Source of the DNA: Solirubrobacterales bacterium
GTDB lineage: Bacteria; Actinomycetota; Thermoleophilia; Solirubrobacterales; 70-9
Assembly: GCA_035558995.1 (NCBI GenBank)
Contig: DATMBY010000298.1
Coordinates: 1-52,198 of the forward strand
Direction of reading: 5' to 3'
DNA: 52,198 nucleotides
Position 1 is the stretch's first letter, and the number at the start of each line of letters is the position of its first letter. This document shows positions 1-52,198 of this stretch, piece by piece. The notes beneath the pieces are model-generated. The model did not search any database, was not told where the DNA came from, and worked only from the letters and a program-made list of their open reading frames with translations. Both the position numbers and the translations under genes were made by a program.

Positions 1-1998
1 GAGCAGCCCCTCGGCGACCCAGACCGCGGTGTCGGCCTCGATCAGCTCGCGGCCCAGCTCGGCCGCCCGCGACCACTCGCCGCGCTCGCGGAGGACGTAG
101 ACGAGGCAGGTGACGCAGGCGACCTCGGTCCCGGCGTCGCCGTCGGTGCGGCAGAGGTCAAGGGCGGTGTCGAGCGCCTCCTCGGCCTGGCGGTAGTCGG
201 CGCCGTCGTAGAGGACGAGGCTGAGCCGCTGGTAGAGCTCGGCGGCGACGGGAGTCAGGTCGTGCTCGAAGGCGAGGGCGAGGCCACTGCGGACGGAATT
301 CAGCCCGCGCTCGAAGTCGCCTCCCTTGGCCTCGACGACCCCGCGGAGGCCGAGGACGCGGGCGTCGATGTCGATCCGTTCCGCGGCCCGCGCCTCCTGC
401 GCGGCGACCTCGGCCAGCTCGATCGCCTCGCTGTAGCGGCCGCCGCGCCGGTGGTGGTCGGCCATCGCCAGCCGCTCCAGGGCGGCTTCGGCGGGACAGT
501 CGGCGGCGGCGAAGGCATCGGCGGCGAGGCGCCGCGCCGCGAAGGCCTGATCGCGTTCGCCGCCGAGGTCGTAGACGGCGGCGAGGCGGCGCTGCGCCTC
601 GGCGTAGCCGAGCCCGTCGCCCTGGCGGTCGCAGCCGGCCGCCAGCTCCCGCCACGCTTTCGTCGCCTCGGCGAGCTCGCCGACTAGCTCCGCGCAGCGC
701 CCGTAGCGCTCCAGCGTCTCCGCCCGCAGCTCCTCCGCCTCGTCCTCGGGCCAGAGCTCGAGCGCCTCGCGTGCGGCCCGCACCGCGTCGCGGTGGGCGT
801 GGACGGCCTCCGACTCCCGGCCCGCCCGGACCAGCGCCTCGCGTGCGCGTGCGTCCTCCCCGGCGCCCCGCCACTGGGTCGCGATCTCGAGGCTGGAGCC
901 GCCCGCTCCCTCGAGCAGCTCGGCGAGCCTGCGATGGAGGTCGCGGCAGCGGACCCACGGCACCTCGGCGTAGAGGGCTTCCTGGGCGAGGGCGTGGCGG
1001 AACGTCGCCTGCCCCGTGTCGGGCTCCTCCAGCAGCCCGGCCTCGACGAGCTCGGCGAGGCCGCTGGCGGGGACGAGCTCGGCGGCGAGGGAGAGGTCGA
1101 TCTGGGGGCCGATGACGGCCGCGGTCTCGGCGGCTTCGCGGGCCTCGGGCGAGAGGGCGGAGATGCCGACGAGGACCGCTTCGCGGATCGAGTCCGGAAC
1201 CGGGACCTCGTCCTGCTCTGCCAGCTCGAGGCCGCGCCGGCCCGGCCGCAGCGCCTTCCGCGCCTGCAGGGCGCCGATCAGCTCCTCGACGAAGAAGGGG
1301 GATCCCATGGTGCGGTCGTGAACCGTCCGGACCAGGGCCGGCGAGGGCTCCTCCGGCAGCAGCTCTCCGATCAGCTCGCCGACGGCGGGCCGGTCGAGCG
1401 GCTCCAGGGTCAGCTCGCTCAGGTTGCCGCCGCGCCGCAGCTCGTTGCGCAGCCAGCGCAGGCGGTGGTCGCGCGGCAGCCCATCGGAGCGGTAGGCGGC
1501 GACCACGAGGACGGAGAGATGCCGCAGCGGCTCGGCCATGGCCGCCAGCAGCTCCAGCGTCGTCTCGTCGGACCACTGCAGGTCGTCGAGGACGACGATC
1601 GCCGGCTGCTTGGCGCTGAGGTGGGCGAAGGCGCAGCGGACGGCCTCGAAGATCGTGCTGCGTTCGCTCTCCGCCGCCGGCTCGCCGAGCTCGGGGAGGA
1701 GGAGGGAGAGGTGGGGGAGGAGCGGCCCGCAGTCGTCGAGCGCCTGCGGATCGACCCGCAGCCGCGAGCGCAGCGCGTCGACGATCGGCCCGTAGGAGAC
1801 GGTCACCCCGTTTGACGCCGCCCCCCGCAGGACCACATCGAACCCATCGGTCGCCGCCTCGGCCAAGCTGCTCTTGCCGACCCCGGCCTCGCCGGCGAGG
1901 AGGACGATCGAACCGTTGCCGAGCCGCGCCTGCTCGGCCGCATTACGCAAGAGGGCGAGCTCGTCCGCCCGCCCGACCAGGGGAGTCCGCTCGCTCAT
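1..1998 (-). CDS. Large ATP-binding (AAA/STAND-type) regulator with TPR-like repeats; N-terminal 666 codons, 3' end beyond the left window edge
   Basis: Hand translation of the reverse strand from ATG (cat at 1996-1998): MSERTPLVGRADELALLRNAAEQARLGNGSIVLLAGEAGVGKSSLAE (Walker A), AIVVLDDLQWSDE (Walker B), then Ala/Leu/Glu-rich TPR-like repeats. The frame is open to position 1. It is not in the ORF track because it has no stop in the window. Listed ORFs 158..1576(-) and 793..1815(+) are other frames of it. Confidence 0.8.
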   Translation of the reverse strand, partial: MSERTPLVGRADELALLRNAAEQARLGNGSIVLLAGEAGVGKSSLAEAATDGFDVVLRGAASNGVTVSYGPIVDALRSRLRVDPQALDDCGPLLPHLSLLLPELGEPAAESERSTIFEAVRCAFAHLSAKQPAIVVLDDLQWSDETTLELLAAMAEPLRHLSVLVVAAYRSDGLPRDHRLRWLRNELRRGGNLSELTLEPLDRPAVGELIGELLPEEPSPALVRTVHDRTMGSPFFVEELIGALQARKALRPGRRGLELAEQDEVPVPDSIREAVLVGISALSPEAREAAETAAVIGPQIDLSLAAELVPASGLAELVEAGLLEEPDTGQATFRHALAQEALYAEVPWVRCRDLHRRLAELLEGAGGSSLEIATQWRGAGEDARAREALVRAGRESEAVHAHRDAVRAAREALELWPEDEAEELRAETLERYGRCAELVGELAEATKAWRELAAGCDRQGDGLGYAEAQRRLAAVYDLGGERDQAFAARRLAADAFAAADCPAEAALERLAMADHHRRGGRYSEAIELAEVAAQEARAAERIDIDARVLGLRGVVEAKGGDFERGLNSVRSGLALAFEHDLTPVAAELYQRLSLVLYDGADYRQAEEALDTALDLCRTDGDAGTEVACVTCLVYVLRERGEWSRAAELGRELIEADTAVWVAEGLL

Positions 1999-2079
1999 CG
2001 GGTCAGTCTAGGCGCGAGATGAGGCGCTTTCGTGAACCAGGGGTCCACCAAAGCGCCTCGCGCGCGGGAGTTGCCGACG

Positions 2080-2373
2080 CTAGTTCGCCGCGGGGGCCGG
2101 GTCGGGGCGGACCACGACCGTCTCGAGGATCGGGACGATCTCGTCGCAGGGCAGGCCCGCGGCCTCGGCGTGGGCGCGGATGGTCTCCGGGCTCTCGCCT
2201 TCGTAGACGCAGAACGTGCCGACCTCGCCGCTCTCCTCGCCGAGCGCGTAGCTGCGGATCCACCGCACGCCCGAGCCCGGTTCGTCGCCGACTTCGGCCG
2301 ATTTCTTCCCGGCTACTTCCAGGTCCGCCGGGGTCCGCCATCCGTTGCGGCGAAAGATTCCATAGAGCTGCAT
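2080..2373 (-). CDS. DUF4242-family small protein
   Basis: Internal Met of track ORF 2080..2502: MQLYGIFRRNGWRTPADLEVAGKKSAEVG...VRWIRSYALGEESGEVGTFCVYEGESPETIRAHAEAAGLPCDEIVPI, typical of DUF4242 proteins. GGAGG lies 7 nt upstream of ATG 2373. Confidence 0.7.
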   Translation of the reverse strand: MQLYGIFRRNGWRTPADLEVAGKKSAEVGDEPGSGVRWIRSYALGEESGEVGTFCVYEGESPETIRAHAEAAGLPCDEIVPILETVVVRPDPAPAAN

Positions 2374-2536
2374 TTGATGCCTCCGATTCGGTGTTTGACG
2401 TTGCCAACCCAACTTAGGCGCGAAAAAGAGGCCGCGCATCAGTGAAGTTGCCGTATTTTCGCCTCGGGCATGCCGTAATCGGCTACGGAGGATGCCGCGC
2501 ACCCGGCGGGAGGTGGCCCCGCCCTCGGGTTTCGCC

Positions 2537-3847
2537 CTATGGTCGGCTGAGTTGGGAGCGGACGAAAAGGGAAACGGCGAGGGAGACGGCCAGCGCGATT
2601 AGGACCAGGAACGCTCGAGCTTCTCCGGAAGCGGAGAAGAGGCCGATGATCGTCGCCAGGGTAGTCAGGACTACAAGTCCGGAGCCGTAGACCTGGAGGT
2701 TTGCCAGCGCTTCGGCTTGCGCATCTTCGGCGCGGCGATGTTGTTGGGCGCTGTAGGTGGCCAGATCGCCCTCGAGGTCGTCGAAGAGGCGCTCGGTCCC
2801 CAGTTCGTCGCGAAGTCTCGAGAGAAGCTCCTGCGGCACCTCGGTACTGGTCGAAAGCTGCGACCACCAGACTGAATTCCGAAACGAGAGCCAGTCTCGG
2901 TGAAGGTCCTCGATTTCGGGCTTGAGGGGATCGCCGACCTCGGCGAGGCGATGCTGGAAATCCTCGAGACACTCCTGTTGCAGGAGGCCGAAGACGAGAC
3001 TCTCGGACCAGTAGGAACGGAGGTTGCGGGCGTAGGCGCCGTCGATGGGTCCGTCCACCGTGAAGGCGGTGCAGTTGCCGAGGACCAGTCCGGTTGCTCC
3101 CGCGTAGTGGACGGTCTGCCGGTCCTCCTTCTCCTGGTACTGCTTGCTCCACGCCCTCACCTTGGCTGAGCCGCGGCGTTTGGCGAGCGCTCGCCGCCAC
3201 GTCTGTTCATCGACGGAACAGCCACCGGGTGGCGGATACTCGGCCATCAGCACCGTGTAGAGGCTCTGCTCGAGATGGCGATGTGGGTCGCCGAACATCT
3301 CCTCGACCAAGGCGCGAACGGGGCGGGACGGGTCCAGGTCCTTGCCCCCGAGCGTCATCCGCAGCGGTTCCTTCCCGCGACGAAGCCCCGTCCGCAGCGC
3401 CCATCCCCACCAGAGTGCGTCCGGCGACGCCTCGCCGTCTGCGGCGGGTTCCAGCGACAGATGGATGAGACCGAAGGTACAGCCTGGCTTCAGGGGGGTA
3501 GTTACCCGCTCCAGCAGGTCGATGCGAGCGCGCCGCGATCTCCCGTCTCGTCGGTAGTGATCGAGGTGGAGCTCGTCGGGGCAGCAGAGCAAACGAGCCC
3601 CACGTTTGTTGCCAACGGGGAAGAGCAACTGGCTGACGTGAGCGCTGAAGTACGGCCATTCGTCTTCCCCCGGGAAGCGCTTGAAGGGGGGCACGCTCGT
3701 CGGGCTGGTGGGGGCGGCCTCACTGAGCCCGTCCGGTTCGGCGCCGACCGCTCGATCCCAAGGGTGCCAGCAAAGGTCGCCTTCGACAGGATGAGCCGAC
3801 TCGAGTCGGACGATCAGGACGGCCAATGCGTCGCAGCTGATGCCCAC
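2537..3847 (-). CDS. Hypothetical protein, 436 aa: soluble N-terminal region, coiled-coil-like segment, two C-terminal TM helices
   Basis: Long ORF with ordinary amino-acid composition. C-terminus is GSGLVVLTTLATIIGLFSA-SGEARA-FLVLIALAVSLAVSLFV. I recognise no family motif. Visibly less GC-rich than the core genes. Confidence 0.7.
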   Translation of the reverse strand: MGISCDALAVLIVRLESAHPVEGDLCWHPWDRAVGAEPDGLSEAAPTSPTSVPPFKRFPGEDEWPYFSAHVSQLLFPVGNKRGARLLCCPDELHLDHYRRDGRSRRARIDLLERVTTPLKPGCTFGLIHLSLEPAADGEASPDALWWGWALRTGLRRGKEPLRMTLGGKDLDPSRPVRALVEEMFGDPHRHLEQSLYTVLMAEYPPPGGCSVDEQTWRRALAKRRGSAKVRAWSKQYQEKEDRQTVHYAGATGLVLGNCTAFTVDGPIDGAYARNLRSYWSESLVFGLLQQECLEDFQHRLAEVGDPLKPEIEDLHRDWLSFRNSVWWSQLSTSTEVPQELLSRLRDELGTERLFDDLEGDLATYSAQQHRRAEDAQAEALANLQVYGSGLVVLTTLATIIGLFSASGEARAFLVLIALAVSLAVSLFVRSQLSRP

Positions 3848-3909
3848 TCGAGTGAGTTACGTCAAATCAGACCAATTCCCTCCAGCGAAACTTCCACTTT
3901 CGCCCAATT

Positions 3910-3954
3910 CGATGCCGGAGGAGGGACTCGAACCCCCGACACGCGGATTATGAT
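3910..3954 (-). repeat. att site (displaced 3' fragment of tRNA(CAT)), distal end of the element
   Basis: cgatgccggaggagggactcgaacccccgacacgcggattatgat is identical to 19711-19755. The sequences diverge immediately after (cgaggg vs tccgct). Confidence 0.9.
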
Positions 3955-4040
3955 CGAGGGCGATTGTTAAGGATTTCGCTCTGATAAGCGGAATCCCGTC
4001 CGGTTAGTGCAGTCCAGTTGGGCCTGTTTTTGCCTAGTCG

Positions 4041-4060
4041 GGGACACATCTCGGGACACA
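4041..4060 (+). promoter_or_regulatory. Two direct GGGACACA repeats (candidate arm-type integrase/Xis binding sites)
   Basis: gggacacatctcgggacaca, ~90 bp inside the att repeat and upstream of int. The same motif pair occurs at 19646-19666 near the other att site. Confidence 0.4.
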
Positions 4061-4094
4061 TTTTCAGTCCGAAGGAGGGCGCTACCCTCGGTTC

Positions 4095-5375
4095 ATGGCG
4101 TCGTCCTCGATCCATTTCCGCGAAGCACCGGTTAGCGGCCATGTCTTCCGCAAGGCCCGCAAGTCGGGCGACCGCTGGATGGCGAAGTGGCGAGATGGCG
4201 AGGGTCAGCATCAGGTCGTCCTCGGCCGAGTCTGGACGAAGCGGGGAAGACCCCCGGAGGGCTCCCTGACGAAGCAGGGCGCGCAGCGCGAGCTGGACGC
4301 GATCCTCGCCGACGCCAGGCGGAGCAACCTGACGAGCCGCCCCCGCCGCTCCAGCACGGTCACGTTCGGCGAGGCCGCACGAGAGTGGCTGCGCTACGTC
4401 GAGCACGACCGCAAGCGCCGCGCCTCGACCGTCAACGACTACCGCTGGATCGTGGAGCGGCGACTGCTGCCGGAGTTCGGATCGGCGACCTTGGAGTCGA
4501 TCACGACCCAGCGGATCGACGCATGGCGGTCAGGACTCGTCGCTGCTGGCGGCCTTGAAGATGGAGAAGCCCTGTCGGCGCGGACCATCAACAAGTACCT
4601 CGGTGTGATGCACAGCATCTTGAAACGCGCCCAGCGCGTCTACGGGCTCGCCGCCAACGCGGCGGCCTGGGCCGAGCGCCAGCCGGTCACTCGCTCCGGT
4701 GACTTCAACGTCCTATCGGCGCTGGAGGTCGAGGCGCTGGCGCGTGCTGCCCGTGAGGGGCGGCACCGCAAACCGCCGAAGCACGCCACTGGGGCCAATT
4801 GGCGAGCGAAGTTGCGCGAGCAAGATGAGCAGGACGCCGCGATCTTCCTCACCGCCGCCTACGCCGGTCTTCGGCTCGGCGAGCTCCGCAGTCTGCGCTG
4901 GCGCGATCTCGATTTCGGGAAGCGCTTGATCCACGTCCGGCACTCCTACGTGATGCGGACGGAGGACGTGCCGAAGTCCGGTCGCGTGCGCAGCGTCCCG
5001 ATGATCGACCAGGTCGCCGTGGCGCTCGACCAGCTGAGCCGTCGACCGGCGTGGACGGGCGACGATGATCTCGTCTTCGTCAACCCTGCCGGCGAGCACA
5101 TCGAGGACAGCGCTCTCCGCCGCCGCTTCTACGCCGCCCTAAAAGCTGCGGACCTCAAGCACCTTCGCTTCCACGACCTCCGCCACAGCTTCGGCACCCT
5201 CGCCGTCCAGGTCTTCCCGCTGACCGACGTGAAGGCGTACATGGGCCACGCCGACATCGCGACGACGATGATTTACGTCCATCACGTCCCGCGAGTGGAT
5301 GCCGCCGAAAAACTGTCGAGTGCCCTGCGGGCTTCAACTGCTCCGGCGCCCTCGGGTGAGCTAATAGCGGCATAG
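4095..5375 (+). CDS. int: Tyrosine recombinase / phage-type integrase
   Basis: C-terminal catalytic signature: LRLGELRSLRWRDLD (Arg), HDLRHSFGTLAV (HxxR), MGHADIATTMIYVH (Tyr). Sits next to the att repeat. Confidence 0.9.
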   Translation: MASSSIHFREAPVSGHVFRKARKSGDRWMAKWRDGEGQHQVVLGRVWTKRGRPPEGSLTKQGAQRELDAILADARRSNLTSRPRRSSTVTFGEAAREWLRYVEHDRKRRASTVNDYRWIVERRLLPEFGSATLESITTQRIDAWRSGLVAAGGLEDGEALSARTINKYLGVMHSILKRAQRVYGLAANAAAWAERQPVTRSGDFNVLSALEVEALARAAREGRHRKPPKHATGANWRAKLREQDEQDAAIFLTAAYAGLRLGELRSLRWRDLDFGKRLIHVRHSYVMRTEDVPKSGRVRSVPMIDQVAVALDQLSRRPAWTGDDDLVFVNPAGEHIEDSALRRRFYAALKAADLKHLRFHDLRHSFGTLAVQVFPLTDVKAYMGHADIATTMIYVHHVPRVDAAEKLSSALRASTAPAPSGELIAA

Positions 5376-5573
5376 TTAGGCGGCAAGGAAGCTTCCGATG
5401 TCCCCGCATTGCCTTGACTCCGTCCGAGGTGGCGGGCCGCCATCGAGAGACTGAACGGACTTCAGGCTGCTCTTTCCGAGCTTCGCAGACGGCTGCGCTG
5501 TCCGCGACGAATGGAATCTTCTTTAGATGCCTAAGGGAGCGGAAAGACTCGACCGGTCCATTAAGTTGAGGAT

Positions 5574-6545
5574 ATGCCGGGTCGAGAGCTAAAGCAGCTA
5601 TTCAAGGCTTACAGGGAGGGCGATGAGCTCGCCTTTCGCCGTGCTGCGCAGGAAATCATCGAGGACGAGGAGTCCAAGCAGCACATGGCCTTGGCGCGGG
5701 ACCTGCGAAAAATCATCGCGGGTGGCTCTGGTGCTGCAGTGGCAGAGGGGGTGGCTTTACCGGCGCCGCCGATGGACCGAGAGGGAGACTGGCCGCTTGC
5801 GGAGATTCGACACCCCGAGCAGGCCCTTTCCGAGCTGGTGCTTCCTGGGCCCCTACTTGAGCGGCTCCATGGTCTCGCAGCCGAGTTTGCCCGTTGGGAC
5901 GATCTGGATCGGCACTTCATCCCTCGTCGTCAACGTCTGCTGTTTTACGGACCGCCAGGGTGCGGGAAGACGACCGCTGCGGAGGCGATTGCCGCTGAGC
6001 TGGGGCTACCCCTGTTGATAATTCGCCTCGACGCTGTCGTTTCTTCCTACCTTGGCGAGACTGCGTCGAACCTCCATCGGGTTTTTGACTATGCCCGCTC
6101 GGGCTCCTGGGTTCTTCTATTTGACGAGTTTGATGCCCTGGGGAAGGCCCGCGATGATCCCTCTGAGCACGGTGAGATCAAGCGAGTCATTACGGCGTTT
6201 CTTCAGATGCTCGACGGGTTCCGAGGATCGAGCCTTTTGATCGCCGCCACTAACCACGAGCAACTTCTGGATTCGGCATTGTGGCGACGCTTTGACGAGG
6301 TCCTTACTTTCCCTCGCCCCACCGTCCACCAGCTGCGAAAAGTTCTGCGATTGCGACTGCGAGGAACCCAGCATCGAGGTCTAGATATTGAGGCGGCAGC
6401 GAGTGAGTTGAAGGGCCTGCCATATGCGGCCGCCGAGAAGGCGGTCTGGGACGCTCGCCGCAGCGCCTTGTTGTCCGGCCGCTCTGTCGTCGAAGATCGA
6501 GACATCAGCCGCGCCATCGCTGACATCAAGACCCGTCCCTGGTAG
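5574..6545 (+). CDS. ietA: AAA+ ATPase (IetA-like partner of the downstream S8 protease)
   Basis: Walker A GPPGCGKT (5949-5972), Walker B VLLFDEFDALG, LIAATNHEQLLDSALWRRFD. Lies 14 nt upstream of the subtilase gene on the same strand. Confidence 0.75.
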   Translation: MPGRELKQLFKAYREGDELAFRRAAQEIIEDEESKQHMALARDLRKIIAGGSGAAVAEGVALPAPPMDREGDWPLAEIRHPEQALSELVLPGPLLERLHGLAAEFARWDDLDRHFIPRRQRLLFYGPPGCGKTTAAEAIAAELGLPLLIIRLDAVVSSYLGETASNLHRVFDYARSGSWVLLFDEFDALGKARDDPSEHGEIKRVITAFLQMLDGFRGSSLLIAATNHEQLLDSALWRRFDEVLTFPRPTVHQLRKVLRLRLRGTQHRGLDIEAAASELKGLPYAAAEKAVWDARRSALLSGRSVVEDRDISRAIADIKTRPW

Positions 6546-6559
6546 GGGTAGGCAAACCG

Positions 6560-8902
6560 ATGGCCGAACACCTTCCCCTTCCTCCGCGCATTCCTCTGAG
6601 TAGTCGACGACAGCCGGCTCCAGGCGGAGGACCCCGTGCTCCAGAACGCAACCCTCGCCGTCACGGCCAACGACTAGCCCGACAGGTGATGGAGGCCACC
6701 GCATTCTCCTCCGAACTTAGAGTGGTCGAGGGTGTAGATCCTGGGCTGGTCTACAAGATCCGAGCAGCCCACGGGGTCGACGAAGAGAAGTTCACCAGCC
6801 GCGACTTAACCTTCCTTGGCGAGACTGGCGATTTCACCTACTTCGTTTACTCGGGAGAAGAGCCCGACAAATTGATGTCCCAGTTGCGCCGGTATGGCAG
6901 GGGGCCGGATGAAATGGGCGGGAAGGGAGACGGCCGGACGTTCTTCAACGTCTTGGAAGGGATCGAGCCATACGGTCCCGAGGACAGGAAAGGACGCGGG
7001 ATTCCCGAGGATCTGGGGGACCTCGAGGAGCCGGCGGTTGTCGATGTAGTCGCTTGGCCTTCTCATGACAGGACCGAGGCTGAACGCCGGCTTCAGCTGA
7101 TTCGCGCCGTTGTCGAGAGGCTGGGCGGGGAGGAGTTGGCTTCAGATACCCGACGGCAATTCACGGTTCTCCGCGGTCGGCTTCCCCGCAAGACCATCGA
7201 GGGATTGCTTGCGCTGTCGGCGGTAGAAAAACTCAACACGCCTCCGGTTCCTTTCCTGGAGCCCTCCGATTGGATGCAGCGCAGCCTTGATGACCTTGCA
7301 TTTGAGGGCGATGCCGACGGGGAGGCGATCGGTGTTCTCGACGATGGAGTTGCTTCCGGGCACCCGCTGCTCGACGGCCTCGTTGCAAGTGAGCGCTCGT
7401 TTCCCGAGGAACACGAGTGGCAGCCAATTGGTGCCCACGGAACTCTCGTTGCCGGCCTAGCAGCCTACGGCGATTTCGAGGTCCCGCTACGTGATGGACA
7501 TCTTCTAGAGGGTCGGGGGCCGATCCACTGCGCCCGCGTGCTAGAGCCCGATCCAGGTCCTACCACTGCTACGCGGTTTCCTCCTGGCTCCCTCGTTCAC
7601 CGGGTTATTGAAGAAGCGATCCGCACTCTTCATGACGAGGAGGGGGTCCGGGTATTCAACCTCTCCATCGGCTCGGAATATGCCTATTCAGGACCCCATG
7701 TCGCCCTTCCAACCGAGTCTCTCGACTTTCTGATTCGCGAGCTTGGAATCGTGGTGGTCGTCGCAGCTGGCAATCACCCTGTTCATCCAGCCGTCATGAG
7801 CATGGACAGCGGCGGCCACGTCCTCACCGACTACCCCAGCTATACCCTCCACGAGCTTGCCCGGGTTTGCGAGCCTGGTCCAGCGGCCCTCGCTCTAACC
7901 GTGGGCAGCATTGCTCGGTCCGATGCGCCTCAAACGCCAGATGGAACGGCAAGAGTCGGCGACCGTGCCGTCGCAAAAGCGGAAGAGATTTCCCCTTTTT
8001 CACGAACCGGACCCGGCGCGTACAAGGGAGTAAAGCCCGATCTCGTGGAGTACGGCGGCAACTGGGTGGTCAATGACACCGGCAATCTTGATTACGCCAA
8101 CTCAGGCGTCGCCAGCGTCTCGCTGGGGGACGGAGGGGGTCGCCTCTTTGGTCTGGCGGCTGGAACGAGCTTTGCCGCCCCTCGGGTGAGCCGTCTTGCC
8201 GCCGACATCTGGGGCCGATACCCGGATGCGTCGCCAAACCTTGTCCGGGCGCTAATCGGAATTGCCTCGCGGGTTCCACGGGCAGTCGAGGTGCAGTTTC
8301 CAGGGGACGAGGAGCGATTGAGGGCCGTGGGATACGGCCGACCTGTTCCCGAGTTGGCCTTGGACAGCGGCGTGAATCGAGTGGTCATGTACTTCGACGG
8401 TGAGATGGATGCCAATACCGTGGCTGTCCATCCGGTGCCCATTCCGGACTCCTTCGCTCGTGGGCGCTCACAACGTCGAATTTCGGTAGCGCTGGCGTTT
8501 GATCCCCCGGTGCGGCGTCAGCGGCGGGAGTACTTGGCCGGCGAGATGAGTTTTGACTTCCTGCGAAATGTCGAGCCTGACGAGATTGCGGCTCGCTATG
8601 CGCGGCAGGGAGCAGACCGAGTCGACCTTTGGACCGACCGTCACCGCTTGAAGTTGAAGCCGGGCTCCACTCGAACTGCAAGGAGCACGCTGCAAGTGCG
8701 CCGAATCTTCCCGCGCGAACTTCGCGTGGACGATGGTGACACCTACTACCTCGCGGTCAAGCACAAGCCTGCGCCTTGGTCCTCCGGCGGCACGCAGCGA
8801 TACGCGGTTGTCGTTGAGATCGTTGACGAGGAGCGACAGCAGCTGGACATCTACGCGGAGGCGAAACAGCAAATCCAGGTCCGGCCGAGACTGCGGGTCT
8901 AG
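6560..8902 (+). CDS. ietS: S8 (subtilisin-like) serine peptidase, 780 aa (IetS-like)
   Basis: Subtilase triad in canonical order: GVLDDG (D261, 7340-7342), HGTLVAG (H293, 7436-7438), AAGN, GTSFAAP (S537, 8168-8170). No signal peptide is evident, so it is likely cytoplasmic. Confidence 0.8.
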   Translation: MAEHLPLPPRIPLSSRRQPAPGGGPRAPERNPRRHGQRLARQVMEATAFSSELRVVEGVDPGLVYKIRAAHGVDEEKFTSRDLTFLGETGDFTYFVYSGEEPDKLMSQLRRYGRGPDEMGGKGDGRTFFNVLEGIEPYGPEDRKGRGIPEDLGDLEEPAVVDVVAWPSHDRTEAERRLQLIRAVVERLGGEELASDTRRQFTVLRGRLPRKTIEGLLALSAVEKLNTPPVPFLEPSDWMQRSLDDLAFEGDADGEAIGVLDDGVASGHPLLDGLVASERSFPEEHEWQPIGAHGTLVAGLAAYGDFEVPLRDGHLLEGRGPIHCARVLEPDPGPTTATRFPPGSLVHRVIEEAIRTLHDEEGVRVFNLSIGSEYAYSGPHVALPTESLDFLIRELGIVVVVAAGNHPVHPAVMSMDSGGHVLTDYPSYTLHELARVCEPGPAALALTVGSIARSDAPQTPDGTARVGDRAVAKAEEISPFSRTGPGAYKGVKPDLVEYGGNWVVNDTGNLDYANSGVASVSLGDGGGRLFGLAAGTSFAAPRVSRLAADIWGRYPDASPNLVRALIGIASRVPRAVEVQFPGDEERLRAVGYGRPVPELALDSGVNRVVMYFDGEMDANTVAVHPVPIPDSFARGRSQRRISVALAFDPPVRRQRREYLAGEMSFDFLRNVEPDEIAARYARQGADRVDLWTDRHRLKLKPGSTRTARSTLQVRRIFPRELRVDDGDTYYLAVKHKPAPWSSGGTQRYAVVVEIVDEERQQLDIYAEAKQQIQVRPRLRV

Positions 8903-8905
8903 GCC

Positions 8906-9145
8906 TCAGAGAGCTTGCGAACTCTCTGCCATCGCAGAAAGCTCGCTCACAGACACCTTCAGGGCTCCAGCCACCGCTACGACCGTTTCCCAAGTTGGGT
9001 TTGACTGTCCCCGTTCGATTTTCGATAGGTGCCCCACCGTGATCCCAGCTCCGTGAGCTAGGGCTTCCTGCGTCAGACCACGCTCAAGTCGAAGACTTCG
9101 GATAGCCCGACCGAGGGCGACCCTGGGTTTCTCGTTACGAGGCAT
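8906..9145 (-). CDS. XRE-family helix-turn-helix transcriptional regulator
   Basis: LGRAIRSLRLERGLTQEALAHGAGITVGHLSKIERGQSNPTWETVVAVAGAL is a classic Cro/C1 HTH. Confidence 0.85.
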   Translation of the reverse strand: MPRNEKPRVALGRAIRSLRLERGLTQEALAHGAGITVGHLSKIERGQSNPTWETVVAVAGALKVSVSELSAMAESSQAL

Positions 9146-9188
9146 TACAGGACATTCTCAAAGACAGGTGGCTTGGACCATATTTCCG

Positions 9189-9200
9189 AGCACTTGTGCT
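9189..9200. promoter_or_regulatory. Small inverted repeat AGCAC-TT-GTGCT in the divergent promoter region (candidate operator)
   Basis: Seen between the divergently oriented XRE gene (8906..9145) and the 9296.. operon. Confidence 0.25.
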
Positions 9201-9295
9201 TTAGGATTGGTTCCGCTAGCGTCATGAAGACGAAAACAAGCGCCCCCGCGCTGCGCTAACAGCCGGGGGCATGGCACAAGGAGCGTGAACTCCCT

Positions 9296-9592
9296 ATGCA
9301 AGACAAGCCTAGTGGCGCCGGCCATGAGCGCGCCACGAGCACCGCCGAGGAAGACCACCGCGACCAGGCAGGCGTCCTCAGACACGTTCTCTCGATTTAC
9401 CCCGAGGTCATCACCCGCGAGGAGTTGATCCGCGAGATGACCGGGGGTGATTCCTCCCCTGCCTTCGCGGAGCGCGACCGGATCGAGCGGGCAGTCCGCG
9501 ACCTAATCGCGGGGGGCCTTCTCCACGAGGACGGCAAGCTCGTCTTGCCGACCAGGCCCGCCGTCCTCTGTCACTCCCTCCTCGACGACTGA
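9296..9592 (+). CDS. Hypothetical small protein (possibly winged-helix DNA-binding)
   Basis: 98-aa ORF whose stop overlaps the next start (ATGA at 9592). Contains ITREELIREM...AVRDLIAGGLLHEDGKLVLPT, which is wHTH-like. Confidence 0.55.
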   Translation: MQDKPSGAGHERATSTAEEDHRDQAGVLRHVLSIYPEVITREELIREMTGGDSSPAFAERDRIERAVRDLIAGGLLHEDGKLVLPTRPAVLCHSLLDD

Positions 9593-9879
9593 TGGACGGC
9601 AGGAAGGTGGACAGAGAGGCCGCGCTGCGGCTCGGGAAGAACCTGTGGAGCGCCCGTCGCCGTGCGGGCTACTCCCAGGAAGACCTGGGCGACCTCGCGT
9701 GCCTTCACCGGACCGAGATCGGGTTGCTGGAGACCGGCAAGCGGTTGCCGCGGATCGACACGCTGATGAAGCTCGCCGCCGCCCTGGAAGTCCGGGTGGA
9801 GGAGCTGGTGGAGGGGATCGAGTGGCTGCCGCCCGGTCCCCGACCGAGCGGGACCTTCGCCGTCAGGAGGGCGGCATGA
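9592..9879 (+). CDS. XRE-family helix-turn-helix protein
   Basis: LGKNLWSARRRAGYSQEDLGDLACLHRTEIGLLETGKRLPRIDTLMKLAAAL. Translationally coupled on both sides. Confidence 0.8.
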   Translation: MDGRKVDREAALRLGKNLWSARRRAGYSQEDLGDLACLHRTEIGLLETGKRLPRIDTLMKLAAALEVRVEELVEGIEWLPPGPRPSGTFAVRRAA

Positions 9880-10097
9880 GCCCGAACAAAGCCATGAGTG
9901 TCCGGCTTCCCGACTCGATGAATGCGCAGATCAATGCTCTCGCCCGGATCGAGGGGGTGCATGTCTCGGAGTTGGTCCGAGAGGCGATCGAGGACTACCT
10001 GTCTCGGCGGCGCTCTGAGAAGGATCTGAAAGAGCGCTTGAAGCAGCGGATGGAGGAAGATTGGAAGGTCTTGGAGCACCTCGGGAAAAAGGATTAG
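9876..10097 (+). CDS. Ribbon-helix-helix (CopG/Arc-like) protein
   Basis: Internal ATG of track ORF 9645..10097, overlapping the previous stop (ATGA at 9876-9879). MSPNKAMSVRLPDSMNAQINALARIEGVHVSELVREAIEDYL fits the RHH pattern. Confidence 0.7.
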   Translation: MSPNKAMSVRLPDSMNAQINALARIEGVHVSELVREAIEDYLSRRRSEKDLKERLKQRMEEDWKVLEHLGKKD

Positions 10098-10190
10098 TTC
10101 AAGCACTCCCTAGTCCGAAGAGCAGAAGCAAAAGCCTCGAAATCCAGTGGACCTAGCTTCTCCAAGCTGCGACCCCCAAAGGCAGACGCC

Positions 10191-10224
10191 GACCTCTAGG
10201 GCCTTAATCATCGTCCTAGAGGTC
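10191..10224. repeat. Perfect 10-bp inverted repeat hairpin (GACCTCTAGG-14 nt-CCTAGAGGTC)
   Basis: Read directly from the sequence. It is downstream of the RHH gene and has no T-run, so it is not a classic terminator. Confidence 0.6.
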
Positions 10225-10366
10225 GCTACCTCCCCAACAGCAGAACCCCTCACGCCCTACGGATGAAAGTCAAGTTCTCGCAAGCCCGAGGACTCCAGCT
10301 CCGCCTCCTCACCCAGCTTCTTTTCGAGCCCCGCAGGAGCCCTCCGAACAGCAACTGCAGACCCCC

Positions 10367-11599
10367 TCACGCACTATCATCCCCTCCCCGGAGGGCCTGA
10401 TTACGCCCGCTGCGGCCCGCCGGCTGCCAGTCGGCGACGAGCCGTCGGTAGGCGACCTCCGCCTGGGCCGCAAGCTCCTTCTCGAGTCGCTTCCGCTCCG
10501 TCGCGCTGACCTTCGCCCGCTTGCCGCCACCACCACGGCGCCGCTTCGCCCCGGCGTCCAGCTCGGCCTTGCGGATCTTCTGCGCCACCAGCGTCGGGCG
10601 GGCGAAGGCGTAGTCCTCGCCGCGGGTGAGCATGTGCCAAGCGACCGTCACCAGCTTGCGAGCCACGGCGACGGTGGCGACGTTCTGGCCCCGGCGACCC
10701 GCGACCCGCTCGCCGAAGGCCTTCATCGGCCCGGTGGAGCGGCGCGCATGCAGGGCGGCCTCGACGAGGACGTGGCGCCCGTAGCCGGGGCCGCGCTTGG
10801 AGATCCGCCCGTGGCGGGCGGGCTCAGAGCCCGACTGCGCCACCTTGGGGTCGAGCCCCAGGTAGCCGACCAGGTGGCGCGGGCTCGGGAAGCGCGAGAT
10901 GTCGCCGATCGCCGCCATCAGCGCCGTCGCCGCCACCGCCCCGAACCCCGGCAGGCTCATCAGCCGACGGATCTCCGCCGAGCCCACCACCTGCTCGGCG
11001 ATGCGGCGGTCGATCAGCTCGATCTCGGCATTGAGGAAGTCGACCTGGCGCAGGCAGGCGTCGACCGTCTCGGCCTCGTCGGTGGGCAGCGGCTGGGTGG
11101 CAAGCCAGCTTCGGCCGTTGACCCCGAACAAGTCGCTCATCGGCGCCTTGCCGCGCAGGTTGCGGACCAGCACCGCGTGGACCTGGTTCTTCTCGCGGGT
11201 GCGCTGGCGCACCAGCTGGTAGCGGCGGCTGATCAGCCGCCGCCTCACCCGCGTTGCCTCGTCGGGCATCCAGACCGCGGTGAGGAAGCCGCCGGCGCCG
11301 AGCTGGGCCAGCGCCCTGGCGTCGAGGCGGTCGGTCTTGGGGCCGTTGCCGAGGCGCTCGCGGACCTTCCTGGGGTCGGCCAGCACCACCCGGGCCACGT
11401 GGGGCTCGATCGCCGCGGCGATCGCCCGGGCGTTGCCGCTCATCTCCATCGCCACCTGATCGTCTTCGCCGAGGCTCCCGGCGAAGAGCTCCAGGTCCTC
11501 CTCGGTGCTCTTGACCCGGCCGGCGCTTCTGACCTCGCCGGCCTCCCAGATAGCCACCTCGCAGAAGTCGCGGTGGACGTCCATCCCGATGAATCGCAT
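10367..11599 (-). CDS. IS110-family transposase/recombinase
   Basis: MRFIGMDVHRDFCEV (D), AMEMSGN (E), KTDRLDARALA (D..D), and C-terminal domain LPGFGAVAATALMAAIGD...GLDPKVAQSGS. Start moved to Met19 of track ORF 10367..11653. Confidence 0.9.
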   Translation of the reverse strand: MRFIGMDVHRDFCEVAIWEAGEVRSAGRVKSTEEDLELFAGSLGEDDQVAMEMSGNARAIAAAIEPHVARVVLADPRKVRERLGNGPKTDRLDARALAQLGAGGFLTAVWMPDEATRVRRRLISRRYQLVRQRTREKNQVHAVLVRNLRGKAPMSDLFGVNGRSWLATQPLPTDEAETVDACLRQVDFLNAEIELIDRRIAEQVVGSAEIRRLMSLPGFGAVAATALMAAIGDISRFPSPRHLVGYLGLDPKVAQSGSEPARHGRISKRGPGYGRHVLVEAALHARRSTGPMKAFGERVAGRRGQNVATVAVARKLVTVAWHMLTRGEDYAFARPTLVAQKIRKAELDAGAKRRRGGGGKRAKVSATERKRLEKELAAQAEVAYRRLVADWQPAGRSGRNQALRGGDDSA

Positions 11600-11860
11600 C
11601 GCCTGCTCCTCTCGCTCGGATTGGGCGGAAGGGGCGGCGGGCAAGAACGGCAACTACGGATTCGGGCTCTCGGCCCATCCGGGCATTCGCAGGGGCGGCC
11701 AGCTATCAACTGCGGGCTCTCGGCCCATAAGGCGTGCGGCCTGCCCGGCCTGCGCTCTTCCACAGAGCCCCCGGCCCGGAGCATCGGCGAGGACGCTAGG
11801 CGCCGCCGCGGACGGTCCCGGAAGAGGCTCCAGGGGCAGTTTCATGCCCCTATCACTGCG
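11600..11860 (-). ncRNA. Candidate IS110 bridge (seeker) RNA region in the transposase 5' leader
   Basis: Non-coding leader of the length and position where IS110-group elements encode their guide RNA. Contains two identical 16-nt hairpin units, cgggctctcggcccat, at 11663-11678 and 11713-11728, exactly 50 nt apart. A GGGGCA/TGCCCC hairpin lies at ~11835-11852. Not verified by a covariance model. Confidence 0.35.
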
Positions 11861-12399
11861 TGATTTTCGTTCCCGGCGGCGCCCGCGATGGGCTTCGAGC
11901 TTTGCGAGGAAATCGAGCCAACGACTCCCAATGAGCGGGCCTCGCTCGACCACATAGATGACGACGGCAATCGCTAAAGCGGCTGCCGGACCGAGGACAG
12001 AGAGCGACATTGAAAGCATCAGCGTCGCCCTCTTCGAGGGTATGCATACCGGGCTCAGCTCGTCAAGACCCCCAAATTTGCCGGACTACTCCCGGCCCCG
12101 GTCTAGAGCCAAATCCTGAAGGCCGAAGAGGAGGGGGTTCGTCATTGGGTGTTAGTGCCAGAGGACCTTCGGCATCGCGCCCGGGTCATCAATCTGCCGC
12201 TTGCGTGGGGAACGGCGGGGCATCGTCGCCCTCCGGGGCATTTCCCCGGCGTGGATCAACGCCCCTCAGCCGAGAGCAGCGCGTCCAGCGGCACCGTGCA
12301 GATCGCCCCCTGCGGTGGCACTCATGACATGGAGCCGATGCACGAGCCCGCCGCGCCGGACATCGGAGGCATGGACTGCCTCACGGGAGATCACCGCTG

Positions 12400-15300
12400 A
12401 TGCTCTCCATCGGCAAGATGGGCGGCGGCCAGGAGCGCTACTACCTGGGCAAGGTCGCCGAAGGTGCCGAGGACTACTACTCCGGGGAGGGGGAGGCCGA
12501 GGGCTACTGGCTAGGCGATGCCGCCGAGGATCTCGGCCTCCAGGGCAAGGTCGATTCCGACCAGCTGATCGGGATGCTGACCGGCTCCAACCCGGCTACC
12601 GGGGAGCCGCTCGGCCTGCGTCACGTCCAGGGCGGCCCGGTCCCCGGCTTCGATCTCACCTTCTCGGCGCCGAAGTCGGTCTCCCTGACCTGGGCGCTCG
12701 GCGGCCATCCAGTCGCCGCCGAGGTCAAAGCCGCCCACGTCGAAGCGGTCAAGGCGGGTCTCGACTATCTCCAGAGTGAGGCTTGCTTCACCCGGCGCGG
12801 CGCGGGTGGTCACGCGTTCCTCAAGGGCAACGGCTTCCTCGCCGCCGGCTACACCCACCGCTCCTCCCGCGCCGGCGATCCGCAGTTGCATACCCATGTC
12901 CTCGTCGCCAACGCCACCTTTGCCGACGGCCGCTGGACCCGCCTCTACCACCCGGCGATCTATGAGCACGCGAAAACTGCCTCCTACATCTACGAGGCCC
13001 ACCTTCGCGATGAGCTGACCCACCGTCTCGGAGTCCGCTGGAGCGAGGTGAAGAACGGCCTCGCTGAGATCGAGGGCTACGATCCCGATCATCTCCGCGC
13101 CTTCTCGACCCGTCGCCAGCAGATCCTCGAGGCGGCGGGGGAGGGGGCCTCGGCTCGCGCTCGGCAGATCGCGACCCTGGAGACCCGGGCGGCCAAGGAC
13201 ACCGACCTGAGCACGGAGAGCCTGCGGGATCTCTGGCGCGAGAAGGCCGAGGAGATCGGCCTCACCCGCGAGTCGATCCGCGCCGCCCTCGGCCACGAGC
13301 GCCAGGCGCCGGAGGGGCGGGTCTCCGTCGCCGAGGTGGAAGCGGCCCTCACCGCGCATCGCTCCCACTTCGACCGCCGCGAGGCGATCCAGGCAGTTGC
13401 CGACTGCCTCCCGGCCGGGGCACCGGGGGAGGAGGTCACGGAGCTTGCCGACGCCTACCTCACCCGGCCGAAGGTGATCCCGATCGCGGCCACCGCCAAA
13501 GGCGAGCGCTACACCACCCGCGCGATCTGGGAGATGGAGCGCACGGCGCTTGAGAGGCTCGAGGCGATGGCCGCCACCGAGGACCGCGCCGCAGTCTCGG
13601 AACTAGTGACCGCCCGCGTCCTCGCCAAGCGGCCGTCGATGAAGCCCGATCAGCGGGTGATGGTCGAGCGGCTCCTCACCGGCGGCGGGGGCGTGGCCGT
13701 GGTGGTCGGCGAGGCCGGAACCGGCAAGACCTACGCGCTGACCGCCGCCGCCCACGGCTGGGCGCACGACCGCACCGAGCTACGGGTCGCGGCGCCGACG
13801 TGGCGGGCGGCCAACGTCCTTCGTTCGGAGGGTCTTAGCGCCACTAGCGTCGCCAGTCTCCTCGCCGAGCTTGACCGCGGCACCGCGGCGGGGCAGCAAG
13901 TGCTCGCCCGCGGATCGGTCCTGGTGGTCGACGAGGCCGGAATGGTCGATTCCCGCGCGCTGGCGCGGCTTGTCCAGCACGCCCACGAGGCCGAGGCGAA
14001 GCTCGTCCTGATCGGCGATCCGGCGCAGCTGGGGGAGATCGAGGCGGGCGGCCTCTTCGCCTCGATCGCGGCGAGGACGGAGCCGATCGTCCTCGATGAA
14101 GTGATCCGCCACCACCACGACCTGGAGCGCGAGGCGGCGAAGATGGTCCGCGAGGGCGAAGGGCGGCAGGCGATCTCTGTCTACCAGGGCGCCGAGCGCG
14201 TCACGGTCTCTGACGACCCGCTGGCGCGGCGCGAGGCGATGATCGCCGACTGGTGGCAGAGCTTCCAGCGCGGCGAGGACGCGCTGATGATCGCAAAGAC
14301 CAACCGCGAGGTCGCGGCGCTGAACGCGCTGGCGCGGGAGCAGATGAAGGCGGCGGGCCAGTTGGGGGCGGACGAGATCGAGGTCGGCGAAGCTCGCTTC
14401 GCTGCCGGCGATCAGGTCATCACCCGGATCAACGACCAGCGCCAGAACATCTACAACCGCGAGCGCTGGCGCGTGGCGGAGGTTGACCGGGAGTCCGGGA
14501 CCGTGGAGTTAGTCGGAATCGACACCCGGGGGCGGGTGTGTGTCGATTCCGACTACTTGGGGCGGGTCAGGGAGAGGGATGGAGGGCCTGCGCTGGAACA
14601 CGCCTACGCGGCGACCACCTACCAGGCCCAGGGGGCGACGGTGGACACCGCTTTCGTCATGGCCGATCCCTCGATGGACCGCCAGGAGTTCTACGTCGCC
14701 ACCTCCCGCAGTCGCGAGGGCACCTACCTCTACGCCACCCCCGAGGTCAACTTCGACCGCGACGAGTACGCGCCGCGCTCACAGATGCGAGAGGGCCTCG
14801 ACCACATCGCCGAGGCGGCCGAGCGCGACGGCGCCCAGGTCTCCGCGCACGACGCGGTGCTGCGGGCCGAGCTCGACGGGCTCCCACCGGCCGATCTCGC
14901 TCGCCGGGTCCGCGAGATCCACGCCGAGGCCGGCGCCGAGCGCCACAACGAAGCCCGCCATCTCAGAGCCGAGAAGGAGATCGAGCGTCACAGCGAGCAC
15001 CTCGAGCACTACCGCTCGGCCACTCACTCTGTGCATCCCTCTAATGAAGAACGCGCGCGGGAGCAGATCGCGGCGGCGAGGGCAGAGCGCGAGCAGCTGC
15101 CCGAGATCGGCCATGAGGCCCGCGCGAAGGCGGCGGTGGCGGAAAGCGTTCTCGCAGAACGCGAACGCGCCGCCGCGACCGCCGCCCGTCTGTCGCCTCC
15201 CGACTACATCACCAGGGAGCTTGGCGAGCGCCCAAACGATCCGACGAAGGCCCGCGAGTGGGACAAGGCGGTGCAAGGGGTCGAGGGCTACCGGGTCAGA

Positions 15301-15471
15301 AACGGCGTGGGGGACAGAGACAACGCTCTCGGGCCGAAGCCCCACGACCACTCCCAGACGCACGAGCACGCACGGGCCGAACGGCAGCTACAGCAGGCCC
15401 AGCGGCGCTTGCAGCTTCAGCGAAGCCAGCAACGTGCCGCTGAGCAGGCCATCCACTTGGGGATCGGATGA
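12400..15471 (+). CDS. MobF-family conjugative relaxase fused to TraA/RecD-like helicase (TrwC/TraI type)
   Basis: N-terminus MLSIGKMGGGQERYYLGKVAEGAEDYYSGEGEAEGYWLG (catalytic Tyr pairs), HRSSRAGDPQLHTHVLVAN (His triad), helicase Walker A GEAGTGKTY, VLVVDEAGMV. Confidence 0.9.
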   Translation: MLSIGKMGGGQERYYLGKVAEGAEDYYSGEGEAEGYWLGDAAEDLGLQGKVDSDQLIGMLTGSNPATGEPLGLRHVQGGPVPGFDLTFSAPKSVSLTWALGGHPVAAEVKAAHVEAVKAGLDYLQSEACFTRRGAGGHAFLKGNGFLAAGYTHRSSRAGDPQLHTHVLVANATFADGRWTRLYHPAIYEHAKTASYIYEAHLRDELTHRLGVRWSEVKNGLAEIEGYDPDHLRAFSTRRQQILEAAGEGASARARQIATLETRAAKDTDLSTESLRDLWREKAEEIGLTRESIRAALGHERQAPEGRVSVAEVEAALTAHRSHFDRREAIQAVADCLPAGAPGEEVTELADAYLTRPKVIPIAATAKGERYTTRAIWEMERTALERLEAMAATEDRAAVSELVTARVLAKRPSMKPDQRVMVERLLTGGGGVAVVVGEAGTGKTYALTAAAHGWAHDRTELRVAAPTWRAANVLRSEGLSATSVASLLAELDRGTAAGQQVLARGSVLVVDEAGMVDSRALARLVQHAHEAEAKLVLIGDPAQLGEIEAGGLFASIAARTEPIVLDEVIRHHHDLEREAAKMVREGEGRQAISVYQGAERVTVSDDPLARREAMIADWWQSFQRGEDALMIAKTNREVAALNALAREQMKAAGQLGADEIEVGEARFAAGDQVITRINDQRQNIYNRERWRVAEVDRESGTVELVGIDTRGRVCVDSDYLGRVRERDGGPALEHAYAATTYQAQGATVDTAFVMADPSMDRQEFYVATSRSREGTYLYATPEVNFDRDEYAPRSQMREGLDHIAEAAERDGAQVSAHDAVLRAELDGLPPADLARRVREIHAEAGAERHNEARHLRAEKEIERHSEHLEHYRSATHSVHPSNEERAREQIAAARAEREQLPEIGHEARAKAAVAESVLAERERAAATAARLSPPDYITRELGERPNDPTKAREWDKAVQGVEGYRVRNGVGDRDNALGPKPHDHSQTHEHARAERQLQQAQRRLQLQRSQQRAAEQAIHLGIG

Positions 15472-15683
15472 TGAGCCGGTCGGTCGAAGACCCCCAGGCC
15501 ATCGGTTCGCTTGAAGAGCCGCTACTCAACGCCGATGAAGCTGCGCAGCTACTTCACGTTCCCCGGAGCACGCTCTATGAGTTGGTCCGATCCCGGCATC
15601 TGCCGCATGTGCGCGTGGGTCGGGCGCTTCGCTTCACCCGGCACGATCTCGCCGATTGGGTGAGGGCCAATACGTTCCGCTAG
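15468..15683 (+). CDS. Excisionase-type / MerR-like helix-turn-helix DNA-binding protein
   Basis: LLNADEAAQLLHVPRSTLYELVRSRHLPHVRVGRALRFTRHDLADWV is the typical Xis/AlpA HTH_17 pattern. Its start overlaps the relaxase stop. Confidence 0.75.
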   Translation: MMSRSVEDPQAIGSLEEPLLNADEAAQLLHVPRSTLYELVRSRHLPHVRVGRALRFTRHDLADWVRANTFR

Positions 15684-15817
15684 AGGCTGTATCCACTCAA
15701 GTCGCCGGCAGGCTCCCTTAATGCGGCAAGGGAGAGGCTGAGCGATCCGGCCGCAGCGACGCCTGAGATCACGATGTGTCCGAGCTCGAGGGCTATCGCC
15801 AGCCTCACCATCGAGGA

Positions 15818-18800
15818 CTATTTGTTGAGTCCATCGTCTTTGAGCAACTTGGCGAGCTTGCTGGCGAAATCTCCGCCCACCACATGACAGCTTTCGCAGC
15901 CAGTGTTGGTTGCGGGGTTTGCCTGTTCACACCGCATACACGTCCAAGGACGAGGATCGCGATCCGCGCCTAGGAGCGTCGTTCGCACGTCTTGCGGTAG
16001 GGGTGCTTCCAACGACTCAACCATGGTGGTCCGTACTTCATCGTCAGGGTCGGCAAGCACCTCGGGAAGCAAGGTCGGCGGTTCTCCGCTCTGGACCCCA
16101 GCCGCTATCCGCCAGGCAGCGGCGTTGCGTAGCCAGATGTCGTCGTCGTTGAGCCATTCTGTGACGCGCTCGGTGTTCTCGACGGAAAGAACAAGACGTG
16201 CTGCCTCGAAGCGGCTCATTCGTCGCAATCGCGGAAGCAGCTCAACGATCTCCTCGATGTCAGGTTCCTCCATGCCGCTGTTGGCCAGGGCTTGGATGGC
16301 CCGCCATGAGAACCAACTCCCTAGTGAAAGGGCGCGGTGCAGCAAGCGTCTCGTTGCATGACGGTCCTCGACCCGATCCCAGGCATCAAAGGTGAGCAAC
16401 GCGCCCTTCATGTTCAGCATCGACTCAAGCTCCTCCCGATCCTCGGGATGACGGTCTCCTTCTTTGAGCACGTAGGCCGCCTCGGATGCGATCAGTGCGA
16501 GGTCCACGCCGCTTAGGCGGGCCAGAATCAGCATGCACTCGCGCAAAGTCTTGGGTGCCGCTTGGAGGGTGTTAGAAGGGGCATAAGCCGGGGCGTCGGG
16601 AAGGCCAAGGGTCGACCAGAGGTTCACGAGCTCATCAAGGCGTCGTCGTTGGCCTGCTCGGAGGTCAATCGGGTCTGCCGCCGTGGTGAGCCAGCGCAGG
16701 AATTCACGGTCCGCTTCGTGGCGGAGTTTCAGCTCGCCAACGAATCGGCGTGCACGCGCTATGCCCCCGTAGCGTTCATCTCGACGGCGATCCAGGTCGG
16801 CGACGATCTCCTGATTCGCGAAGCGGCGCAGCAGGATCTCTAGCGCGTCGGCATGTCTCCCGCCCACCTCCTCGACCAGCTGCAGCGCGCGGGTGGCGAG
16901 TGAGGGGTCTTTTGGCAGCAAGCGCTCAAGCGAGTGATGGATCGCACGGCTCCAGATGGGATCCGCGATCGCCAGAGCCAAGACGAAAGCACCACCCGTC
17001 CCCTCCGCTTTCTCGCGCTTCGGTGGGTCGGTATCGATTACGTCGCGGATCGCTCTCTTCTCGGCCGCGCTCGGATGGTCGGCTTTGAGCGCGAGTAGGG
17101 CTTCGAAGCTCGGCCTCTGATCAGCGGGAAGCCGAGAAAGCGACCGGCGCGTCTTGTCACGAAGCTCTTTAGGTAGATCGAGTTTCAGCAGCGCCTCGGC
17201 TGCAGCGCGCCGCTCGTTTTGGTCTTCGGATTTCAGTACCTCGATCAAGGCGCTGGCCAACAAGTTGCGCTTGCTCGCACCTTGCCCGGATGCACCAGCA
17301 GTGACGTCGTTGGCCCGCAGGACCAAGTCCGGCACACGGCTTGCATCCGCTATGTCAACTGCCTCGCGGGCGAGGCGTTGAGAGAGCTGACACGCGAGGC
17401 GCAGGGTCTCAACTAGGTCGGGATCTCCAAGAGCTGTTTCGACCCACTCTGACCCTTCGGCGTCCGTGAGTTTCGAGGCTCGCCAAGCCTCACCTACCTC
17501 GACAAAGAGGCGCAAGCGGGGGAATAGTCGTCCGTCTGATCCGCAGACGAAAAAGCCAGCCTGATCCCAGAAGGCGATCACATCATCTGCGCAAACGTCA
17601 GCGCTCGGTGCGGTGAGTTGGAATCCCTCGCGGAGCGCGTTCGCGACAGCGTGCCGGCATTCATCAATGACAGGTAGCTCTTGCTCGGTAAGCATGCGGG
17701 AAAGAGCGAGAAAGCCCTCGATTAGCGCTCGGCGGGCGAGTCCTTCTTGGAGGGGTCCGACCTGGGCTCGCTCACCGATCGCCTCCCACTGCACGATCAC
17801 CGATTCCAAGATCTCGACCATGACCGTTGCGCGATTGCCGGGCAGAGTTTCCTCGTCCCCAACGGCAGCCCGCATCGCGAGCAACACGGCAAGTAGAGGC
17901 GTTTCGGCCAGCGCGTCGTCGCGGTCCAGCCATTCCTTGACCCAACTGATCCGAGCTTTGACCCACTCATCTCCATCGGCAGGCGAATATCTGGACGCGA
18001 GTTCTTCAAGCACGGCTCGCGCGGTATCCAGCGACTCGCGAGGAGCCAATAACCGCAACTCAAAGAATCCGAGGCTTGCGGCATCTGCATAAGCGAGATC
18101 GCGAGTCGCGATGACGATCTCGGCGTCCGGATCGAGCTCGGAGAAAAGGTCCTTTAGCTGACGGAGGACCTCATGGCGGCCCTCGCGCGCCTCATCAAGG
18201 GCATCGAGGACAAGGACAATTCCAGGCCCGTTTAGAGCGTCATCAAGCTGAGACGCCAGAACTTTCCGGTCCATTCCTGAAGCCGAGGACGTGGCGAGTT
18301 CGACAAGGGCCTTTCTAACCCCGTGTTCCCCGAGGCGTTTGCTGAGCATGTCGAGACGGACGATGATCGGAAGCGGCCAGCCTGGTCGCTTTGCGTATTC
18401 AGAAGCGACTGCGCGAAGCGCGGTGCTCTTTCCGGAGCCGGGAAGGCCCGTGAGAAGGACTCGGCCGCGTCGGCGGAGCGCCCAAGTGAGCGGGTCGCCA
18501 TAACGCTCCTCTTCGAACGTGCCCGGTCCCCCAGGGCTTACCTCCACCTCGGCGTCGGCTCGCTCAAGCGTCAACGGCGGGATCGTTGCGGCAAGGCCCG
18601 CGAAGTCGAGCGTTTCGCCGCGACGCTGGACCCGCTCTAGGTAACGAGCCATTGCGCCCCTGCTGGCTCCGGTTGAACCCGGTTCATCCTCGCGGAGGGG
18701 CAGCTCGGTGCCCCGTAGGGCGTCGCAAAGTTGCTGGCGATCAAACCCATACCGGAGGCGAGCGCCCTTGCCGCAGACGTTCAGAAGTCGCTCCCAAGCC

Positions 18801-19420
18801 GCGTCTCGGTGATTCTCTGGAACGACACGGGCGCCAAGCATCTGGCGACACTGTGCCGTCGCAGCCTCAAGCTCGTCAGAGACCCGCATGACCCAAATCT
18901 GAGCGCACCGCAGAAGCCGCGCGCGGTCTTTAGGAGAAAGATTTCCGAGGCACTTTTCGAGGCGGTCCAGCTGCTCCCGCTCGACCCCATCGACATTAGC
19001 GGCGCCATTTTGCCGGAGCCGGTCCAACGCGGACTGCAAGATTTCGACATCTGGACTAACTCGGTGGGCCAAGGCGACAACCCGGTCTTGCTTCGGGTCG
19101 AGCCCGGTCGCCTTCATTTGCTCTACCCACTGGTCGGCAACCCAGCGAAGGCCCGTGGAACGGTGGGATCGGAAGTTCAGCGTGCTGCGAGCCTGAACGT
19201 AGAGATGCCCACCATTGGAAAGCCGACAGACGATGTCGTCTACAGGGTCATCCGCTTGTAGGCGGATGTGCTGAGGAATTGCCTGCTCTTGAAAATCGAG
19301 TTGCCGCAGAGCCTCGGCTGCAAGGCAGTGGCTGGCGAGATAGGCGGCGGCCCCCCTCTCGTGCTCACTGCCTTTCCAGTTGGCGGCCCCGCCTATGCCT
19401 CGTGAGTTCATTGTTTCCAC
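15818..19420 (-). CDS. NACHT/STAND P-loop NTPase, 1200 aa, with C-terminal HEAT repeats and a terminal RanBP2-type zinc finger (bacterial NLR/Avs-like)
   Basis: Walker A GLPGSGKST (aa 325-333, nt 18422-18448), Walker B IVLVLDALDEA. HEAT/PBS-lyase-like repeats (EDQNERRAAAEALLKL, DDDIWLRNAAAWRIAAG, DPDDEVRTTMVESLEA). WTCMRCEQANPATNTGCESC (aa 1159-1178, nt 15887-15946). The start is GTG 19420; ATG 19411 is an alternative. Confidence 0.85.
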   Translation of the reverse strand: METMNSRGIGGAANWKGSEHERGAAAYLASHCLAAEALRQLDFQEQAIPQHIRLQADDPVDDIVCRLSNGGHLYVQARSTLNFRSHRSTGLRWVADQWVEQMKATGLDPKQDRVVALAHRVSPDVEILQSALDRLRQNGAANVDGVEREQLDRLEKCLGNLSPKDRARLLRCAQIWVMRVSDELEAATAQCRQMLGARVVPENHRDAAWERLLNVCGKGARLRYGFDRQQLCDALRGTELPLREDEPGSTGASRGAMARYLERVQRRGETLDFAGLAATIPPLTLERADAEVEVSPGGPGTFEEERYGDPLTWALRRRGRVLLTGLPGSGKSTALRAVASEYAKRPGWPLPIIVRLDMLSKRLGEHGVRKALVELATSSASGMDRKVLASQLDDALNGPGIVLVLDALDEAREGRHEVLRQLKDLFSELDPDAEIVIATRDLAYADAASLGFFELRLLAPRESLDTARAVLEELASRYSPADGDEWVKARISWVKEWLDRDDALAETPLLAVLLAMRAAVGDEETLPGNRATVMVEILESVIVQWEAIGERAQVGPLQEGLARRALIEGFLALSRMLTEQELPVIDECRHAVANALREGFQLTAPSADVCADDVIAFWDQAGFFVCGSDGRLFPRLRLFVEVGEAWRASKLTDAEGSEWVETALGDPDLVETLRLACQLSQRLAREAVDIADASRVPDLVLRANDVTAGASGQGASKRNLLASALIEVLKSEDQNERRAAAEALLKLDLPKELRDKTRRSLSRLPADQRPSFEALLALKADHPSAAEKRAIRDVIDTDPPKREKAEGTGGAFVLALAIADPIWSRAIHHSLERLLPKDPSLATRALQLVEEVGGRHADALEILLRRFANQEIVADLDRRRDERYGGIARARRFVGELKLRHEADREFLRWLTTAADPIDLRAGQRRRLDELVNLWSTLGLPDAPAYAPSNTLQAAPKTLRECMLILARLSGVDLALIASEAAYVLKEGDRHPEDREELESMLNMKGALLTFDAWDRVEDRHATRRLLHRALSLGSWFSWRAIQALANSGMEEPDIEEIVELLPRLRRMSRFEAARLVLSVENTERVTEWLNDDDIWLRNAAAWRIAAGVQSGEPPTLLPEVLADPDDEVRTTMVESLEAPLPQDVRTTLLGADRDPRPWTCMRCEQANPATNTGCESCHVVGGDFASKLAKLLKDDGLNK

Positions 19421-19645
19421 CGAGGCAACCCAGATTTCTGCCGCGAGGAGTAGGACGGCGCGTGCGCCCGAAGGGCGCTGCTGGCTCCATTGCCCAATTG
19501 AAAGAAGCCGCCGTTAGCGGCCGCTATGACGCGCTGAGTTGATGAGATAACGGCGCAGAGGGTATTCGGGACGTCCCGTGTCGTCTGACGTGCTGCCGGC
19601 GGTGGGCGCCACGAACCCAGGCAGGCCGAATTGATTGTGAATTTC

Positions 19646-19666
19646 GGGACACACTTGGGACACATT
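19646..19666 (+). promoter_or_regulatory. Two direct GGGACACA repeats (candidate arm-type sites) near the tRNA-proximal att site
   Basis: gggacacacttgggacacatt, ~45-65 bp inside the att repeat. Same motif and orientation as 4041-4060. Confidence 0.4.
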
Positions 19667-19710
19667 CGGCTTTTTCAGCGGTCCTAAACCGAGGAAGCCA
19701 AGGTGCCAAG

Positions 19711-19755
19711 CGATGCCGGAGGAGGGACTCGAACCCCCGACACGCGGATTATGAT
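19711..19755 (-). repeat. att site forming the 3' part of the intact tRNA(CAT)
   Basis: Identical to 3910-3954. Covers tRNA nt 33-74 plus 3 nt downstream. Confidence 0.9.
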
Positions 19756-19787
19756 TCCGCTGCTCTAACCAGCTGAGCTACTCCGGC
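19714..19787 (-). tRNA. tRNA with anticodon CAT (elongator Met, or Ile2 if lysidinylated)
   Basis: Manual cloverleaf: GCCGGAG TA GCTC AGCTGGTTA GAGC A GCGGA ATCATAA TCCGC GTGTC GGGGG TTCGAGT CCCTC CTCCGGC A. The G1:C72 pair and the lack of three G:C pairs at the bottom of the anticodon stem argue against an initiator. CCA is not encoded. Confidence 0.9.
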
Positions 19788-19848
19788 GGGGAGGGGGATG
19801 GTAGCGGTGGAGAAGGGCGGTGGATCTCCTCGGAATGGGTGGTCGGCG

Positions 19849-19992
19849 ATGCGGCCGGTGCTGGTCGGATTTCTGTTGGCGGCGGATGCGTTTGTCGTCG
19901 GGGCGCTGGTGCTGTTGCGGCCCGAGGAATGGTTTCCGCCGTTTCTCGGCTTCGGGATCGTGCTGGTGGGGCTGGCCTGGTTCGAGGCGTGA
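19849..19992 (+). CDS. Possible small two-TM membrane protein (47 aa)
   Basis: MRPVLVGFLLAADAFVVGALVLLRPEEWFPPFLGFGIVLVGLAWFEA. Two hydrophobic helices and G/C-rich third positions. No homology support. Confidence 0.3.
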   Translation: MRPVLVGFLLAADAFVVGALVLLRPEEWFPPFLGFGIVLVGLAWFEA

Positions 19993-20131
19993 TCGATTGG
20001 ACACCGGCACGACGACGAGGGGCCTTCGAACGGCGGGGATTAATCACGTTGGCTTTTGCAATTCGCTGCAAATGGCGCTATTGCAGGGGAAAACGCGTGC
20101 AGGTTGCGCGGATGATGGGTAGGGTTGGCGG

Positions 20132-21085
20132 GTGACCGCGGAACTGGACAGAGCGGTAAAGACTGTCGTCCGGCAGTGCATGGGGATCTCGCCGGGCGAG
20201 GAGGTGCTGGTCGTCTGCAATCCCGTGACCGAAGAGATCGGGGCGCTGATGCGGATCGAGGCGCAGGGGGACGGCGCCGACGCGACGCTCGCGGTCATCT
20301 CCGAGCGCGACTCCGCCGCCGCCGAGCCGCCGCGGGCGGTCGCCGCCGCGATGGCCGCGGCCGACGTGGTCCTGGCGCCGACGATCCAGTCGCTCTCCCA
20401 CACCGCCGCCCGCAAAGCGGCGAGCGAAGCCGGGGTCCGGATCGGCACCCTCCCCGGCGTAACCGAGGAGATGCTGAGCCGGCTGATGACCGGCGACCTG
20501 GAGGAGATCCGCCGCCGCGGCTGGGCGGTCGTCACCGCGCTCAACCGCGGCTCCGAGGTGCGGATCACCTGCCGCAACGGCAGCGACCTGCGGATCGGCC
20601 TGGAGGGCCGGCTGGGGATCGTCGACGCGGGCGAACTCGGCAACCGCGGCGCCTTCGGGAACCTGCCCTGCGGCGAGGGCTTCATCGCCCCGCTGGAGGG
20701 GACGACCGAGGGCACGCTCGTCGTCGACGGCTCGATCGCCGAAATCGGGCTGCTCGAGGACCCGGTCTCGCTGAAGATCCGCGAAGGTCACCTGGTCGAG
20801 GCCAGCGGCGAGGACGGCGCCCGGCTGATGGAACTGCTGACCGCCCACGGCAAGGACGGCACCAACGTCGCCGAGCTGGGGATCGGGACCAACGAAGAGG
20901 CGATCCTCACCGGCAACATCCTCGAGGACGAGAAGATCCTCGGCACCTGCCACGTCGCCTTCGGCGCCTCGGCGGCGATCGGCGGCACGGTTCAGGTCCC
21001 CGTCCACCTCGACTGCGTGGTCCTGGAACCGACCCTCGCGATTGACGGCGAGACGATCGTCAGCGGCGGCGACCTGCTCGTCTGA
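20132..21085 (+). CDS. M29-like aminopeptidase family protein (aminopeptidase T / NicX-like fold)
   Basis: GNLPCGEGFIAPLEG, ELGIGTNEEA, EDEKILGTCHVAFG motifs. ~317 aa, typical of this family. Confidence 0.7.
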   Translation: MTAELDRAVKTVVRQCMGISPGEEVLVVCNPVTEEIGALMRIEAQGDGADATLAVISERDSAAAEPPRAVAAAMAAADVVLAPTIQSLSHTAARKAASEAGVRIGTLPGVTEEMLSRLMTGDLEEIRRRGWAVVTALNRGSEVRITCRNGSDLRIGLEGRLGIVDAGELGNRGAFGNLPCGEGFIAPLEGTTEGTLVVDGSIAEIGLLEDPVSLKIREGHLVEASGEDGARLMELLTAHGKDGTNVAELGIGTNEEAILTGNILEDEKILGTCHVAFGASAAIGGTVQVPVHLDCVVLEPTLAIDGETIVSGGDLLV

Positions 21086-21097
21086 GGCGCCCGGACG

Positions 21098-21988
21098 ATG
21101 CCGCCACTGCTCGCGGTCCCGAACGTCTCCGAGGGACGCGACGAGGACCGGCTGGACCGACTGCAGCAGGCCTTCGCCCGCGGCATCACCCTGCTCGACC
21201 GCCACACCGACGCCGACCACGGGCGCAGCGTCTTCACCCTCGCCGGCAGCGGCGGCGCCCTGGTCGAGGCGCTGACCGGCGGTGCCGAGGAGGCGGCGGA
21301 GACGATCGAGATGGACGGCTACCGGGGCGCCCACCCGGCGATCGGCGCCCTCGACGTCTGCCCGATCGTCTGGTTCGAGCCCGGCGACCGCGAGGCGGCG
21401 CGCGAGGAGGCGGTCGCGGCGGCGACCCAGATCGGCGGCCTCGGGATCCCGGTCTTCCTCTACGGCGAGCTGGCGCGCGACCCCGGCCGGGCCGAGCGCG
21501 CCTACTTCCGCAACGGCGGCCTCGCGGAGCTGTGGCTGCGGATGGAGTCGGGGGAGCTGCGGCCGGACTTCGGACCGGACCTGCCGCACCGCAAGGCCGG
21601 CGCCACCCTGGTCACGGCGCGGCCGCCGCTGGCCGCCTTCAACGTCGAGCTCGACACCGGCGACGTCGAGATCGCCCGCGCCGTCGCCGCCGGCCTGCGC
21701 GAGACGGGCGGCGGACCGCCCGGGGTCCGCGCGATCGGGCTGCTCCTGTCCAGCGGGCGCGCCCAGGTCTCGACCAACGTCCACGACCCGCTCACCGTCC
21801 CGCTCGGCGAAGTCGTCGAGCGCGTGCGCACCCTGGGGGCACCCTTGGGCGCGCGGCCGCTCGAGGCGGAGCTGGTCGGCCTGGTCCCGCAGGCGTCCCT
21901 CGCCGGGTACCCCGAGGACGTGCCGATGCGCGGCTTCGACCCGCGCCGCCACACGATCGAGGCGCGGCTCGCCGAGGCGAGCGGCTAG
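21098..21988 (+). CDS. Glutamate formimidoyltransferase (FTCD N-terminal domain family)
   Basis: N-terminus LLAVPNVSEGRDEDRL (the VPNxSEGR signature); ~296 aa. Confidence 0.75.
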   Translation: MPPLLAVPNVSEGRDEDRLDRLQQAFARGITLLDRHTDADHGRSVFTLAGSGGALVEALTGGAEEAAETIEMDGYRGAHPAIGALDVCPIVWFEPGDREAAREEAVAAATQIGGLGIPVFLYGELARDPGRAERAYFRNGGLAELWLRMESGELRPDFGPDLPHRKAGATLVTARPPLAAFNVELDTGDVEIARAVAAGLRETGGGPPGVRAIGLLLSSGRAQVSTNVHDPLTVPLGEVVERVRTLGAPLGARPLEAELVGLVPQASLAGYPEDVPMRGFDPRRHTIEARLAEASG

Positions 21989-22000
21989 ATTTCGCAGCCG

Positions 22001-22366
22001 ATGGCCCAGACGAGGAAGAAGCGCCAGCGCAAGCGCCGCGGCACCCAGGGCGGGCGGATCGACAACAAGCCGCGCTCCGGCCGCCCCCGCAGCCGCGAGG
22101 AAGCCAAAGCGCGCGCCCGCTCCCGCCGCAAGCCGGCCCCGCAGCAGGACCTGCCGCCGACCTGGCGCAGCTCCTTCGTGCGCGGGCTCTTCGCCGCGGT
22201 CATCTTCGCCGTGCTGCTGATCCTGATCTTCAAAAAGGAGCTCGTCCCCTCGCTCCTCTTCGGCGCCTTCATGCTCGTCTTCTACGTCCCCGCCGGCTAC
22301 TTCATCGACATGGCGATGTGGCGGCGGCGCGAGCGGGCGCGGATGCGCGCCGGCGGCGACCAGTAG
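22001..22366 (+). CDS. Hypothetical membrane protein with a highly basic N-terminus
   Basis: MAQTRKKRQRKRRGTQGG... followed by two TM helices (FAAVIFAVLLILIF, LLFGAFMLVFYVPAGYF). Confidence 0.55.
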   Translation: MAQTRKKRQRKRRGTQGGRIDNKPRSGRPRSREEAKARARSRRKPAPQQDLPPTWRSSFVRGLFAAVIFAVLLILIFKKELVPSLLFGAFMLVFYVPAGYFIDMAMWRRRERARMRAGGDQ

Positions 22367-22371
22367 GTCCG

Positions 22372-23016
22372 ATGGCCCTCGCGGTCGAGATGCTCACGGT
22401 CGGCCCCGTCGCCGAGAACTGCTTCCTGCTCCGTCCCCAGGGCGGCGACCGGCTGCTGATCGTCGACCCCGGCGAGGAGGCGGAGCGGATCCTGGCGGCG
22501 GTCGAGGCGACCGGGGCGAGCGTCGAGGCGATCCTCCTCACCCACTGCCACTTCGACCACGTCGGCGCCGTGGCGCCGGTGGCGAAGGCGACCGGCGCGC
22601 CCGTCTACTGCCCGGAGATCGAGGTCCCGATCCTCGCCGACATCATGGCCTTCGTCCCTTGGGAGGGGTTCGGGCCGTTCGAGAGCTACGAGGCCGACGA
22701 GGTCCTCCGCGGCGGCGAGACGCTGGAGCTGGCGGGGCTCGAGCTCGACGTCGTCTTCACCCCCGGCCACAGCCCCGGCCACGTCACCTACGGCGTGCGC
22801 GGCGAGGAGGCGGTCTTCTCCGGCGACGTCCTCTTCCAGGGCTCGGTCGGGCGGACCGACCTGCCGGGCGCCGACGGGCCGACCCTGCTCGCCTCGCTCG
22901 GCAAGCTGCTCGACACCTTCTCCGACGAGACCGTCGTCCATCCCGGCCACATGGGACTGACGACCCTCGGCGCCGAGCGCGCCACCAATCCCTTCCTCGG
23001 CTCGCTGACGCGGTAG
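22372..23016 (+). CDS. MBL-fold metallo-hydrolase (glyoxalase II-like)
   Basis: LLTHCHFDHVG (HxHxDH), TPGHSPGH, VHPGH. Start taken at ATG 22372 inside track ORF 21532..23016. Confidence 0.85.
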   Translation: MALAVEMLTVGPVAENCFLLRPQGGDRLLIVDPGEEAERILAAVEATGASVEAILLTHCHFDHVGAVAPVAKATGAPVYCPEIEVPILADIMAFVPWEGFGPFESYEADEVLRGGETLELAGLELDVVFTPGHSPGHVTYGVRGEEAVFSGDVLFQGSVGRTDLPGADGPTLLASLGKLLDTFSDETVVHPGHMGLTTLGAERATNPFLGSLTR

Positions 23017-23042
23017 CCGGTTGGACTAAGGTCGCCCGCACG

Positions 23043-24287
23043 ATGGCGAGCAAGTTCCAGGCACCCCGCGGAACCTTCGACGTCCTGCCCGAGCAGGCGC
23101 GGGCGCGGGCGCGGCTGCAGCAGGCCGCGGCGGAGATCTTCGCCCGCGCCGGCTACGAGACGATCGCGACCCCGGCCTTCGAGGACACGGCGCTGTTCGA
23201 ACGCGGGGTCGGCAAGTCCACCGACATCGTCCGCAAGGAGATGTTCACCTTCGAGGACAAGGGGGAGCGCAGCCTCACCCTGCGCCCGGAGGGGACGGCC
23301 TCGATCTGCCGCGCCTACCTGGAGCACGGCATGCACAAACTGGCGCAGCCGGTGAAGCTCTCCTACCTCGGCCCCTTCTTCCGCCACGAGCGCCCGCAGG
23401 CCGGCCGCTACCGCCAGTTCCACCAGCTCGGGATCGAGTGCATCGGCACCGACTCGCCGCTCGCCGACGCCGAGGTGATCATGCTCCTCTCCGACCTGCT
23501 CGGGGAGCTCGGGGTGCCGGGGGTGGAGTTGCGGCTCGGCAGCCTCGGCTCCTTCGAGTCGCGCCGCGCCTACCTGGAGGACCTGAAGGCGCACCTGCAC
23601 GCCCACGAGGGGGAGCTCTCCGATGACGTGCGCGAGCGAATCGACCTCAACCCGCTGCGCGCCTTCGACTCCGATCACGAGGGGACCCGGGCAGTGATGG
23701 CGAGCGCTCCGACGATCGTCGGGCAGCTCGAGGGTGAGGACGCCGAGCACTTCGCCGAGGTGCGGGCGCTGCTCGACGCCTCCGGCGTCGCCTACCTCGT
23801 CGACCCGACCCTGGTCCGCGGCCTCGACTACTACTCGCGGACGATCTTCTCCTTCGTCTGCGACGCCCTCGGCGCGCAGTCGGAGATCGGCGGCGGCGGC
23901 CGCTACGACGGCCTCGTCGAGCAGCTCGGCGGGCCCGCGACCCCGGCAGTCGGTTTCGCCGCTGGGATCGAGCGAATCCTGCTGGCCCTCGACGAAGAGG
24001 TGCCGACGCCCGGGCGCGACGCCTTCATCGCGATCGCCGACCCGGGGCAGCGCGGGCGGGCGATGGCGCTCGCGGTCGAGCTGCGCCACGCCGGGATCTC
24101 GGTCGAGGCCGACCTCGCCGGGCGCGGGCTGAAGGGACAGCTGAAACACGCGAACCGGATCGGCGCCGCCCGCGTCCTCATCCTCGAGGCCGATGGCAGC
24201 GCCCAGCTGCGCGACATGGAGACCGGCGAGCAGCGCGCCGCCGATCCCGGCAACCTTGTCGACGAGATGACGGGAGGAGAGAGTTGA
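23043..24287 (+). CDS. hisS: Histidine--tRNA ligase
   Basis: FQAPRGTFDVLP, LTLRPEGTASICRAY, FRHERPQAGRYRQFHQLGIECIG, GGGRYDGL. Start ATG 23043 inside track ORF 22659..24287. Confidence 0.95.
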   Translation: MASKFQAPRGTFDVLPEQARARARLQQAAAEIFARAGYETIATPAFEDTALFERGVGKSTDIVRKEMFTFEDKGERSLTLRPEGTASICRAYLEHGMHKLAQPVKLSYLGPFFRHERPQAGRYRQFHQLGIECIGTDSPLADAEVIMLLSDLLGELGVPGVELRLGSLGSFESRRAYLEDLKAHLHAHEGELSDDVRERIDLNPLRAFDSDHEGTRAVMASAPTIVGQLEGEDAEHFAEVRALLDASGVAYLVDPTLVRGLDYYSRTIFSFVCDALGAQSEIGGGGRYDGLVEQLGGPATPAVGFAAGIERILLALDEEVPTPGRDAFIAIADPGQRGRAMALAVELRHAGISVEADLAGRGLKGQLKHANRIGAARVLILEADGSAQLRDMETGEQRAADPGNLVDEMTGGES

Positions 24288-26083
24288 GCACGGAGGCGCC
24301 GCCGCTGCGAGCGAACGGGTACCGCGACGCCTGGTGCGGCCAGGTGCTGCCGGAGAAGGTCGACTCCGAGGTGCGGGTCGCCGGCTGGGTCAACCGCCGC
24401 CGCGACCACGGTGGTCTGATCTTCATCGACCTCCGCGACCGCACCGGGATCGTCCAGCTCGTCTTCAACCCCGACAGCTCCGGCGAGTCCTTCGAGCTGG
24501 CGCACAAGCTGCGGGCCGAGGACGTGCTGAGCGCGAGCGGCAGGGTGGTGCGGCGCTCGGAGGAGACGGTCAACGCGGAGCTGGCGACGGGCGAGGTCGA
24601 GCTCCTGGTCACCGGGGCCGGGCTGCTCGCCGGCTCGGAGACGCCGCCGTTCCAGGTCGAGGGCTTCAGCGGCGAGGTCGGCGAGGACAAACGCCTGCAG
24701 TACCGCTACATCGACCTGCGTCGCGAGCAGATGCGCGAGGCGCTGCTGCTGCGCCACCGCGTCGTCGCCGCGATGCGCGAGTTCCTCGACGGCGAGGGCT
24801 TCGTCGACGTCGAGACCCCGGTCCTGACCCGCTCGACCCCCGAGGGCGCGCGCGACTTCCTCGTCCCCAGCCGCCAGCAGCAGGGCTCCTTCTACGCGCT
24901 GCCGCAGTCGCCGCAGCTGTTCAAGCAGCTGCTGATGATCTCCGGGTTCGAGCGCTACTACCAGGTGGCCCGCTGCTTCCGCGACGAGGCGACCCGGGCC
25001 GATCGCCAGGCCGAGTTCACCCAGCTCGACGTCGAGATGTCCTTCGTCGACGTCGAGGACGTGCTCGCGGTCAACGAGGCCCTGCTCGCCCACGTCTTCG
25101 AGCGCGCCGGCGGCCCGGCCATCGAGCTGCCGATGCAGCGGATGGGCTACGACGAGGCGATGGACCGCTTCGGGACCGACCGCCCCGACCTGCGCTTCGG
25201 GCTCGAGCTGGTCGACCTCGGCGACGCCCTGCGCGAGACCGAGTTCAAGGTCTTCCGCTCGGTCCTCGACGGCGGCGGCTCGATCCGCGGTGTCAACGCC
25301 GGCCGCCGCGAGATGCCGCGCTCCGAGCTCGACGGCCTGATCTCACGGGCCCAGGAGCTGGGGGCGAAGGGTCTGGTCTGGGCCTTCCGGGAGGGCGACG
25401 GCTGGCGCTCGCCGACCGCGAAGTTCCTCAGCGAGGGCGAGCTTGCCGACCTCAACCGGCGCCTCGGCGCCGAGGAGGGGGACCTGCTGCTGCTGGTCGC
25501 CGACCAGCGCCCGGTCACCGACGCGGTGCTAGGGCAGCTGCGGCTCGACCTGGCTGAGCGCTTCGACCTGATCGACCCGGAAGATGACCGTCTGGTCTGG
25601 ATCGTCGACTGGCCGCTGATGGAGTGGAACGAGGGGGAGAAGCGTTGGGACGCGCTCCACCATCCCTTCACCGCCCCGGCGGGCGAGTTCGACCCCGAGA
25701 ACCCCGGCGCCGCCCGCGCCCAGGCCTACGACGTCGTCTGGAACGGCCAAGAGCTCGGCGGCGGCTCGATCCGTATCCACGACGCGAAGACCCAGGAGGC
25801 CGTCTTCGGCGCCCTCGGGATCGACGCCGAGACCGCCCGCGCCCGCTTCGGCTTCCTGCTCGAGGCGCTGCAGTACGGGGCCCCGCCGCACGGCGGCATC
25901 GCCTACGGCGTCGACCGCATCGTCCAGCGCCTCTACGGCGCCGAGACGATCCGCGACGTGATCGCCTTCCCGAAGACCGCTTCGGGCTTCGACCTGCTGA
26001 CCGGCGCCCCGGCCCCGGTCGACGAGCTGCAGCTCAAAGAGCTCGGCATCGGCATCCACAAACCCAAACTCGCAGGGCACTGA
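24284..26083 (+). CDS. aspS: Aspartate--tRNA ligase
   Basis: GWVNRRRDHGGLIFIDLRDRTGIVQ, FYALPQSPQLFKQLLM, RCFRDEATRADRQAEFTQLD, GGGSIRIHD, PPHGGIAYGVDR. TTG start overlaps the hisS stop. Confidence 0.95.
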   Translation: MSTEAPPLRANGYRDAWCGQVLPEKVDSEVRVAGWVNRRRDHGGLIFIDLRDRTGIVQLVFNPDSSGESFELAHKLRAEDVLSASGRVVRRSEETVNAELATGEVELLVTGAGLLAGSETPPFQVEGFSGEVGEDKRLQYRYIDLRREQMREALLLRHRVVAAMREFLDGEGFVDVETPVLTRSTPEGARDFLVPSRQQQGSFYALPQSPQLFKQLLMISGFERYYQVARCFRDEATRADRQAEFTQLDVEMSFVDVEDVLAVNEALLAHVFERAGGPAIELPMQRMGYDEAMDRFGTDRPDLRFGLELVDLGDALRETEFKVFRSVLDGGGSIRGVNAGRREMPRSELDGLISRAQELGAKGLVWAFREGDGWRSPTAKFLSEGELADLNRRLGAEEGDLLLLVADQRPVTDAVLGQLRLDLAERFDLIDPEDDRLVWIVDWPLMEWNEGEKRWDALHHPFTAPAGEFDPENPGAARAQAYDVVWNGQELGGGSIRIHDAKTQEAVFGALGIDAETARARFGFLLEALQYGAPPHGGIAYGVDRIVQRLYGAETIRDVIAFPKTASGFDLLTGAPAPVDELQLKELGIGIHKPKLAGH

Positions 26084-26084
26084 G

Positions 26085-26387
26085 ATGGGCCTGCGGGACT
26101 GGATCCCCCGCAGGTGGCGACCGGCTCCAGGGCCGGGCAAGACGCCGGTACACGTCGACGACCCCAGCTTCGACAGCTGGGAGGTGGTGCGGGACTTCGG
26201 CGATTTGAGGACCGCCCGCGCCTGGCACCAGGCCCTGGTCGAGGCCGGGATCGAGGCCGCCCTCACCTCCGACTGGCCGCTCGACCGCTACGGTCGCGGC
26301 GACATCGCCCTCCGCGTCCCCGGCGACCGCTGGAGCGAAGCCGAGTGGCACCTCTCCAACCTGGACGACGGCGAAGCCTTCGTTTAG
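26085..26387 (+). CDS. Hypothetical small protein (DUF2007-like pattern)
   Basis: 100-aa ORF directly after aspS. LRTARAWHQALVEAGIEAALTSD...GDIALRVPGDRWSEAEWHL resembles putative signal-transducing DUF2007 proteins. Weak call. Confidence 0.5.
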   Translation: MGLRDWIPRRWRPAPGPGKTPVHVDDPSFDSWEVVRDFGDLRTARAWHQALVEAGIEAALTSDWPLDRYGRGDIALRVPGDRWSEAEWHLSNLDDGEAFV

Positions 26388-26722
26388 AGAGGCCGCCCCG
26401 GTGGTAGTTTTGGGACCAGGCTCGAACCCGTACGAGAGCCGTCTCACCGTTTGACCCAACACAAACGGCACGGGAGCTGACAAGTCTCCGGTCCTCTTGG
26501 GGGCAGGAGCAGGCACCCACCTTCATTTGAAGGGATCAAAGCCAGAGGCGGCAACGGCGGGTTGGGGCCTTTTTTGTTGAGCCCGCCTCGGGAAGACGTT
26601 CCGCGTCGCCTGGCGCGCTCTCCACGACGAACCGGACGAGATCGTCGCGGATCTCAAGGCGGCGCGTGGCCCTGCGAGTGCGGGACGGCTGGAGAGACGA
26701 CTCAGCGCTTACCCTTGGTCGG

Positions 26723-28213
26723 ATGGATCGCGAGCTTTTCGATGCCTATCTGCGTGACGAGAGCCGGCTTGGGCCGGCTGCTGGGGCCGCCTTCACCGGC
26801 GCTGCGGGCGGCGCTGCCTGTGGCGATCTTTCGCGCATCTCGTTCCTGGTGGAGAACGGCCGGATCGACTCGGTCACCTTCGACGCCGAGGGCTGCGGCG
26901 CCACTCGCGCAGCCACGGCCGCGGTGGCCGAGATGATCGATGCCTCTCCCGTCCTCGAGGCTGCTCTCATTGACATAGACACCGTCGATGAGGCAATAGG
27001 CGGCCTCACGCCCGCCAAGCGCCACGCCGCCCAGCTGGCCACGGACGCGCTTCACCGAGCCCTCCGAGGCGTTGCGTCCTCACGGTTGAGCCTAACCCTC
27101 CCGGAGTCAGGCGGAATGGCCACCTCACCCGAAAGGGGTGGCCATTCCGCCCCTCCGCGCCGCGTCGCCGTCGCCATCTCGGGCGGCGTCGACAGCGCCG
27201 TCGCCGCCCTCCTCGCGCGCGAGGAGGGCGCCGAGGTGGTCGGCATCACCGTCAAGCTCTGGACCGACCCCGAGACCGACGGCGCCAAGGCCTGCTGCTC
27301 GCCGGAGGCCGTGCTCGGAGCCCGCGCGCTCGCGCACCAGCTCGGGATCCCGCACTTCACGCTCGACCTCGAGGAGGACTTCCGCCGCCGGGTCGTCGAC
27401 CGCTTCATCGGCGGCTATGCGGAGGGCAGCACGCCGAACCCCTGCATCCTCTGCAACGGCGAGGTGCGGCTGGCGGCGATGGTCGACCTCGCCGAGCGGC
27501 TCGGGGCCGAGCGGCTGCTGACCGGCCACTACGCCCGCATCGTCGAGGACGCCGAGGGGCCGCTGCTCGCCACCGCCGCCGACAATGCCAAGGACCAGAG
27601 CTACATGCTCGCGGCGTTGCCGACCGAGCTGCTCTCCCGCCTCGGCTTCCCGCTTACCGAGCTGACCAAGCCCGAGGTGCGGGAGATCGCCGCCCGCCAC
27701 GGCCTCGCCGTCGCCCGCAAGGCCGAGAGCCAGGACCTCTGCTTCCTCGCCGGCCAGGGGAAGCGCGGCTTCCTCCGCCGCCACGGCGGCCTGCGCGAGC
27801 GCGACGGCGCGATCGTCGACTCGACCGGCCGCACCCTCGGCCGCCATCGCGGCCACCACGACTTCACCGTCGGCCAGCGCCGCGGCATCCGCGTCTCCGC
27901 CCCGGAGGCGCTCTACGTGCTCGCTACCGACGCCGCGACCAACACCGTCACCGTCGGCACCCGGGCCGAGCTGGAGAGGCGCAGCGTCAGCGTCCGCGAC
28001 GCCGTCCTCCACCGCGACGGCGGCGAGGTCGACGCGGTGAAGCTGCGCTACCGATCCCGCGCCCTCCCCGCCACCGTCTCGGCGGCGGGGAGAGGACGGC
28101 ACTCCTCCCTGGAAGTGGAGCTGGGCGAGGCCTTCCCCGGCGTGGCCCCTGGTCAGACGGCGGTGCTGATGGCCGGCGATCGGATCGTCGGCCACGGCAC
28201 CATCGCCTCGTAG
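26723..28213 (+). CDS. mnmA: IscU/NifU-like N-terminal domain fused in frame to tRNA 2-thiouridine(34) synthase MnmA
   Basis: N-terminal ~110 aa: GAACGDLSRISFLVENGRIDSVTFDAEGCGATRAA...AKRHAAQLATDAL (IscU-like). Then VAVAISGGVDSAVAA (PP-loop), PNPCILCNG, DQSYML, SQDLCF (MnmA). No stop between the two parts. Confidence 0.85.
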   Translation: MDRELFDAYLRDESRLGPAAGAAFTGAAGGAACGDLSRISFLVENGRIDSVTFDAEGCGATRAATAAVAEMIDASPVLEAALIDIDTVDEAIGGLTPAKRHAAQLATDALHRALRGVASSRLSLTLPESGGMATSPERGGHSAPPRRVAVAISGGVDSAVAALLAREEGAEVVGITVKLWTDPETDGAKACCSPEAVLGARALAHQLGIPHFTLDLEEDFRRRVVDRFIGGYAEGSTPNPCILCNGEVRLAAMVDLAERLGAERLLTGHYARIVEDAEGPLLATAADNAKDQSYMLAALPTELLSRLGFPLTELTKPEVREIAARHGLAVARKAESQDLCFLAGQGKRGFLRRHGGLRERDGAIVDSTGRTLGRHRGHHDFTVGQRRGIRVSAPEALYVLATDAATNTVTVGTRAELERRSVSVRDAVLHRDGGEVDAVKLRYRSRALPATVSAAGRGRHSSLEVELGEAFPGVAPGQTAVLMAGDRIVGHGTIAS

Positions 28214-28217
28214 CGAC

Positions 28218-28640
28218 CTACGCGGCCGAGCTGGCGCTCACCGTCGCTGCCTCTTCACGCCGCATCTGGTTGACGCCCTGGACGCATTTGGTGAACGGCG
28301 TCCCCTTCACACCTTTGACGTGCTTCTTGCTGAGCGCCTTGCACGCCTTCTTCGCGTTCAGGTTGTCGTTCTTGTCGGCCCGGGCCATCGCTTTGACGCA
28401 GCGGCTGAAGGCCGTCCCCTTCTCGCCCTTCACGTGTTTCTTGCTCTCGCCGCGGCAGTAGTAGCCGTAGGCATGCCCTTTGGGCGCCGACTTCGGCCCC
28501 TGCGGCGGGTGGTTCGGGTGTTCGTACTTCGGGCCTTCCGGCGTCGGCTGGTAGTCCGGTCCGTCGGCCACGCCGGCCGCGGGAACCAGCGCCATCGACA
28601 GCACCGCGAGCCCGATTGCGAACATCGTGCGCAGCTTCAT
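28218..28640 (-). CDS. Small secreted Lys-rich protein with an internal Cys-containing duplication
   Basis: Signal peptide MKLRTMFAIGLAVLSMALVPAAG. Duplicated unit SKKHVKGEKGTAFSRCV / SKKHVKGVKGTPFTKCV. Confidence 0.65.
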   Translation of the reverse strand: MKLRTMFAIGLAVLSMALVPAAGVADGPDYQPTPEGPKYEHPNHPPQGPKSAPKGHAYGYYCRGESKKHVKGEKGTAFSRCVKAMARADKNDNLNAKKACKALSKKHVKGVKGTPFTKCVQGVNQMRREEAATVSASSAA

Positions 28641-28765
28641 CTGTTCTGCCTCCTTCGACCAGGTCGAACGGTCATGTCACTTCCTGAAACGTCCCCCTCG
28701 GCCCTCTGTAAGGGGGAACTTGGCCGGCACCGCCCGGAATCGAACAAATATTTAGGCTTCCTAAC

Positions 28766-31402
28766 ATGAGGGCGCAGGAGATCCGGGAGACGTACCTGTC
28801 TTTTTTCGCCGCGCGCGAGCACAAGATCGTGCCCTCGGCCTCGCTCGTGCCCTCGGTCCACGACCCCTCGGTCCTGCTGACCACGGCGGGGATGCAGCCG
28901 TTCAAGCCGTACTTCCTGGGGCGGGAAAAGCCGCCGGCACCGCGCCTCGCCGACGTGCAGAAATGCTTCCGCACGACCGACATCGAGGAGGTCGGCAACA
29001 CCGCTCGCCACATGACCTTCTTCGAGATGCTCGGCAACTGGAGCTTCGGTGACTACTTCAAGGCGGAGTCGATCCCCTGGGGCTGGGAGCTCTCGACCCA
29101 GGGTTTCGGGATGGACCCGGAGCGGGTCTGGGTCACCGTCTTCGGCGGCGACGAGGAGCTCGGCCTGGGTCCCGACGAGGAGGCGATCGAGATCTGGCGC
29201 GCGACCGGCGTCGCGGAGGAGCGGATCGTCCGCCTCGGCCGCGAGGACAACTTCTGGCAGGCCGGCCCGACCGGCCCCTGCGGCCCCTGTTCGGAGCTCT
29301 ACCTGGACCGCGGACCGGAGTTCGGCGCCGAGGGCGAGCGCCCCGGCGACGACACCGACCGCTTTCTCGAGTTCTGGAACCACGTCTTCATGAGCTACGA
29401 CCTCGCCGAAGACGGCACCCTCACGCCGTTGCCGATGAGGAACATCGATACCGGCATGGGCCTCGACCGGATGGCGGCGGTCCTCCAGGACGTGCCCTCG
29501 GTCTTCGAGACCGACCACGTGCGCCCGCTCGTCGACCTCGCCGAGGAGCTCTCCGGCCGCCGCTACGACGAGGGCGGGGCGGTGACCCGGGCGATGCGGA
29601 TCGTCGCCGACCACAGCCGCGGCGCCGCCTTCCTGATCGCCGACGGCGTCGTCCCCTCCAACGAGGACCGCGGCTACATCCTGCGCCGGATCATGCGCAG
29701 GGCGATCCAGCAGGGCCGCAGCCTCGGGCTCGAGGCGCCCTGGCTGGGCAGCTTCGCCGAGCGCACGATCGAGCTGATGGGCGACGCCTACCCCGAGCTG
29801 GTCGCCGAGAAGGCCGGGATCGAGCGCTGGGTCGGCGACGAGGAGGAGAGCTTCGGCCGCACCCTCGAGCGCGGCAGCGAGCTGCTCGACCGGCTGATCG
29901 CCGAGGCGAAGGAGGCCGAGACCTCCTGGGTCGACGCGGCCGCTGCATTCAAACTGCACGACACCTACGGCTTCCCCTACGACCTGACCAAGGAGCTGCT
30001 GGCCGAGGCTGGCCTCTCCGTCGACGACCAGGGCTTCCAGGAGCTGATGGAGGAGCAGCGGCAGCGGGCGCGCACGGCGAGCGCCACCGCCCACGGCTCC
30101 GAGAACACCCACGAGCGGGTGACCGCCTTCGCCGAAGGGGCGCCCCCGACCAGCTTCGTCGGCTACGAAACCCTGCGCGCGACCACCGGCCTCGCCGCGG
30201 TCGAGGCGGTCGACGGCAAGGCGCTGGTCAAGCTCGAGGAGAGCCCGTTCTACGCCGAGGGCGGGGGACAGGTGGCCGACTCCGGCGTCCTGCGCTGGGG
30301 CGGCAACGAGGCCCGTGTCGTCGACGTCTACCGGCTCGGCGAAGACCAGGCGCTCGAGGTCGAGCCGAGCGGGGCGGCGATCGAGCCGGGAGTCGCGGTC
30401 GAGGCCGAAGTCGACGCCGAGACCCGCCACGCGACGATGCGCAACCACACCGCGACCCACCTCCTGCACGCGGCGCTGCGCGAGCGCCTCGGCGGCCACG
30501 TCCGCCAGGCCGGCTCGGCCGTGCGCCCGGACAAGCTCCGCTTCGACTTCACCCACGGCCAGGCCCTCAGCCGCGAGGAGTTGCGCGACGTCGAGGAGCG
30601 GGTCAACGAGTGGGTGAAGGCGAGCCGGGCGGTGCGCTGGATGAACATGAACCGCGAGGAGGCCGAACGGCTCGGCGCGATGGCCCTGTTCGGCGAGAAG
30701 TACGGCGAGTGGGTGCGGGTGGTCGAGGTCGACGGCGTCTCCCGCGAGCTCTGCGGCGGCACCCACGTCGCCAACACCGCCGAGGTCGGGATCTTCAAGA
30801 TCACCAGCGAGGGATCGAGCGCGGCCAACGTCCGCCGGGTCGAGGCGATCACGGGTCCAGCGGCCATTGACTTTTTCCGCGAGCGAGAGGCGCAGCTGCA
30901 GGAGGCCGGCGAGCTGCTCGGCAACCCGCAGGATCCAGTCGCCGCCGCCCGCCGCGCCGCCGAGCAGCTGAAGGAGGCGAGCGCCGGCGCCGAGAAGGCG
31001 CAGCGTGAGCAGCTCGGGGGCGAAGCCGATGAGCTGGCCAACCGTGCCGAGGACCTGCCCGGCGGCGGCCGGATCGTCACCGCGGCGGTCAAGGCCAGCC
31101 TGCAGGCGAACCCGAAGCAGCTTCTCGACCTCGCCAACCGGGTGCAGTCGAAGCTCGGGCAGCCGTCCGTCGTCGTCCTCGGCGGCGAGTTCGGCGGCAA
31201 AGCGGGCCTGGTCGCCCTCGTCTCCAAGGACGCGGTCGAGCGCGGCGCCTCGGCCGGCTCGATCATCCGCGAGATCGCGCCGATCGTCGGCGGTGGCGGT
31301 GGCGGTCGCGACGACATGGCCCAGGCCGGCGGCAAGGACCCGTCGAAGCTCGACGAGGCGCTCGCGGCCGCCCGCGCCGGCGTCGAGCGAGACCTCGCCT
31401 GA
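28766..31402 (+). CDS. alaS: Alanine--tRNA ligase
   Basis: MRAQEIRETYLSFFAAREHKIVPSASLVP, FFEMLGNWSFGDYFK, TGPCGPCSELY, HTATHLLHAALR, CGGTHV. Confidence 0.95.
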   Translation: MRAQEIRETYLSFFAAREHKIVPSASLVPSVHDPSVLLTTAGMQPFKPYFLGREKPPAPRLADVQKCFRTTDIEEVGNTARHMTFFEMLGNWSFGDYFKAESIPWGWELSTQGFGMDPERVWVTVFGGDEELGLGPDEEAIEIWRATGVAEERIVRLGREDNFWQAGPTGPCGPCSELYLDRGPEFGAEGERPGDDTDRFLEFWNHVFMSYDLAEDGTLTPLPMRNIDTGMGLDRMAAVLQDVPSVFETDHVRPLVDLAEELSGRRYDEGGAVTRAMRIVADHSRGAAFLIADGVVPSNEDRGYILRRIMRRAIQQGRSLGLEAPWLGSFAERTIELMGDAYPELVAEKAGIERWVGDEEESFGRTLERGSELLDRLIAEAKEAETSWVDAAAAFKLHDTYGFPYDLTKELLAEAGLSVDDQGFQELMEEQRQRARTASATAHGSENTHERVTAFAEGAPPTSFVGYETLRATTGLAAVEAVDGKALVKLEESPFYAEGGGQVADSGVLRWGGNEARVVDVYRLGEDQALEVEPSGAAIEPGVAVEAEVDAETRHATMRNHTATHLLHAALRERLGGHVRQAGSAVRPDKLRFDFTHGQALSREELRDVEERVNEWVKASRAVRWMNMNREEAERLGAMALFGEKYGEWVRVVEVDGVSRELCGGTHVANTAEVGIFKITSEGSSAANVRRVEAITGPAAIDFFREREAQLQEAGELLGNPQDPVAAARRAAEQLKEASAGAEKAQREQLGGEADELANRAEDLPGGGRIVTAAVKASLQANPKQLLDLANRVQSKLGQPSVVVLGGEFGGKAGLVALVSKDAVERGASAGSIIREIAPIVGGGGGGRDDMAQAGGKDPSKLDEALAAARAGVERDLA

Positions 31403-31406
31403 GGAC

Positions 31407-31787
31407 ATGCGGGTGCTCGCCCTCGACCACGGCACGGTCCGCATCGGCTGCGCCCTCTCCGACCCCAGCGGCACTCTGGCGACGCCGCTGCCGGTGATCG
31501 AACCGCCGGAGGCGCGCGCGGTCGCCGAGCTGGTCGACGAGCACGGCGTCGAAGTGGTCGTCGTCGGCCTGCCGGTGCACCTGAGCGGGGAGGAGGGAAG
31601 CCAGGCTGGTTTGGCGCGCAGCTTCTGCCGGGAACTGGAAGCGATGCTCTCGATCCCGGTGGAGACCTACGACGAGCGCCTCACCTCGCGGATGGCCGAC
31701 GCCAGCCGCCGCGGCGGCGCCACCGCCGCCCGCGACTCCCTCGCCGCCGCCCACCTCCTCGAGTCCTACCTGGCGGGCAGGCCGTGA
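31407..31787 (+). CDS. ruvX: Holliday-junction resolvase-like nuclease RuvX (YqgF)
   Basis: MRVLALDHGTVRIGCALSDPSG...VVVGLPVHLSGEEGSQA...YDERLTS. Conserved position after alaS. Confidence 0.85.
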   Translation: MRVLALDHGTVRIGCALSDPSGTLATPLPVIEPPEARAVAELVDEHGVEVVVVGLPVHLSGEEGSQAGLARSFCRELEAMLSIPVETYDERLTSRMADASRRGGATAARDSLAAAHLLESYLAGRP

Positions 31788-33238
31788 GCGAGGATTGGCT
31801 CAAGGACGACCCCTTCGCCGATCCGGACGACCCGGCGGCCCGCGAGCGCGAGCAGCGCCGGCGCGAACGCGAGGAAAAGAGGAACAAGCGCGCCGCCAAG
31901 CAGGCCAAGGCCGAGCGGAAGGCCGCGGCTCCGCCGCCCCCTCCGCCGGCACCGGTCCCGACCAAGCCGACTCCACCCGCGCCTGCCGTGTCGCCCGCGC
32001 CGGAACCGATCGAGGCGCCCGCGCCCGCCGAGCCCGCGCCCGAAGCGGCCGCGCCGCCTCCACCTCCGTCCCCTCCGCGGACGCCCGAGCAGGAGTTCTG
32101 GGACGAAGAGCCCGAAGCGCCGCCTCCGCCGCTCGTCGCCGGCAACGGCAAAGCCGGGCAGCGGCCCAAGCGGGGCGGCGGAAGCCCGCTGGGGGCGGTC
32201 GGCCGCCACCCGTTCCTGATCTTCGCCACGGTCGCCGCGCTCTTCGCCCTCTGGTTCCTCGTCATGCTCTTCCAGCCGTTCCACGGCGACGGCGACGGCA
32301 AGGTCCAGGTGACGGTGCCGAAGGGGTCCAGCGTCAGCGAAGTCGGCGACCTTCTCAGCGACAAGGACGTGATCGACAACTCGACCCTGTTCCAGGTCCG
32401 CGTCACCCTCGCCGGCAAGCGCTCGGAGATCTACTCCGGCCACTTCACCCTCGCCCACAACATGAGCTACGGCGCCGCGATCGACGCCCTCTCGACGCCC
32501 CCGGTCAAGCGCACGACCTCGGTGACGATCCCCGAGGGCTACACCCGCTCGCAGGCTGCGCAGCTGGTCGAGGAAGCCGGCGTCCCCGGCGACTACACGA
32601 AGGCGACGGTCAAGTCGAAGTACCTGAACCCGGCTCAGTACGGCGGCAAGGGCGCCAAGGACCTCGAAGGCTTCCTCTTCCCCGACACCTTCGAACTGAA
32701 GCCGACCGCCCCGGTGGAGGATCTCGTCCAGTTGCAGCTTCAGGACTTCAAGCGCCGGATCAAGGGCGTGGACATGAAGTACGCGAAGTCGAAGAACCTG
32801 ACCGTCTTCGACGTGGTCACGATCGCCTCGATGGTCGAGGACGAGGCGGGAGTCGACAGCCAGCGGGGCCTCGTCGCCTCGGTGATCTACAACCGCCTGC
32901 ACGAAGGAATGCCGCTGGGGATCGACGCGACGATCCGCTTCGCCACGGGCAACTACACCGAGCCGCTGACCGAATCCGAACTGGCGATCGACTCCCCCTA
33001 CAACAGCCGCACCAACGCCGGCCTGCCGCCGGGGCCGATCAGCAACCCCGGCCTCGCCTCGATCGAAGCGGCCGCGCACCCGCCGAAGACCGACTACCTC
33101 TTCTACGTGACGACGCCCGGGGCCTGCGGCAAGCTCACCTTCGCCAAGACCGAAGCCGAATTCGAAGCCGCGGTCGACAAGTACAACTCGGCCCGGGAAG
33201 CGGCCGGCGGCAACTCGCCGGACAGCTGCGGGCAATAA
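31784..33238 (+). CDS. mltG: Endolytic murein transglycosylase MltG (YceG-like) with Pro/Ala-rich N-terminal extension
   Basis: ASMVEDEAG, VIYNRL, LGIDATIRF, YNSRTNAGLPPGPISNPG. GTG start overlaps the ruvX stop. Confidence 0.85.
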   Translation: MSEDWLKDDPFADPDDPAAREREQRRREREEKRNKRAAKQAKAERKAAAPPPPPPAPVPTKPTPPAPAVSPAPEPIEAPAPAEPAPEAAAPPPPPSPPRTPEQEFWDEEPEAPPPPLVAGNGKAGQRPKRGGGSPLGAVGRHPFLIFATVAALFALWFLVMLFQPFHGDGDGKVQVTVPKGSSVSEVGDLLSDKDVIDNSTLFQVRVTLAGKRSEIYSGHFTLAHNMSYGAAIDALSTPPVKRTTSVTIPEGYTRSQAAQLVEEAGVPGDYTKATVKSKYLNPAQYGGKGAKDLEGFLFPDTFELKPTAPVEDLVQLQLQDFKRRIKGVDMKYAKSKNLTVFDVVTIASMVEDEAGVDSQRGLVASVIYNRLHEGMPLGIDATIRFATGNYTEPLTESELAIDSPYNSRTNAGLPPGPISNPGLASIEAAAHPPKTDYLFYVTTPGACGKLTFAKTEAEFEAAVDKYNSAREAAGGNSPDSCGQ

Positions 33239-33402
33239 GTGCCCTTCCAACAACCCCCACGCACGCCTGGCGGCACCGGACACACTTCGCGGGGCGTCGT
33301 CCTCGGTCGGCCAAATGGCGCTGCCATTCGGTCTCCCTGCGTCCTACCCCCGCTCGGTCCGGCACTCGCCAGTCGCACGCGCGGGTCGTCGGAAGGGCAC
33401 TG

Positions 33403-34194
33403 ATGCCAAAGCTCGCGGTGCTCGGCCACCCCGTCTCCCACTCGCGCTCGCCGGCGATGCAGAACGCGGCGCTGGCGGCGCTGGAGCTGGAGGACTGGAG
33501 CTACAGGGCGATCGACGCCGCCCCGGAGGCCTTCGAGATGACGGTCAAGGAGCTGGCCGAAGTCGGCTACGCCGGCGTCAACGTCACCGTTCCCCACAAG
33601 CGGGCGGCGCTGGCGCTGGCCGACGAGGCGAGCGAAGCCTCCCAGCAGATCGGCGCCGCCAACACGCTCGTCTTCGACGGCCGCCGGATCGAGGCCCACA
33701 ACACCGACGCCGACGGGTTGCTGGCCTCGCTTCCGGACCCGCCGCGCGGGCAGCGGGCGCTGGTCCTCGGCGCCGGCGGTGCCGCCCGCGCGGTCCTTTG
33801 GGCGCTGCTCTGGGAAGGGGCGCGGGTGGCGGTCTGGAATCGCACCCCCGAGCGGGCGGAGGAGATCTGCGCCGAGCTCGGCGGCGAGGCAGTGCTGGCG
33901 CCGCGCCAGGAGGAGTTCGACCTGATCGTCAACACCAGCGCCGCCGGCCTGGGGGGGGAGGACCCCTTCGAGCACCTGCCGCTGAGCCGCGACGGCTTCA
34001 CCGAGCATCAGACCGTGGTCGACATGGTCTACGGCGAGCACCGCAGTAAGCTGCTGAAAGCCGCCGAAGGCGCCCGCGCCGCCGTCGTCGACGGGCTCGA
34101 GATCCTCGTCCAGCAGGGCGCCCGCTCGTTCGAAATCTGGACCGGCCGCGAACCCGACCTCGAGGTTATGCGCGCTGCCGTCCGCGATTGGTGA
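33403..34194 (+). CDS. aroE: Shikimate dehydrogenase
   Basis: LAVLGHPVSHSRSPAMQNAA, GVNVTVPHK, GAANTL, HNTDADG, LVLGAGGAARAV. Start ATG 33403 inside track ORF 31795..34194. Confidence 0.9.
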   Translation: MPKLAVLGHPVSHSRSPAMQNAALAALELEDWSYRAIDAAPEAFEMTVKELAEVGYAGVNVTVPHKRAALALADEASEASQQIGAANTLVFDGRRIEAHNTDADGLLASLPDPPRGQRALVLGAGGAARAVLWALLWEGARVAVWNRTPERAEEICAELGGEAVLAPRQEEFDLIVNTSAAGLGGEDPFEHLPLSRDGFTEHQTVVDMVYGEHRSKLLKAAEGARAAVVDGLEILVQQGARSFEIWTGREPDLEVMRAAVRDW

Positions 34195-34253
34195 TTTACC
34201 GCCCCTATAGGGGGCCTAACTCACCAAACGTCTCGCCGATAGCCTTCCTCGCG

Positions 34254-35423
34254 ATGACGACGTTCCGTTTCACCACCGCGGGGGAGTCGCACGGGCCCGG
34301 GCTCGTGGCGATCGTCGAGGGCATGCCGGCGGGCTTGGAGCTCGACCGCGAGGCGCTCGACCGCGACATGGCGCGCCGCCAGCTCGGCCACGGGCGCGGC
34401 GGCCGGATGAAGATCGAGACCGACACGGTCGAGGTCCGCAGCGGCGTCCGCCACGGCCGCACCCTCGGCAGCCCGATCGCCCTCCTGGTCGCCAACCGCG
34501 ACTACGCCAACTGGGAGGAGCGGATGAACCCCTGGCCAGTGGAGGGCTTCTCGCCCGACGAGGTCCACCTGCCGCGGCCAGGGCACGCCGACCTCGTCGG
34601 CGCCCAGAAGTACGGCCACTCCGACATCCGCAACGTCCTCGAGCGCGCGAGCGCCCGCGAGACCGCCGCCCGCGTCGCCGCCGGCACGATCGCCCGCGCC
34701 TTCCTCGCCAGGCTCGGCGTATCGGTCCACAGCCACGTCCTGCAGATCGCCTCGGTCAAGGCAGCCGAGCGGCCCGACCTGAAGCCGGAGGACTTCGCCG
34801 ACGTCGACGACGACCCGGTCCGCTGCCTCGACCCGAAGGCGAGCAAGGCGATGGTCGAGGAGATCAACCGCCTGCGCAAGGCCAACGAGAGCCTCGGCGG
34901 CAGCCTCGAGGTCCTGGTCTTCGGCCTCGTCCCCGGTCTTGGCTCCCACATCTCCTGGGAAGACCGGCTCGACGGGCGCCTCGCCGGCGCGGTGGCCTCG
35001 ATCCAGTCGATCAAGGGGGTGGCGATCGGCGAAGCCTGGGACGTCGCCGGCCGCCCCGGCTCCGAGGCCCACGACGAGATCTTCTGGTCCGAGAAGGACG
35101 GTTACTTCCGCGAAACCAACCACGCCGGGGGGCTCGAGGGCGGGATGACCAACGGCCAGCCGCTCTCGGTGCGAGCGGCGATCAAGCCGATCTCGACCCT
35201 GACCAAGGCGCTGCGCTCGGTCGACACCGAGACCAAGCAGCCGGCGCAGGCGCTGCGCGAGCGCACCGACTCGACCGTGGTTCCCGCCGCTGCCGTGGTC
35301 GCCGAGGCGATGGTCGCCTTGGCCCTGGCCCGCGCCTACCGCGAGAAGTTCGGCGGCGACCACATCGACGACGTGCTCGAGGCGGTAGCGGCCTACAAGC
35401 GGCGCATCGACTTCAGGGGTTAG
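34254..35423 (+). CDS. aroC: Chorismate synthase
   Basis: MTTFRFTTAGESHGPGLVAIVEGMPAGL, GRGGRMKIE, RPGHAD, ERASARETAARVAAG, GGLEGGMTNG. Confidence 0.95.
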   Translation: MTTFRFTTAGESHGPGLVAIVEGMPAGLELDREALDRDMARRQLGHGRGGRMKIETDTVEVRSGVRHGRTLGSPIALLVANRDYANWEERMNPWPVEGFSPDEVHLPRPGHADLVGAQKYGHSDIRNVLERASARETAARVAAGTIARAFLARLGVSVHSHVLQIASVKAAERPDLKPEDFADVDDDPVRCLDPKASKAMVEEINRLRKANESLGGSLEVLVFGLVPGLGSHISWEDRLDGRLAGAVASIQSIKGVAIGEAWDVAGRPGSEAHDEIFWSEKDGYFRETNHAGGLEGGMTNGQPLSVRAAIKPISTLTKALRSVDTETKQPAQALRERTDSTVVPAAAVVAEAMVALALARAYREKFGGDHIDDVLEAVAAYKRRIDFRG

Positions 35424-35425
35424 CC

Positions 35426-36955
35426 GTGGCCCGGCCGGCGATCGTCTTCATCGGCTTCATGGGGGCCGGCAAGAGCACCGCGCTCGCCGCCGCCCGCGCC
35501 GCCGGGCTGGAGACCGTCGAGATCGACGAGCTGATGGAAGCCGAGCTCGGCAAGCCGATCCGCGAGGCGTTCGAGGAGGACGGCGAGGATGCCTTCCGCG
35601 CCCGCGAGGCCGAGGTCGTCGGCTCGCTGCTGGAGAACGCCGACGGCGGCGCGATCGCCCTCGGCGGCGGCAGCGTCCTCTCCGAGCGCGTGCGCGAGAC
35701 GCTCGGGCGCCACACCATCGTCCTGCTGGAGATCGACGCCGCCGAGGCCTGGCACCGGATCGAGGGCACCGAGCGGCCGCTGGCGACGAGCGAAGCGGAT
35801 GTGGAGAGGTTGCTCGCCGAGCGCCTACCGCTCTATGAGGAGCTGGCAGACGCGGTGGTGCCGATGGCCGACGAGGGGGTGGTGGCGCGGGCGCTGCCGG
35901 CGATCCAGGCGTTGGCGGATATGCCGGAGGGAACGCGGCTGCTGTGGGCGTCTAGCGCGACGGGTGATTATCCGATCCTGGTCGGAATTGGTCTGCTCCG
36001 AATGAACTGGTGGCCGCTGAAGGGAAGCCGCTTCTGCGTCAGCGACCGGGCAGTCGCGCCGCTGTACGCCGAGCGCGTCGGGCCCGTGCAGGCAACGGTG
36101 CAGATCGCTCCTGGGGAGGAGGCGAAGACGATGACCACTGCGGAGGAGGTCCTGCGGAGCCTCGCCCAAGCCGGGATGACTCGTGAAGACCATGTGGTCG
36201 CGGTCGGCGGCGGCGTGGTGGGCGACCTCGCGGGCTTCTGCGCCCATGTGTACCAGCGGGGTGTCCCAGTCGTCCAGGTCCCTACGACCTTGGTCGCGCA
36301 GGTCGACTCCGCCTACGGCGGCAAGACCGGCGTGGACCTGCCGGAGGGCAAGAACTACGCGGGCGCCTATCACCTGCCGGCGGCTGTCATCGCCGATACG
36401 GGGACGCTGGAGACGCTGTCGCTGGAAGAGCGGGCAGCCGGTTTCGTCGAGGCACTAAAGACGGGGCTGCTGGCCGGCGGCTCTCTTTGGGATCGGGTGC
36501 GGAAGATCCAGACGCTCGCCGCGGAGGATTTGGCCGACGTGGTCTTCGCGTGTGCTCGCTACAAGTGCGCTGTCGTCGCCGCCGACGAGCGTGACTCCGG
36601 CCTGCGTCACGTGCTCAACCTCGGCCATACGGTTGGGCACGGAATCGAGACCGCGAGCAACTACAAGAGTTATCGGCACGGCGAGGCGATCGGGCTCGGG
36701 CTGCTGGCGGCACTGGAACTGTCAGACGCAACAGAGCTGCGAAGGGACGTCGAGGAGATCCTGAGTCGCCACGATCTTCCGACCCGCCTCGATCCCACGA
36801 TTGCCGTCGACGACGTCCTCGACGCCCTCCAACGTGACAAGAAGCGCACGTCGCGCGGTGTCGGCTTCGTGCTCCTCTCCGAGCCCGGCCACCCCCGCAC
36901 CGGTGAGATCATCGACCCGGCTAAGGTCCGCAAGGCCGTGGAGGAGCTCTACTGA
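35426..36955 (+). CDS. aroB: Bifunctional shikimate kinase / 3-dehydroquinate synthase (AroK::AroB fusion)
   Basis: N-terminus IVFIGFMGAGKST...FRAREAEV...IALGGGSV (AroK). C-terminus VAVGGGVVGDLAGF, VPTTLVAQVDSAYGGKTGVD, KNYAGAYHLP, LNLGHTVGHGIE (AroB). Single ORF with a GTG start. Confidence 0.9.
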   Translation: MARPAIVFIGFMGAGKSTALAAARAAGLETVEIDELMEAELGKPIREAFEEDGEDAFRAREAEVVGSLLENADGGAIALGGGSVLSERVRETLGRHTIVLLEIDAAEAWHRIEGTERPLATSEADVERLLAERLPLYEELADAVVPMADEGVVARALPAIQALADMPEGTRLLWASSATGDYPILVGIGLLRMNWWPLKGSRFCVSDRAVAPLYAERVGPVQATVQIAPGEEAKTMTTAEEVLRSLAQAGMTREDHVVAVGGGVVGDLAGFCAHVYQRGVPVVQVPTTLVAQVDSAYGGKTGVDLPEGKNYAGAYHLPAAVIADTGTLETLSLEERAAGFVEALKTGLLAGGSLWDRVRKIQTLAAEDLADVVFACARYKCAVVAADERDSGLRHVLNLGHTVGHGIETASNYKSYRHGEAIGLGLLAALELSDATELRRDVEEILSRHDLPTRLDPTIAVDDVLDALQRDKKRTSRGVGFVLLSEPGHPRTGEIIDPAKVRKAVEELY

Positions 36956-37410
36956 TGCCGTCCGTCGCCAACCGCGTAGCCGTCCTGCACGGGGTCAACT
37001 TCAACGTGCTGGAGAAGCGTGACGCCTCGGTCTACGGCGGCCTCTCGCTGAGCGAGCTGGAGCGGCGGATCTCCGACTGGGCGCACGAGGTGAGCCTGGA
37101 ACCGATCTTCTTCCAGACCAACGCCGAGGGCGAGTTCTGCGAATACCTGCACCGCTCGGCCGAGCTGGCGGACGCGGTGATCGTCAACGCCGGCGCCTGG
37201 ACCCACTACAGCCGCGCAATCGCCGACGCGCTGGAGCTGACGCGGCTGCCGGCGGTCGAGGTGCACCTCTCCGACGTCGAGGCGCGGGACGAGTGGCGCC
37301 GGCTCTCGGTCTTCGACGGCTTCGTTCTCGCCAAGGTCGCCGGCAAGGGGCCGAACGGCTACCGCGAGGCGCTGGAGCTGCTCTCGCGCGAGCTGGGCGT
37401 CGCCTCCTGA
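36955..37410 (+). CDS. aroQ: Type II 3-dehydroquinate dehydratase
   Basis: VAVLHGVNFNVLEKRDASVYGG, FFQTNAEGEF, IVNAGAWTHYSRAIADAL, VEVHLSDV. Confidence 0.9.
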   Translation: MPSVANRVAVLHGVNFNVLEKRDASVYGGLSLSELERRISDWAHEVSLEPIFFQTNAEGEFCEYLHRSAELADAVIVNAGAWTHYSRAIADALELTRLPAVEVHLSDVEARDEWRRLSVFDGFVLAKVAGKGPNGYREALELLSRELGVAS

Positions 37411-38468
37411 TGCGCGGGCGCGGGGAGCGGCTGGAGCGGGTGCTGGCCGAGGCCGGACTCGACCGCTACCTGGTCACCGACCTCACCAACGTCCGATACC
37501 TGACCGGCTTCACGGGCACCAACGGCGCCTGCATCTGCGGTCCCGACCTCCGCCTCTTCCTCACCGACTTCCGCTACACCGAGCGCGCCGCCGCCGAGGT
37601 CGAGGGCTGGGAGACGCTGACGGTCGGCAACGACTGGCTTCAGGGGATCGCCGAGCGCCTCCAGGGCCGGGTCGGCTTCGAAGACGACCAGGTCTCGGTC
37701 CGCCTGCTCGGAAAACTGAAGGAGAAACTCGGCGAGGGAACCGAGATGGTCGCGGCCGGGGGGAAGGTCGCGGAGCTGCGCAGGGTCAAGGACGACGAGG
37801 AGCTGGCGACGATCGCCGAGGCCTCGAAGCTCGCCGACGCCGCCTGGACCTGGGCACTGGAACAGGGCCTCGCCGGACGCCGCGAGCGCGACGTCGCCCG
37901 CGCGACCGAAGCGCGGATCCGCGAGCTCGGCGGCGACCCCTCGTTCCCGGCGATCGTCGCCGCCGGCCCCAACGGGGCGCTCCCGCACGCCGAGCCCGGC
38001 GAGCGGGAGATCGGCCGCGGCGAGCTGGTCGTCTTCGACATGGGCGCGAAGCTCGACGGCTACTGCTCCGACGGCACCCGCACCCTCGCCACCGGCGAGC
38101 CGGGGGAGGAGGCGAGGGCGGTCTACGAGGTCGTGCGGCAGGCGCAGCAGGCGGCGCTGGAGGCGATCCGGGCCGGGGTCAAGGGCGAGGACGTCGACAC
38201 CGCCGCGCGGGCCATGATCGACGAGGCCGGCTACGGCGAGCGCTTCGGCCATGCCCTCGGCCACGGGGTGGGGCTCGAGGTGCACGAGGGGCCGCGCCTC
38301 TCGCAGCGCTCCGACGACGTCCTCGCCCCGGGCGAAGTCGTCACTGTCGAGCCCGGCATCTACCTGCCGGGGAGCCTCGGCGTGCGGATCGAGGACTTCG
38401 TCGTCGTCGAGGACGGCGGCCTGCGGAACCTCAGCTCGCTGCCGAAAGCGCTGCAGCTGGTCGGGTAA
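37410..38468 (+). CDS. M24-family Xaa-Pro peptidase
   Basis: FDMGAKLDGYCSDGTRT, HALGHGVGLEVHEGP, VVTVEPGIYLPG, GVRIED. ATG overlaps the aroQ stop (TGATG). Start is inside track ORF 37293..38468. Confidence 0.85.
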   Translation: MRGRGERLERVLAEAGLDRYLVTDLTNVRYLTGFTGTNGACICGPDLRLFLTDFRYTERAAAEVEGWETLTVGNDWLQGIAERLQGRVGFEDDQVSVRLLGKLKEKLGEGTEMVAAGGKVAELRRVKDDEELATIAEASKLADAAWTWALEQGLAGRRERDVARATEARIRELGGDPSFPAIVAAGPNGALPHAEPGEREIGRGELVVFDMGAKLDGYCSDGTRTLATGEPGEEARAVYEVVRQAQQAALEAIRAGVKGEDVDTAARAMIDEAGYGERFGHALGHGVGLEVHEGPRLSQRSDDVLAPGEVVTVEPGIYLPGSLGVRIEDFVVVEDGGLRNLSSLPKALQLVG

Positions 38469-38524
38469 ACGCTGGAGTTTCGCGTTCACCTAGCCGCGGC
38501 TAAGCGTTCAAATTCAAGCGAGGC

Positions 38525-39610
38525 GTGGGGTGCGGCCGATGTCCCCACATGGGTAAGGCCCGCGACACTCTCGTCTCGATCCATGAGGAAGCGCGCCGCG
38601 AGCGTCTGCTCGACATGGAGCGGCGGGTGCGCCGCTACCGCACCGCCTGCTTCGGCATTCTCGCCCTCGCCCTCCTGCTCGCCGGCGGCCGCTCGCTCGG
38701 CTACTGGTGGATCGCCTTCCTCGCCGCCGGCCTCGCCGGCTTCGCGATCGCCGACCGCTTCATGCGCAAGAGCCTGCGCCCGGCGCTCTGGATCGCCGGC
38801 GCCTGGGCGGCGCTGCCGGCCCTGATCGCGGCCTCGGCGCTCGCCACGGGCGGCGCCACCAGCCCGGTCCTCGTCTGGTTCGCCCTCCCGGCTGCGACCC
38901 TCGGCTTCCGTTTCGAGCCGCGCGGGATCGTCGCCGGCACCGTCTACGTGATCGCGATGTTCCTGCTCGCCGCGGTCGCGCCCGACCCGCAGGCGGCCTG
39001 GGAGCAGCGAGACCTGCTGATCGCGATCGCGGCGCTGATCCTCAGCACCGTCATCCTCAGCGGCGCCCTGGTCGAGTCAGACCGCGCCCACCGCCGCCGC
39101 TCGACCCTCGACCCGCTCACCGGCCTCTTCAACCGAAACGCGCTGGAGCAGCGGCTCTCGGAGCTGAACGGCCAGCCCTGCAATCCCCAGGACGGCCTCT
39201 CCCACGCTTTCCTGCTTTGCGACCTCGACCACTTCAAGCGCGTCAACGACGAGCACGGGCACGCCGCCGGCGACGCCGTCCTCCAGGACGTTGCCTACAC
39301 GATGCGGGCGACCCTGCGCGCCGGCGACTCGATCTACCGCGTCGGCGGCGAGGAGATCCTGGTGATGCTGCCGGGGGCCAGCCACGCCGACGCCCTCGAA
39401 ATCGCCGAGCGTCTGCGGGTCGCCGTGCGCGAACGGCGGCCGGTCGGCATCCCGATCTCGCTCAGCATCGGCGTCGCCGTCGCCGAGCCGGGCACCGTCG
39501 ACTGCGACGACATGCTGTCCCGCGCCGACGCCGCCCTCTACGCGGCCAAGGCCGGCGGCCGCGACCTCGTCTACCTCGACGACTACGAGCCCGAGCTGGC
39601 GACCGTCTAG
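38525..39610 (+). CDS. Membrane-anchored diguanylate cyclase (GGDEF domain; GGEEI active-site variant with an RxxD I-site)
   Basis: Several N-terminal TM helices. DPLTGLFNR, LLCDLDHFKRVNDEHGH, RAGDSIYRVGGEEILVMLPG. The true start may be ATG 38549. Confidence 0.85.
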   Translation: MGCGRCPHMGKARDTLVSIHEEARRERLLDMERRVRRYRTACFGILALALLLAGGRSLGYWWIAFLAAGLAGFAIADRFMRKSLRPALWIAGAWAALPALIAASALATGGATSPVLVWFALPAATLGFRFEPRGIVAGTVYVIAMFLLAAVAPDPQAAWEQRDLLIAIAALILSTVILSGALVESDRAHRRRSTLDPLTGLFNRNALEQRLSELNGQPCNPQDGLSHAFLLCDLDHFKRVNDEHGHAAGDAVLQDVAYTMRATLRAGDSIYRVGGEEILVMLPGASHADALEIAERLRVAVRERRPVGIPISLSIGVAVAEPGTVDCDDMLSRADAALYAAKAGGRDLVYLDDYEPELATV

Positions 39611-39622
39611 ACGCCGAGGTGG

Positions 39623-39760
39623 GGGAGGGTGCCGGTGTCCCTCTCCGGAATTGACCTCCCCTCCGCTGCGCTCCGGGGAGAACATGCTGCGCGGCTTCGC
39701 CGCGCAAGAACCAGATTGCATATCGCCGAACATTCCTGCGAGGGACACCGGCACCCTCCC
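39623..39760. repeat. 138-nt element closed by a perfect 21-bp inverted repeat
   Basis: gggagggtgccggtgtccctc (39623-39643) is the exact reverse complement of gagggacaccggcaccctccc (39740-39760). There is an internal GCGCGGC-TTC-GCCGCGC hairpin. Confidence 0.8.
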
Positions 39761-39791
39761 TCGACAGCTTCCGTCACTCCATCTCACCGAG

Positions 39792-39828
39792 GCCGCAAAA
39801 ACCCGAGCTGTACACGGGTTTTCGTGGC
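39792..39828. terminator. Bidirectional intrinsic-terminator-like hairpin between convergent genes
   Basis: gccgcAAAAACCCGagctgtacaCGGGTTTTcgtggc: A-run, 8-bp stem, T-run, lying between the GGDEF gene (+) and the M42 peptidase gene (-). Confidence 0.5.
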
Positions 39829-39864
39829 TTCGGTGAAGAGCCGAACTTCACAGCGCTCTCGGCT

Positions 39865-39980
39865 GGAGGGACGGGTGCCCCTCTCCCGACCGGCGTCCTG
39901 TTCCTCGCACAGACCACTCGGCGAGAGAAGGCCAGTTAAAGGCGAGGAACCCAGGGAGGGAGAGGGGCACCCGTCCCTCC
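39865..39980. repeat. 116-nt element closed by a perfect 23-bp inverted repeat
   Basis: ggagggacgggtgcccctctccc (39865-39887) is the exact reverse complement of gggagaggggcacccgtccctcc (39958-39980). Inner pair gttcctcgc/gcgaggaac. Confidence 0.8.
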
Positions 39981-39999
39981 GACCCGGCTTAGAGCTGCT

Positions 40000-41046
40000 T
40001 TAGCGACTCAGGTCCCAGTCGCTGCTCAACCGGCGCCCGAAGGCGGCGAGCAGTTCGACCGTCGCCTCGACGTCGCGCAGGTCGACCATCTCGACCGGCG
40101 AGTGCATGTAGCGGAGGGGGATCGAGACGAGGCCGGTGGGGATGCCGGCGCGCGAGATCTGCAGGACGTCGGCATCGGTGCTGGTGCCGCGGCCGCTGGC
40201 GCTGATCGTGTAGTCGATGCCCCCGGCCTCGGCGGTCTCGACGAGCAGCTCGAAGACTTTGGGGGAGAGGGTGGAGCCGCGGCCGATCGCCGGCCCGGAA
40301 CCGAAGGGGTGGCTGCCCTCCTCTTTCTCGTCGACTCCTGGCGCGTCGGTGGCGTGGGTGACGTCGACGGCGATCGCGATGTCGGGCTGGACCTGGAAGG
40401 CGGCCGTGCGGGCGCCGAAGAGGCCGATCTCCTCCTGGACCGCGGCGACGGCGGCGAAGGAGCCGCCCGGGCCCCCGTCCTCGGCGCAGCGGCGCAGGCT
40501 CTCGAGCGCGACGTAGGCGCCGAGGCGGTTGTCCATCGCTCGCGAGACCAGGCGCTCGCCGGCGACCGGCATCGGCTCTGCGGCGATCACCACCGGGTCG
40601 CCGACCCGGACCAGGGCCTCGGCCTCCTCGCGGTCGGCGGCGCCGATGTCGATGTGCATGCCTTTCAGCTCGACCACCTTTTTGCGCTGGTCGGCCTCGA
40701 GCAGGTGGATCGGCTTGCGCCCGGCGACGCCGGGAACGAGCCCGTCCCTGCCGCGCACCTCGACCCGCTGGCCAACGAGGATCTGCGGGTCCCAGCCGCC
40801 GACGGGGGCGAACCAGAGGAAGCCCTTCTCGTCGACGTGGGTGACGATCAGCCCGATCTCGTCGATGTGGCCGACCACCGCCAGCAGCGGCGAGGCGTCG
40901 CCGACCTTGGCGATCGTCGAGCCGATCCCGTCGACGCTGATCTCGGCGAACGAGGCGGCCTCACGCCAGACCTCGGCCGCCGGACCCTCGTATCCGGAGG
41001 GGGCGCCGGCGCGGAGCAGCTTGTCGAGAAGATCTGGAGTGCTCAA
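40000..41046 (-). CDS. M42-family glutamyl aminopeptidase (FrvX/CelM-like)
   Basis: LLRAGAPSGYEGPAAEVW, LLAVVGHIDEIGLIVTHVDEKGFLWFAPVGGWDPQIL, SRAMDNRLG, QEEIGLFGA. Confidence 0.85.
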   Translation of the reverse strand: MSTPDLLDKLLRAGAPSGYEGPAAEVWREAASFAEISVDGIGSTIAKVGDASPLLAVVGHIDEIGLIVTHVDEKGFLWFAPVGGWDPQILVGQRVEVRGRDGLVPGVAGRKPIHLLEADQRKKVVELKGMHIDIGAADREEAEALVRVGDPVVIAAEPMPVAGERLVSRAMDNRLGAYVALESLRRCAEDGGPGGSFAAVAAVQEEIGLFGARTAAFQVQPDIAIAVDVTHATDAPGVDEKEEGSHPFGSGPAIGRGSTLSPKVFELLVETAEAGGIDYTISASGRGTSTDADVLQISRAGIPTGLVSIPLRYMHSPVEMVDLRDVEATVELLAAFGRRLSSDWDLSR

Positions 41047-41064
41047 AAGGTGCGGGGAGTATGC

Positions 41065-42252
41065 CTAAGAATGGGCTGCGCTTGCTTCGCGGCGAAACTG
41101 GTCGCGTCCCGGTCCGTAGTTGCGGTGCTCGTAGACGATCATCGCCCAGATCAATACGACGCAGATCGCGATCGAGATCAGCGCCGGGACCGCGGTGGAG
41201 ACCGGGACGAGGAAGATGAGGACGACCGCCAGCCCGAGGCGGTGGCGGTTGAGGGAGTGGACGTGGCGCCAGCGAAAGGCGACGAGGCCGAGCAGGTAGA
41301 TCGCGAGCCCGCCGAGCAGGGCGAAGGCGGGGACGTCGTGCAGGTGATCGTCGTGATGGCCGATCGTCACCTTCATCCCGAAGGCCATGAGGACGATCCC
41401 GGCGACCATCAGCAGGTGGATGTAGGAGTAGGAGTCGCGGGCGAGTTCGTTCTGCACCCGGCCAGCCTCGGCTTCTCCCAGCCGCCGTGCCGAGATCAGC
41501 GCGACGACGTCGAAGTAGGTCCACCAGAGCGCCGCCGCGAGGAAGATCCCCAGCACCGCGACGGTTCCGATCCCGAGGTCGAGCGCACCCGAGGCGCCGA
41601 TGCCGATCGCGACGATGCTCTCGCCGAGGGCGATGATCACGATCAGGCCGTGGCGCTCGGCGAAGTGGCCGGGCACGAGCTTCCAGCCCTCGGCGCCGAA
41701 GAAGTAGGGGCCGGCCATGTCGAGGAAGATCGCCAGCGCCCAAAGGGCTCCCTGGGCGAGGCCGTCGAAGAGCGATGCGAGGGCGAGGATCCCAACTGCG
41801 ATCACGGTGCTGACGGCGAGGCCGATGACCGAGCGCTGCAGGTCCTCGTCGTCGGCCCCGGCGAGCCAGAAGAGCGCGATGTGGGCGCTGCGGAAGACGC
41901 CGATCCCGAGGGCGAAGGTGAGGGCGAGGTTGTCGAAGGCCTCCTGGACGCAGAGCGAGACGATCAGCAGCGCCGCCATCGCGGCGAAGATCACCAGCCG
42001 CACCGCCCCGGCCTCGGGGTCGATGACGCTGGTCAGCCAGGAGTAGCCGACCCAGGCCCACCAGAGGACGCCGAGGATCAGCAGGCCCTGGGCGAGCCCG
42101 GACCAGGTCTGGTCGTGCGACATCAGCGCCGTGCACTGGGTGATCGCGAGGACGAAGACGAGGTCGAAGAAGAGCTCCAGCGGCGTCACCCGCTCGCCCT
42201 CGCGGCGGGCCGCGCCGAAGCGCGAGTGGTGCGTTTCCGGCGAGCCCTCCAC
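41065..42252 (-). CDS. Low-temperature-requirement protein A (LtrA) family membrane protein
   Basis: VTPLELFFDLVFVLAITQ signature followed by ~10 hydrophobic helices. Confidence 0.8.
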   Translation of the reverse strand: MEGSPETHHSRFGAARREGERVTPLELFFDLVFVLAITQCTALMSHDQTWSGLAQGLLILGVLWWAWVGYSWLTSVIDPEAGAVRLVIFAAMAALLIVSLCVQEAFDNLALTFALGIGVFRSAHIALFWLAGADDEDLQRSVIGLAVSTVIAVGILALASLFDGLAQGALWALAIFLDMAGPYFFGAEGWKLVPGHFAERHGLIVIIALGESIVAIGIGASGALDLGIGTVAVLGIFLAAALWWTYFDVVALISARRLGEAEAGRVQNELARDSYSYIHLLMVAGIVLMAFGMKVTIGHHDDHLHDVPAFALLGGLAIYLLGLVAFRWRHVHSLNRHRLGLAVVLIFLVPVSTAVPALISIAICVVLIWAMIVYEHRNYGPGRDQFRREASAAHS

Positions 42253-42295
42253 GCCGCCATCCTTGCACTCAGGGGATTTCGGTTAGCGTGGCGCC

Positions 42296-43117
42296 ATGGC
42301 AATCGGGAGAGTTGCTCTGGTCACCGGCGCCTCGACCGGGATCGGGGAGGCGACGGCGATCCGCCTCGCCCGCGAGCCGGGGACGGAGCTGGTCCTCGTC
42401 GCCCGCCGCGAGGAGCTGCTGCGCGAGCTCGCCGAGTCGCTGCCCTGCCGCGCCACCCACCTCGCCGTCGACCTCACCGACCCCGACGCTCCGCAGCGGG
42501 TCCGGGCCCACCTCGAGGCCGAGCACGGCGGCCGGCTGAACCTGCTCGTGAACAACGCCGGCGCCGCCTGGCGCGCCAGCTTCGAGGAGGGCGGCTACGA
42601 GAACGTCCGCCGCCACATGGAGCTGAACTTCGACGCCGTCGTCCGCCTCACCGAGGCGCTGCTGCCGCTCCTGCGCAGCTCCGCCCCGAGCGCGATCGTC
42701 AACGTCGCAAGCACCGCCGGGCGCGTCGCCCGCGCCCGCACCGGCGCCTACTCGGCCAGCAAGTTCGCCCTGATCGGCTGGACCGACTCGCTCTACGCCG
42801 AGGAGAAGCCCCACGGCGTCCACGTCGGCATGGTCCTGCCGGGATTCGTCCGCACCGAGGGCTTCCCGGCGACCGAGCTGCGCGAGAAAGCCCTCACCCG
42901 GTGGATCGTCTCGAAGCCGGAGAAGGTGGCGGAGGCGATCTTCGAGGCCGGGCCCGGCGGCAGGGCGGAACGCTACGTCCCGCGCCCCTACGCCCTCGCC
43001 GCAGTCCTCCGCATCCTCGCGCCCTCGCTGGTGCGGCGGGTCCTCAGCGGGGGTGCCGCCTCCAACCTCACCACCAGCACCGGCGGCGACCGGGCACGCG
43101 GTGCCGATTCGGGCTGA
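42296..43117 (+). CDS. SDR-family oxidoreductase
   Basis: VALVTGASTGIGEA (TGxxxGxG), NNAG, YSASKFAL (YxxxK). Confidence 0.9.
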   Translation: MAIGRVALVTGASTGIGEATAIRLAREPGTELVLVARREELLRELAESLPCRATHLAVDLTDPDAPQRVRAHLEAEHGGRLNLLVNNAGAAWRASFEEGGYENVRRHMELNFDAVVRLTEALLPLLRSSAPSAIVNVASTAGRVARARTGAYSASKFALIGWTDSLYAEEKPHGVHVGMVLPGFVRTEGFPATELREKALTRWIVSKPEKVAEAIFEAGPGGRAERYVPRPYALAAVLRILAPSLVRRVLSGGAASNLTTSTGGDRARGADSG

Positions 43118-44877
43118 TGCCCCTTCCCGCCGACATCGTCGTCGCGCTGGCTCTGGTGGTGGTCGCGATCGTCGCCACCATCTCCACGAAGAAGGTCCGG
43201 CTGGTCAACCGCCGCTTCCGGATGCTCGACGAGATCTCGCGGGTGGCCGACGAAGGCGCGACCCTGGACGAGACCCTCGAGGCGGTCGCCGCAATCATCG
43301 TCCCGGAGGTGGGTGACATCTGCGCGATCGACGCGATCGAGGGGGATCGGGTCCGCCGCGCCGCCCTCGAGGTCGACGGCCCCGATGCCGAGCAGATCGA
43401 AACCCGCTTGATGGAGCGAGGCCCTCGCCTGCAGGCGCAGGTCGCCAGCAACGCCAGCCGCGAGCGGCAGGAGCCGCTTCGCTTCGACCTCCGGAGCGAC
43501 GAGGACCTGCGCGAGTTCGCCGAGGACGACGAGGATCTGCAGTTCCTCCGCGGGCTCGGGGTTCGATCGGGGGTCAGCGTCGAGCTGCGGGCGCGGGGGC
43601 GCCCGACGGGGGTGCTGACGATCAGCGTCGGTCCGTCCGGGCGCGTATTCGACGAGTCCGACGTCCACTTCGTCACCATCCTCGCCGGCCGCGTCGCCCT
43701 CGCCCTCGACAACGCCGGCCTCTTCTCCGACCTGGCCCGCAGCGAGCGCGAACGGGCCGAGATCGCGGAGACGCTGCAGCGCGGCCTGCTGCCGCCGCCG
43801 CTGCCCCACATCCCGGGCTGGTCGGTGGCGGCGATGTACCGGCCCGCCGGCGCCGAAAACGAGATCGGCGGCGACTTCTACGACGCCTTCCGGATCGCCG
43901 GCGGTTGGATGGTGGTGATCGGCGACGTCACCGGCCGCGGCGCCAAGGCCGCCGCGGTCACCGCCCATGCCCGCTACACGCTGCGCACCGCCGCCGCGAT
44001 CACCGGCGACCCCGTGATCGCCCTGCGGACCCTCAATCGCGAGCTGCTCGCCCGCAGCGGCACCGCCCTCTGCAGCGTCGCCGCGATGACGATGTCCGAA
44101 GACTCCGCCGATCCGGTTCGCCTGGCCGTCGCCGGGCACCCGCCGCCGCTGCTGATCGACGGCGATTCCGTCAGCGAGGCCTGCAGGCCGGCACCGGTGC
44201 TCGGCGCCTTCCCCGACGAGACCTGGACGATGGAGGCGACCGCCGTCGGCCGCGACCAGCAGCTGGTCGTCGTCACCGACGGGGTCACCGATTCCGGCGG
44301 TGGCGAGGGACGCTTCGGCGAGGAGCGCCTGCGGGCCGTCCTCGCCGGGGTCAGGGGCCCGGCGCTGGCGGCGCAGCAGATCGAGGGTGCCCTGCACGGG
44401 TTCACCGGCGGCGAGCTGGACGACGACGCGGCGATCATCGCCATCGCCCCCGCCTCCGCCGACGAGGCCCCGGCTCCCGAGCCCGAGGTGGAGCTGGTCG
44501 AGCGCCTCTACGCGGCCTTCAACCGCCGCGACTCCGAGGAGATCGTCGCCGTCTGCGACCAGCAGATGGCCTTCTTCCCGATCGGCACCGCCGAGCAGAT
44601 CGGCCGCGACGCCCCCTACACAGGCCCCGAAGGCCTGCACGAATACCTGCTCGACGTCGACCGCGCCTGGGACGAGCTGCTGATCAACCCGAAGGTGGTC
44701 GAGAACCACGGCGGCTCGCTGCTGGTCCGCGGCCGTGTCTACGCCCGCAGCCGAGCACTCGGCATCCGCGACATGCCCGTCGCCTGGATCTGGGAGGTCG
44801 CGAACGGACGCTTCGTCCGCGGCGAGGTCTTCCGCGACCCAGAGGAAGCCGTGCGCCGCCTCGCGGCGTCCCCCTGA
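43117..44877 (+). CDS. PP2C/SpoIIE-family protein phosphatase with N-terminal TM helix, GAF-like sensor and C-terminal NTF2/SnoaL-like domain
   Basis: Last 586 codons of track ORF 40102..44877, starting at an ATG that overlaps the SDR stop. IGGDFYDAF, VIGDVTGRGAKAA, VVVTDGVTD, DDDAAIIAI (PPM motifs). C-terminal LVERLYAAFNRRDSEEI... is SnoaL-like. Confidence 0.8.
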   Translation: MPLPADIVVALALVVVAIVATISTKKVRLVNRRFRMLDEISRVADEGATLDETLEAVAAIIVPEVGDICAIDAIEGDRVRRAALEVDGPDAEQIETRLMERGPRLQAQVASNASRERQEPLRFDLRSDEDLREFAEDDEDLQFLRGLGVRSGVSVELRARGRPTGVLTISVGPSGRVFDESDVHFVTILAGRVALALDNAGLFSDLARSERERAEIAETLQRGLLPPPLPHIPGWSVAAMYRPAGAENEIGGDFYDAFRIAGGWMVVIGDVTGRGAKAAAVTAHARYTLRTAAAITGDPVIALRTLNRELLARSGTALCSVAAMTMSEDSADPVRLAVAGHPPPLLIDGDSVSEACRPAPVLGAFPDETWTMEATAVGRDQQLVVVTDGVTDSGGGEGRFGEERLRAVLAGVRGPALAAQQIEGALHGFTGGELDDDAAIIAIAPASADEAPAPEPEVELVERLYAAFNRRDSEEIVAVCDQQMAFFPIGTAEQIGRDAPYTGPEGLHEYLLDVDRAWDELLINPKVVENHGGSLLVRGRVYARSRALGIRDMPVAWIWEVANGRFVRGEVFRDPEEAVRRLAASP

Positions 44878-44900
44878 GCGCCTCTCTAGGATTCGCCGTC

Positions 44901-45464
44901 GTGACTATTTCGACGAACCAGTTCAAGAACGGGACCCACATCGAGATCGACGGCAAGATCTGGAAGATCATCGAGTTCCAGCACGTGAAGCCGGGCAAGG
45001 GCGGCGCCTTCGTGCGGACGAAGCTGCGGCGGATCGAGGACGGGTCGGTGATCGACAAAACCTTCAGGGCGGGGGAGAAGTTCCGCCCGGTGCGGACCGA
45101 ATCGAAAAAGATGCAGTACCTCTACGACTCGGGCGATGCCGCCGTCTTCATGGACTCCCAGGACTACGACCAGATCGAAATCCCCCAGGAGCAGCTCGGG
45201 GACTCGATGCAGTGGGTGCTGCCGAACGCCGAGGTCGACGTCCTCTTCGTCGACGAGCAGCCGAGCGACGTGCAGGTCCCGAGCGCAATCGAGATGAAGG
45301 TCACCCAGACCGATCCCGGCCTCAAAGGCGACACCGCATCAGGTGGCGGCAACAAGCCCGCGACGCTGGAGTCCGGCGTCGTCGTCCAGGTGCCGCTCTT
45401 CATCGAGGAGGGCGAATCGGTCCGGGTCGACACGCGCAGCGGCGAGTACATCTCCCGCGCCTGA
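44901..45464 (+). CDS. efp: Elongation factor P
   Basis: VTISTNQFKNGTHIEIDGKIWKIIEFQHVKPGKGGAFVRTKLR... with a GTG start at 44901. Confidence 0.95.
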   Translation: MTISTNQFKNGTHIEIDGKIWKIIEFQHVKPGKGGAFVRTKLRRIEDGSVIDKTFRAGEKFRPVRTESKKMQYLYDSGDAAVFMDSQDYDQIEIPQEQLGDSMQWVLPNAEVDVLFVDEQPSDVQVPSAIEMKVTQTDPGLKGDTASGGGNKPATLESGVVVQVPLFIEEGESVRVDTRSGEYISRA

Positions 45465-45498
45465 CCGCTCCGCGGTCCGGCGCTGAAACAATGCACCC

Positions 45499-45876
45499 AT
45501 GCGCAGATCCGACCAGCGGCGGGACGCCGTCTTCGCCAACTACCAGCGCGACGTGACCGGTCGCCCGCTGGCGGAGCTGCTGGGCGAGGCGCGATCGCTG
45601 ACGCGGGAGCTGGCCGAGGGCGTCGACACCCACCGCGAAGAGCTCGACGACACGATCGCCGGCCACGCGAAGGGCTGGACGGTCGACCGGATCGCGCCTC
45701 TCGACATGAACGTGATGCGGACCGCGCTCTACGAGATGGAGTTCACCGACACCCCGCCCGAGGTCGCGATCAACGAGGCGGTGGAGATCGCCAAGGAGTA
45801 CTGCGGGGCGGACGCGCCGAAGTTCGTCAACGGCATCCTTGGCGCCGTCGCGCGCGAGCGGGAGCCGGCCAAGTGA
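45499..45876 (+). CDS. nusB: Transcription antitermination factor NusB
   Basis: RRDAVFANYQ, WTVDRIAPLDMNVMRTALYEM, INEAVEIAKEY, KFVNGILGAV. Confidence 0.9.
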   Translation: MRRSDQRRDAVFANYQRDVTGRPLAELLGEARSLTRELAEGVDTHREELDDTIAGHAKGWTVDRIAPLDMNVMRTALYEMEFTDTPPEVAINEAVEIAKEYCGADAPKFVNGILGAVAREREPAK

Positions 45877-46049
45877 GCGCGCGCCTGCGCGAGATCTCCC
45901 AGCGCCTGCGCGAGATCACGGCGCAGCTGCAGTCCGAGGAGACGAGCGACGAGGTCGCCGCCCAGCTTGCCGCGGAGGCAGCCGACCTCTCGGCCGAGGC
46001 GGTCGAGGAGGCCAACCGCGAGGCGCGGCAGCAGGCGAGCGCCGAGTAG
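45873..46049 (+). CDS. 58-aa coiled-coil ORF, possibly exodeoxyribonuclease VII small subunit-like
   Basis: Not in the ORF track (under 60 aa). GTG overlaps the nusB stop. VSARLREISQRLREITAQLQSEETSDEVAAQLAAEAADLSAEAVEEANREARQQASAE. It occupies the xseB position of the conserved xseB-ispA-dxs arrangement. Sequence match is only pattern-level. Confidence 0.35.
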   Translation: MSARLREISQRLREITAQLQSEETSDEVAAQLAAEAADLSAEAVEEANREARQQASAE

Positions 46050-46053
46050 TCGC

Positions 46054-46917
46054 TTGAGCTACCCCGACGATCTGCGCGGGCTCGTCGACGACGCCCTCGC
46101 GAACCTGAGCTTCTCCGTCGCCAACTCCACGGCCGGTCTGGAGGAGGCGATGCGCTATTCGCTGCTGGCCGGCGGCAAGCGGGTGCGGCCGGTGCTCGCC
46201 CTCGCGACCGCGCGCTCGCTCGGCGCCGAGCCCGGGCGCTTCCTCCCGGTCTCCTGCGCGATCGAGCTGATCCACACCTACTCGCTGATCCACGACGACC
46301 TGCCGGCGATGGATGACGACGAGCTGCGGCGCGGCCTGCCGACCTCGCACGTCAAGTTCGGCGAGGACGTCGCGATCCTCGCCGGCGACGGGCTCTTCGC
46401 CGAGGCGATGCGCCTCTTCTGCGAGCAGCCGGGGGAGCCGGCGCGGGTGCTGGCGGCGCTGCGCGAGCTGGCGGCGGCAACCGGGGTCGACGGCATGGTC
46501 GGCGGCCAGTACGTGGACGTGGTCGGCACCGAGTCAGACGCCGAGGGGCTGCGCGCCCTGCACGCGCTGAAGACCGGGCGGCTGATCGCCGCCAGCGTCA
46601 ACGTGGTCCTGCTGCTGGAGGGAGCCGCCGAACCTGAGACAATGCCTTATCGCCGTTTCGCCGAGGAGTTGGGCGTGCTGTTTCAGATCGTCGACGACAT
46701 CCTCGACGTGACCGAGTCGGACGAGCAGCTCGGCAAGCCACATGGAAGCGACGAGAGACATGGCAAACTCACCTACGTCAGCCTTTTCGGGCTCGATCGG
46801 GCCCGTGAGCTGGCGGCCGAGTCCCACGCCAAGGCAACCGCGGCGCTGGCCGAGGCCGACGGCGAGACGGACGACCTGAGGCGCGTGGCCGACTACATCT
46901 TCACGAGGAACGAATGA
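46054..46917 (+). CDS. ispA: Polyprenyl (farnesyl/geranylgeranyl) diphosphate synthase
   Basis: GGKRVRP, LIHTYSLIHDDLPAMDDDELRRG (first DDxxD region), FQIVDDILD (second DDxxD), GKPHGSD. TTG start inside track ORF 45967..46917. Confidence 0.9.
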   Translation: MSYPDDLRGLVDDALANLSFSVANSTAGLEEAMRYSLLAGGKRVRPVLALATARSLGAEPGRFLPVSCAIELIHTYSLIHDDLPAMDDDELRRGLPTSHVKFGEDVAILAGDGLFAEAMRLFCEQPGEPARVLAALRELAAATGVDGMVGGQYVDVVGTESDAEGLRALHALKTGRLIAASVNVVLLLEGAAEPETMPYRRFAEELGVLFQIVDDILDVTESDEQLGKPHGSDERHGKLTYVSLFGLDRARELAAESHAKATAALAEADGETDDLRRVADYIFTRNE

Positions 46918-48956
46918 GCGAACAGCCCCCCACCCAGGGCACCGAAGACGAGACGAGAGAGCCGCTGCTTTCCGGGATCGAAGGCCCCGAGGATCTGCAC
47001 GGCCTCGACGAGGAGCAGCTGCAGCAGGTGGCGCAGGAGATGCGCACCTACATCATCGACACGATCGGGGAGATCGGCGGCCACTTCGGCGCCAACCTCG
47101 GCACCTGCGAGCTCGCCGTCGCCCTCCACAGCCTGCTCGACTCCCCCCGCGACAAGGTCCTCTGGGACGTCGGCCACCAGGCCTACCCGCACAAGGTCCT
47201 CACCGGCCGCCGCGACCGGCTGCCGACGATCCGCCAGTACGACGGCCTGGCCCCGTTCTGCTCGATCCCGGAGTCCGAGCACGACGTCATGGGCGCCGGC
47301 CACGCCTCGACCTCGATCGGCTACGCGGTCGGTCTGAAGGAGGCGATGCGCAAGGGGATCGGAACCGACGGCAAGGTGGCGGCGGTGATCGGCGACGGCG
47401 CCCTCACCGGTGGTGTCGCCTACGAGGCGCTGCACGCTGCCGGCGGCCTGCAGACGCCGATCGTGATCGTCCTCAACGACAACGGGATGTCGATCTCGCC
47501 CAACGTCGGCGCCCTCTCGCGCTACTTCAACCGGATCCGCCTCAACCCGCGCCTCTGGCACGCCCGCGAGGGGGTCGAGGACCGGCTGACGAAGCTGCCG
47601 CTGGGCCTGGGCAAGCAGATCGAGAGGCTCGGCCCGGAGATCAAGGCGGCGATCAAGGCCTACTGGGCGCCGGGGCTCTTCTTCGAGGAGCTCGACCTCG
47701 CCTACATGGGCGTGATCGACGGCCACGACGTACACGCCCTGCGCGACGCGCTCCGCGAGGCCTTCGAAGCCGAACGCCCGGTCGTCGTCCACGTCCACAC
47801 GGTCAAGGGGAAGGGCTTCGCCCCGGCCGAAGAAGGCGGCCTGGAGTCGATGGAGGAGTGGCACGCGGCGAAGCCGAAGTCGATCGTAGACGGCCAGCCC
47901 GCGTCCGCTCCCAAGCCGGTCCCGGTGACCGAAACGGATTCGCCGGAGGGGATCGAGGTGCTCGAGAAGCCGCCCGCCGCCGGCTCGCCGCCGCAGTACA
48001 CGAAGGTCTTCGCCGAGGCGATGGTGGCCGAGGCGAGGGCCGATGCGCGCGTGATCGGGATCACCGCGGCGATGGCGGGGGGGACCGGCCTACAGAAGCT
48101 CTGCGACGAGCTGCCCGAGCAGTACTACGACGTCGGCATCGCCGAGCAGAACGCCGTCCTGCTCGCCAGCGGACTCGCGCTGCAGGGGGCGAAGCCGGTC
48201 TGCGCGATCTACTCGACCTTCCTCCAGCGCGCCTACGACCAGATCGTCCACGACGTCTGCCTCCAGGGCCTCGACGTCACCTTCGCGATGGATCGCGCCG
48301 GCCTGGTCGGCGACGACGGCCCGACCCACCACGGCGCCTTCGACGTCTCCTACTTCCGGCCGATCCCGAACGTGGTCGTGATGGCTCCGCGCGACGAGGC
48401 GATGCTGGTCCACATGCTGCACACCGCGATCGCCCACGACGGCCCGGCGGCGCTGCGCTACCCGCGCGGGGCGGCCGAGGGGGCCGAGCTGCCGGCGAAG
48501 CCCCAGCTGCTGGCGATCGGCAAGGGCGAGATCCTGGCCGAGGGGGAGCGAGTGGCCCTGCTCGGCTACGGCTACGGCGTCGCCGTCGCTCGCGAGGCCG
48601 CCGAGATCCTCGAGCAGCACGGGTTGAAGCCGACCGTCGCCGACGCGTGCTTCGCCAAGCCGATCGACGGGGAGTTGGCGGAGCGCCTCGCCCGCGAACA
48701 CGAGCTGGTGGTGACGGTCGAGGAGAACGTCCTTCCGGGCGGCTTCGGCTCGGCGGTGCTCGAGCACTTCGAGGACGCCTTCGCCGAGGCGCCCGGGGAG
48801 CGGGCGCGGGTCCTGCGGATCGGACTGCCCGACGCCTACGTCACCCACGGCAAGCCGGCGCTGCTCCGTGCCGAGGTCGGGCTGACGGGCGAGTCGGTCG
48901 CCGACCGCGTGCTCAGTTCCCTCCCCAGCGCGCAGCCGGCGCTGACCCCGAGTTAA
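46914..48956 (+). CDS. dxs: 1-deoxy-D-xylulose-5-phosphate synthase
   Basis: GGHFGANLGTCELAVALH, DVGHQAYPHKVLTGR, GAGHASTSI, IGDGALTGG, DVGIAEQNAV, DRAGLVGDDGPTHHG. Confidence 0.95.
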   Translation: MSEQPPTQGTEDETREPLLSGIEGPEDLHGLDEEQLQQVAQEMRTYIIDTIGEIGGHFGANLGTCELAVALHSLLDSPRDKVLWDVGHQAYPHKVLTGRRDRLPTIRQYDGLAPFCSIPESEHDVMGAGHASTSIGYAVGLKEAMRKGIGTDGKVAAVIGDGALTGGVAYEALHAAGGLQTPIVIVLNDNGMSISPNVGALSRYFNRIRLNPRLWHAREGVEDRLTKLPLGLGKQIERLGPEIKAAIKAYWAPGLFFEELDLAYMGVIDGHDVHALRDALREAFEAERPVVVHVHTVKGKGFAPAEEGGLESMEEWHAAKPKSIVDGQPASAPKPVPVTETDSPEGIEVLEKPPAAGSPPQYTKVFAEAMVAEARADARVIGITAAMAGGTGLQKLCDELPEQYYDVGIAEQNAVLLASGLALQGAKPVCAIYSTFLQRAYDQIVHDVCLQGLDVTFAMDRAGLVGDDGPTHHGAFDVSYFRPIPNVVVMAPRDEAMLVHMLHTAIAHDGPAALRYPRGAAEGAELPAKPQLLAIGKGEILAEGERVALLGYGYGVAVAREAAEILEQHGLKPTVADACFAKPIDGELAERLAREHELVVTVEENVLPGGFGSAVLEHFEDAFAEAPGERARVLRIGLPDAYVTHGKPALLRAEVGLTGESVADRVLSSLPSAQPALTPS

Positions 48957-49046
48957 TTGACCTAATCATTTTTGACGATTGATCCAAATGGCGCAATCGT
49001 TTAGCCTGCGCCAGTCTCTCCGGTGAGGAAGCAGGCGATAAGCCAA

Positions 49047-49104
49047 GCGCTTCTGGGGAAAAATCACCAGGGGAGGAGAGACGCGCTCTATATGTGTGGA
49101 TCCG
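49047..49104 (+). repeat. Copy A of a ~59-nt conserved non-coding direct repeat
   Basis: gcgcttctgggg..cagggGaggagaga..ctctatatgtgtggatccg. Shares three near-identical blocks with 50390-50448. Confidence 0.75.
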
Positions 49105-49190
49105 CTTGGGGAATCGGATCTCTCGCGCCCGCCGCTTAGGCCGGGGCGCGAGGCGCGTCTGCAGCTAGGCAGGGCGGTGGTCGGCCAAAG

Positions 49191-49223
49191 AAAAAGCGCC
49201 CGCCGATGGCGGGCGCTTTTATT
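49191..49223. terminator. Bidirectional intrinsic terminator
   Basis: aaaaaGCGCCCGCCgatGGCGGGCGCttttatt. 9-bp GC stem flanked by an A-run and a T-run. Lies 19 nt downstream of the stop of the minus-strand gene 49242..50114. Confidence 0.8.
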
Positions 49224-49241
49224 CCTCCTATGCGTTCTGCA

Positions 49242-50114
49242 CTATTTGTTGGCCCGCACGTATGCGGCTTCGCCCAGGTAGCTGGTTCCTTTGAGTTCAG
49301 CCGTGTTGGTGCCCGCGGCCGCCGGTACTCCGACGATCGAGTTCACGAGCGGATCGACTGCCCAGGAGAACAGGAAGCCTCCGCAGCCGTTCGCACCCGG
49401 CGCCGCAAACGAGTTGTCGACCAGGTTGTTGTTTTTCAGAGCGATGATCCTGAATTCTTCGAGACCTTCGAATTCGCCACCGCTGCCTTTGATCGGCGTG
49501 TTCGGCGGGGGCGGCGAGGTCGTGCCCGCGGTCAGGTTGAGTTTGATCGGATTCGAGTTGGACCCGATGTAGCAGCTGCTCCCGAGGAACGGGTTGTCCA
49601 GCTTGACCTTGACCGGCATCGCAAGGGCAATGCCTTCCTGGTTGAGGATATTGATCGGCGCCAGTTTCACCGATGAAGCCGGTCCGGCCAGTTCAACCGT
49701 CGCCGTCACGCCGGTAAAGCCGTTGTTGATGGTTTCGTTGAACAGGTCCTTGAGGATCTGCGGCCACCAGCTGGGAGCCGTGACTCCGAGGAGCCCGCCC
49801 GGCACCGGCTGAGCTGATTTGGACAGAACCTGCCCGTCGGTGGGCGCGTAGAAGTTCTGCGGCCCAAGCGGGTTTTCCGGTTCTATGTAGTCGGCTCCTC
49901 CCTTGAGGATCACCGGGTTTTTGATCGGCACGGCCTTGCTGCCCATCGTGAACGTTCCCGAGGTGGTTTCCGCGTACACGCAGAAGTCGATTGCGGTGAC
50001 GGCCGTCGGGCACTGCTGGAAACGCGCCCACGGCCCGGTGAGCGTCGCAGAGGCGGACGAGGCGGGCACGAGCATCACGGCAAGCGCGGCCACGACCAGA
50101 AATAGCCTTCTCAT
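49242..50114 (-). CDS. Secreted hypothetical protein (290 aa, signal peptide, 4 Cys)
   Basis: MRRLFLVVAALAVMLVPASSASA signal peptide. Asn/Gly/Pro-rich mature part with no motif I recognise. Lower GC than neighbours. GAAAGGA SD upstream of the ATG. Confidence 0.8.
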   Translation of the reverse strand: MRRLFLVVAALAVMLVPASSASATLTGPWARFQQCPTAVTAIDFCVYAETTSGTFTMGSKAVPIKNPVILKGGADYIEPENPLGPQNFYAPTDGQVLSKSAQPVPGGLLGVTAPSWWPQILKDLFNETINNGFTGVTATVELAGPASSVKLAPINILNQEGIALAMPVKVKLDNPFLGSSCYIGSNSNPIKLNLTAGTTSPPPPNTPIKGSGGEFEGLEEFRIIALKNNNLVDNSFAAPGANGCGGFLFSWAVDPLVNSIVGVPAAAGTNTAELKGTSYLGEAAYVRANK

Positions 50115-50359
50115 AGACTGGTCCTTTCAGTTGTTTGGCGCCGAGATCTCTCCCTCCCGGCCACTGGAACTCCCTGGTTCCAAGTGAAGCCCTTCTACCA
50201 AACAAGAATCGCTGCGGTGCCGTCGGGAAATCGCTAGGGTCGCCCAGGCCGCTCCGTGAGCGGGCTCAGCCCCAACGCCACCTTTTCGCGTGTGCATTTT
50301 CGAGCCAAGCTTCGAGGGAGCGTTGAATTAAAAGAAAGCGGGCGCTGGAAGATTCGTCC

Positions 50360-50391
50360 AACAGAAAACGCCCCGCCGGGGGAGGCGGGGC
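50360..50391 (-). terminator. Orphan minus-strand intrinsic terminator
   Basis: Reverse strand reads GCCCCGCC-TCCCCC-GGCGGGGC-GTTTTCTGTT. No annotated minus-strand gene ends upstream of it. Confidence 0.5.
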
Positions 50392-50448
50392 GCTTCTGGG
50401 GTTACTACAGGGAGGAGAGATATGTATCTCTATATATGTGTGGATCCG
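50390..50448 (+). repeat. Copy B of the ~59-nt conserved non-coding direct repeat
   Basis: gcgcttctgggg..cagggaggagaga..ctctatatATgtgtggatccg. Lies 1343 nt from copy A in the same orientation. Confidence 0.75.
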
Positions 50449-50766
50449 TGGGAGGTCGGTGAGCCCGGTTAATGTCGAGTGCGTCGCTGTGGGAAGCAGC
50501 GAGGCGATATATCGACGCGGGGATCAGCCTTGAAGTCTTGGTCCTGCTCCTTGATCGGTTTCCTCTTGCGAATCCTTGAACAGCGTACGAACGTATGTGC
50601 GACTTGTGTGTGAGTGGGGTCACAGAGTTGCTGCAATTGACGGACTCTGCGGGCTCCTACCCGGTTTGATCCAGGGACTAGGTCAAATTCGGTAAGCGGT
50701 GTTGCCGACTGTGCCAGCTCATTCTCAAGCTCGGATAAAAGGCCAGGCCGCGGGGGCCCCGGTAGC

Positions 50767-51561
50767 GTGTCCGCCGTGAAGAAGTCCCGGATAGACGCGG
50801 TTTTGGCCGACCGCGGGATCTTTCCCTCTCGCTCCGCCGCGGCCGGCGCGGTGCGGGCCGGCGAAGTGCGGATCGGGCAGGACGGGCCGGTGGCGCTGCG
50901 GCCGAGCCACCTGGTCGAGCCCGACGCCGACCTGATCGTCGACGAGGGGCCGCGCTACGTCTCCCGCGGCGGGACGAAGCTGGAGAACGCCCTCGAGGCG
51001 CTGGGGGTGGACGTCGCCGGCCGCGAGTGCCTCGACGTCGGCGCCTCCACCGGCGGCTTCACGGACTGCCTCCTGCAGCGGGGCGCCGCCCGTGTGGCCG
51101 CCGCCGACGTGGCCTTCGGGCAGCTCGACGTGCGCCTCCGGCATGACCCCAGGGTGCACGTGATCGAGCGGCTCAACGCCCGGGAGCTGCAGCCGGCCGA
51201 CCTGCCGTTCGTCCCTTCCCTGGCGACGATCGACGTCTCCTTCATCTCGCTGACCAAGGTGCTGCCGGCGGTGGCGCGGTGCATCGAGCAGCAGGGCGAG
51301 ATCCTGGCGATGGTCAAGCCGCAGTTCGAGCTGGGCCGCGAGCGCGTGGGGCGCGGGGTCGTCCGCGCCGCCGCCGACCGCCGCGAGGCGATCCTCGGGG
51401 TCGCCTCGGCTGCCCGCGACCTCGGCCTGCCGATCCGCGGCTTCGCCTCCTCGGGGCTGCCGGGCCCGAAGGGGAACCGGGAGACCTTCGTCTGGTGCGG
51501 CGCCGGGCCTGAGGTCGAGGATTTGGAAGCGGCGATCCTCGTCGTCGAGGGGGACGAGTGA
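50767..51561 (+). CDS. tlyA: TlyA-family rRNA (cytidine-2'-O)-methyltransferase
   Basis: S4-like N-terminus (RIDAVLADRGIFPSRSAAAGAVRAGEVRI), YVSRGGTKLENAL, CLDVGASTGGFTDCLLQRGA, DVSFISL, VKPQFE. Confidence 0.9.
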   Translation: MSAVKKSRIDAVLADRGIFPSRSAAAGAVRAGEVRIGQDGPVALRPSHLVEPDADLIVDEGPRYVSRGGTKLENALEALGVDVAGRECLDVGASTGGFTDCLLQRGAARVAAADVAFGQLDVRLRHDPRVHVIERLNARELQPADLPFVPSLATIDVSFISLTKVLPAVARCIEQQGEILAMVKPQFELGRERVGRGVVRAAADRREAILGVASAARDLGLPIRGFASSGLPGPKGNRETFVWCGAGPEVEDLEAAILVVEGDE

Positions 51562-52198
51562 AGACCGCGGCCCTGATCACCCACTCGCACCCGCCGAGCG
51601 CCTCGGAAGCAGTCGCCGTCGCGGCCGAGGTCGCGCAGGAGATGGGCTGGCGCCTGGCGGCGACCGAGCAGGAGCTGGAGAAGCACGGGCACGCCGCCGA
51701 AGGGATCGACGTCACCGCCGAACACACCGTGCCGGACATCTGCCTCGTCCTCGGCGGCGACGGCTCGATCCTCCACGCGCTGCGCCGCTACGCTCGCACC
51801 GAGGTGCCGGTCTTCGGCGTCAACTTCGGCACCGTCGGCTTCCTCGCGGCGGTCGAGCGCGACGAAGCGGCGGAGGGGATCCGCCGCGCCCTCGCCGGCG
51901 AGATCGAGACCGTCCACCTGCCGGGCCTCGAGGTGAAGGTCGACGGCACCGAGCAGGTTGGGCTCAACGACATCACCCTCGCCCGCCGCCCCCACGATCG
52001 CGTCGCCGAGCTGAGCTACCGGATCGCCGGCGAGGAGGTCGGGCACGTGCGCTGCGACGGGCTCGCGGCCGGGAGCGTTTCCGACGTGGAGGACGTCGCC
52101 CGGGGCGACGACGAGCGCGCGCGCGGTCAGCGAGTGGGGCGAGATGTAGCTGACCACGTAGCCCTTCACGCCCCAGGCCAGGATCGGGCCCTGATTGG
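51558..52198 (+). CDS. nadK: NAD kinase; recognisable only to ~52062 (through VRCDGL), remainder of the frame is non-NadK because the next segment is inverted
   Basis: GTG overlaps the tlyA stop. ICLVLGGDGSILHA, VFGVNFGTVGFLA, LNDITL, VRCDGL. Runs off the window, so it is not in the ORF track. Confidence 0.8.
   Translation, partial: MKTAALITHSHPPSASEAVAVAAEVAQEMGWRLAATEQELEKHGHAAEGIDVTAEHTVPDICLVLGGDGSILHALRRYARTEVPVFGVNFGTVGFLAAVERDEAAEGIRRALAGEIETVHLPGLEVKVDGTEQVGLNDITLARRPHDRVAELSYRIAGEEVGHVRCDGLAAGSVSDVEDVARGDDERARGQRVGRDVADHVALHAPGQDRALI
52063..52198 (-). other. Inverted internal nadK segment
   Basis: The reverse strand from 52198 reads (A)NQGPILAWGVKGYVVSYISPHSLTARALVVAPGDVLHVGNAPGREP, the conserved NadK region that normally follows CDGLxVxTPxGSTxY. 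See also the start of track ORF 50955..52169(-). Confidence 0.7.

Follow-up and report, generated by a model that had tools for sequence, protein, structure and literature searches.

The two adjacent genes at 5574-8902 very probably form a functional IetA/IetS module of the Y4kK-type clade, carried as cargo on a 15.8-kb mobilizable element in a tRNA-Met gene. The window, meaning the whole 52,198-nt stretch of a Solirubrobacterales contig that was analyzed, contains the complete element. In other members of the family, according to the literature, the protease is toxic alone and the ATPase keeps it harmless; abortive infection is triggered by a phage protein, and protection requires protease activity. 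Toxicity, antitoxin action and phage defense of the present locus are extrapolated from relatives with 25-36% identity.

The gene pair and its family

The pair and the region upstream of it are laid out as follows.

5490-5573 (+): conserved region upstream of ietA, with candidate promoter and GAGGA ribosome-binding site (nucleotide similarity)
5574-6545 (+): ietA, 323 aa, ATG start; classic-clade AAA+ ATPase, genetic antitoxin of the family (PADLOC, Pfam, homologues)
6560-8902 (+): ietS, 780 aa, ATG start; predicted cytoplasmic S8 subtilase, genetic toxin/effector of the family (PADLOC, triad, AlphaFold2)

The genes are co-directional and separated by a 14-nt spacer, GGGTAGGCAAACCG, as the sequence-only reading had reported. 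IetA matched PADLOC profile PDLC02196 (E 2.6e-88, 295 bits, residues 5-318 of 323) and IetS matched PDLC02198 (E 3.6e-92, residues 31-779 of 780), almost the full length of both proteins, and the proposed IetA/IetS (Gao_Iet) identity is thereby upheld. The top NCBIfam matches were IteA (IteA_antiphage, 249 bits) and IteS, respectively, compared to no more than 98 bits for IetA against the PAN, FtsH and Cdc48 models. Both proteins scored below the narrow NCBI equivalog cut-offs (249 compared to 510 bits for IetA, and 119 compared to 900 bits for IetS), indicating a divergent clade and not an E. coli-type pair. The top PADLOC sub-models likewise point to a sub-clade other than the Gao_Iet/IteA-IteS reference, and homologues of IetS bear the precomputed Pfam domains Y4kK_N (PF27160) and Y4kK_2nd (PF27210). 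Judged by these matches, the pair clearly belongs to the known IetA/IetS toxin-antitoxin and anti-phage family, as a divergent member and not a new type of system, and falls in a Y4kK-type clade that is common in Actinomycetota.

Of 76 related loci, drawn from several phyla, 74 have a same-strand IetA gene immediately upstream of IetS, and the pairwise identities of IetA and IetS across loci were correlated (r = 0.94). The two proteins form an obligate pair that is nearly always retained together. When compared to the sister genome, dN/dS was 0.035 for ietA and 0.045 for ietS at a dS of 0.20-0.24. These values show that both genes are under strong purifying selection and that the reading frames are not due to chance.

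An independent ietAS locus (L009) in a related genome shows nucleotide similarity that begins at 5490 and stops at 8904, which sets the limits of the module. In a three-genome alignment, the region upstream of ietA contained the conserved blocks GCGCTGTCCGC and ATGGAATCTTCTT.AGATG, with GAGG right before the ATG. A sigma-70 consensus scan upstream of ietA gave no match, so the promoter is one that we only infer.

Architecture of IetA and IetS

The Pfam AAA domain covers residues 122-247 of IetA, and the motifs on which the assignment to the classic clade had been based were present at 126-133 (GPPGCGKT) and 181-187 (LLFDEFD). Across 30 homologues, Walker A (G126-K132), Walker B (D184/E185), sensor-1 N227, the two arginine fingers R238/R239 and the pore loop S157-S158-Y159-L160-G161 were unchanging. 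The pore loop, with its YLG, aligns with the p97 D2 pore loop MWFGESE, and the ATPase core most resembles those of Cdc48/p97 D2, PAN and FtsH. IetA, 323 aa long, is one AAA module whose N-terminal region is IetA-specific, and it has neither the membrane and M41 parts of FtsH nor the N and D1 domains of Cdc48. An invariant R-P-W was observed at the C-terminal end of Actinomycetota IetA.

The domains of IetS were assigned as follows.

6560-6616 (+): N-terminal peptide HLPLP..RR (residues 1-19), followed by a Gly-rich loop (residues 20-26)
6746-7237 (+): two tandem beta-alpha-beta-beta-alpha-beta (alpha/beta-plait) modules, residues 63-226 (secondary structure of the model; Y4kK_N and Y4kK_2nd in homologues)
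7319-8338 (+): subtilase catalytic domain, residues 254-593 (Pfam PF00082, Peptidase_S8, E 5.7e-32)
8378-8827 (+): C-terminal beta-sandwich, residues 607-756, with motif FDPPVRRQRREY at 647-658 (mostly beta strands in the model, pLDDT >90)

The active site comprises D261 (VLDDGV), H293 (GAHGT), S537 (GTSFAAP) and the oxyanion N405 (AAGN). The complete triad and AAGN asparagine described previously were therefore confirmed, and all four residues were invariant in an alignment of 63 homologues with 45-80% identity. Since Peptidase_S8 spans residues 254-593, the extensions amount to approximately 253 aa at the N terminus, in agreement with the earlier figure of about 250, and approximately 187 aa at the C terminus, shorter than the 230 given before. 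The AlphaFold2 model of full-length IetS had a pLDDT of 90 and a pTM of 0.84. The top structural matches of the whole chain in Foldseek were Tk-SP (3afg, E 2e-23), KP-43, subtilisins, kexin and furin, and the best of these whole-chain matches, Tk-SP, KP-43, kexin and furin, are subtilases that bear a beta domain at the C terminus. Within the motif of the IetS beta-sandwich, D648, P649, V651, R652, R653, R655 and Y658 were invariant in the 63-sequence alignment.

In the N-terminal peptide, L7 and R17 were invariant and H4, L5, P8 and R16 were at least 90% conserved in the same alignment. The HLxLP..RR peptide is family-wide and was also found in IetS of other phyla and of a Sphingobium plasmid. 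In the full-length model it forms beta strands (pLDDT 91 and 78 in the first two 10-residue blocks), and its pLDDT dropped to approximately 50 when the N-terminal 250 residues were modelled alone. According to AlphaFold2, the peptide would be ordered only within the full-length protein. The plait modules gave weak Foldseek matches to ribosomal protein S6 and to the subtilase propeptide chains 8gkp_J, 8u45_A and 8c4z_A (E 0.02-0.05, prob 0.98-0.99, TM 0.51-0.59), and Pfam Inhibitor_I9 (I9) had no match in IetS. The modules thus bear a weak resemblance to subtilase propeptides.

No signal peptide was seen by N-terminal hydrophobicity in IetS or at the median of 120 homologues, as the sequence-only reading had stated for IetS. 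Within the first 70 residues, the highest Kyte-Doolittle mean of any 10-residue stretch was 1.12, equal to the homologue median (n=120), whereas the signal peptide of B. subtilis AprE reached 2.73. IetS is predicted from its sequence to be cytoplasmic.

The tRNA-Met island

A 15.8-kb integrative mobilizable element inserted in a tRNA-Met gene carries the pair as cargo. Besides ietAS, the following features were found.

3910-3954 (no strand): distal attachment-site copy at the left island end, a 45-nt perfect repeat of the tRNA-Met 3' end (identical to 19711-19755)
4095-5375 (+): tyrosine-recombinase integrase (Pfam Phage_integrase, E 1.1e-29; SAM-like N-domain)
8906-9879: island regulatory genes, Xre-type HTH at 8906-9145 (-), 98-aa ORF at 9296-9592 (+) and Xre-type HTH at 9592-9879 (+) (PADLOC, NCBIfam, Pfam HTH)
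10367-11653 (-): IS110-family transposase (Pfam Transposase_20 and DEDD_Tnp_IS110)
12400-15471 (+): TrwC-type relaxase fused to a RecD-like helicase, mobilization function (Pfam TrwC, E 1.4e-84; AAA_30, E 4.6e-48)
15818-19420 (-): NACHT/STAND NTPase, 1200 aa, candidate defense gene (Pfam NACHT; PADLOC candidate PDC-M54A at the N terminus, E 9e-24)
19711-19787 (-): tRNA-Met(CAT) at the right island end, its 3' part being the proximal attachment site (ARAGORN; Rfam, 67 bits; repeat)

The 45-nt direct repeat confirms the tRNA-integrated element suggested by the sequence-only reading. The tRNA gene itself (19714-19787, minus strand), the sole tRNA found, is 14 kb away from the integrase and marks the opposite end of the element. 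Next to the distal repeat lies the integrase, which ends 199 nt upstream of ietA, so that the pair is indeed beside it. Four copies of GGGACACA were found in the window, all paired at the two island ends, with two of them just within the left end (4041-4060).

The GC content of ietA and ietS was 0.61-0.62 compared to 0.705 in the window outside the island, which confirms the lower GC noted earlier, and their GC3 was 0.65-0.66 compared to approximately 0.95 in core genes. The STAND NTPase gene, with a GC3 of 0.67, is the second low-GC3 cargo gene of the island. The left arm of the island was 91% identical to the sister genome compared to 82% for the chromosomal flank. Cargo varies between sister islands, and the regulatory stretch at 8906-9879 is also conserved in one of them (L002). 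At the L009 locus, the ietAS module lies by tRNA-Met with neither integrase nor relaxase, and so was retained without the mobile backbone.

Proposed function and comparison with known systems

The first description of IetAS was of a plasmid-stabilizing pair on pTiC58 in which the protease acts as toxin and the ATPase as antitoxin (Yamamoto et al. 2009, as cited in PMC13069673 and PMC8562856), and anti-phage defense by ietAS was reported later (Gao et al. 2020, as cited in PMC13069673). The sequence-only reading had named the anti-phage system correctly and had omitted the earlier toxin-antitoxin description. It had also considered trigger and substrate unknown. This no longer holds entirely for the trigger, as the ietAS of B. 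cereus causes abortive infection that is activated by expression of SPbeta yosG (bioRxiv 10.1101/2022.08.27.505566); the substrate and mechanism of the family, including how the ATPase neutralizes the protease, are stated to be unknown as of April 2026 (PMC13069673). By analogy, the present pair is expected to work like ietAS/Gao_Iet, through protease-dependent abortive infection. IetA, whose pore loop is intact, would assemble into a hexameric AAA+ ring that threads substrate, and would spend ATP holding IetS inactive. The handle on IetS would likely be either the conserved N-terminal peptide and its Gly-rich loop or the pair of propeptide-like modules. Threading and restraint of IetS by IetA are what we infer here. 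This restraint could be broken by a phage product, or when the element is lost and fresh IetA is no longer supplied, and freed IetS would then cleave essential cytoplasmic proteins and cause growth arrest. A single circuit would serve both phage defense and stabilization of the element.

It is a realistic, if tentative, possibility that the main job of the pair is addiction, in which the island is retained by post-segregational killing as pTiC58 is by IetAS: loss of the element ends the IetA supply and residual IetS kills the cell. The discovery of the family as a plasmid-stability system is consistent with this, and relatives were found on 440 of 72,556 plasmids (314 of the 440 conjugative), but just 4 of 50,697 phage records contained them. 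Moreover, in Miltoncostaea oceani and in a Sphingobium plasmid, as in the present island, the pair is surrounded by integrase, relaxase or conjugation genes. However, the relatives cited above defend measurably through abortive infection, the L009 module has been kept by tRNA-Met without integrase or relaxase, and the island also bears a second defense-like gene, the STAND NTPase. The addiction and phage-defense roles are compatible and not mutually exclusive.

Housekeeping protein quality control, with IetA as an unfoldase that delivers substrates to its partner protease, much as in PAN-proteasome or FtsH, and with no role in conflict, is very improbable. Although the ATPase core and the preserved threading pore loop resemble those machines, the genes reside on a horizontally acquired island of low GC3, relatives are patchily distributed (423 clusters at E<=1e-30 in a set of 1.84 billion representatives) and the IetA profiles reach 295 and 249 bits, well above the housekeeping models. 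In addition, loss of the ATPase alone is lethal in relatives and the protease is the toxin (PMC8562856), the opposite of a cooperative degradation machine. A non-functional defense remnant decaying on an old island is similarly hard to credit: an IS110 element has inserted in the island and cargo differs among sister islands, but both frames are intact with every catalytic residue present, the dN/dS values are low and the att repeats are perfect. The chance that an ordinary secreted subtilase merely adjoins an unrelated AAA+ gene is negligible. Its catalytic and C-terminal beta domains do resemble secreted Tk-SP and KP-43, but the lack of a hydrophobic N-terminal segment in IetS and at the homologue median, the 74/76 pairing and the Iet profile matches of both genes effectively refute this reading. 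The three objections that the sequence-only reading had raised against itself (no Iet profile hit, an FtsH/Cdc48-type ATPase, a secretion signal in homologues) were thus all checked, and none overturns its interpretation. The preferred explanation is thus a functional IetA/IetS module.

Among known systems, pro-subtilases (Tk-SP 3afg, KP-43 1wmd, kexin, furin and PCSK9) were the top structural matches to the IetS model (E 2e-23 to 1e-12) and have a similar layout, with alpha/beta-plait module(s) followed by the catalytic domain and a beta-sandwich. In contrast to these secreted enzymes, which activate themselves through propeptide cleavage, IetS would be cytoplasmic and controlled by a separate ATPase, and it has two plait modules and an extra N-terminal peptide. 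By its description, Mycoplasma TA132/133 is alike, a 353-aa AAA-ATPase with a 757-aa S8 subtilisin-like protein, in which the ATPase becomes essential only in the presence of the protease; it is chromosomal, linked to horizontally transferred regions, and from a distant host (PMC8562856). The pair shares its two-protein architecture and profile family with ietAS/Gao_Iet (NCBIfam IteA NF042959 and IteS NF042956), and its IetA and IetS core with ietHAS (Liu-DS4), an ietAS variant with an SNF2 helicase (PMC13069673). Unlike in ietHAS, no helicase gene adjoins the pair, which has the integrase upstream and an HTH gene downstream.

The pTiC58 pair also has the ATPase gene upstream with a gap of few nucleotides and lies on mobile DNA, although on a proteobacterial plasmid and not an actinobacterial chromosomal island. 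IetA of pTiC58 (328 aa) was 36% identical over the full length (E 8e-57). IetS (836 aa) was 25% identical (E 8e-15), the alignment covering the catalytic domain and the beginning of the C-terminal one; the N-terminal 250 residues of IetS here did not align by BLASTP, but an N-terminal Gly-run/R-D..H motif is common to both. The closest annotated relatives are Y4kK/Y4kL-type pairs on alphaproteobacterial plasmids, such as that of Sphingobium sp. YC-XJ3 (NZ_CP117472), in which IetS was 32% identical over 95% of its length and IetA 42% identical. As in pTiC58, this plasmid-borne IetA differs in lacking the C-terminal R-P-W. The Sphingobium IetS and the present one have in common the N-terminal HL.L..RR..GGGG..R-D-P..H peptide and the C-terminal YDPPVR..RR.Y motif, and the Sphingobium pair likewise adjoins a relaxase, there with a TIR protein also alongside.

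Gene pair and family assignment

The two plus-strand open reading frames in which the sequence-only reading had seen an IetAS-like pair were recovered at 5574-6545 (ietA, 323 aa) and 6560-8902 (ietS, 780 aa), co-directional, with the ATPase gene first and a gap of 14 nt. The motifs quoted for IetA, GPPGCGKT (residues 126-133) and LLFDEFD (residues 181-187), and the active-site residues named in IetS (D261, H293, N405 and S537) were all found in place. Pfam assigned to IetA a single AAA module (residues 122-247) and no other domain, and to IetS a Peptidase_S8 domain (residues 254-593). The N-terminal extension described for IetS was confirmed (approximately 253 aa outside the Pfam domain), whereas the C-terminal one had been overestimated (187 aa, compared to the proposed ~230 aa). 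At E≤10, nothing useful was returned by Pfam for the IetA N-terminus or for the IetS extensions; the version searched did not contain the recent domains Y4kK_N and Y4kK_2nd, which homologues carry in precomputed annotations. A scan of 5300-9700 found no promoter-like site, and terminators were no more frequent than chance. The lower GC content claimed for the pair was also seen, and the ietAS region is compositionally foreign.

Base composition of the gene pair and its surroundings
ietA and ietS: GC 0.61-0.62, GC3 0.65-0.66
Window outside the island: GC 0.705
Neighbouring core genes: GC3 about 0.95
Integrase and relaxase of the island: GC3 0.83-0.87

When both proteins were scored against IetA and IetS profiles, as the sequence-only reading had suggested, they were matched by PADLOC models over nearly their full length. 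IetA matched PDLC02196 (E 2.6e-88, 295 bits, residues 5-318 of 323) and three more IetA models (E 4e-76 to 4e-49), and IetS matched PDLC02198 (E 3.6e-92, 308 bits, residues 31-779 of 780) and seven more IetS models. The top NCBIfam matches were IteA_antiphage NF042959 and IteS_antiphage NF042956, at 249 and 118.8 bits compared to equivalog cut-offs of 510 and 900 bits, respectively, neither of which was reached; the pair is therefore a divergent clade outside NCBI's narrow equivalog. The founding IetA of the Agrobacterium Ti plasmid pTiC58 was 36% identical to the ietA product over the full length (E 8e-57), and its IetS was 25% identical over residues 251-667 (E 8e-15), an alignment covering the catalytic domain and the beginning of the C-terminal domain. 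The closest annotated relatives were alphaproteobacterial plasmid pairs such as that of Sphingobium, with identities of 32% for IetS (across 95% of the protein) and 42% for IetA. Such relatives are labelled in RefSeq only as 'ATP-binding protein' and 'S8 family peptidase'. Searching PDB sequences brought up generic subtilases (E about 1e-8) and p97/Cdc48 but no structure of either Iet protein, and a literature search found no paper with an IetAS structure or substrate.

Other identities were considered for the two proteins. Membership of IetA among FtsH- or Cdc48-type housekeeping proteins, which had been raised as a possible contrary outcome, was not borne out: IetA has one AAA module without membrane anchors or an M41 domain and scored 88 bits against the FtsH cut-off of 600, and it lacks both the N domain and the second AAA module of Cdc48, for which it scored 74 bits against a cut-off of 803. 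The helicase-containing variant ietHAS was rejected, as the neighbours of the pair are the integrase and HTH genes and no SNF2-family helicase gene adjoins it. IetS was likewise rejected as a secreted subtilase; its location is cytoplasmic. In agreement with the earlier claim that it has no signal peptide, the highest hydropathy at its N-terminus was 1.12, a value that was also the median of 120 homologues, compared to 2.73 for AprE. Charged residues, Pro and Gly are frequent in this conserved N-terminus. A twin-arginine export signal at "SSRRQ" was rejected because no hydrophobic stretch follows it and because R16-R17 belong to a family-wide cytoplasmic N-terminal motif. These findings support the IetAS interpretation: the locus adds a divergent new representative to an established family, and its classification, which PADLOC or DefenseFinder would reach automatically, is unchanged.

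Conserved features of IetS and IetA

In an alignment of 63 IetS homologues (45-80% identity), D261, D262, H293, N405 and S537 were invariant. Many residues outside the catalytic domain were likewise invariant, which answers the earlier suggestion that the extensions be checked for conservation. An AlphaFold2 model of IetS built from the 63-sequence alignment reached pLDDT 90 and pTM 0.84, with the following predicted layout.

Predicted layout of IetS (residues)
1-19: short beta strands (the first and second blocks of 10 residues have pLDDT 91 and 78)
20-26: Gly-rich loop, low confidence
32-51: helix
63-137: first beta-alpha-beta-beta-alpha-beta module
159-226: second beta-alpha-beta-beta-alpha-beta module
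About 250-600: catalytic domain
607-756: beta-sandwich

The top whole-chain structural matches in the PDB were Tk-SP (3afg, E 2e-23), KP-43, kexin, furin and PCSK9, subtilases built like IetS, with the catalytic domain between a propeptide and a C-terminal beta domain. When the first 250 residues were modelled alone, both plait modules were kept and residues 1-30 fell to a pLDDT of about 50; the prediction is therefore that the N-terminal peptide becomes ordered solely through packing on the catalytic or C-terminal part. This peptide (H4-L5-x-L7-P8 … R16-R17, a Gly run, R30-N-P-x-x-H35-G36) was conserved far outside the clade, in IetS of other phyla and of the Sphingobium plasmid, and its Gly-run/R-D..H part is common to the pTiC58 IetS. 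Within the C-terminal domain, the Arg-rich motif FDPPVRRQRREY (residues 647-658) was invariant. Foldseek gave no match to the N-terminal 250-residue model at E≤0.001. Its weak matches (E 0.02-0.05, probability 0.98-0.99, TM 0.51-0.59) were propeptide chains of fungal and bacterial subtilases, with ribosomal protein S6 on a par, so that calling the modelled plait modules 'propeptide-like' appears reasonable but unproven. Pfam at E≤10 matched no Inhibitor_I9 domain in this region.

In IetA, the Walker A motif, Walker B D184/E185, sensor-1 N227, the Arg fingers R238 and R239, and the segment S157-S158-Y159-L160-G161-E162-T163 were invariant or nearly so among 30 homologues. Profile alignment placed SSYLGET on the p97 D2 pore loop TMWFGESE; IetA thus keeps a hallmark of substrate-threading AAA+ rings, and the aromatic-hydrophobic-Gly pore loop 1 is common to it and to the p97/Cdc48 D2, PAN and Vps4 type. 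Judged by its Walker A and B motifs, sensor-1, SRH arginines and pore loop 1, IetA is a classic-clade AAA+ ATPase. The C-terminal R-P-W (residues 321-323, window 6536-6542) was invariant in the clade. Among the paired loci, 49 of 74 IetA proteins ended in R-[PR]-W and two more carried a trailing Ala; the ending was found mainly in Actinomycetota. None of the Bacillota, Myxococcota and Planctomycetota loci had it, and most of the Pseudomonadota loci lacked it, although one Bauldia MAG carries it. This ending may be a partner-docking tail.

Compared to the sister genome DATFQO010000058, dN/dS was 0.035 for ietA and 0.045 for ietS at a dS of 0.20-0.24, and both proteins look active and selected. 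Pairing was counted in the best 80 loci, 76 of which had at least 1.1 kb of upstream sequence; an IetA homologue lay directly upstream on the same strand in 74 of the 76. The ietA-ietS pair is an obligate unit. The divergence of IetA and that of IetS were correlated (r = 0.94), but this was rejected as a sign of physical interaction, since it is expected for any co-inherited operon. Relatives of this IetS type numbered at least 560 when each species was represented by a single genome; they came from Actinomycetota, Bacillota, Myxococcota, Planctomycetota, Pseudomonadota and further phyla. When 1.84 billion cluster representatives were searched exhaustively, 423 clusters matched at E≤1e-30. Relatives were present on 440 of 72,556 plasmids, 314 of them conjugative; of 50,697 phage records, only 4 contained one. 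The family has a broad but thin distribution.

The island and related loci

The sole tRNA was a tRNA-Met(CAT) at 19714-19787 on the minus strand, and an Rfam scan of the island found nothing else. The 3' 42 nt of this tRNA and 3 more were repeated perfectly at 3910-3954 (45 nt). The island therefore spans about 3910-19755 (15.8 kb), and the tRNA-integrated element proposed from the sequence now has both its ends.

Genes of the island
4095-5375, plus strand: tyrosine integrase
5574-8902, plus strand: ietAS
8906-9145, minus strand: Xre-type HTH
9592-9879, plus strand: Xre-type HTH
10367-11653, minus strand: IS110 transposase
12400-15471, plus strand: TrwC relaxase-helicase
15818-19420, minus strand: NACHT/STAND NTPase, 1200 aa

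No coupling protein or mating-pair genes were found among the island ORFs scanned. Its direct repeats, tyrosine integrase and relaxase without a full conjugation apparatus mark the island, as far as gene content tells, as a tRNA-integrated integrative mobilizable element. All four GGGACACA octamers of the 52-kb window form tandem pairs on the plus strand (4041-4060 and 19646-19664) just inside both island ends, compared to about 0.8 copies expected by chance, and they are likely candidates for arm-type binding sites of the integrase.

The minus-strand HTH gene converges on ietS, its stop lying 4 nt past the ietS stop, and was not called by gene callers in the sister contigs. The plus-strand HTH gene overlaps the stop of an unannotated 98-aa ORF (9296-9592, plus strand), an arrangement reminiscent of a small toxin-antitoxin or regulatory gene pair. 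The STAND NTPase gene adjoins the tRNA-Met and, with a GC3 of 0.67, is an outlier as ietAS is. The N-terminal 240 residues of its product matched the PADLOC candidate family PDC-M54A (E 9e-24) and had no match in Pfam, NCBIfam or PDB sequences; the gene probably gives the island a second defence locus, of Avs-like type. In the chromosomal flank, the gene at 2537-3847 (minus strand) encodes a 436-aa protein that is weakly CorA-like in PADLOC (E 1.6e-11) and also bestrophin-like in Pfam, below the cut-off; an SCO4226-like gene at 2080-2502 adjoins it.

The sister genome carried the island at the same site, with 91% nucleotide identity in the left arm compared to 82% in the chromosomal flank. Between its HTH and relaxase genes, the sister island carried other cargo than window 9880-12330. 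Three extra genes lay there in the sister contigs (L001-L003), for a 504-aa protein, a tRNA-Thr_ED-domain protein and a 416-aa protein, and the IS110 was on the opposite strand. The relaxase arm was only 82% identical and the int-ietAS-HTH arm 91%, so the element is mosaic. About 190 nt between integrase and ietA in sister contig L002 (8566-8756) are missing from the window at 5429-5443; a 108-aa ORF is annotated in that sister intergenic region (8512-8838), overlapping the extra stretch.

In a third Solirubrobacterales genome (JBQCHW010000354.1, 6930-10503), ietAS lay directly beside a tRNA-Met, without integrase, relaxase or STAND gene. Its IetS was 90% identical to the one described here in protein and 82% in nucleotide sequence, and genes for a HicB-like antitoxin, a beta-lactamase-family protein and a RibD_C protein lay upstream of the pair. 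Similarity to the window was limited to 5490-8904, which delimits the ietAS module. These findings show that the tRNA-Met site is a variable hotspot and that the ietAS module persists without the mobile backbone. In Miltoncostaea oceani, the pair was found inside an integrative conjugative element. The closest plasmid-borne pair, on Sphingobium plasmid NZ_CP117472 (6298-9374), is preceded by a relaxase gene and followed by a hypothetical gene and then a gene for a TIR-domain protein, and this locus is a further example of a mobile backbone bearing a small defence cluster.

Proposed mechanism and comparison with known systems

In relatives of this pair, the protease acts as toxin and the ATPase as its antitoxin (PMC8562856, PMC13069673), and in mycoplasma the ATPase could be deleted only together with the protease (PMC8562856). 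In B. cereus, an ietAS system protects through abortive infection, with SPbeta yosG as the trigger (bioRxiv 10.1101/2022.08.27.505566). Defence needs protease activity, and the mechanism was stated to be unknown as of April 2026 (PMC13069673). From these relatives, it is expected that at this locus a toxic IetS would be neutralised by IetA and would give protease-dependent phage protection. An IetA hexamer would keep IetS inactive by means of its pore loop and ATP, with a likely handle on IetS in either its conserved N-terminal peptide plus loop or its plait modules. Loss or blocking of IetA would free IetS, which would then cut essential cytoplasmic proteins. A single circuit of this kind would both defend against phage and favour retention of the island.

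The analysis provides a cleanly called defence/addiction module, for which RefSeq-style pipelines would give only "AAA family ATPase" and "S8 family peptidase", on an island whose limits are fully defined, in a lineage that has received little study and whose nearest genomes are Solirubrobacterales metagenome-assembled genomes. The locus is of value for being cleanly delimited and for supplying a set of conserved features open to testing. These features offer mutable targets for working out how an AAA+ ATPase restrains a toxic protease: in IetS the N-terminal peptide predicted to dock, the tandem plait modules and the Arg-rich C-terminal motif, and in IetA the intact pore loop and the clade-specific R-P-W tail.

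A more specific proposal, which we consider improbable as a whole, is that IetS is a cytoplasmic subtilase zymogen with a new mode of regulation, gripped by IetA, released by phage and perhaps docked through R-P-W. The HLxLP..RR peptide and the two propeptide-like plait modules would hold the active site of IetS closed, while the IetA hexamer would continuously grip the N-terminal handle or thread it through its YLG pore. A phage protein that competes for IetA or blocks it would release a self-activating IetS. In Actinomycetota, IetA would dock perhaps via the invariant C-terminal R-P-W, a putative analogue of the HbYX tails through which proteasomal ATPases dock. If true, the pair would be an ATPase-gated protease switch with a logic inverted compared to that of the Clp, Lon and proteasome machines.

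Follow-up and report, generated by a model that had tools for sequence, protein, structure and literature searches.

Receptors encoded by one gene that joins a Cap4-type nuclease head, a STAND NTPase and a large α-helical repeat sensor are an already well-described kind, exemplified by Avs3 (SeAvs3, PDB 8dgc) and Avs7 (SeAvs7, PMC13581612). The main text of PMC13581612 (Lee et al. 2026) treats the Cap4-STAND mechanism as established for both proteins, refers to ∼200 defense STAND clades already catalogued, and describes switching of STAND clades between defense and non-defense roles; zinc and RanBP are not mentioned in that text. The bNACHTs (Kibby et al., bioRxiv 10.1101/2022.07.19.500537), which the main text defines by the Walker B sequence D[GAS]hDE, have a similar tripartite effector-NACHT-repeat architecture. 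Their catalogue of fused domains includes REase, HEAT, and zinc-ribbon (ZnR) modules, and the main text, with which we compared our family by description, does not describe a Cap4-type head combined with a terminal RanBP2 finger. Cap4-type nuclease domains also occur in Cap4, LmuA, HamA (AbpA), and HerA-DUF4297, where the partner is a SAVED, SMC, or helicase module. The catalytic triad of DUF4297 is D41/E59/K61, and substitution of K61 in HerA-DUF4297 abolished nuclease activity.

Here we describe a gene from a Solirubrobacterales bacterium (assembly GCA_035558995.1, contig DATMBY010000298.1, positions 1 to 52,198; hereafter, the window) that encodes a Cap4-like nuclease, a NACHT domain, an α-solenoid, and a RanBP2-type zinc ribbon (15818..19420, − strand). 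Its product is related to the NLR immune receptors of animals and is most likely an anti-phage sensor whose general type is already familiar. The more specific reading that we favor, as reasonably probable, is an NLR-like immune receptor of the antiviral STAND (Avs-like) kind that is encoded by a single gene and travels as cargo of a mobilizable island integrated at tRNA-Met.

Domain architecture of the encoded protein

The open reading frame begins with GTG at 19420 and specifies 1200 residues, but translation probably begins at ATG 19411 (M4), which is preceded by GGTGGA, coincides with the initial Met of the closest homologue (P0002), and would yield 1197 residues. The full-length AF2 model of the 1200-residue protein was of good quality (pLDDT 87.0, pTM 0.77). 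All of the motifs quoted in a preliminary description of this DNA were found in the frame where it had placed them, and they represent more than chance given their conservation in 113 full-length relatives, over which residue conservation was counted: D62, Q76, K331, D406, D409, R440, C1161, C1164, and C1175 were invariant in all 113. Clustering at 50% identity divides the family into at least 279 groups, most of them from Actinomycetota. The architecture is fixed; among the best 150 of 279 strong representatives, the proteins are ∼1200 residues long with the sensor at ∼640 to 1200, or else are fragments.

Residues 17 to 240 (18701..19372, −) form the N-terminal head, for which a Cap4/DUF4297-like identity had been suggested tentatively. 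The motifs behind that suggestion (GG..KG..ERGAAAYL, DDPVDDIV, and LYVQAR) all lie within residues 10 to 78. The isolated head was modeled with confidence (pLDDT 84.3, pTM 0.78), and Foldseek searches with this model returned HamA (8zue_A, E = 9.7e-6), LmuA (9hr5_C, 1.1e-5), Cap4 (6wan, 4e-5), and Avs3 (8dgc_A, 9e-5); every one of the 20 best PDB matches was to one of these four proteins (E from 9.7e-6 to 1e-3, probability 1.0, with moderate TM-scores of 0.41–0.47). The best matches as a group (HamA/AbpA, LmuA, Cap4, Avs3, and HerA-DUF4297; E from 1e-5 to 2e-3) are all Cap4-type defense nucleases, so the head has the predicted fold of that group and the tentative assignment gains support. The motif logic is likewise shared, with GG..G..(F/Y)...A at the N-terminal side of D...(E/Q)xK, and the partner of the nuclease domain here is NACHT. 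Sequence comparison was less revealing: the heads of this protein and 24 relatives gave no match to Pfam DUF4297 or to the PADLOC Cap4, LmuA, and HamA profiles (E ≤ 1–10), and the best sequence-profile match of the head to 8zue_A (HamA) was not significant (E = 0.46). PADLOC PDC-M54A, a candidate phage defense system (Payne et al., bioRxiv 10.1101/2024.01.29.577857), did match, over both the head and the opening part of the P-loop domain (E = 9e-24 for residues 7–243 and 7.5e-21, together covering residues 7–361). Only the first ∼360 of the 1621–1657 positions of the PDC-M54A profiles align with this protein, so that no full-length match was obtained, and models of the multi-gene candidate PDC-M54 had no match in the eight island genes scanned.

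After a helical linker and pre-NACHT region seen in the models (residues 241–310; 18491..18700, −), the NACHT nucleotide-binding domain occupies residues 311 to 480 (17981..18490, −). Pfam NACHT (PF05729) scored 33.1 bits against a gathering threshold of 26.7 (E = 5.9e-8). The Walker A sequence GLPGSGKST (residues 325–333; 18422-18448, −) conforms to GxxGxGK[ST], with G328, G330, and K331 present in 113/113 relatives. The Walker B/NACHT signature DALDE, within VLVLDALDEA (residues 402–411; within 18188-18217, −), conforms to D[GAS]hDE: D406 and D409 are universal among the 113, E410 is found in 112, and A, G, or S occupies position 407 in every one. A further motif, IVIATRD (residues 435–441), includes R440 in its TRD. 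The subsequent helical and winged-helix region (residues 481–640; 17501..17980, −), assigned from the secondary structure of the model and from Foldseek, completes an NLR-like fold, as the best PDB folds matching the full-length model were NOD2 (8.8e-7), NLRC4 (1.5e-6), NLRP3, and NAIP5 over 560–740 aligned columns. Together with the Pfam score and the signature, these matches uphold the earlier NACHT assignment and place the domain within the bNACHT definition.

The all-helical model shows an α-solenoid sensor (HEAT/ARM-like) of ∼510 residues at positions 641 to 1150 (15971..17500, −). The preliminary description had proposed ∼650 residues of helical repeats with clear HEAT units; the solenoid itself stands, whereas residues ∼481–640 belong to the NACHT helical and winged-helix part. 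The HEAT/ARM-like character is apparent in the model and in a Foldseek match of this region to CAND1 (7e-4), but Pfam HEAT_2 scored below threshold (23.1 versus 27.7 bits). Among the domains of the family, the sensor has diverged furthest (mean pairwise identity of 0.238 versus 0.389 for the nucleotide-binding domain), as would be expected if the protein were a receptor in an arms race.

A RanBP2-type zinc ribbon follows at residues 1157 to 1184 (15869..15952, −), identified by cysteine conservation and a tail profile. Its W-x-C-x2-C-x3-N-x6-C-x2-C motif (residues 1159–1178; 15887-15946, −), WTCMRCEQANPATNTGCESC, is an exact fit to W-x-C-x(2,4)-C-x3-N-x6-C-x2-C. Lack of conservation of these cysteines would have spoken against the finger; instead, they are retained in 113, 113, 113, and 112 (C1178) of the 113 full-length relatives, with the Asn kept in 101 and the Trp in 92 (otherwise mostly Phe or Tyr). 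The strict form of the pattern occurs in 53/113 and a relaxed form in 77/113. When compared to the PDB, the tail profile matched Nup358 (8e-15), RanBP2 (6.8e-13), Nup153 (5.9e-9; single finger, 1.9e-5), eL40 (1e-5), and RBM10 (2.4e-5), and in all, this family profile matched eukaryotic RanBP2/NZF fingers (Nup358, Nup153, Npl4, TAB2/3, HOIL-1L, and ZRANB2) and archaeal eL40 with E values of 8e-15 to 1e-3. Pfam PF00641 (Zn_ribbon_RanBP) stayed below threshold on this copy alone (14.6–14.8 versus 27 bits), and it matched 15 of 28 tails of relatives at E ≤ 1 (best, 3.3e-5). These results sustain the RanBP2-type identity first proposed from the motif. In contrast to its eukaryotic and archaeal counterparts, this is a lone finger that caps the sensor of a bacterial NLR. 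On inspection, the residues following its second Cys read G-T/H-x-N, and they appear to lack the T-F motif of ubiquitin-binding NZF, the L-V motif of Ran-binding Nup153, and the N-F/W-x-x-R motif of RNA-binding ZRANB2. Because these subclass motifs appear to be absent, no known ligand class (ubiquitin, Ran, or ssRNA) is transferable to the predicted zinc finger. A C-terminal amphipathic helix extends beyond the finger (residues 1185–1200; 15821..15868, −; helical at 1185–1195 in the model) with consensus ..A..LL.., and it is missing from a few relatives.

Compared to Avs3 and Avs7, the protein shares the overall logic, and its head directly matches that of Avs3 in structure. It differs in having a bona fide NACHT NTPase (D[GAS]hDE), a solenoid unrelated to the sensors of those proteins, an invariant terminal zinc ribbon, a shorter chain (1200 versus 2028 residues for Avs3), an actinobacterial origin, and a Lys-to-Arg change in its clade. 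No solved Avs sensor resembling this solenoid was among the Foldseek matches of the full-length model to the PDB, and the PADLOC v2 Avs profiles (AVAST/Avs types 1–5) gave no match to this protein at E ≤ 1; the same library detected Avs2 at 9.8e-271 in the genomic context of one relative (L010).

Arginine at the catalytic lysine position

The active-site stretch spans residues 55 to 78 (Q55, D57, D61, D62 ... Q76-A-R78; 19187..19258, −) and has the family consensus E..D...DD...QAK. D62 and Q76 are present in all 113 relatives and D61 in 111. Position 78 is Lys in 103 and Arg in the other 10, this copy among them, and Arg is likewise present in its five closest relatives, so the earlier remark that the catalytic Lys is replaced by Arg was correct: the D...(E/Q)-x-K triad is intact in the family but ends with R78 here. 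With Arg in place of the catalytic Lys of (E/Q)xK, the protein encoded by this copy may have little or no cutting activity. The same scaffold could then carry a head that is dead or re-purposed throughout the R78 clade, whether as a DNA-binding or oligomerization module, a decoy, a regulator, or an agent of killing by sequestration, as the loss of activity on replacing the equivalent K61 of HerA-DUF4297 might suggest. We regard this explanation as unlikely. The Lys-to-Arg change has at least 3–4 independent origins within the family, which suggests that the substitution is tolerated, and D61, D62, and Q76 are still present. Moreover, the head of the R clade is better conserved than the sensor, with identities of 0.78 versus 0.66 to P0002 and 0.54–0.60 versus 0.43–0.47 to P0003-6. 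PD-(D/E)xK enzymes with a third residue other than Lys also exist, such as BamHI.

A mobile island at tRNA-Met and the neighborhoods of relatives

The gene had been described as mobile-element cargo next to a tRNA. That tRNA is tRNA-Met (19714-19787, −), and its 3' end overlaps a 45-nt repeat (attR, 19711..19755) with an identical copy at 3910..3954 (attL). Because the 3' 45 nt of tRNA-Met recur exactly at the latter position, the NLR gene sits inside a bounded insert of 15.8 kb, and its cargo status is proven by these att repeats. The GC content is ∼0.60–0.65 at either end of the element versus 0.70–0.76 in the flanks. The island encodes a tyrosine integrase (4095..5375, +; Pfam Phage_integrase, 1.1e-29), a TrwC-type relaxase (12400-15471, +; Pfam TrwC, 1.4e-84), and an excisionase-like HTH_17 protein (15468-15683, +; 2.7e-16), the last two genes (12400..15683) being convergent with the NLR gene. 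It also carries a second defense system, IetAS (5574..8902), composed of IetA (5574-6545, +; PADLOC, 2.6e-88) and IetS (6560-8902, +; 3.6e-92), with Pfam AAA and Peptidase_S8 matches in the pair.

Approximately 8 of the 11 homologue contexts, in addition to the window, hold defense, toxin, or mobile-element markers, a small sample counted with no statistical test. Relatives reside on an ICE/IME (L001) and an AICE (L002), near SIR2/PLD/TA genes (L003), adjoining cas3 and integrases (L004), and close to genes for Avs2 and for DitA-like, Schlafen, and PtuB-like proteins (L010), in accord with the defense-island location that the preliminary description had proposed to check. Weaker cases have an adjacent DUF5677 gene with AbiEi ∼9 kb away (L006) or nearby HipA and PDC-S39 (L011); one context has an integrase fragment as its sole marker (L022), and two of the 11 (L021 and L023) have only metabolic neighbors. 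A search for a conserved neighbor gene across the homologue contexts found none, which indicates a single-gene system.

The position of the gene between the TrwC relaxase and attR of an integrative mobilizable element, the relatives on ICE/IME and AICE, and the head-plus-NACHT relatives on Streptomyces and Rhodococcus megaplasmids would also fit a gene that serves the element itself, acting in inter-element competition, exclusion, or addiction against rival plasmids, ICEs, or incoming DNA rather than against phage. This role appears improbable as the sole explanation: other relatives lie in chromosomal defense islands with Avs2 or CRISPR-Cas, some have no mobile context, and the phage genomes searched held no family matches; furthermore, element and host-defense roles can coexist. 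A housekeeping signal-transduction STAND ATPase of the MalT/AfsR regulator type, unrelated to immunity, is highly unlikely, for although STAND clades move between defense and non-defense roles and two-component genes lie close by in two contexts, the protein has no DNA-binding output domain, shares its nuclease head with defense proteins, matches no NCBIfam housekeeping family, and belongs to a patchy, single-copy, mobile-element-borne distribution in which neither a conserved regulon or partner gene nor vertical inheritance was seen.

Proposed function and mechanism

For the favored reading, an Avs-like immune receptor, a plausible sequence of events can be drawn by analogy to SeAvs3 and SeAvs7. 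At rest, a NACHT domain loaded with ADP and the C-terminal solenoid lobe would keep the Cap4-type nuclease inactive. A protein or structure derived from phage or another invader may then bind the fast-diverging solenoid, with the invariant terminal zinc ribbon potentially contributing to the ligand site or to an autoinhibitory latch. Nucleotide exchange would lead to ATP-dependent oligomerization of NACHT, for which trigger-induced tetramerization that assembles the nuclease, as in Avs3 and Avs7, is likely. The juxtaposed Cap4 heads would form an active PD-(D/E)xK nuclease that could cut DNA and abort the infection.

A bolder version, which we consider doubtful, makes the zinc ribbon the working end of the receptor, either in direct contact with the invader ligand (a protein or a nucleic acid) or as a latch that keeps the Cap4 head inactive, and takes the recurrent Lys-to-Arg heads for a functional PD-(D/E)xR nuclease variant. 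NZF fingers such as those of TAB2/3 and HOIL-1L serve eukaryotic innate-immune signaling. If the bolder version were true, this family would provide the first bacterial NLR to use a RanBP2/NZF-type finger in immune sensing, and thus a prokaryotic counterpart of those eukaryotic fingers.

Gene start, NACHT core and nuclease-like head

The NLR protein is encoded on the minus strand by the longest ORF in that part of the window (15818..19420; GTG start, 1200 codons), and every motif quoted in the preliminary description is present in the translation at its assigned residues. An ATG three codons downstream of the GTG (19411) has GGTGGA in front of it and matches, in the alignment, the position where the closest homologue starts, so the protein is probably 1197 aa in length. 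The public gene call (ENA ERZ27228624 k141_1542931, apparently the same contig) begins at an internal Met and yields 944 aa (window 15818-18652, or 3001-5835 of the identical sequence L019), with loss of the N-terminal domain, and the public annotation also assigns a spurious ORF of 176 aa to the strand opposite the nuclease head, so that the effector domain escapes automated annotation. Because the public calls truncate the protein in this way, the family may be under-annotated in automated surveys.

The NACHT NTPase core recognized in the preliminary description was confirmed. Pfam assigns the domain to aa 321-445 (33.1 bits compared to a curated threshold of 26.7). None of the 113 full-length family members deviates at the Walker A Lys, D406, D409, or R440, and the NACHT-defining motif D[GAS]hDE is retained in essentially all. 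The AlphaFold model of the complete protein was confident (pLDDT 87.0, pTM 0.77); its best PDB matches were the animal NLRs NOD2, NLRC4, NLRP3, and NAIP5, and the HEAT solenoid CAND1 was matched as well, as were LmuA and Cap4 by the N-terminus. All four features tested for NACHT-clade membership were found, and the protein belongs to that clade.

The N-terminal head was resolved solely by structure-based searching and not by sequence annotation. Pfam, applied to aa 1-309 and to 24 relatives, returned noise alone for the head, NCBIfam gave nothing useful, and a profile search of the head against PDB sequences produced spurious H-NS and bL20 matches, with HamA/AbpA at an E value of only 0.46. 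The sole sequence model matching aa 1-300 was PDC-M54A of PADLOC, an experimentally unproven candidate with which the NLR protein has its first ∼360 positions in common (E 9e-24). When a structural model of aa 1-300 was built on the 24 relatives (pLDDT 84.3, pTM 0.78), all 20 PDB matches at E ≤ 1e-3 were Cap4-type defense nucleases, including HamA/AbpA (8zue_A, 9.7e-6), Avs3 (8dgc_A, 9e-5), Lamassu LmuA, and CBASS Cap4; HerA-DUF4297 ranked 21st at 1.9e-3. These matches point to a head that is Cap4-like in its predicted fold. The Cap4/DUF4297-like head suggested in the preliminary description agrees with the predicted fold, whereas no family sequence model matched and the catalytic Lys is absent from the window copy.

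The family consensus of the head reads GGAxxEAG...A, followed by E.D...DD, ∼14 residues, and Q-A-K, the latter elements mirroring the DUF4297 catalytic triad (D41/E59/K61) and the N-terminal Gly motif mirroring the GG..G..F motif of AbpA. The Gly-rich stretch (G10, G11, G17, and A26; aa 10-27, window 19340-19393) is near-invariant, with Gly in 82-91 of the 92 members aligned there, and it aligns with the N-terminal motif of AbpA/HamA; residues 1-16, which overlap it, were modeled with pLDDT <50. D62 and Q76 are invariant in the 113 members. As noted in the preliminary description, the Lys of QxK is replaced by Arg (R78; window 19187-19195, codon 78, in alignment A5 of family members). The same replacement occurs in 10 of the 113 members, including the window protein and its five nearest relatives, and nearest-neighbor analysis indicates that it arose independently at least three to four times. 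Decay of the R78-bearing head was set aside as the main reading of this change, since within the clade of relatives that carry R78 conservation is higher in the head than in the sensor (identity to the closest homologue of 0.78 versus 0.66). On this pattern of conservation, the head of the R78 clade is under selection rather than decaying. The recurrent Lys-to-Arg change provides a natural test of the variation tolerated by the Cap4 active site.

Sensor, zinc finger and family

Residues 641-1150 are all-helical in the AlphaFold model and weakly HEAT-like by Pfam. No other part of the protein diverges as much as this sensor, whose mean pairwise identity is 0.238 compared to 0.389 in the nucleotide-binding domain (NBD). 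Within the last 45 residues lies the pattern W-x-C-x2-C-x3-N-x6-C-x2-C, followed by a short helix. The four Cys are present in 113, 113, 113, and 112 of 113 members, the Asn in 101, and the Trp in 92, with mostly Phe or Tyr elsewhere. The preliminary description had named the lack of such conservation among homologues as an argument against its proposal; since the four Cys are kept in 112-113 of 113 members, that argument falls away. The window copy alone scored about 14.8 bits with the Pfam family Zn_ribbon_RanBP, below the threshold of 27, and 15 of 28 family tails matched this family better than any other in Pfam. A profile of the tails matched Nup358/RanBP2 (8e-15) and the fingers of Nup153 (5.9e-9; 1.9e-5 for a single finger), and further matched archaeal eL40 (1e-5), RBM10, and the NZF fingers of HOIL-1L, Npl4, and TAB2/3. 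The finger is of the RanBP2 type as judged by pattern and profile, which agree with the initial assignment though the window copy falls below the Pfam cut-off. By inspection, the finger lacks the residues by which the ubiquitin-, Ran-, and RNA-binding subclasses are defined, and its ligand therefore cannot be deduced from them. Because it is invariant and sits at the extreme C-terminus, the finger is a candidate ligand site or latch, and its four Cys offer a simple mutable handle on trigger binding or autoinhibition in such sensors.

A search of 5.8 billion proteins identified 60 relatives, nearly all of ∼1200 aa and collinear over their full length. Relatives belong to Acidimicrobiia, Solirubrobacterales, Microbacterium, Actinomycetospora, and Vicinamibacterales, and family members include a protein of Actinomycetospora straminea (GCA_028737255.1, contig JAQZAN010000032.1); no homologue was found in phage genomes. 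With a sensor-plus-finger profile, 279 of 1.84 billion representatives matched at E ≤ 1e-30 and 900 at E ≤ 1e-10. At 50% identity the family numbers 279 clusters or more, most of them from Actinomycetota and soil metagenomes. Swapping of effectors on the finger-bearing sensor was rejected for the strong matches, as the best 150 of the 279 representatives have the same layout or are fragments of it. Relatives on Streptomyces and Rhodococcus megaplasmids have the head and NACHT in common at 25-29% identity and align over aa 1-680 only. One of these, WP_260640487.1 from Streptomyces angustmyceticus plasmid p1 (1068 aa; L024 6001-9207), retains the Cap4-like head and the NACHT but carries a shorter sensor and no finger. 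Because the plasmid relatives align over head and NACHT only and the Streptomyces protein lacks the finger, the sequences argue that the finger-bearing sensor defines a distinct subfamily. WP_260640487.1 adjoins genes for a serine recombinase, a DNA methyltransferase, and a T4SS.

The mobile island and homologue neighborhoods

The 45 nt of the tRNA-Met gene (19714-19787) 3' end, at 19711-19755, are perfectly repeated in direct orientation at 3910-3954, and the two copies bound a 15.8-kb element. Within it are a tyrosine integrase (4095-5375), the described defense pair IetA (AAA ATPase) and IetS (S8 subtilase) on the plus strand (5574-8902; PADLOC E values of 2.6e-88 and 3.6e-92), two XRE-type regulators, a TrwC relaxase (12400-15471), and an HTH_17 excisionase-like gene (15468-15683). 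The flanks encode housekeeping enzymes. The GC content is ∼0.72 in the flanks, ∼0.60-0.65 at both element ends, and ∼0.67-0.72 in the center, which holds TrwC and an IS110 transposase (DEDD_Tnp_IS110 plus Transposase_20; 10367-11653, minus strand). The IS110 stretch (GC 0.68-0.70) exceeds the rest of the island, and it may be a secondary insertion. The element showed neither a T4SS nor a coupling protein and so is probably mobilizable rather than self-transmissible. The insert is an integrative mobilizable element with two defense cargos, IetAS and the NLR gene; the repeat, integrase, and TrwC bear out the earlier view of the gene as mobile cargo next to a tRNA. A housekeeping role for the NLR protein was considered and rejected. 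Just outside the left repeat, in a stretch of low GC (0.65), a 436-aa ORF (2537-3847, minus strand) has weak matches to Bestrophin-like (Pfam, 6e-4) and CorA-like (PADLOC, 1.6e-11) models and may be a relic of an earlier insertion into this tRNA site. A second low-GC stretch (49000-51000; 0.61-0.63) contains a 290-aa ORF with no Pfam match (49242-50114, minus strand) adjoining a TlyA/FtsJ-type methyltransferase gene.

We compared 11 contigs carrying homologues (L001-L004, L006, L010, L011, and L020-L023), and in most of them (about 8) the homologue lay on a mobile element or next to genes for defense or toxins. Defense genes were present in L003 (SIR2, PLD, and toxin-antitoxin genes), L004 (type I cas genes and integrases abutting the homologue), and L010 (DitA-like, DUF4062, Schlafen, and PtuB-like genes plus Avs2, E 9.8e-271), and mobile elements in L001 (an ICE/IME with integrase, TrwC, and T4CP) and L002 (an AICE-like element with Rep, FtsK/SpoIIIE, NUDIX, WhiB, Xis, and Int), whereas L021 and L023 held nothing suggestive. 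In L006, DUF5677 comes after the homologue and AbiEi lies at a distance of ∼9 kb; the homologue in L011 (Microbacterium sp. SA39) lies between HipA and PDC-S39; L022 has an integrase fragment only, and L020 is too short for any annotated neighbor. No neighbor is conserved across the 11 contexts; the NLR gene therefore works alone, as a single gene. DUF5677 (DitA-like) is recurrent but not universal: it occurs near the homologue in L006 (13712-15352) and L010 (5640-7283), which are unrelated contigs. In L010, from the Actinomycetota MAG palsa_610, the homologue (10004-13572) is split into ORFs of 992 and 197 aa, by either a frameshift or an assembly error, and lies 3 kb upstream of the full Avs2 gene.

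Comparison with known systems and predicted mechanism

As modeled in PADLOC, neither AVAST types 1-5 nor PDC-M54 includes the NLR protein. A full-text literature search found no paper on PDC-M54; the PADLOC preprint describes PDCs as "guilt-by-embedding" predictions and covers how they were derived, with nothing more on PDC-M54 (bioRxiv 10.1101/2024.01.29.577857). The general kind of protein, a nuclease-STAND-repeat sensor, is already known, since Cap4-STAND-repeat sensors and 198 defense STAND clades (PMC13581612) are on record, as are REase-NACHT-HEAT proteins and bNACHTs with zinc ribbons (bioRxiv 10.1101/2022.07.19.500537), and the finger-bearing family may be among the cataloged clades. 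RanBP2 fingers with bacterial STAND or Avs proteins were not found in the searchable literature, where the sole match on bacterial RanBP2-like zinc modules was a remark on YprA helicases. Likewise absent from that literature was this architecture joined to an invariant RanBP2-type finger at the tip of the sensor, in line with the preliminary description, which did not recognize the domain combination as a described subtype. The family is a real, well-supported, uncharacterized variant.

Among systems already worked out, SeAvs3 and SeAvs7 come closest. Their Cap4 head is kept at rest by the NBD and the sensor C-lobe; binding of a phage protein to the helical sensor relieves autoinhibition, and ATP-dependent tetramerization assembles the active dsDNA nuclease (PMC13581612). 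By analogy, we consider it rather likely that the NLR protein follows this sequence of events: its Cap4-like head would be kept inactive by the NBD and sensor C-lobe until a phage protein bound the sensor and relieved autoinhibition, whereupon tetramerization dependent on ATP would build the dsDNA nuclease.

The island with IetAS and the NLR gene is a compact example of defense cargo on a mobilizable element, and its 15.8 kb could be moved whole into a model actinobacterium. The family represents a sizable uncharacterized addition to the bacterial NLR/Avs repertoire and, with a true NACHT and a predicted Cap4-like nuclease in one protein, falls between the "Avs" and "bNACHT" groupings.
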